A stretch of 35,726 nt of DNA from Atractiella rhizophila (taxonomy: Eukaryota): positions 62,001 to 97,726 of the forward strand of contig MU271310.1 in assembly GCA_021432655.1 (NCBI GenBank), in the 5' to 3' direction. Below the pieces are notes generated by a model. It made no database searches, had not been told where the DNA came from, and saw only the letters and a program-made list of their open reading frames with translations. The translations under genes were made by a program, and so were the position numbers. Shown one piece after another: positions 1 through 35,726 of this stretch. Position 1 is the first letter of the stretch. The number at the start of each line of letters is the position of its first letter.

Positions 1-1484
1 AACGACCCGCATTTTCAGATCTTTCGAACTCGCCCAGCAAAGCCTCGTTCTCGCCGCGAACCAAGAGACCACGAGTCGAGGGCAAGGTGCTCGATTTTGG
101 GCTGGATTCCAGCTTTCACGATGGCATTGCGCAAAAGTGCGAACAGGAGCTTCGAGGTAGAGAGACGGAGAACGAGCTTTTGAGCCAGTTTATTCGTTCT
201 TCGTCACCCTTCGACGAAGAGACTCAAATTGCATTGAAGCAGGATTCAGCTCTGTATACAGGTTTGGGCCCCTTCGTTCTCCTTTTACCCATCAATTCTT
301 TCTATTATTAACCTAAAAGTGATGCTGTGATAGATATGGATCCTCTCACGACGGCTGGGACAACCTTGGACGCGTATTCTTTCCCTGCTCGTCACATTTC
401 GATCAGTGCGGGAGCCGATCTCTCGCTGAGTGGAGAGAGCTCCTTTGACTCCTCCATCTTTGATCTCAGCTCCAGTTCCTTCTTGTCCATGCCCACCGCT
501 GCAAGGTCCGTCTCGCCGTTGCAACTTTTCCATCCATCACCTGTGCACGAGCCAGAGACAGAAGCTTATCACACTCCCTCCCTCATGCGCGCTTTGCATG
601 GATCGGAGTACTACTACGGCAGCCAATCCCTCCCTCCCCCTCAAAGGGAGAGAGAGATGAGAGAGTTCTCACGCGAACCCACTGCTTTTTCACTCGCGTC
701 TTTGCCCTCTCCTTTTCCCTACCCCAAATCCTTACGTCCAGCCGCCATTGATCTGGACCAAGAGAAAGAGGCGTCTATCAGAGAGTGGATGCGCACCGAT
801 TCCTCGAATTCTTTTATGCCGGAGTCGCCAAGTGCAAGAGCTACGGGAGAAAGCATTCGCAAGGAGGGAAGTGGAGTTGGTGGTAGGAGGAGCGCAAGTG
901 GAAGGAGTACGAACTTCCTGACCGACCCATCGCATTTGGGAATCGAAAATACCTCAGCTAGTCGAGATGGTCCCACTGTTCGCTCTTCCCAGATGATACC
1001 AAGGCGACAGTCGTTGAGAAGGAAGACGAAAGATATACGGGCTATCAACCTTAAAGGGCTCGAAGCGCAGCCATTGTTAGAACCTTTCCTACCTGCTTCA
1101 GCTGCTCCGACGCCTATAACCACGCCTATGCCAATCCCCCTCTCGGCGTATCAATCAACGATGTCGACGGTCAACACTAGCACCACCACTATCGGCACTA
1201 CCAGCACTAGCGCTTCCTCTCTCCCTGCAGGATGCGAAGGCCTCTATGTTGCTACCACGCTACCCTCGCCGCGGACGGTGGTTAGATCTTCGATTGCCTC
1301 CCTCCAAGGATTATTGGACAGAGACGCGCTCGATAAAGTGCGAAGGACAGATTATGCATTGAAAAGGATAGTAGGAGCGGCGAGAGCTCTGGAGGTTGCG
1401 GTGGAGGAGAAGGAGAAGAGAGTAGGGTTTTGTAGAAGGAATGAGACCATGGTGATAAAGAACCAGAAGAAGGCAAAAAAGTGA
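1..1484 (+). CDS. Ser/Pro/Thr-rich, probably disordered hypothetical protein, 5'-partial (exons <1-261 and 334-1484)
   Basis: Frame is open from position 3 (RPAFSDLSNSPSK...). A GT..AG intron at 262-333 joins it in frame (LYT-D-MDP) to the 385-aa ORF ending at TGA 1482-1484. No domain recognised. Confidence 0.7.
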
Positions 1485-3313
1485 AGGTGTGGCGCATTCT
1501 TGGTTTTTGTTGCTTTTTTCTTTGATTCGCTTTGTTGCGTACGACTGGTGTTCTTCGAGCTTCCCTTATGAATCAGTTAATCACTGAGTCTGTATCTGTT
1601 TACCTCGCGTTCAGTTGGTTATCCCTCATTTCATGTTCAGTATTCAGTATCCAGTTAGCAGTATTTGAGCAACCTTCTGTTTGTTGATTATTCATTATTC
1701 CTGTAGAAAATATAGATTTATGCACACCATGTTACCTATCATGCGTTTCAAAGAGACTGTGCCTCTGCTACTGTGGTTCCTGTCATTAAATACAGCAGAG
1801 GACCAAGTGAGGATTTGGGAGTTGTGAACCCTAGTGTCGGTGATCCTTGGAAGCCAAATCAGTTGAGGACTACGCTTACTCCCTCTTACTCAGTTGTTGA
1901 GGCTGCTCGCGCTTGTTCAAGGAGCAAAAACTAACTACCATTCCTTTTTCTGGACGTATCATTTCAACTATCACAGGATTCCACTTGTTGAAAATGAAAA
2001 TCAGCAGAATTCCCTCAGTTGCAGAGAAAGCTAACGTACCAACTTAAACTAGCTTTTTTGCCTGCTCTTCCGTTCTAATCACACCTCTGCTGTAAAAGCT
2101 CTCGTTATACTCTTCAAATGCTTTAGAAAATTTATTGTATCAAGCCGTAGACAAATTGCTCTTCTTCTGTTGGCGTATCTTCGAAAAAGCTTTTACTGGC
2201 GAGACTTTTTTGACAATTCGCAGCCCGAACCAATCATTTTTGGCGTCTCCCACTTCCGCGGCGTTGTCAAGCCCATGGCACCTTCCCAAGAGGGCTTAAC
2301 CACCTTCTCGCCGCGAAATCAATGACTATAACGGTAGCCAACGACCCATCGTCATCAAAATCATGCATAACACTGATCGGAGAAAGATCCTTGTGCACGA
2401 GGCCTAGAAGATGAAGGTGTTTGACCCCTTTGCGAATTTTATCCACCACGAAAGTGGAATCCAGCGTCATGTTTCGCCAACAGCGTCACGGAGAGTTATC
2501 TAATGTTTCTCGAAGCAAAGACCAGTCGCAAAATATTCCGACGGTTGCGTAGCCATAATATCGACAAATGTTTGGGTTGGAATAAGGGAGATAATATCCA
2601 TTTCTTGGTTGTACAGGTCTCTGGTCTGACACGCACCTGGTGGGCCGGATGGGAACTCTGTGAAAATACATTCCTAGGGCGAAGAAAGTCTGGAAGGTCC
2701 TCTGTGGGAGCGCAAGTTCGGTTATCGAAATCAACCAATTTCGAGAAAAAAAATCGATAAATTCCTGTTTCGGTTGGGTGGATTTGCTTCCTTACGTATT
2801 CCACCTGCTCATGCTGCTTTCTGTTGAATATTCTGTTTGATTGGTATTTTGCCAGTTTTGCAATCTCAGTACCAAAGGGAGAGGGAGAGTGGGATTGAAG
2901 GGCCGAGTGCAGCCTATATACTAGCGGTCGCAATACAGACTCGTCACATTCTAGAACTCGAGCCTAGTAATGCTGGAGTAAACTCGTCAGCGCTGCCATC
3001 TTGGTTGAGTGATATAATGGCTTATTTCTGCCTTTTACGCCTATAGATCCTCATACATGTCAAAGCAGATGTGTAGCTTGACAATGCTCATGCTCAGCTT
3101 ATGCGCTTACGCATACCGTTAAGTTGCTTCCAAAGCTACCTCTGACTGCGAGTTCGCGTCAGAGGACCTGAGCCTTTCTCACTGCTCGCCTCAACTGGTG
3201 TGATTTGGCTATTATCAATGTATGGCATTTGAGTCGGACCAGTGATAAAGAACCAAATCTAGGACCAACAGACCACGAGAAAGAAATGAGCCGGAAGGAC
3301 AAGGATTCAAGCT
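1451..3313 (+). repeat. Segment A, copy 1 (near-identical direct copy at 11555-13424)
   Basis: Starts ggtgataaagaaccagaag at both 1451 and 11555. Collinear with scattered SNPs and small indels up to aaggattcaagct, where copy 1 runs into the N gap. Confidence 0.97.
2190..2800 (-). pseudogene. Fungal protein-kinase-like pseudogene (paralog of 33041-33871); boundaries approximate
   Basis: Fragments in different frames: NPNICRYYGY, GLCFEKH*, IRKGVKHLHLLGLVHKDLSPISVM, VIVIDF, EVGDAKNDWFGL. They match the 33-kb kinase motif for motif but carry an in-frame stop and frameshifts. Confidence 0.85.
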
Positions 3314-3338
3314 NNNNNNNNNNNNNNNNNNNNNNNNN
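3314..3338. other. Assembly gap (25 N)
   Basis: Run of 25 N. Confidence 1.
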
Positions 3339-3802
3339 GATGCCAGTATGAGATTCGGAACACCATACGATCGTAGAATGTTTTCGACGTCTAAGTCCGA
3401 TCCCCAACTCAGAGACCGCACTTGGACGCTCGAAGAGGATTCAAGATTCTTTCGAAGTAACGGAACCACCTCGTCCAAGTCCGTGGCTACGATCTGGTCT
3501 GCTTTGCCCTCCCCCAACAGCGGCATCAAAGACTTGGGAAGGTGTCCCGTCCCTGATCCAAGATCGATAATTGTTCTCTTCTCCTCCATGCCAGCCTTCT
3601 CACATTGGAGGATAGAAGCAGGATCGGGATCAAACTGCCACTCTTTCGAATCAAGCAGGTATTCCACCAGACAGGCAGAAGCAGGCCATGTGACGCCAGC
3701 GATGCCATATTCCGCATCGTCGAGATCAGGTGATGGAGAACAATGGAGCGATCGTGAGAGGTCCAAGTTGATCGGAAAATTTGCCTGCTCGTTCAGAGAC
3801 AT
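3339..3802 (-). CDS. Class I SAM-dependent protein-lysine methyltransferase, Methyltransf_16 (METTL21/Efm-like) family; 3' end lost in the gap
   Basis: ATG at 3802 (MSLNEQANFP). Family motifs GIAGVTWPAS, motif I IIDLGSGTG, IVATDLDEVVPLLRKNL, LSWG, then NLILA just before the expected DxxY motif, where the gap begins. Confidence 0.88.
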
Positions 3803-6008
3803 CGTCAAAGAATTGTTTGTGCGTATTTGTCCCTCCTTCCAACTGAACTGAAACAGATCAGATGAAAGAAAACGAAGAGAAGAAGAGATAACCGAGCAGA
3901 CGTACCTTGGCAGAGCATAGAAACTGGAAGAAAGACTGAAATAGAGATGCGCTTTCTAGAAGCGGTAGACGGCATGTGTGCAGCGTCAAGAGCGTATTAC
4001 CCCTTCTGGGTTCAACGAGCTCAGCACCCTGGTATAAATGTCTTAGCAGTAGAAGCTGACCAGTGAGTGAAGGAATAGTCCTCAATAAGTACTCAATTAA
4101 CGTGAACTTGTCATACATGCTCAATGAAGTGGAAAGCAGATTGGACGGATTCCTTGCCAGTGGCTGGGAATGAGGATTTTCCACGAATTTTGGCAGTGAG
4201 CCTATAGACTGGAAAGAACAATGGCAGCTTTTAGATAGCCGTTGCGACAACGAACTATTGACACGAGACCATCGACTGTCTGATCTTGGAACATTTGAAC
4301 TCCAGTGAAAACAAAACTAATCCGGATCTATAATGCACGTGCAATTGAAATTTGATTGTTGAATGCGTACGAACAAGTTATTGAAGCCGTTGTTCATGGG
4401 AGCTCATAAAAGTCCCAGATAACTTTTAGCACTGAGTCGACAGCCTCCAGAATCTCTCACAAATGGACTTTGCTACCGTCCACACGATCTGGGCTGGGTC
4501 CTGGATGGTGAACCTTTTCTACAACGGAGTTCGACACCACCTTAGTAAACTCTCTCAGACGTGGGATGGCTACTGGCATGTAAACTCAGACTGACTACAC
4601 TGTGAAGGGAAGGCTGATTTGCCAAGAAATAGGCAGCAAGATTTCGCTCATTCATTTGTTCGCCACAATGATAAAAGTGCCATCGTTTGGGGATTGCAAA
4701 CTACAAAACTCAAGGATGCCTAGACAGAGGAAAGGATGAGGAATACATCAGAGATGCGCAGAAGGCGATGGGGTGTAACATCGCATGTGGCGTTACAATG
4801 GTGATATAATGGTTTGCCTCTATGATCAATGGAACCTGCTCGTCTAGTATTGTCCATAGACCAAAGCTCGTGTCTCCCAACAGGCTGCAACGTTCTACGT
4901 TCAATCTGAGTCATATTATTTGCCTCCAACTTTTTGGACTTCCACACAACTGGTCTTCTTCTCCGATTATCAAAAAAACAAATTGAAGAGATAGAAAGTC
5001 ACCTCATTGTTTTAGTATTTTAAAGACTTGCTTGCTTTGAGGGTACACAGTCACAGGAATATGTAGAGAATCCATCTAAGTCACTAGCAAACATCAACAA
5101 GAGAATATGGAATGTCTAATTTACGGACATCAGCTGGCAACTTGGAGGATCTAGCTGAACGTCCTAGCAAGTTCATTCCATCCAAGATCATTACTCCCAT
5201 CATTCATGTTTCCTATGTTGGTCTTTATCTGCACAAAAGCAGGAACTTGCCAGAAAGCAATTTTTAAGGCATTTCATGCCACCCATGTCCTTAATAAAGC
5301 AGTTACAAACCGACGATAACCTCGTGGTTTTGCTACGTCCTCAGGCAAAGGGAGTTAAGACTTAAATATGTTGAGCCAGCACGAGCTTTGTGAAGCTAAT
5401 GCGATGGGCAATGGTCAGACAGCGCAGGATTCCCTCGAATGCGACCTGCTCTTTATTTGCCCCCTTATTTGCCCCCCTTGGCTACGGCATATTTATGCCA
5501 TAGCGCCTACGCACGAACACAGCGTTCAAGACCCATTCAAGCAGCAATGGTGCCTTGGACACCAGACTTCGCCAAGGCAGAAGTGTGACTGCAATGACAT
5601 CTATTGATGCTCCTGAGAGCAAGCTAGCCAACAGTTTCGAAAACGGGCCCCAATATCCTTCATAACTCGGAAGGAATGTCTCACACAATCAAAATGCTCA
5701 TCACACATTCACACCCACGCTCGCAAACAGCAAAACGACCCCAAACCCAGCTGTCAAGCTTGCAACAGCGGCGTATCCCATCTCGCTCACCGGGACAGAC
5801 GTCCGCGCTTTTGAGAGGCTGTCCATTCATCAACATAAAGTTAGCAAGCATGTATGATGACGTAGAGGGATGGGACAGACGTAGTAGAATAGAAGCCAAA
5901 ACCAAAAGCAAGAGCGAGGAGGATGGCGGAGAGGACTGGGAGGGTGGATTCCGCTACCGGAGGAGAGAACGAAGGTGCTTTGGGGAGGACTGACTGTCTC
6001 CGTCGTTG

Positions 6009-7267
6009 TCAGTGATATTCCTTAGGTGACAGATAGCGCAGAACAGGAGGCTCACGTTCTGGATGAAGATGGTACACTTGGCCGACCGAGATCCCTGCGG
6101 TCTTTGACTCCCACGTTCTAGTCGTCCCACCCAAGAGTTCTTCAGTGATGACGGTGCGTTTGGTGAAGCACCCTTCACAGCGAAAGGTGCTCCCATTCGA
6201 GGTGCCGAAATTGCAGACTTGTATAGGCAACCAGGTCCCTCTGTTCGGATCCGTAGTGGAGGCGACGGGGGTGGACACTTTAGCGATGCGAATGCGTCGG
6301 AGAGGCTCGAGACTGATTCCTACCTTGACGATGAGGATGGCGATTTGAAGGGCGAGCCAGGGATACGACCAAATATTCAATCCAAGAACGAGGATAGTGG
6401 AAAGACCGTCTATTGCGCCGCTGAGGAGGATACAGATGCCAGCGATGCGAATAGCCTTTCTGTCGTATTTTGCCTCGAACAGGTTGAATGTAGTCGCATA
6501 TTCGGTGTTGAAGCTCAAAGGCGTGCTCTTGACGTTATGTCCGAGCGTGACGACCTGAAGGTGTCGCCAGGCATCTCCTCTCCCGTTCAATTGGAGCGAC
6601 CGTAATCCCATACCCCTCGTGAAGTGCAAGATCGCGATGCCGGCGATCCAGAGAATCATCGCCAGACCCAAGGCGACGGCCAAAGCGACGTTAGTACCTT
6701 CGGCCGCGCAGAACAAAGAGATGACGACCTCGAGAGCATAAATCGGGAGAAAGATGAGGAAACCGCCCAAGGCACGTTGGGTATTTGTTTGCGAAAGCTC
6801 GACGACGTTCGGGAATTGCCCTTTTCCTTGGAAGCTGGCTTCGACGAGGTAATCCTCCGATGGGTTGTGGTTCACGTATTGACTCCCCGAATGACGCTCC
6901 GGAGTCGCAGAGGCTACGTGGGAGAAGACGGGCGAGTAACGATTGACATATTCGTCGTGGGCATATGTGAAATCCGCGACGATGTTGCGGTCTAGGGGCA
7001 GGATGAGTGTTGTCCTGATGTCCTCAGGTAGGGGACGGGAAGGTACTCACAGAGCTCAAGGTTACAGAGCATCACTCCGAGCTGGAGTTTGGCCAAACAC
7101 CTACCAGCTCCAACTCCTCCAAAGATAAGAGTGACTGGAAGAATGCGAGAAGCGACCATCTTGACGTTTTGGGTCTTGCCGGTCAAAATGGGAACGAGCG
7201 AAAGGAGGGAACTGATCCCATTGATATTCTTCAAAGCGGTTGCAAGAGAACGATCCGTGCCTGACAT
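6009..7267 (-). CDS. Uncharacterised 4-TM membrane protein, C-terminally truncated version (about 399 aa; exons 7267-7051 and 6991-6009)
   Basis: Probable ATG at 7267 (MSGTDRSLATALK). A GTGAGT..TAG intron at 7050-6992 joins in frame (LEL-Y-RNIV). Four hydrophobic segments. Diverges from copy 2 after LRYLSP and stops at KEYH*. Confidence 0.72.
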
Positions 7268-7970
7268 TTTTGTTGAAGCTTTTCTGGAAGGAAGGAACAT
7301 CGTATTCCGGCGCCTTTTATATGGTCGCATTTCAGCCTCGAGGCTGATACAAGGATGTTTCGGTCGTGAGCTGAACAAGACGCACGGAGTCATCTGCCGA
7401 ACTGGACGGGCTTCAATACGTTCGATATTCACGAACAAGAAATTGCTGATCCAAGACTTGCTTGGATGTGAGCTGAACAACACGGAGGAAGTCATCCTCC
7501 GTGTGCTCCCGTCGAACTGGACGAGTTCAATTCATTCACGACAAAAAACCAATTGAGAGCTATCATTTGTGTTCGTACGGCACACACGCAATTCAGAGGG
7601 ACGCCTTCCATCTTGTCCTCTCCAACCCTCTCCCTCTTCTCTGGGAGCGTATGCGACCGACTTGTTACGGCGGCAACGTAAATCCAGAATATTGAGGAAT
7701 GTTCTTGAAAGGGACGATGGTGGCGTCCTGGACGTGTTGGACGCGAACGTGATCACATTGAAGAAAATAAAAATGGGATTGGACTTAGAAGCGTGTTGTT
7801 GCTGTTGTTGCCGTTGGTGTGTTGTTAATCATATATGAGAGGCATCATATATATGGGAGGCATCATATATATGGGAGGCATCATATATATGGGAGGCATC
7901 ATATATATGAGAGGCATCATATATGAGAGGCATCAGACTATAGTTCTATATTCTGGCGGATAAAGATTAC
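6025..7970 (+). repeat. Segment C, copy 1 (direct copy at 15719-17590)
   Basis: Homology begins ggtgacagatagcgcag at 6025/15719 and ends ggcggataaagattac at 7970/17590. SNPs and small indels differ between the copies. Confidence 0.97.
7828..7935. repeat. 16-18 bp minisatellite, about 6 units (AGGCATCATATATATG[G/A]G)
   Basis: AGGCATCA recurs at about 7840, 7858, 7876, 7894, 7912 and 7928. The core CATATATATG is palindromic. The other copy has only 2 units (about 17519-17555). Confidence 0.95.
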
Positions 7971-8586
7971 ACCGCTAACTTGAACCCACTTCCTGGGGAG
8001 GTGGAGTTGACATGTTTTTAGCTGGTGGTTGACATTTGAAAGTGAATTGTCACCACGTTCCCACCAGGAGCGAACGCCGAATATGTATTTTGGTGACGAC
8101 GTCAACTCAAAATCATGTAATCTGCAATAACATTTTATGTCTCAGCCACTTGGAATACAAGTGTTCCCCGAAAGTCGGCAGCGTCAATGTACGAGGAGAA
8201 CCAAAAGCTTGATGCAAATGGCAGCTTGTACAGGGGTTCTATGCACCTGCCAGCTATGTGCTGGAGTCTGTCCCGCCATCACGATTCGGATTCCTCAGCT
8301 GCAGCTGTCCCACCCCTCTGCTTTCCTTGCTATTACAGAGGCACTTCCCGGAGTGAGAGTGTATGAATAGAATAGTCTAATTGCAGCAATATAGACGAAC
8401 AGTCGTAAAAAAGACTCTGACACGAAGTAGTGAACTGAACAGACTGGAACGAATTAGCGAAGATGAGGGAATGTGATAATAGTCCTTGTCATCGAATTCA
8501 GGGCATAGCCTGTGGAACGTGTTAGACAAATGTAATAAGAAACGCAGCTTAGAAAGATCACGGAAGCGTACCTGCAAGTTAACGCT

Positions 8587-9914
8587 CTAGAGACCAGCTG
8601 ATAAAGTCTCGACGTCACGCAAAGCATCTCGAGACTCTGGCTGAACGGGCCACTTTTGTATATCCCAAGTAAACCACTGGGTATAGAACCTACGGTAATA
8701 CTAAACTTAACAGGAGAACGATGGCAGATGCAAAGTAAACGAACTTATCTATTTCAGCCGCCCCTCCTTTTCGCACCTCATTCAACTTTGCGTCAATCTT
8801 GTTCCAAAAATCTTTCGAAGTGAAAGGGCCATGCTGTCGATCAAAGAAGGAGCGCTGGAAGGACCCATTAGCCTGTTTACAATTACTCTGCTATGGAACA
8901 CTCACAAGAAATGCGAGCCGTCTTTGAAGTTCTGCGCTTGGTCGAATGTTGAAGCCGCTAACAGCGGCCACCGTCAGTCTCACAATGTCCCATTCGTTCA
9001 GAATAGCTTTCTCAATCTGGAAACCATTAGAACATAGCATGCAGTACGATACGGAACGCTCACAAGGCCTTTAAGATTGGAGCGCTCCTGACCCGCTTCA
9101 TATTCGATTTCCTTCATCAACGTTGTCTTCATGACTGGGTCTAATGTCCATGCTGCTGCAAAAATGGTTGTTCCGGCATCTCGCTCAACCTTCTCAATGT
9201 ATTTCTATCGTGAAATCAGTGAATGAGCTCGGTGTGAAACAGAAGGCACTGACCCTGGCCCGATCCCCAAACTTCAATTTGTAAGCAAATAGATCATGAG
9301 CGCGAAGTAGCTCAGAGATGAGTTGGCGAAGATAATCCTGCAGACAAGTGTTAGGCAATGGTACTTAGCAAGATACACACACACCTTCATCTCTTTACTA
9401 ACCGTCCACTGTTGAACGAGGGCATGACGATGCTGTCTCACTTCACAAATAATAACGAGGAGATCTGCCTTGAGCTCCACCTTCTGTAATGCTTCGTGCG
9501 CATATCCGTTATACAAGAAGACGGTGACACACTGTATCTTCATTCAGATCACAGAAAGGGACTTACGGCGCCAAACTGGAGCAAATTAGGAAGATCTAGG
9601 GCCTCTAACGCAGGGCGGGCAGCAATGAGGCCTTCTACTGCAGTGCGAAATTCTTGGAAGCTCAACTCCCTGCTGGTCATGGTCGTGGTCGCCTCTTGAA
9701 CTTGTTGTCTTGGCAGCCGATGTCTCAGCGCTTCCTCACCTGAGTTAGCCACATCACGGTGATTCTGTCGCTGTTGTGCAAATGGATCTCGGGCCTCATC
9801 GTTTGATCCTGGCGTAGATGTCATCCCGTGATTATGAGTGCCGCTGTCTGGCTGGTAAGGACTCCCGAAGCGTGATCGATTGACTGTGTCGATAGTTGCA
9901 AGGAAATCTGACAT
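8587..9914 (-). CDS. Spliced transposon accessory gene, function unknown
   Basis: ATG at 9914 (MSDFLATIDTVNRSRFGSP). Several GT..AG introns. A late exon reads SKDFWNKIDAKLNEVRKGG (about 8760-8820) and the last exon FYTQWFTWDIQKWP...LSAGL* ends at 8587. Internal exon boundaries were not all resolved. Confidence 0.62.
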
Positions 9915-10647
9915 TGTAGCCAAAATACAGCTTCCCTAGCCCTGACAATTGAGCATTGAATCCAAAGGCACAAAAAAGAGTGTACTCACAGAATGATATC
10001 AAAGAGCAAGTGAGCAGGTTCCACTGGATTGATTTTTTTTGAGCAGAAAAACTTGAACGGTCTTTTATACCTGAAGGAGGACTCGCTGATCCGTGGGGTC
10101 GCCCACATATTGACCTGGCGAAACACTGTGAGAGAGGGTGACGGGATCAACTGGGGGAAATGAGGTTTGTGAGGAGACCATCAGTGTTGTGTTGTTTCGA
10201 ACTTGGTGAAAATTTTCAAACATGACACCCTGAGGGTTTCCTCAACGTGTTTCTGTTCACGTGAAGGAATCTCTTGACATCGATGTTGTTGGATAATGAA
10301 ATGATATATGTTGTGCCATTGTGATATTAACATGGGCCTATTGCTAGGTGAGAGCGCATGCACTGTTGAGAAATATTTGTTTTATTGTGTTTCTGCCTGG
10401 TCGCTTCCTGGCCCTTATCGTCCGCAATCAGACGGAACCTGAGTGTCCCTTATGATGAAACAGGGGACTTGGTCAACAGCTTCAGCTAAGATGTATAGCT
10501 CTGTGGGCTGGTGGTGGATCCAAATATTTGGTGGACTGTTCAGAATGCACAGAGCCAGCGTGTATTGTGCAGAGTGCAGCGTTATATCAGCCTGCAATTG
10601 AGGTCAAACACATTTTGCGGTGAGGGTTACATTCAAAGTGAAAAAGG

Positions 10648-11553
10648 ATGGCTGGTATTAGCACAGACTTCTGCCTCCTCCCAGATGGTCGATTTGGATG
10701 TCAGTTCTGCCCAGAAGTCATATTCTCCAAACCCTCTGATACTATCCGACACGAGAAGCGCTTGGCTCATCAAGAAAGAAAGGCAACTATCAACATGTCG
10801 GTTGAGGAGGAGTCTACTTTTCAGCTCGACGCATATGCTGCAGAGTATCAAAATAATCGGTTCAGGACTCCTGTTGGGCCAACGTACGAGCAGGGAGGAG
10901 ATGCTCTGCCGGATTTTTTCCTTCAGAAGTCTTCTTTTGTCCAGGGTGTGGTGGAGGATGTCATCAGAGAGTGTCATCCGATGCAGATTGAAGATGAGGA
11001 CGTCGAAGAAACCGAACAGCTTAAGCTGGCGCACGAAGAATATTCTAGAGCAAGATATATCTTAGACAACTCAGATGAAGAGTTTGAGTTGGGGGACTTT
11101 AAGGGAGAAGAGGAGCTTGATTTGACATCAGAAGTGGACGAGGAAGGTACATGTTTCCTCATTTATTTTACCCACCTAAGTGATTCCTTTGAAGATGTTC
11201 TGCCAGAACGAGGCAGACTGCAGGTTCCAGTCTCTGAGGAGTCTGATGGCTGGTTTCCTTACAAGAATAAACAGGTATGTTCTAATGCTGTTGTATTCAG
11301 TATTCTAATCAGATCTTATACAGCATGCCCTGTGTGATCTCCTCCTCAACCTTTTACGGCACAAGATTCCAGAATCCCTTCGCAAACTCCTTTGGAAGTT
11401 GATACCGGAACTTGGGCCTGAGAAATCCCTGTTTAAAGCTGAACTACCATCAAAGGAACGGATGAAAGCATTTGCGGAGGAGATGAGAGAGGTTGGAGTA
11501 GGCGCTCGTACTCATGAGTATCATGGCCATCGGGGGAACTTGGTGTATGTGAA
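10648..11553 (+). CDS. Transposase, 5' part (C2H2-type zinc finger plus acidic region), interrupted at 11553
   Basis: MAGIST...CQFC-x12-HEKRLAH, a D/E-rich tract, WFPYKNK, introns near 11148 and 11275, then ...GHRGNLVYV. It continues in frame at 17761 as N-DLNTMIAE. Confidence 0.8.
11477..11553 (+). repeat. 77-bp exact direct repeat, left copy
   Basis: gaggagatgagagagg...ggtgtatgtgaa is identical to 17684-17760. The pair brackets the 11554-17683 block. Confidence 0.97.
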
Positions 11554-11554
11554 A

Positions 11555-13424
11555 GGTGATAAAGAACCAGAAGAAGGCAAAAAAGTGAAGGTGTGGCGCA
11601 TTCTTGGTTTTTGTTGCTTTTTTCTTTGATTCGCTTTGTTGCGTACGACTGGTGTTCTTCGAGCTTCCCTTATGAATCAGTTAATCACTGAGTCTGTATC
11701 TGTTTACCTCGCGTTCAGTTGGTTATCCCCATTTCATGTTCAGTATTCAGTATCCAGTTAGCAGTATTTGAGCAACCTTCTGTTTGTTGATCATCCATTA
11801 TTCCTGTAGAAAAATATAGATTTATGCACACCATGTTACCTATCATGCGTTTCAAAGAGAACTGTGAAGCCTCTGCTACTGTGGTTCCTGTCATTAAGTA
11901 CAGCAGAGGACCAAGTGAGGATTTGGGAGTTGTGGACCCTAGTGTCGGTGATCCTTGGAAGCCAAATCAGTTGAGGACTACGCTTACTCCGTCTTACTCA
12001 GTTGTTGAGGCTGCTCGCGCTTGTTAAGGAGCAAAAACTAGACTACCATTCCTTTTTCTAGGACGTATCATTTCTCTAACTATCACAGGACTCCACTTGT
12101 TGAAAATGAAAATCAGCAGAATTCCCTCAGTTGCAGAGAAAGCTAACGTACCAACTTAAACTAGCTTTTTTGCCTGCTCTTCCGTTCTAATCACACCTCT
12201 GCTGTAAAAGCTCTCGTTATACTCTTCAAATCCTTTAGAAAATTTATTGCATCAAGCCCTAGACAAATTGCTCTTCTTCTGTTGGCGTATCTTCGAAAAA
12301 GCTTTTACTGGCGAGACTTTTTTGACAATTCGCAGCCCGAACCAATCATTTTTGGCGTCTCCCACTTCCGCGGCGTTGTCAAGCCCATGGCACCTTCCCA
12401 AGAGGGCTTAACCACCTTCTCGCCGCGAAATCAATGACTATAACGGTAGCCAACGACCCATCGTCATCAAAATCATGCATAACACTGATCGGAGAAAGAT
12501 CCTTGTGCACGAGGCCTAGAAGATGAAGGTGTTTGACCCCTTTGCGAATTTTATCCACCACGAAAGTGGAATCCAGCGTCATGCTTCGCCAACAGCGTCA
12601 CGGAGAGTTATCTAATGTTTCTCGAAGCAAAGACCAGTCGCAAATATTCCGACGGTTGCGTAGCCATAATATCGACAAATGTTTGGGTTGGAATAAGGGA
12701 GATAATATCCATTTCTTGGGTGTACAGGTCTCTGGTCTGACACGCACCTGGTGGGCCGGATGGGAACTCTGTGAAAATACATTCCTAGGGCGAAGAAAGT
12801 CTGGAAGGTCCTCTGTGGGAGCGCAAGTTCGGTTATCGGAATCAACCGATTTCGAGAAAAAAATTGATAAATTCCTGTTTCCGTTGGGTGGATTTGCTTC
12901 CTTACGTATTCCACCTGCTCATGCTGCTTTTCTGTTGAATATTCTGTTTGATTGGTATTTTGCCAGTTTTGCAATCTCAGTACCAAAGGGGAGAGGGAGA
13001 GTGGGATTGAAGGGCCGAGTGCAGCCTATATACTAGCGGTCGCAATACAGACTCGTCACATTCTAGAACTCGAGCCTAGCAATGCTGGAGTAAACTCGTC
13101 AGCGCTGCCATCTTGGTTGAGTGATATAATGGCTTATTTCTGCCTTTTACGCCTATAGATCCTCATACATGTCAAAGCAGATGTGTAGCTTGACAATGCT
13201 CATGCTCAGCTTATGCGCTTACGCATACCGTTAAGTTGCTTCCAAAGCTACCTCTGACTGCGAGTTCGCGTCAGAGGACCTGAGCCTTCTCACTGCTCGC
13301 CTCAACTGGTGTGATTTGGCTATTATCAATGTATGGCATTTGAGTCGGACCAGTGACAAAGAACCAAATCCAGGACCAACAGACCACGAGAAAGAAATGA
13401 GCCGGAAGGACAAGGATTCAAGCT
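11555..13424 (+). repeat. Segment A, copy 2
   Basis: Collinear near-identical copy of 1451-3313. Confidence 0.97.
12302..12912 (-). pseudogene. Second copy of the kinase-like pseudogene; boundaries approximate
   Basis: ORF 12379-12582 is identical to 2267-2470. The GLCFEKH* stop is shared. Confidence 0.85.
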
Positions 13425-13493
13425 TTCAAGAGGGAGCAAGGGATCGCAGTTGAATTGCACTGAAGTAAGACTCATGAAATACATATGTTTGAT

Positions 13494-13694
13494 GACGGGG
13501 AATCTCGGAGACCTATTTTGCGCTAACCTATGCTCTTTGTTACAGAATGTAGTTGGGGTAACGGGAGATGTTGGGTAGCGGACGGCGTCGTTGAGGTCGG
13601 TGAGGACGGGTAGGTAGGTGAAGCGTGAGGGTCGACGTGTAGGGACCAGTTCTGCAACAACGTCGATGAGGACCCGGAAGCTCACACGAATCAT
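13494..13694 (+). repeat. About 200-bp direct repeat, copy 1
   Basis: gacggggaatctcggagacc...ctcacacgaatcat. The only difference I saw from 14875-15074 is one T in a T run. Confidence 0.95.
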
Positions 13695-14788
13695 TACAGG
13701 TCCTTGTACCTCAACACTTACCTTAGTGCGGGTGAAACGTCATTCGGTAGAGAAGAAACGAAACCTCACCGCCCTTGCTTACCTTTACTTTGCAAACGAG
13801 GAAACAACACTACATTTCTTTATAGCAGCGGTGGCAATTGGAGCTAACAGCAGAACTAGAGTTTTGATAGCGAGAAGTGCGAGCTTTACGTCTCATATTG
13901 GGTTTCCAATCATAACTAGTCAAAGCAACTAACATGCCTCAGTTTAAGAGTGCGGCGGGATAAGCCACAGTATCGCAAAACGTCGGCAATAATACGCATA
14001 AGCTCTCGGGTTTTGGTGACGCGACTAGAAACGCTCGCCTTTCTACCACTATTGTCCGCGCTTCTCGCTTCTACTGTCAGCTAACCGCCCCTCCTTCATG
14101 CCAGCCTAATAGGTCTTCAACCCCAAACTCCGCTTCAAAAACCTAAAGTTCTAGGTCTTATAGCACCCTTCGACACTACACTTCAAACGGTAAGCTGACC
14201 TCCCTAACCGTATAAGCGTGCCTGTAAAGTCGAGCATGCTTGGACTCCATGCAGAAAGACTCAGCAGTGCCTACTTGTTCTTCCTATTACAATACCACTA
14301 CCTAGCACTTCGACAAGGGACCTGACTAGATAGCTTACCAGTTTGGATTTCAGCAGGACGAGTAGAAGCATAGGCCGTTCTAGCAGGAGTGTCCTCGCTT
14401 TCAAGCGCTCCTCTAGATAGTCCGAAAGGCGAGATAGACAAGCAGAGGGAAAGGCGGGAGGGGAGGGAATGGGATCCTAGACGTCTCGAAACATGACTGA
14501 CGAACGTCTGGGACATGACAGCCTCAAATCCTTCTCGCCTACTAGGGCACCGGCAAACTGTGACGAGTGAAGGAACAGGCTGAGAAAGAACTAAGCGCAG
14601 CAAAAATAAACATGTACGGAAATAGTCAACTCTGTGGTTGGACGGTTGTACGGTGAATTAAACAGAAAAGCGGTAGTGTAGGGAGCGCAACGGTAAATAT
14701 GCACATCTTCGTTACCTCTCCCTAGCGTCCAAGCTAAAAGAGTCCTAGCTTATGAAAGAAAGCTTGGTTTTTTTTTAGCCTGCTTGGA

Positions 14789-14813
14789 NNNNNNNNNNNN
14801 NNNNNNNNNNNNN
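14789..14813. other. Assembly gap (25 N)
   Basis: Run of 25 N. Confidence 1.
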
Positions 14814-14874
14814 GTACGTAGTTGAATGATGGGCGGTGGTGTTTTGCTGCTTTGCTAAGAAGGCCGTAGGAGTC

Positions 14875-15074
14875 GACGGGGAATCTCGGAGACCTATTTG
14901 CGCTAACCTATGCTCTTTGTTACAGAATGTAGTTGGGGTAACGGGAGATGTTGGGTAGCGGACGGCGTCGTTGAGGTCGGTGAGGACGGGTAGGTAGGTG
15001 AAGCGTGAGGGTCGACGTGTAGGGACCAGTTCTGCAACAACGTCGATGAGGACCCGGAAGCTCACACGAATCAT
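14875..15074 (+). repeat. About 200-bp direct repeat, copy 2
   Basis: Matches 13494-13694. Confidence 0.95.
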
Positions 15075-15450
15075 ATGATGAGTGTCCACATCAATGTCAG
15101 TGGCGACGTTCGGACGAAGAAAGCTCAGAACGAGTTGAAATGAAAAGACGAATGCTGGACAAATGGTGCTGGACGAGTATGTAACTAGACGGGTGTGTGG
15201 TCATGCTTCCTCGCTTCAGACTTGCAACTTCTTTTCCTCTGGTTCTCCACGGCTGAGTGTTGAGCGCCGAGCTTTGAGCAGCCTTGAACGATGCACTTGA
15301 ACTTGAACTCGATTCTAGCCTTTACAATTTATTGAGAAAGTGTCGCTTTCTCCTTGCTTCATACAATACAAGCTTGCGACTTTAAACCTGATCTGTGGAG
15401 AGAAATCTACTGTATACTGTAACGAAACGCTGAAAATCAAAGCCAAAGTG

Positions 15451-16960
15451 CTAAGCTCTCTCGTTCCAAGACACAACTTTCTGTGCCCGTTTCAAACGCT
15501 CCATCAAGTCCTTCGCGCCAACCTTGAACCATTTCTCGTCCATCGTTCCCTCCATTCCCTTCATCAAGCTCCTCACAGCATTTATGAAATCTTGACTGGG
15601 CACCTTATTCGCTCCCACTATATCTCCCAAACAAGCCAGAAACTCTCTCTCGAGCGCCGCATTCGATTGAATCTTCGGCTTGGTGTCGGTGAGGACGAGA
15701 CTGGCCCCATCGGCTGATGGTGACAGATAGCGCAGAACAGGAGGCTCACGTTCTGGATGAAGATGGTACACTTGGCCGACCGAGATCCCTGCGGTCTTTG
15801 ACTCCCACGTTCTCGTCGTCCCACCCAAGAGTTCTTCAGTGATGACGGTGCGTTTGGTGAAGCACCCTTCACAGCTAAAAGTGCTCCCATTCAGTGTGCC
15901 GAAATTGCAGACTTGAATAGGCAACCAGGTCCCCCTGTTCGGATCCGTCGTCACCTCGACGACGGTGGACACTTTGGCGATGCGAATGCGTCGGAGAGGC
16001 TCGAGACTGATTCCCACCTTGACGATGAGGATGGCGATTTGAAGGGCGAGCCAGGGATACGACCAAATATTCAATCCAAGAACGAGGATAGTGGAAAGAC
16101 CGTCTATTGCGCCGCTGAGGAGGATACAGATGCCAGCGATGCGAATAGCCTTTCTGTCGTATTTTGCCTCGAACAGGTTGAATGTAGTCGCATATTCGGT
16201 GTTGAAGCTCAAAGGCGTGCTCTTGACGTTATGTCCGAGCGTGACGACCTGAAGGTGTCGCCAGGCATCTCCTCTCCCGTTCAATTGGAGCGACCGTAAT
16301 CCCATACCCCTCGTGAAGTGCAAGATCGCGATGCCGGCGATCCAGAGAATCATCGCCAGACCCAAGGCGACGGCCAAAGCGACGTTAGTACCTTCGGCCG
16401 CGCAGAACAAAGAGATGACGACCTCAAGAGCATAAATCGGGAGAAAGATGAGGAAACCCCCCAAGGCACGTTGGGTATTTGTTTGCGAAAGCTCGACGAC
16501 GTTCGGGAATTGCCCTTTTCCTTGGAAGCTGGCTTCGACGAGGTAATCCTCCGATGGGTTGTGGTTCACGTATTGACTCCCCGAATGACGCTCCGGAGTC
16601 GCAGAGGCTACGTGAGAGAAGACGGGCGAGTAACGATTGACGTATTCGTCGTGGGCATATGTGAAATCCGCGACGATGTTGCGGTCTAGGACAGGATGAG
16701 TGTTGTCCTGATGTCCTCAGGTAGGGGACGGGAAGGTACTCACAGAGCTCAAGGTTACAGAGCATCACTCCGAGCTGGAGTTTGGCCAAACACCTACCAG
16801 CTCCGACTCCTCCGAAGATGAGAGTCACTGGAAGAATGCGAGAAGCGACCATCTTGACGTTTTGGGTCTTGCCGGTCAAAATGGGGACGAGCGAAAGGAG
16901 GGAACTGATCCCATTGATATTCTTCAAAGCGGTTGCAAGAGAACGATCCGTGCCTGACAT
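15451..16960 (-). CDS. Uncharacterised 4-TM membrane protein, long version (about 483 aa; exons 16960-16744 and 16685-15451)
   Basis: Same gene as 6009-7267 with the intron at 16743-16686, but it continues LRYLSPSADGAS...KVVSWNERA*. Confidence 0.78.
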
Positions 16961-17590
16961 TTTTGTTGAAGCTCTTCTGGAAGGAAGGAACATCGTATTC
17001 CAGCGCCTTTTATATGTTCGCATTTCAGCCTCGAGGCTGATACAACGATGTTTCGGTCGTGAGCAGAACAAGACGCACGGAGTCATCTGCCGAACTGGAC
17101 GGGCTTCAATACGTTCGATATTCACGAACAAGAAAATTGCTGATCCAAAGACTTGGTTGGATGTGCGCTGGACAACACGGAGGAAGTCATCCTCCGTCTG
17201 CTCCCGTCAAACTGGACAAGTTCAATTCATTCACGACAAAAAACCAATTGAGAGCTATCATTTGTGTTCGTACGGCACACACGCAATTCAGAGGGACGCC
17301 TTCCATCTTGTCCTCTCCAACCCTCTCCCTCTCTGGGAGCGTATGCGACCGACTTGTTACGGCGGCGACGTAAATCCATAATATTGGGGAATGTTCTCGA
17401 AAGGGACGATGGTGGCGTCCTGGACGTGTTGGACGCGAACGTGATCACATTGAAGAAAATAAAAATGGGATTGGACTTAGAAGCGTGTTGTTGCTGTTGT
17501 TGCCGTTGGTGTGTTGTTAATCATATATGAGAGGCATCATATATGATAGGCATCAGACTATAGTTCTATATTCTGGCGGATAAAGATTAC
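15719..17590 (+). repeat. Segment C, copy 2
   Basis: Collinear with 6025-7970, with a shorter minisatellite. Confidence 0.97.
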
Positions 17591-17683
17591 GTAGAAAGGA
17601 TGAAGACAGAACGAGAAGCAATAGCCTTGTGATTGAAGAAGCAAGGGCGGTGTGGAACGGAAAGGGTAAAGAAATGGTCACCA
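17588..17683 (+). repeat. 96-bp exact copy of 21912-22007 (right flank of the transposon)
   Basis: tacgtagaaaggatgaagacag...gaaatggtcacca is identical at both sites. Confidence 0.97.
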
Positions 17684-17760
17684 GAGGAGATGAGAGAGGT
17701 TGGAGTAGGCGCTCGTACTCATGAGTATCATGGCCATCGGGGGAACTTGGTGTATGTGAA
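17684..17760 (+). repeat. 77-bp exact direct repeat, right copy
   Basis: Identical to 11477-11553. Confidence 0.97.
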
Positions 17761-20700
17761 TGACCTGAACACCATGATTGCCGAGGTGTGTGATCATTTA
17801 TTCACACATGTGCTTGACTGATCGCCGGAGGGATGAATAGTTTATTGCCAATCCTCTGATTCGAAAGCATCTAACCTTTCTTCCTGAAGACACTGGTAAC
17901 ATGATCCAAGAGCTTTATCAAGGTGAAAAGTGGAAGAATGAAGTAAATGCGCGTCTCCTTACACCTTCCATTGTAGTTGGTGGTCAACAATACTTTGTGG
18001 ATGAAGTCATTCAACTAAACGGTGGTCAATACTGCTTCGTGTCACGGTGGTTCACAAAAGGAGGTACTGTGCATTGCAGCGGATATGAAGTGCACTGGAG
18101 CAAAGAATTTGCCGGTTTTATTATCGATCAGAGGCAGGGAATGACAGTTCCTGTCAGTGCCTTCGAACGGAACGGACCGGCCTTGCAGGCCAACGCACCG
18201 AGTGCCTATGTAATTAAAGGTGAGCAATCTGTTACTTCGACAACTATCTCTCAAATTGATGCTGCTTACAGCAATGATTGATTCTGAAGGAATCCTTACA
18301 CACCGACTCGAAGAATGCCGACCGATATCAAGTCTCCGAGAATCTTGTAAAGGCCATCGTGTTGTGACTGTCCCTATCGTGCTGTATGCTGATGATACAT
18401 CGGGGAACCGCTCGAAGAAATGGAACAAACATCAGACATTCCTCATGACATTAGCAGGTCTGTATCTCGTTAGCTTCCTTACAAGTATTGACAATGAATA
18501 AGGATTGCCCAATAAAATGCAACAGCAAGAGTTTTGCATACAGTTCCTTGGAACCACAAATGTCGGCTCTGTACTCGAGTTGCTGGAAGGTATTGTCGCC
18601 CAGATTCTGTAAGCATTGACTTCAGCAAGTGAGCTCAGCCGGTGATATTGGACTGAGTGCTACAGTGATGCATGGGAGGAACCTGTAGTCGCATTCGACT
18701 CTCTCACAGGTGAAGAAATCGTTTTTCGGCCGCTTCCACTCCTGTTTGAGGGTGACAATCCTATGCAATCTGAATTTTGCTCGATTGCAGGACTGGCTTC
18801 CCTGAAATTCTGTCGAGTCTGCAAAGTCGGGGCTGCTTCTAAGGTAGAAGAGGAAACTGAAGAACACATTCACAGATTCATGACGGTTCGGTGACACTTT
18901 ACTTTTTAGTATATCCCTGCTGAGTGGATCTTTCTATAGTGCGGTACTCCACGACTCCCATTTGAAACGCTTGCTTCACTCCAGAAATCTCTCGCCACTG
19001 CTGCCGATCCAACACTTCCTAAGAATCAAGTTGACCAAGAACAAACAGCCACTGGAGTCAAGGATACCTTTACGGCGTTTTTTATTGATCAGCTTCTTCA
19101 ACTCCGCAAAGACTTTCAGGGATCCAATCAAGAACTCGAGGTAGAAATTCGCAAAGTTCTGGACACATGGGAAAACCAACGCTTCAAGCACAACCCCGCT
19201 TTTCAACTGTTAGGTCTCGACTTCGATTTCCATCATGATACTCCGTTCGAAATTCTACATGGGATTCTTCTTGGGTTCACTAAGTATTTATGGCGTGATA
19301 ATATGAAGCGACTCTCTGTGGTCCAGAGAGCTGTTGTCATTCGACGTTTGAATTCACTTGAAGTTTCTGGTCTGCAAACTTCTCGAATTTCTGGATCACA
19401 ACTTGTCGATTATGCGCATAGTCTTGTCGGCAAAGATTTCAAGATCATCATGCAGATTGTGCTTTTTGCGCTTGACGGTATTTTGAGCGACAGTTTTCTG
19501 TTAATCTGGGTTGCCCTTGGTCGGCTTGGGTCTCTGGTATGGCGTCCTAAGGTGACAGATAAGGCTAAGTATTTGGTTTGTATTTTTGCGCCCTTGCTCT
19601 TACAAATGGCAAGTAACATTGACATGATCAAATTAGTACAATCTAGAGGCCGCAATTGCTTTCTTCCTAGATTCGACAGCCTCATTAACAACACAATGGT
19701 TCAACAAACGGAAGTTCCACCTCCTTGTCCACCTCGTAGACAACGTCCGCCGGTTTGGCGTCCCTATCAACTATGCTACGGAAAAGTTTGAAAGTTACAA
19801 TGGTGTCGTTCGCCTTCGCTCTGTCTTCTCCAATCATCAAGCTCCTGGAGTCGACATCGCCACCTCATTTGCAGGCTACGATCGAGTGCGTCACATCTTC
19901 AGTGGTGGGTTCTGGAAGGACAAAGCCACTAGTCAATGGGTTTGCGCTTCGTCAAAAGTTATTGCCCTTATGCGCGATGAATCCTATCGCCAAATGTTGG
20001 GACTTACGCTCCCTGATCCGTGGTCACAGTCTGCCGCTGGCAAACCTCCAGGTACGTATTTCAGAAAACGATTTTCCATGAGTAAACAGGTTATTGATCG
20101 CGAGCAGGAAGTTGGGAGCTCGAAAGTAGGAGTAACTTGCACATATCAGCAGCCGACACCATCCTTCACAAACTGCGGCCCTCACTTCACCTCTCCTCTG
20201 ATGGTCAAAACTTCCTGGAATACAAGCATCTCCGAGTGCGTTCAGTTACCACCGCATCCGATGAGGAGGCACGGACAGGCACATTTGTTCTTGTAGAGGA
20301 GAAGGAACAGGTGTGTCTCTTCACAATATTGGTGTGTTGCTCATGGTTCTGTTTCCAGCCCCCATATATCTTTCAAATTAACCAAATTCTCCTTGTCCAA
20401 CCAGTGGACCGATCTCTTGGTGTGAATACGCAGGAACTTCATGTATATGGCCGCCAGCTCGCTTTCACAGGAACGTGGTATAAGGGCTTTCAGCTACCTC
20501 TCTTATTGCCCTCTGCGCACTTGTCTAAGCTGGGCTCAGCTGTAAGTTGCTACTCTTTCAGAAGAGCACTCTATATTCATTCCATCGAAAGGATTCACTG
20601 AAAGCTGTTGTCAATGTCCAACACGCTTGTCAAATTGCAGGCTGCATTGATGACGGGTTTGAGATGGTTCGTCAGGAACGAAAGATGACTGAGCAACGGC

Positions 20701-20858
20701 GACCTGCAATTCGCCACAGAACAGAGCCCACGAATAAGCACTTTTACCTTCTGAATACCCACAGCCTTCGAAATAGTTCTCTCCTCCAACAATTTCTCCC
20801 ACCTATCCCTCAACTCGATCGGAGAGCTCTTGTCTGCGAAGGTATCAGGAAGCACTGA
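17761..20858 (+). CDS. Transposase, catalytic 3' part (multi-exon, CACTA/EnSpm TnpD-like DDE)
   Basis: Exons read ANPLIRKHLTFLPED..QGEKW, PIVLYADDTSGNRSKKWNKH (D near 18391), FEGDNPMQSE..FCRVC (D near 18754), HDTPFEILHGILLGFTKY, LVGKDFKIIMQ, KFHLLVHL..RFG..ATEKFESYNG (E near 19781-19792) and VNVQHAC. The D/D/E order with the HxxxH..G..E end is the pattern of CMC-superfamily transposases. Family assigned by motif recognition, not by search. Confidence 0.82.
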
Positions 20859-22571
20859 GAATCAAAAGCCGTTCAAACAAAAGTCAAAGAAACCCTGGCT
20901 CACCCATCCGTTGCCCTCCTTGCTTTGCCTTGTTTCCAACCTGGCTTCAATATCCACAGCTTATCGGACGAAGGGCTGCGTGTTTTGATTGGGCAACTTG
21001 GAGGGAAAGTGCGCGCCAATGTCAAGATGCGGGTGTGCTTTTTCCCCCTGATATTTCCACTGCTGATGTGAAAATAGGGCACACTTCTTATGATTGCTGA
21101 ATGGACTATGGGAGCTGTTCTTAATGCTCTTGGGACTGCAGATGAAGTCCAGCATCTACCTCAGTATTAAATCTGCAGCTGGCGCAATTGATCAGATCAG
21201 AAATATTGTAACAAACTGTATTGCAATCAGTCCTTTTTACCTTCTTTGCACCTGAGCTTTCGCTCTCTGTTTCTCCGCATTGGCCCAAACCTATAAGAAT
21301 ACATCATACTCCTCATACGACATCTCAGCTATCAATTTTGGCGGCTCGTATCCTCGCTGTCAGAAAACGGCGCGCTCATAAAACAAATTCCAATAAGGAG
21401 GAAAGAGCTGACCTTGTTGACGGCAACGAGACCGTCTGGGCGATTCCCAACGTCCTGCCAATGCATTGGCCGACGATGCCGCTATGGTTGCTTGAGACGA
21501 GACTGTGGTTTGTGGTGACATTAATCAGAAACAGGATCGGAGTGAAGTCAAAGGTGGACAAAGTGGAGGAGTCGGAGGGAAGGGAAGGGAGGTCAAGAAG
21601 CGTTGAAGTGCGGCAGAGGAACATAGGCATCAAATATCTGCTCATACTGCACTTCGGAGAGGCGTGCAAAGATTGCAATCTAAATGGGGGTGGTTCAATA
21701 CTGCTTTTTTGATACATCTTTGGTGACTCACTACTTCGCCGAACTTCGGCAATCTGAGTATCCAAACTGTGCTGAGGAGGCAGCAATTTTCTGATTTCAG
21801 CTTGAACACACAAGTTCTTGTTGCCATCAACAGGTTGCGGGGTGAGCCACGGATTAACTTTTTAGTTTCAGGTTTCAGACTTAGAATCCTGGTGTTCCCA
21901 CTTTTGGCGTGTACGTAGAAAGGATGAAGACAGAACGAGAAGCAATAGCCTTGTGATTGAAGAAGCAAGGGCGGTGTGGAACGGAAAGGGTAAAGAAATG
22001 GTCACCAAAGATCCCCTTGTATTGTAATATCTTGGAATATAATCAACAACGTGAGGGATTGCTCAGAGGCGATGGCTGGAAGTGGGTTCCTTGAGCGATT
22101 AGGTAAGCAGCCATGACAAGTGAAGTGGTGCAAATGGCTGAGGTGTGACTTGGGGGAAAACCTTGAAATAGCAGCTAGAGGGGAAAAGTAAAGCATGATA
22201 CACTGATTGAGCATCTTCATCGGTTCGAGCGAGCGCCGTGCAATCATCATGAACTTCATGTTGAAATTCGTCCTGGTGAGAATCGTTCTGTACTGTATGC
22301 CTTGATAGATTACGTCCGTCGTCAACAATCGTGCTTTGGACTCACTTCAAACCATAACTCTTTCGGTACTACTCGTCAGACTGCTTGTCAGAGCACCTTC
22401 GTTCTTCTTCCTGATCGGCCCGGAACATTGCGACAAAACGGAGTTATGGTGCTGACATGAGCCCATTGCGCCGTCTAGCTTCGTATATCAAGACATGTCT
22501 CTTTCCTTGTCCATCTCCCACGCTCTCTGGTTCTCTGGTCCACGATAAAGTGTAAACGACAGCGAAGAAAA

Positions 22572-25500
22572 ATGAGCTCCAAAGAAGACGTCGACCTCAA
22601 AATCATCGAGCTCGACTCTCCCACTCCTCCCACCGTTAGGAAGCGCAAACTATACTGGCCCTTCTCCTACTATCCACCACCTCCCTCTCCCCCTCCATCC
22701 TCATCCTCATCCGCATCTACTCCTCTCCCTCCATCCCCAGAAGCGACCGCGCAGCTCCTCTCCCGTATTACGTGGTCATGGCTCACGCCCCTCCTCTCGC
22801 TCGGATACCAGCGTCCTCTCCACACCTCCGACCTCTTCATCCTCCCTCCTACCATCTCATGCACGCATCTCAGTCGGAAATTGAGCGAGGCTTTTGAGAG
22901 GCGACAGTTGGATGCGGCTGCTTGGAACGAGCGGTTGGAGGAGGGGAAGTTGCAGAGGTGGGAGAGGCTGACGAGAAGGACGCAGCTGTTTTTGTTGCCT
23001 TTTTTGAGAGTCAAAGGTGAAGCAGGAAAGGGAGAGAGGAGTTTGAAGAAGGAACCACTCCTTGTGATGGCGATGAATGACGCGATTGGCAGAGAGTTTT
23101 GGATCGGAGGAGCAATGAGGGCGGTGAGCGATGTGATACAAGTTTCTACGCCGCTCATCAGTAAAGAGATCATCCTGTTCGTCTCCCTCTTCACTTCATA
23201 GCAACTGCAATTAAATGACTTTTTTAAACGACGAACGATGGATAATGCAGATTCGCACAACGCACCCACGCCGCACGCACGTCATCCTCTCCCACTCCTA
23301 CCCAACAACCATCGATCGGAAAAGGGCTCAGCTACTGTTTCGCTCTCCTCGCCCTCCAACTCCTCGCCTCCCAATGCTCCCAACAGGGTACCATGATCGT
23401 CCAACGCGCAACGATAGGAGCGAGGGGAGCGATCGTGGCGTCAGTCTTTGAGCGGAGCGTGGAGCGGATGGACGCGAAGGATATGGATAAGGGGAGACTG
23501 ATGAACCATATTGGGGTGGATGTTGGGATGGTTGATGGAGCCATGGGATTCTTTCACATCGTCTGTATCCTTTACCTCCTATATTTCACTTACAGTTAGT
23601 CAACTGATTCCGATATCCTTTTGCCCTGCAACACACAGGCTTGGACGGTTGGTTTCACTTTATTTCTGAGTCGTAATTTGAATTCTGAAGGGAATCTCAG
23701 TCCGTGATTCAATTTATCATCATCCTCGCTTTCCTCCTTCACTCCCTCGGTCCCTCCGCCCTCGCTGGCGTGGGGTTCGTCATCCTCTCGAGCCCTCTCC
23801 AAGGGATGATAATGGGCAAGATGGCCAAGATGCGGAAGGGAGTAATGGAAGTCACCGATCGCAGGTCGAGATTGACCAGGGAGGTAGGTGCTTTCGCAAT
23901 GTCGGCGCCGCTGCTTGTTCCACTGACCATGTCTCGTTGTTGTGCAGGTGATGAATGGGATCAAGCTCGTGAAATTGTTTGGTCTGTCCTTCTCCTGTTC
24001 TCTTCGGAGTTGATCTCAATGGTGCTCGTATGCAGCCTGGGAGAGACCTTTCGTGAAGAAAATGGAAGGAGTGAGGAGAGAAGAGTTACAGGAGCTAAAG
24101 AAACTCCTCACCTTCCGAGCGATCACAATGGCCGTCTACTTTGGTCTCCCCTCCCTATCCGCGTATGCCATCCACCGCCTCCCTCTCTCTTTCAGTTAAT
24201 ATCATCACTTGACATTTCACTAACGCGAAAGGAGGGCACAGCGTGATATCAATCATCGTCTACTCCTCCATCCACTCGGCCAGAACCCTCGATCCAGCAA
24301 TCATCTTCCCATCCCTCTCTTGGTTCTTCCTCCTCCGAATCCCACTTACTTACCTCCCCCTCTCCCTTTCCTTTTCCGTCGACGGCTGGAACGCTATTCG
24401 TCGACTCCAAAAGCTGTTTGTCCTCACGACAGGTAAAGAGAAGGGAGAGGGTCAGCTGGGGCTGCTGGCCGACGAGGATCCAGGGCTTGCCATTGAGATT
24501 GAGGGGGGAAGGTTCACATGGGATGCGGATGCGGATGCGGATTCAGATGGAAGCAGGAAGGAGTTGAAGGACATTTGTTTGAGAATCGCGAGAGGGAAGT
24601 TGGTCGCCATTGGTGTGTCCATTCCCCATTTTTTACCGAGAACGACACATTGATAGTTTAACGATGTGGACAGTGGGACCCGTGGGGAGCGGGAAGAGTT
24701 CACTCCTCGCTGCGTTGACTGGAGAAATGAAGAAGTTGGAGGGGAAAGTGAAACTGGGTCTATTCTTCCCTCTACTCTACCTCGACCTCGTCTGATGGGT
24801 GGATGAGGTAGGAGCGGAAATCGCATACGTTCCTCAGATAGCCTGGATTCAGAATGCTTCTCTCCGGTTCGCTTCCCATCGTCCCATATCTCATTTCAAG
24901 GTGGACTTGGATTGATCTCATTCCCGGACGGATTGCAGGGATAACGTGCTGTTTGGCCAGCCGTTTGAGGAAGAGAGGTACTGGAGCGTCATCCGTTCGT
25001 CCTGTTTCCTTCCCGTTCAAAAAAGCCAGCGCCTGATCAGATTGATCGCCAGGGGCTGCGTGCCTTGAGCCCGACCTCGAAGTTCTACCCGACGGAGACT
25101 TGACTGATATCGGTTCGCCCTCGTCTTCTCCTTTATTACAACCTCAGAACCTCACTTTGAATCGGGTTGGATACAGGCGAAAAGGGAATCAATCTTAGGT
25201 ATATTTCGCTACTGGTTGAAAAGTGCTCGTGGCGCTAATGTCGACGGTCCGTTTGTTGAGAGTAGCGGTGGCCAGCGTCAACGGTATGTTCTGTTCTACC
25301 TGTGACACGAAAGCGATGTTGATGTTTCGCAGGGTGAGCATCGCCCGTGCTATGTATTTTCAGCGAGCTGGTTTAGTCTTGCTGGACGATCCATTGTCGT
25401 AAGTTGTTCTTTCTAGAGCAGCTTCCAGCCCTGACACCCTGACGTGCAGTGCTGTCGACGCGCATGTCGCTGAAAGCCTGTTCAACCATGCCATCAAAAG

Positions 25501-28430
25501 GTTGTTGGCGGACAGGACGCGAATTGTACGCGAAAAATTCTTCTAAAATCTTGCTTACCTCACGCAAATAGCTCGTCACTCACAATCTAAACATCTTACA
25601 TCAAGTGGATTATGTGATCTGCCTTGATCAAGGAAGCATTTCGGAACAAGGGACGTACGAGGAACTTGTGCAGCGTGGAGATATCTTCGCTCGTCTGATA
25701 GCTGAGTTTGGGAGATTGAATAAAGAGGATGCAGACAGAGAAGTCGTTGTTTCCGAATCTCAAGACGAAAGATTTGAAGAGAGCAAGGTCGAGAGTAGGA
25801 AGCGTGCGGGAAAGAAAATGATACAGGAGGAAGAAAGAGCATCCGGCTCTGTCGCGTTTTCAGGTTCGTCGTACCCCTGTGGCAAGACGTGGCGATCGAT
25901 GCAACTCGTTGATGAACCCTTAGTGTATGTTGAGTTTGCAATTGCAGGAGGAGCCTTTTTAGGCATCGTTCTGCTGCTCAGCTTGGCACTATTCTCCAGC
26001 ATAGGAGTTCTCAACAATTATGTAAGATTTAGTCTCACCTTAGGCGTCTCTGAAAATTTCTTGAAAATCAGTGGCTAGTCTGGTTCGTCGTGACACAAAC
26101 ACCACAACAAACGTATTCATGTCGAGTTGAAAGGTGGCAGGGTGATGCCTTCAATCAATCGAGGGGCTTCTACATAAGTATATACGGGGGACTGGGATTC
26201 GCTCAGACACTGTTCAGCTTCTTGATGGGACTCGCTGGAGTTATCGCAGGATACCAAGCTAGCAAGAGGCTTCACAATGCCGCCTTCAGGCGGGTCATTC
26301 GCGGTCCTCAGTACTTCTTCGACACAACGCCCCTCGGAAGAATCCTCACTAGGTTTTCTTCGGATGTTAATGTGCTAGACAATTCCTTAAATGGTTCCAT
26401 CAGAAGTATCCCTCCACTTATTTCCGTATCTTTTGAGGTTTCTTAACATGAAGTCAGTTGTACTCAGTACTTTTGGTCAACTGGCTGGGATCCTCGTCAT
26501 AATCGCCATTGTCTTGCCCTGGTTCATCGCTCCACTTGCAATCATTAGCGCAGTTTTTTTCTTGATCGCTAAGTTCCACCGACCGTCTGCTCGCGAAATT
26601 AAGAGGTGTGCATGTTTTCTTCAGGGTAATAGCCTTGATTGAAGATAATGTTGAGGTCCAACAATCTCCTCAGATCAGCGGTCGCTGCTCATTTCTCAGA
26701 AAGCATGTGAGTTCCAAGGCTACCGAATGCAGCGTCAGTCGTGACAGTCTCGGGAATAGAGCTGGAACGAGCACTATTCGAGCCTATGGAGAGACCGCAC
26801 GTTTTGTTCGAGATAATCAACGGGCAATAGATCTCGAAAATAGCGCGTATTATCTCTCCTATTGCAATCAACACTGGCTTGGGGTACGACTCGATATAAT
26901 CGCCATGTCCCTCACTCTTTCAGTCACCTTACTTTCGGTTGGTCTGGCGAAAACATCTGTTACTCCTGGTTTGTCCTGTGACCGCGTGGATTGGGTAATC
27001 CTTATGTTCGTAACAGCCCAAGTCGGGTTGGTGCTTTCGTATGTGACGCAAATCAGCCAGGCGCTTGGTTTTTTGGTGGTGAGTGCTTGTCTGCGTTGCA
27101 GAATCCCTCTCAAAGATCTCTCAAGAGAGAATCGGCAACTTTGGAGACAGAAATGAACAGTATGTCGTTTTTGGTTCAGGCCGGCTTCAGTATTGACTCT
27201 TCTCGCAATGCCAGATGCGGAGCGGTTGCTTTACTATGCCCATAAAATCGTGCAAGAAGCGCCGGCCATCGTTAAAGGGAGACCTTCTGATCTTTCGTGG
27301 CCAGAGACCGGCTCCTTGTCTTTCAAAGACGTCAGAATTGTTTACCGTCCAGGACTGCCTGAAGTTTTGCACGGGATTAGTTTCGAAGTGAAAGCAGGAG
27401 AGAAGGTATCGCTTTCAAATTCGCCCCAAACGGCTCCTTTCTTACCAATTGGCTAGATTGGTATCTGCGGCCGAACGGGGAGTGGAAAGACGTCTTTGCT
27501 CATGGCACTCTTCCGGGTCGTGGAGTTAACATCTGGGTCAATCGAAGTAGACGGCGAGGACATTTCTAAGATGGGACTGGAGACTCTGCGAAGTAGACTC
27601 GCCATTATTCCTCAAGAACCCCTATTGTTCAACGGTACGCTGCCCCTGTCTCACATTGATCATCCTGCTGACCGTCTACAGGAACGCTGAGGAGTAATCT
27701 CGACCCTTTTGGAGAATACGATGATGCTAGGTTGAACGAGGCCATCAAGCATTGTCATCTTAATGATGGCCCGACGCCTCGCTTCCAACTGGACACGAAA
27801 ATTGAAGATGAAGGCGCGAATCTTTCTGTCGGGGAACGAGCTTTGGTATCTCTTGCGAGAGCGATTGTCAAGGACTCTAAGGTGAACTTTAATATGGCCT
27901 CCTGATTTAATGTTGATAAAAAAGTTAGATATATCTTATCGACGAGGCGACATCTTCCATAGACCAAGAGAAGGTAGGAGACAAAGCTGAAACATTTGCA
28001 ACGGTTGACTGAATGTATGATATCTGTGCAGGATTCGAAGATCCAAGAAACGATACGCTGTGAACTGAAGGACAAAGTAGTTATGTGCATCGCTCACCGT
28101 TTGGAAACCATCATTGGTTTGTATCTCCTTTATGTGTTTCTTCAGGCTCATGAACTGGCGCTACAGGTTACGACCGAATTCTGGTCATGGTTGGTGTATT
28201 CTCAAGGGTCAAAATCGTCCACTGACATGGCTGTTCCACAGAGCGAGGGAAAGATAGCCGAGTTCGATTCCCCAGAAAGACTCGCTCTTACTCCTTCCAG
28301 CTTGTTCGGTTCCATGTGCTCGAGCGCTGACATATCGCTCGCAGACATTCAAGCGGCTCAGTCGCGTCCAAATTTCCATAGGGGTAGAGCAAGGCGGGGT
28401 ATTACGTCTGGGGGAGTAGAAGAGCCTTGA
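22572..28430 (+). CDS. ABCC (MRP/YOR1-like) full-size ABC transporter without TMD0, many introns
   Basis: Lasso motif [21 protein letters not shown], then TMD1. NBD1 has [29 protein letters not shown] and LLDDPLSAVDAHV. TMD2 has [20 protein letters not shown]2 has [28 protein letters not shown] and IAHRL. Stop TGA at 28428-28430. Confidence 0.95.
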
Positions 28431-28587
28431 TCGCGCTCGTATCAGAGTTGCCTGTGCCTGTAAGAATGGATTGCACAACCTTCACAACAAAGATTATCTC
28501 AGCCACCTAGAAAATTTAAGAATTATTATTAAGCACCTAGGAGTTTTGAGGGAAGTACCTTTAGAGTAGCAAAAGAGGAGGACCAGA

Positions 28588-29784
28588 TCAATAGAGTTTC
28601 CCATCGAGCCAAAAGTTTATAAAAATGAGTGGCATTTCCAATTTTTCAAAGTAACGTTTTAGCATATCCCTTGCGATCTCAGTCTCCTGTTGCCACCCAG
28701 GCCGTGCACTTTCCTTCAAAATGATCAATCGCAGCGCAGGGAACCTCTCTTTCGTCAGATTCTTCTTCAAGATCTCAAACGATTCGGTTGTCCATTTGTA
28801 GCACTCCAGTCGGAGATGTTCAAGATTGCCCATCTGCCAGTCGTCAAGAACCTGGTCTTTGAGTAAAGACTTTTCCATGTTGTGGAACTCGAAGGTGACT
28901 CTTTTTGCTGATGTTTTGGGAATATAGGAATAAAGAACTGAGGTCCATTCACAGACTTGAAGGTCACCCCTGGTGAATGGATTCCGTACTTCGATGACCG
29001 ATATGCTTTCGCCGTTTCTATCGAAGAAAGCCTGGAGCGCCGTTGTATTTCGTTCTCGGTCTTGTGGTCTTACAAATAGATCCCAAAGTTTGACGTGCCT
29101 CAGCTTTACAAGCTTGCAAAGCGGTAATAGTCCATTCAAAACAATATCTGCAGATGTCTGACCCAAGTATAGGTATCGGAGCTGGCTTGAGAAGCGACGA
29201 GTGTTCATGGACACTTTTTCCTCGAGGGTTCCTTCGCGGGGTCGATAAAAGTTACAGGTTTTGATGTGAAGCTTTTCGAGACCAGGGTGACATCCAGCAA
29301 AGTCGGCGAAGTCATCGAAGCGCCACCTCATGTGTTCCGTTTTGAAGAAAGTGAGCGTTCCAAATCCTTGCATTACATTTTGATCAAAATTCACGGATGT
29401 ATTGCTCAACGCAAGCTTCTTGATGGCGAGTTCATTCGTGAGGGCAAAAATGTCGTAGCCACCGCCGGGAACATCCGTCACAGAGTCCATGACATGGACT
29501 TGCTTGAGATAATGGTGTAAAGTCTGATGAGGCGATTTGAGCAGCTGTTTCAACTTCTTCAAAGATATTTCATCCCTGGCGTCAAACTGCTCAAAGAAGA
29601 TGTCGCGTTCAAAGTATACTGCCCTCGAAAAATGCAGAAAGTCTCGGCAGACAAGGCTACAGGTGAGGAGGGTGCGAGCGTCCGGGAAAAAAATTCCTCC
29701 GTGTCCCATTTGGGCGCTGCAGCGAGCCTTGAAACTGTCGAAGATGTGTTCAAATATTTCGTTGGGGAAAGTACGAATTGCCAT
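28588..29784 (-). CDS. F-box domain protein with a probable LRR/RNI-like C-terminus, intronless, 398 aa
   Basis: N-terminal FPNEIFEHIFDSF...TLLTCSLVCRDF is F-box-like. Repeated LxxLxL motifs follow (LEKLHI, LRYLYL, LRHVKL, LEHLRL, LRLIIL). Confidence 0.85.
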   Translation of the reverse strand: MAIRTFPNEIFEHIFDSFKARCSAQMGHGGIFFPDARTLLTCSLVCRDFLHFSRAVYFERDIFFEQFDARDEISLKKLKQLLKSPHQTLHHYLKQVHVMDSVTDVPGGGYDIFALTNELAIKKLALSNTSVNFDQNVMQGFGTLTFFKTEHMRWRFDDFADFAGCHPGLEKLHIKTCNFYRPREGTLEEKVSMNTRRFSSQLRYLYLGQTSADIVLNGLLPLCKLVKLRHVKLWDLFVRPQDRERNTTALQAFFDRNGESISVIEVRNPFTRGDLQVCEWTSVLYSYIPKTSAKRVTFEFHNMEKSLLKDQVLDDWQMGNLEHLRLECYKWTTESFEILKKNLTKERFPALRLIILKESARPGWQQETEIARDMLKRYFEKLEMPLIFINFWLDGKLY

Positions 29785-30489
29785 GGAGCCAGTCGAAATC
29801 GAAACCTACAATATCAAAATCTCCAAGGCCGAAACAGAGTGAAACTGATCCTTTTGGTCTGAGACTGACTGTGGATGTGGATAGCGCTTGACTGGCAAAC
29901 TTGATTGACTGCTGGGATCTATCGACCTCAGTGTGAAAAGTGAAAGAGGACCGATCGATCTCACGTTGATGTTGATGCTAGTTTCAGAAGTGTTGTTGCG
30001 CCCATTCCAGGTCCTTTCTCATTTCATACATTCACTACATTTCACGATTATGTTACTGAAGTGGACGAAGACTCCCAGCCCTGTTTCCTCTACTCCCTCC
30101 TCATCGAACCAAGGCAAGTCGCATTTTGATGATTCACTGAAGCAGTCTAGTGCTGGTGCCACCCTCGTGGCACCGCTTGTTCCAACGTTGTCTCGTACTA
30201 GTATACGGTCTCTCGAATGGAAGATTCACCTCGAACACCTCTTCTTGAACAAGTCTGTAAACAAGTAGGTCGAGACCAAGAGAACTCACCCACCCAACTG
30301 AAGCACGTGCTGAGTAAAGGACGAATTCAACCACTTACCTAGTACGACCCCCCAGATGATGCCATGGTCGCAGGGCGCATTGTGCGCAATGCGCAACCTG
30401 CGTCCACCACTGACCAGTGGAACTCTTCAACAGTCGCCAACGATGATCTGGACGATGAATGAGAGCCGTCAATGGTACGAGAGGCTTGG

Positions 30490-31190
30490 GAGAGTCCTGC
30501 ATGGTGAGTTCTCCATTTCTTAGACCTGGTGTCTTTTCTGAGCTGATCATGACTCAGACAACACTTCTATTCCGACCCGTAAACACGCTCGCTCACAGTA
30601 TTCGCCCTCGACATGCGAGTCTCGCAACGGTCGGTCAGGAGGTTCCGACGCCGAAAAAAATTCCGTCCTTCATTGCTGCGTAGCGAGCATTCAGCTGCGC
30701 TGAGTTCAACTATTTCGTTGGGGAAAGTCGAATTTCTGAGCCAGTCGATCGACCTACAATATAAATCTCCAAGGCCGAACAGAGTGAAACATCCTTTTGG
30801 TCTAGACTGACTGTGGATGTGAGCGCTTGACTGGCACTTGATTGACTCGGATCTATCCTCACTGTGAAAAGAAATAGACCATCGTCTCAGTTGAATTGAT
30901 GCTGTTTCAGTGATTTGTTCCACCTTCTCTTCAGTACATTCACTACATTTCACGTTATGTTACTGAAGAGACAAAGACCAGCACCTGTTTCTCTCCGCTC
31001 CGTCGAAGAGTCGCATTTTGAATGCATTTTGATGTTCCAATTCGTTCTGCATTCTGGCAAGCTTGTTCCCGTTTGTATAGTATACTGTCTCTCGAATGGA
31101 AGATCCTGTCACTCTCTTGAACAAGTCTGAACAAGTCGTCGAGCCATAGAACTTATCATCCAGTAAGCACTGGAGTAACGACAACCTGAT
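30490..31190 (-). pseudogene. Degenerate tandem copy of the F-box gene 5' end and upstream region (about 29480-30330), shortened by micro-deletions
   Basis: Shared anchors tatttcgttggggaaagt, aatctccaaggccgaa, agactgactgtggatgtg, tacattcactacatttcacg, tctctcgaatggaagat and tcttgaacaagtctg occur in the same order. The ATG is destroyed. Confidence 0.85.
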
Positions 31191-31244
31191 CATGATCATG
31201 GTCATCCTCAAACAGTGCTTCAGCCGAGTGCAGGTGAACGTTGC

Positions 31245-31642
31245 AGTCTGATCTCTAATTGTGCTCGCCACATGGGGAGAGAGTGTGGTAATAATACCAT
31301 GGAAATCGTGGCGCAATCCCACAATTTCAATTGAGGTGCGTGGTTGTGTTCAGGACGTGAACGGGCCTGTGACAATTCGTATTCTTTTGCAAATGAGGCT
31401 AGATTTTCTTACTTTTCTTTGACATGTGGAGGCGGCGCATCAAAGAAGGCGAGCGTTCTATTACGCCATGGCGGCATTCAGGTGCAAACCTGTTGGCAGA
31501 AAAGTTGCTACATTCGCCCTTTTCTTTTACATTCATTTGAAAAACATATTGTGATACCGTGAAGCCAACTTTCAAACGTGCATTTGTCTTTGAGTAAGGG
31601 TCCGCCCGTCAAAACGCGAGACACGTCCAAAGTCATGTGACA
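31245..31642 (+). repeat. Diverged dispersed repeat, copy 1 (partner about 34648-35038)
   Basis: Shared blocks ctgatct.ta...gtgct, attgaggt..gtggttgtgttc.gg..gtgaacggg and taagggtcc.cccgtcaaa..., gacacgtc, gtgacat. Confidence 0.75.
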
Positions 31643-33040
31643 TATGATGGTTTCAAACTGACCATGCTACCTCCGAAATATAATTGTAATGACATCGTGG
31701 TTTTGTTGACTTGGGTTCTCTTGCACGTAAATCAAGCTTGATAGCAACGCAAGAAGCATTTTTATTCAAATATACCATGCCTGACAAACAAGAAGGACAA
31801 GTGCTCTGTTCTTATTTTCATTCATTTTCAATCAATTCGCGTCTGTAGTGTGTTAGGCAGGCACACGTGTAGAAATATACTTACATTCAGCATCATCACT
31901 TCTTTTTTTTGCTTCCGTTCTGAGAGACTGAACGTCCTTCCTTGGTGCCGGAAGATGGAGGAGGGCGGGAGGGGACGCTATGGAGCGTTTGAAGCGTGCT
32001 CTCTTTCTGTGAGCTTACATCCTTCGTAACCGTCGGATTATAGGACCCTGACTCTGAACATGTCGAGTTCCTACAATCGATCTTCCAAGTCTGACGAGTG
32101 TTACTATTGTGGGCCCAAGTACACTACATAGACAAGTTGGTATGTTACAATGCAGATTCAAGTGCTTACCATTATTGCACCGGATTCTAAAAACCTCAGG
32201 AGTGATGGAGAGATACGATTTGAGGTGAGCGCTCTCAACGAGTTGCATTGACTTCTTATATGAACAATTGGCACGACCAACCCCCCACGCCCTTTCCATG
32301 CTTACCTTTCTGACCTAGAAAAGCTTTGTCCCTTTGCCGTACTCCGATGTTCGGGCTGATCACGAACAATATCATTATTTGTTTAGACCTACTGTTGCGG
32401 ATCGGATCTCTTGGAACCTGAATTGTGCAACAACGCTTCTACATGAGAAATTCAATGAGCCCTTCGCCTGGTATACTCCTCGATTTTCACAGCAATTTGG
32501 GGGTACAAAGCATCTCTGTTCTCGCCGGTTCTGAAGCAATACACAGCTGTTCTTTCTGATTCTGGATTGGTGTTTCCATGGGCATGGTCTTTCGCTGGCC
32601 TTTCAAAGTATACTCGCGACTTCGAATATACTAATCGCCGATTTTTTTTTGCGGCCGTTCCCATCCCATGTCATGCTCGAGCTTCCTTCGTTGCCCTTGG
32701 CAGCTTGCTGTGAGAGAAAACTTGCGGTTGGAATGATCGATCAGACACATGCGGACTTTCTGTTTGTCGGACTATGGGCTTAACATGGCATCACCTTATC
32801 AGACCGGAATCGATATTAATCAAACCGTGTGACAAGCTGGGTTCGCGAACTTCGGACCCTGGCACAGCCTCCATGATTCTGATGCCGTCCCCCTTTAGAT
32901 CCATCATTCTCCACCGCAACTCAGTGGGGTCTTCCTTCTCGACACTTACAATAGTGACGCGTCCATATTCAGACTGAAATCGAGTGAAATTCAGGTACGT
33001 TTAGTAGGGTATCGTGGTTCGTAGGCTGATTTTCATTAGC

Positions 33041-33871
33041 ATGCGAACCTTGCTCAAGGCTCAAAGCTGGTGGGACGGTCCTCCCCTGAAATTTCTCTAT
33101 ACGGAAGTTCTTTATGAAGAGGATGGCGACGTCTATTATTTCGATGAAGAGGATCCCTCAGTCTGCGTCGACGATGCACATGTCCAAACGTGTGCGCCAG
33201 GAATACGGCTCGATAAGAAGTTTTATTTGCCACTTTTGGTTAACTTTGAGGACAAAACCCAAGCTCCATCCGACTGTTTGTCAAATGGCTTTGTAAAGAC
33301 CCCTTTCTCGCTCGGGATGCACTTTCGTCGAGTCACAGATCCTACTGCAGCAGATGCCTATCGAACCAGAGATCTGTATTCTCACGAATTGGAAACTTTG
33401 GACATCATTTCACGGCGTCCTCATCCTAACGTTTGTCGATATCACGGCTATGTAACTGATGGCACTTTCATAACGGGTCTCTGTTTTGAAAAGCATCACT
33501 TTACGCTGTGGGAAGCTATATTTCGAAACAAGAGGATCGATGCAACTTTCGTTCTTGCCGAAATTCGCAAAGGGCTTGAACACCTTCATTCTGCGGGTAT
33601 CTCCCATAATGATCTGTCTCCAACAACATTATGCTTGATTTTGACGACGAAGGGATGTTGACCACCGTTGTGATAATCGATTTCGATTCGGCCACCAAAT
33701 TCGGCGAGAAGTTGGTAAAACCTTCCTGGGACGGTTTGGCTCGATAGTAAAGCCAAAGTCGGCGATGCAAACAACGACTGGTTCGGGTTTGGGACAACCG
33801 AAAGGTGTCTCGCTGCCCGGCCATTCTTCGAAGGTACTCCAACTAGAGAGGGAACAGAAAGTCTTGGATGA
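33041..33871 (+). pseudogene. Fungal protein-kinase-like gene with two apparent frameshifts
   Basis: ATG at 33041. Reads FVKTP, HELETLDIISRRPHPNVCRYHG, GLEHLHSAGISHNDLSP. A shift near 33622 gives NIMLDF..VVIIDFDSA, and a second shift near 33724 gives ..VGDANNDWFG..* ending at TGA 33869-33871. Confidence 0.8.
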
Positions 33872-34647
33872 ATTTACGAAGGTTTGGTGCCACGGACCTC
33901 CAGAATCGAGCTGAAGAATATAGACACAACTTTTACAAAGCTAAGAGTAGTGTTCACGAACGGCAACCATGAGTCAACCAAAATGCCTTCGCAAATGCTC
34001 GCTACCACCAAACACGGAATACTATCTCACTCTCAAGCCCCTACTAGAAATTCCAAGGTCAAAATACTCGAAAGCTGTCACAGGAGAGGACGGATATCAA
34101 TGATAATGTAGAAGCGTCAAACTTTAGTAGCCATACAACGGAGAGAATAGTACTCACGAGAATAATTGGGGGGCTTGGAACGCCTCCTGGCCTAGTTGTA
34201 GTTGGACTTGATGGCATGTGGATGGTGAATGTCGTTCGCAGAAAGTGCCGCACGTGATTTATGTTCCCCTCAAAATTCCATGACTTCAAACAGCTCTCCC
34301 TCAGTCCACAGCAACCACAGCAAGAACAGAATTGCAGCTACAAGCTCAGTGACTGTATTTCTACATTCCTATTGCATTTTTACAATTTATTTGAAAATTC
34401 AAGAAACTTTTTTGAATTTCCTAACCCTCTCTATTAGCACTACTTCCGTAGTTCAAGGATGAAAATAACAACGGCGCACCTTAGCAGCGTCGGAATCGGT
34501 CGATAGACGCCCTATCGCACGATGCATTGAATCGACGGAGGAGAAGAGAGAATCCCAGGACAAGCACGTGCCAGATCAACGTAAGCGGAGGCAGGGATGT
34601 GTTCTTCCATATTCTTGTATTGATACTCTGTGCAAGCTGGGACTTAG

Positions 34648-35038
34648 AGCCTGATCTTTAGTCGTGCTTGTGACATGCGGAGAAAGTGTGTGTAATATCT
34701 TGGAAATAACGGCGCGGAATCCTGGGATTGAGGTATGTGGTTGTGTTCTGGGAGTGAACGGGACAGTGGAAGTTGGCTTCTCTCCTGCAAACCGTGCTAT
34801 CTTCTCACTGTGGTCCTTTGACGGAAGTGAACGTGGGGGGACGAAAGATCGAGAAAGAAGCATGTCCATTTTATTGCCCCTTCCTGCATTCTTGGTTGAT
34901 AAAGTTTCTGCATTTACTTGCTCTTTGATTTTGTTTTAAAACAACGTATTTTGATGCTGTGAAACAATCTCAATGGTCTATTTGTCTCTCAATAAGGGTC
35001 CACCCGTCAAATTGCGACACGTCTGAGGCAGGTGACAT
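34648..35038 (+). repeat. Diverged dispersed repeat, copy 2
   Basis: Matches 31245-31642 in blocks. Confidence 0.75.
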
Positions 35039-35726
35039 CTCCATTTGTTCATTTCCCGCCATTTTACCACCCCCTCCTGTCCACGTTCATTGTTCAAGGA
35101 AGTCATCGTCTGGTCTCACTTTATTGAATTAATCGTATTTACGATCTAACTCAAGGGAGTCTCAGCGAACCGGGCAAAGAACATTCTCATTTGTTGCGGC
35201 ACATGATACGGACAATTTTCGATAACATAAGTCTGAATGCGAAGAAGTCTAATTTTTCTTTCAGTTTGGGATTTTAATGTGCCTTTCGGATAGCTAGCCT
35301 CTGCACCTGCATGAGTTAGGATATGTCAACTTGCCAAGATGCCCTGATACTGACACTCACTCTTTACTTTTTATTCTTTCCGGGGGATCCTCCGGTCTTC
35401 CCTTCCGTCGATGCAGAAGAAGTAGGCGGATTATTAGGGACATTATGAAAATTTTGCGTGGTTGTTTTGGTCGCATTCGGATTATAGGATGTCGACTTGG
35501 GACATGTCGTTGAACCGCAGTCATAGTCCCACTTTTTCTTGGTGTTGCTGTTGTAAGCAGTGCCGCACTGCCCAGGTTCATGTTAATGCTTGCTTGCGAT
35601 AAAGAGCAAAATATTTACCATGATTGCAGGACTTAGAAATTAGACGAAAGATCGGGTGGTGTAGGACAGACGAGTGAAACAGATTAAATCCTGTTGACTA
35701 AAGGCCCTTTTATGATCCGGTACCTG

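Follow-up and report, generated by a model that had tools for sequence, protein, structure and literature searches.

A likely ESTA-type, two-gene DNA transposon with TA target-site duplications at a misassembled locus of Atractiella rhizophila

The described lineage closest to the element reported here is ESTA, which was named in 2025 and whose members insert at TA and have almost no terminal repeats (Kojima 2025, PMC12730594). ESTA/CMCT elements have 5'-CA..TG-3' termini and a D-D-E transposase whose C(2)C and H(3-4)H motifs lie after the second D and before the E, and the ESTA transposase resembles RAG1 by structure-based comparison (PMC12730594). In the available part of that source, ESTA entries start with CAC (mostly CACCAC, also CACCGC, CACGGC and CACGCC), range from 6.6 to 14.3 kb and include ESTA-1_AB of Agaricus bisporus, which starts with CACGCC (PMC12730594). 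The families come mostly from rusts and most are without TET, and fungal EnSpm elements, with 3-bp target-site duplications (TSDs) and CAC..GTG termini, form a lineage distinct from ESTA (PMC12730594). Plavaka is another fungal CMCT lineage with TSDs of 2-3 bp. Plant EnSpm/CACTA elements carry a CACTA or CACTG motif at both ends within the terminal inverted repeats (TIRs), and Transib elements have 5-bp TSDs and clear, long TIRs. Transib is reported missing from fungi (PMC5751038).

The window, meaning the whole stretch of 35,726 nucleotides that was analysed (contig MU271310.1, positions 62,001 to 97,726, assembly GCA_021432655.1), comes from Atractiella rhizophila, a basidiomycete root fungus. 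Taken as a whole, the locus is probably best explained as a two-gene CMCT-clade transposon that most likely belongs to ESTA, at a misassembled site. That a real element of this clade with a TA TSD is present is close to certain, and it is most likely a cut-and-paste, two-gene DNA transposon of 7.7 kb that entered one haplotype at a TA lying between two host genes. The features that define its ends are as follows.

7968..7969, forward strand: left copy of the TA TSD; TA precedes all five family left ends
7970..8092, forward strand: left end, with CAC terminus and conserved subterminal region, from family comparison
7987..8004, forward strand: conserved left subterminal block (CACKTYCTGGGGANGTGG), from genome pattern match and alignment
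21881..21911, forward strand: right end, TTRGAAW...TTTGGCRTG with terminal GTG, from family comparison
21912..21913, forward strand: right copy of the TA TSD; TA follows eight of nine family right ends

Both junctions are letter-exact, with aaagatTA directly followed by CACCGCTAAC on the left (TA at 7968-7969, first C at 7970) and TTTTGGCGTG directly followed by TAcgtag on the right (last G at 21911, TA at 21912-21913). The CAC...GTG ends and TA duplication of the original prediction therefore stand, and they are shared by other copies of the family, which are dispersed across contigs of the genome. Three of these match the left end at 70-81% identity with the same start base in all, and CAC directly follows TA at every one of the five left ends, counted without C150 and C575, where CAC is absent from the expected position, and without C1382, which reads CA and then CACGCAC and has no similarity beyond. 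TA adjoins eight of the nine right ends, a count made without the C212 and C963 matches (one common locus with no family similarity and AC after it) and with C128, where similarity spans the last 25-31 bases only. The right ends terminate in GTG (seven of nine) or ATG (two of nine). Copies with both ends have TA on either side in three of four cases, the exception being the C67 copy, which reads GTG then GTA and not GTG then TA. Flanks are unique, no pair being alike among the nine right or the five left ends; ends were not found for C3 (gaps on both sides), C58 (a truncated copy), C248, C271, C247, C1163, C204 or the second C70 copy. A 3-bp TAC duplication, formerly considered equally compatible, fits the window site, C635 and C1095, but five of the eight TA-flanked right ends continue as TAA or TAG, and a sister family, with TA on both sides in two of two copies, gives TAA and TAG. 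The TSD is thus TA and not TAC, because the ends of other copies adjoin TA, mostly without TAC.

Similarity between the two ends is as poor past CAC as had been predicted: three terminal bases match in the window element, 11 of the first 20 bases are identical, and in the two-ended copies the inverted match is perfect over 3, 3, 3 and 9 bp. Left ends start with CACCG, CACTG (one copy) or CACGC, and right ends read inward as CACGC or CATGC. The short motifs proposed near both ends do exist as 8-mers (at 8057, 21894, 8062 and 21887), but two shared 8-mers occur in 20% of 5,000 random pairs of 150-bp stretches from the window and the other copies lack them, so these 8-mers were rejected as chance matches. 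Each end bears its own conserved subterminal block. The left block occurs exactly five times in the genome, each time at a left end of the family (a control pattern has no match); by eye it is an imperfect inverted repeat, and it is a candidate protein-binding site.

As assembled, the element spans 7970-21911, and it had been taken to be 13.9 kb long (7968..21913). After removal of a pasted block and a 77-bp duplicate its true length is 7,735 bp, and the 14-kb figure fails because the assembly has pasted a 6.1-kb block carrying the empty site into the transposase gene.

11477..11553, forward strand: 77-bp stretch duplicated by misassembly; second copy at 17684-17760, 100% identical
11554..17683, no strand: assembly artefact, a 6,130-bp block within a transposase exon holding the host locus, probably from another haplotype
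11555..13493, forward strand: second version of window 1451-3313 (98%), with 69 bp as in C215; in the artefact
13494..14788, no strand: TBP locus C215:65128-66419, backwards and uncomplemented (99.0% over 1,295 bases); zero read cover
14789..14813, no strand: gap of 25 N; in the artefact
14814..15074, no strand: second backwards, uncomplemented piece, C215:65068-65327 (99.6%)
15075..17686, forward strand: host region lacking the element, 97% identical to window 6025-7865 and 94% to C215; in the artefact
17582..17599, forward strand: empty site, single TA at 17588-17589, joined form aaagatTAcgtagaaagg; letter-exact, with indirect read support

Read contigs hold the 77 bp once, with a joint from 11476 to 17684 in both X1 and X2 (together one sample, which may be the source of the assembly itself). 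Depth is zero over 13652-14613 in all three runs, and in all three the loose ends at 11555 and 13493 run on into native sequence. In the C58 copy the transposase is uninterrupted where the window carries the block. Contig C215 is cleanly assembled and collinear with the host locus, of which about 1.5 kb around TBP is reversed in the block without being complemented. To our knowledge no replication or repair process yields such DNA, and on this and the read evidence the block is very probably an assembly artefact. Gap filling, by software that we presume from the 25-N gaps to be PBJelly, would have inserted sequence of the haplotype without the element into the transposase gene, in an arrangement found on no real chromosome. 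A literature search found no paper documenting backwards gap fills. A 201-bp direct repeat (13494-13694 and 14875-15074), considered as a pair of LTRs, is the overlap of two backwards fills. The misplaced and backwards fills of this assembly serve as a warning, since they give rise to spurious paralogues and 201-bp repeats, disrupt the TBP locus and split gene models.

The block could instead be a real nested insertion, in which a template switch copied the element-free locus, duplicated the 77 bp and killed the element. Both block junctions (11553/11554 and 17683/17684) are free of N, the block differs from two other versions of the locus by true substitutions, and a chimeric contig could exist beyond the read contigs listed. 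Such an event is nevertheless highly improbable given the reversed, uncomplemented DNA in a part of the block that has no read cover, the contigs that in the window's own version go straight through 11555 and the 77 bp, and the same type of uncomplemented reversal on contig C67. Under the preferred reading of an artefact, the predicted empty site holds as a letter-exact joined form, but it sits inside the transposase block and not at a separate locus. Compared with both other versions, the block carries 22 substitutions of its own in 1.9 kb, and therefore represents an old separate haplotype and not a sister molecule. Two versions occur at equal depth at 17147 (151.4 of 302.6 and 98.7 of 196.9), and the X1 and X2 contigs begin at 7941, exactly 30 bases ahead of the point where the filled and empty forms diverge, as expected at a graph branch. 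These observations weigh against the empty site being a precise excision product or an assembler chimera, an improbable alternative which draws on the block's proven software errors, on the listed read contigs, none of which crosses the empty junction, and on C215, the only clean homologue, where TA is followed by a 28-bp shorter flank and not by the empty-site junction. Among the listed contigs none crosses the right junction of the filled form, and the left-junction contig has just 29 flank bases. With fair assurance, then, the empty site is the true pre-insertion allele; the block is probably another haplotype, and the insertion is therefore probably heterozygous, that is, polymorphic between haplotypes. 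Three versions of the locus exist (window 6025-7969, window 15075-17686 and C215), one more than a simple dikaryon would account for, and a literature search on the nuclear state of the host gave nothing useful. The suggestion of a recent insertion is loosely supported: the filled and empty flanks are nearly identical (one difference in 67 bases and one in 99), but the closest other copy found is truncated and 96% identical.

Outside the block, the transposase gene comprises the following features.

10648..11553, forward strand: 5' part of the transposase, predicted exons 10648-11146, 11195-11274 and 11324-11553 (gene model)
10699-10770, forward strand: C-x2-C...H-x5-H motif, read by eye as a zinc finger
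17761..20858, forward strand: 3' part of the transposase, mostly covered by public model P0001
18385-18408, forward strand: YADDTSGN, first D
18745-18768, forward strand: FEGDNPMQ, second D
18808-18825, forward strand: FCRVCK
19243-19263, forward strand: PFEILHG
19712-19732, forward strand: KFHLLVH
19775-19801, forward strand: ATEKFESYN, E

The frame is open for 1,142-1,143 aa across 11 GT-AG introns, and the window copy, which retains every D-D-E, CxxC and HxxxH residue, is potentially intact and autonomous as judged from its sequence. Among 85 homologues the triad is almost invariant (D201 in 85, D288 in 84 and E595 in 83), as are the metal motifs (C307 in 81, C310 in 80, H571 in 83 and H575 in 81); the choice between D200 and D201 and between E592 and E595 as catalytic residues is our assumption from RAG1 motifs. 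Run X3 has no cover over 19424-20385, which is not evidence of silence. Homologues amount to 521 representatives at E<=1e-30, with hundreds of clusters across basidiomycetes, and a homologue occurs in Agaricus bisporus. A PDB sequence-profile search with the transposase matched nothing meaningful, and Pfam gave no transposase family for 25 window ORFs and one weak Transposase_21 match for 30 further proteins. The Transposase_21 values of P0004 (E 1.5e-4) and P0018 (E 0.005) are both below cut-off (best score 21.4 bits, for P0004, against 28.6; none in the window ORFs or P0001), and DUF4218 matches are weak (E 0.04-0.14). The RNase H-like DDE fold that had been expected is borne out by prediction, on models of P0002 (81% identical to the window protein, pLDDT 91) and P0238, of the sister family, and not of the window's own protein. 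The P0002 model matches RAG1 at Foldseek E 3.1e-9 (VIA Z 17.9, rmsd 4.3, 413 residues), ahead of BbRAG1L (Z 15.9) and HzTransib (Z 14.4) among solved folds, a ranking that does not measure kinship and from which an EnSpm structure is absent. On this evidence the large 'DDTSGN' family of unannotated proteins in mushrooms and related fungi is a RAG1-like transposase missed by Pfam and TIR-based tools; the literature search found no paper on the DDTSGN motif, which is also absent from the portion of the ESTA supplement text seen (PMC12730594).

The earlier assignment to a fungal CMC/CACTA-type element holds for the CMC/CMCT clade, the CAC...GTG ends, the near absence of TIRs and the DDE fold, but the TA TSD and the absence of CACTA fit ESTA and not canonical CACTA. 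All ESTA features testable here are present: the TA TSD, the CAC and GTG or ATG termini, the D-D-E triad together with the C(2)C and H(3-4)H motifs, and the predicted RAG1-like fold, which is set beside ESTA by description and not by transposase sequence. Membership in ESTA is likely, even though neither the word Atractiella nor BAH-like domains are mentioned in the main text of PMC12730594, and no TET/JBP gene was seen in the window element. The transposase may also represent an unnamed CMCT lineage of its own, in which TA specificity arose independently of ESTA, with the element and the artefact unchanged. The likeness to ESTA is one of features; no rust is named among the best 120 homologues listed (Agaricomycetes, Phenoliferia and Atractiella are), and starts are CACCGC, CACTGC or CACGCC against mostly CACCAC in the ESTA entries seen. 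The profile was, however, built mostly from Agaricomycete proteins with only the best 120 listed, ESTA starts do include CACCGC, CACGGC and CACGCC, and ESTA-1_AB places ESTA in Agaricus, where a homologue was also found, so a separate lineage seems unlikely. A canonical EnSpm/CACTA element with a 3-bp TAC TSD is scarcely credible. It would share the CAC ends, the D-D-E residues and the C(2)C and H(3-4)H motifs, a two-gene content and the weak Transposase_21 and DUF4218 matches, and TAC fits the three sites named above; the TAA and TAG flanks (unless mutated), CAC after TA at all left ends and the sister family speak for a fixed 2-bp TSD, no CACTA pentamer occurs and a CACTA or CACTG motif does not stand at both ends, the terminal match is 3-9 bp only, the subterminal 8-mers common to both ends do not exceed chance and the genes point apart. 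Plavaka is also a poor fit: the transposase's C-terminal domain is similar to the one in a Plavaka cluster (TM 0.67), but the termini (TGT..ACA in PlavakaA, CATCA..TGATG in PlavakaB) differ from CAC...GTG and Plavaka PF18759 matched no protein scanned. Transib/RAG1/ProtoRAG offer the closest solved folds and share the CAC terminus and a zinc-binding insertion, with sequence identity of 9-16%, and a Transib assignment was rejected on the TA TSD and near absence of TIRs. The finding is modest, one further family of a lineage named in 2025. It adds Atractiella to the hosts of ESTA-like elements and supplies the ends and TSDs, a layout of two genes and a copy that is potentially intact and autonomous.

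The second gene lies near the left end.

8590..9914, reverse strand: ORF2, a 347-aa protein in public model P0154, oriented divergently from the transposase gene

Its spliced transcript spans 8360 to beyond 9990, with eight joints in run X3, seven of which have GT-AG ends. ORF2 has no Pfam family; its Atlas neighbours are unnamed basidiomycete proteins (0.96), with DUF6532 and DUF6698 at 0.87 only, as a lead. Homologues occur in element copies on C70, C306, C81, C3, C67 and C58, and P0055 alone among 256 proteins has a fused ORF2-like part. ORF2 is probably an accessory factor, because a 2.7-kb copy retains it in a stretch where no transposase match was found.

By analogy with the RAG1/Transib fold, the transposase would pair both ends and cut next to the terminal CAC, with the flanks probably left as hairpins, and integrate with a 2-nt stagger at TA. 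Each end would probably be recognised through its own conserved subterminal block, because the ends have little in common past CAC. The predicted models also contain two domains that resemble BAH, a lead on chromatin-guided targeting.

17889..18300, forward strand: first BAH-like beta-barrel, coding limits approximate (P0002 residues about 46-184, Z 7.3-8.5)
20105..20790, forward strand: C-terminal BAH-like domain, coding limits approximate (Z 10.0 for P0238)

Both comparisons are of a domain within a larger predicted chain, with Z 8.5, rmsd 2.6 over 96 residues for the N-terminal domain and Z 10.0, rmsd 2.8 over 106 residues for the C-terminal one (P0238 model); in the Atlas the BAH comparison reaches TM 0.52-0.59, below its naming bar, and Pfam BAH (PF01426) has no match in the transposase. 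A link of BAH to Plavaka, EnSpm/RAG1, CACTA or KDZ transposases was not found among the papers listed in literature searches; Iyer et al. 2014 and Yuan and Wessler 2011 may mention such domains. A speculative and rather doubtful extension is that ESTA-type transposases are RAG1-like with two BAH-fold domains flanking the catalytic core, at least one of which would read a histone mark and steer insertion to TA in chosen chromatin, while ORF2 would let near-unrelated ends pair or shield the element from silencing. If true, a single chain would combine the transposase with the role that the PHD finger of RAG2 plays for RAG1. As to a possible aromatic cage for methyl-lysine, by column counts only, several aromatic columns are conserved in the first BAH-like domain and few in the second, and the C-terminal domain conserves an H-x-C-x4-C...H motif, with NVQHAC at 20613-20630.

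The element is real and belongs to the clade named in the original prediction: a CAC...GTG DNA transposon with a TA target-site duplication (TSD), a predicted RAG1-like fold and, by description, the features of ESTA, a CMCT-clade lineage named by Kojima (2025). The predicted size was wrong, and the neat empty site is bound up with a misassembly. The first base of the element is C7970, preceded by TA at 7968-7969; the last is G21911, followed by TA at 21912-21913. All three junctions read from sequence alone (these two and the joined form with one TA at 17588-17589) were confirmed letter for letter. The span of 7968-21913 is too long; the real length is 7,735 bp once a block at 11554-17683 is removed.

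A genome-wide pattern search returned 11 right-end and 8 left-end places, with both control patterns at 0; two right-end and three left-end matches were dropped before counting, leaving nine right and five left ends with no two flanks alike. TA follows eight of the nine right ends (TAA 2, TAG 3, TAC 3; the exception, on contig C67, is followed by GTA) and CAC directly follows TA at all five left ends. The TA duplication therefore stands, and the alternative TAC is refuted by the flanks at other family ends, five of which read TAA or TAG. The right terminus is GTG in seven of nine cases and ATG in two. Copies with two ends and TA on both sides are those of the window, C70 (8,149 bp) and C306 (2,663 bp, within which no transposase match was found), while the C67 copy (7,798 bp) lies between TA and GTA. 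As proposed, the ends match poorly beyond CAC: the perfect terminal match is 3 bp in the window copy (3, 3, 3 and 9 bp across the four two-ended copies), and the first 20 bases agree at 9-13 positions. Alignment revealed a conserved block specific to each end; the subterminal 8-mers put forward as shared motifs are no more than chance would give (as many arose in 0.20 of 5,000 random pairs) and are not conserved in other copies. The right ends of C70 and C270 are 98% identical over 600 bases with different flanks, which argues that this subfamily moved recently.

Comparison of the window with itself placed the empty site, an element-free TA junction, within the stated element:

11555-13424, second version of 1451-3313 (98%)
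15719-17555, second version of 6025-7865 (97%)
17523-17590, second version of 7903-7970
17588-17686, second version of 21912-22010
11477-11553, identical to 17684-17760 (77-bp duplication)

These matches to the host flanks mean that 11554-17683 is an element-free second version of the host locus, interrupting a transposase exon and accompanied by a 77-bp duplication. Another contig, C215, is collinear with the host sequence at 90-99%, lacks the element and carries a TBP gene (Pfam PF00352, E 1.4e-28). Window 13494-14788 matches this TBP locus solely when reversed without complementing (99.0% over 1,295 bases), as does 14814-15074 (99.6% over 261 bases), and no cell is known to produce DNA of this kind. 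Read contigs from three public runs were compared with 7880-22300; X1 and X2 come from a single sample, which may be the source of the assembly, and X3 is spliced like RNA. Statements on joints, loose ends and pieces concern those listed, with 13 joints, 20 loose ends and 263 pieces beyond. Depth is zero in bins 13652-14613 in all three runs, and contigs at 11555 and 13493 continue into native sequence in all three. In X1 and X2, a joint from 11476 to 17684 skips 6,207 bases (depth 135.7 and 98.5), and all 77 shared letters fit there; the joint is the window's own version, since the copy on C58 differs within the 77 bases and joins elsewhere (11474 to 17682). The block is an assembly artefact and not a chromosome arrangement. 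The cause was presumably PBJelly-type gap filling, as the 25-N gaps suggest; a literature search for backwards gap fills found no paper showing them. The C67 copy is spoiled by the same reversal, with 3.3 kb (locus L018, about 44561-47858) matching contig C3 at 99.5% reversed only, and this assembly holds at least two backwards uncomplemented fills (the TBP locus at 13494-15074 and the C67 transposase copy). Window 3339-6023 is a second copy (97%) of G000:C131:59070-61723, a stretch immediately upstream of the window; C215 has the segment once, ahead of window position 1, so that this copy appears to be a further misplaced fill. A Methyltransf_16 ORF at 3218-3955 (minus) runs through a 25-N gap into unrelated DNA.

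The empty site is probably real, as another haplotype. The joined sequence at 17582-17599 was confirmed; it lies inside the misassembled block and not beside the element. Three versions of the locus exist, about equally distant:

window 6025-7969, filled version
window 15075-17686, version in the block
G000:C215:62518-65067, version on C215

Private substitutions in 1.9 kb number 20, 22 and 21, respectively. Three versions exceed what a plain dikaryon holds, which points to haplotypes beyond two or to a segmental duplication. At 17147 two versions occur at equal depth (151.4 of 302.6 and 98.7 of 196.9), and comparison of the filled with the empty flanks shows one difference in 67 bases and one in 99. 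In both X1 and X2 a contig begins at 7941, which is 30 bases ahead of the point where the filled and empty forms part, as would be expected of a graph branch; its 29 flank bases were not counted as bridging, and no contig across the empty junction was found among the read contigs listed for X1-X3. C215 (L033, about 62587) has the target TA without the next 28 bases of the right flank, which may be the footprint of an imprecise excision or else an old indel. A short tandem array (16-bp unit, ATCATATATATGGGAGGC-like; 7843-7935) adjoins the insertion site on the left and varies in copy number among the three versions.

With the block omitted, the transposase gene has 12 predicted exons (10648 to 20858), 11 GT-AG introns and an open frame of 1,142-1,143 aa; three of six splice paths are cut short at about 1,075 aa. 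P0001, the public model of this gene (assigned to Atractiella rhizophila), starts within the duplicated 77 bp. Relatives number 2,834 at E<=0.001, of which 521 remain at E<=1e-30, the named ones being basidiomycetes. Across 85 aligned proteins the putative catalytic residues are conserved (D201 85, D288 84, E595 83), as are C307 (81), C310 (80), H571 (83) and H575 (81). The proposed DDE-type fold is supported by the predicted structure (pLDDT 91) of P0002, the C70-copy transposase, 81% identical to that of the window: its best match is RAG1 (E 3.1e-9, Z 17.9, rmsd 4.3, 413 residues), followed by BbRAG1L (Z 15.9), HzTransib (14.4) and the P element (11.7). Among the profiles suggested for comparison, Transposase_21 appeared, with DUF4218, at sub-threshold scores only, and Plavaka gave no match in the Pfam scan of window ORFs and related proteins. 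The C58 copy (C58:79370-83512, 96% identical) lacks both ends and has internal deletions corresponding to window 9739-10236 and 19159-21415; X3 contains low-depth spliced contigs of this type.

A second gene and the transposase gene are oriented away from each other:

9914 to 8590, minus strand, ORF2 (P0154), 347 aa

Six other copies also carry ORF2, among them the short C306 element. It is spliced in X3 (eight joints, seven with GT-AG ends, depth 57.6), in a contig that may come from another copy or be a mosaic, since three letters among those listed differ from the window. No Pfam family was found for ORF2, and the proteins nearest to it in the Atlas are unnamed ones from basidiomycetes. Two further homologues lie at G000:C12:79378-79648 and 142736-143357.

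The best lead is a pair of BAH-like domains on the RAG1-like core. Residues about 46-184 of the P0002 model match BAH domains (Z up to 8.5, rmsd 2.6, 96 residues), and residues 797-981 of the full-length model of P0238, a sister-family transposase (pLDDT 82), match DNMT1 BAH1 (Z 10.0, rmsd 2.8, 106 residues) in a region covered by 85 of 88 aligned proteins. The C-terminal part of the window transposase reaches TM 0.52-0.59 against Atlas BAH clusters, which is below the naming threshold, and 0.67 against a Plavaka cluster, so the C-terminal domain may be shared across the clade. The scores are middling and come from predicted models, and the domains may have a putative role in histone binding; searches of openly accessible papers listed none linking BAH to these transposases.

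The sister family, likewise ESTA-like (P0238 is 40% identical to P0001), has two 7.0-kb copies, C2:202845-209824 and C510:7084-91, 97.6% alike; both begin CACGGCAG after TA and end GCCGTG before TA, with a 7-bp terminal match. Two further left ends follow TA at C109:29804 and C38:about 40224, and the window-family ORF2 has no match in the sister-family copies. On C109 (L043, from 36750), 18S-rDNA-like sequence was recognized by eye after the sister copy and a 435-N gap.

The observed parts of the mechanism are the spread of copies to unrelated TA sites, the constant CAC ends and the catalytic residues. RAG1/Transib chemistry comprises end pairing, a nick beside CAC, hairpins on donor flanks and strand transfer. 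By analogy with this fold, the transposase would pair both element ends, nick beside the terminal CAC, form hairpins on the donor flanks and carry out strand transfer at TA with a 2-nt stagger. The anatomy suggests that each end may be recognized asymmetrically through its own subterminal block and that ORF2 could act as an accessory factor.

Kojima (2025) characterizes ESTA as having TA TSDs, CA..TG termini, transposases that HHpred relates to RAG1, and the motifs C(2)C and H(3-4)H, and separates it from fungal EnSpm and Plavaka (PMC12730594). The present element shows four testable features of this lineage, of which it is a probable member. The ESTA entries consulted all begin CAC, those other than -N entries span 6.6-14.3 kb, and nearly all are from rusts; ESTA-1_AB, from Agaricus bisporus by its suffix, begins CACGCC (PMC12730594), and this species also carries a homologue of the window transposase. 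Another study reports an expansion of CMC elements in Agaricomycetes and in Pucciniomycotina and an absence of Transib from fungi (PMC5751038); passages of bioRxiv 10.1101/2021.09.26.461848 and PMC6240028 contributed nothing further.

Among neighbouring host sequences, one gene without a Pfam family is present twice: its 421-aa frame in the block (15451-16716, minus) is probably whole, and its 345-aa frame at 6009-7046 (minus) is truncated where the misplaced segment begins to intrude. A multi-exon ABC transporter gene (about 22570-28430, plus; ABC_membrane E 1.4e-16), which we take from its motifs to be of ABCC/MRP type, lies just right of the element. A protein-kinase-like ORF at 33008-33661 (Pkinase E 8.9e-7, under cut-off) has 66% identical inverted partial copies at 2224-2575 and 12336-12686.
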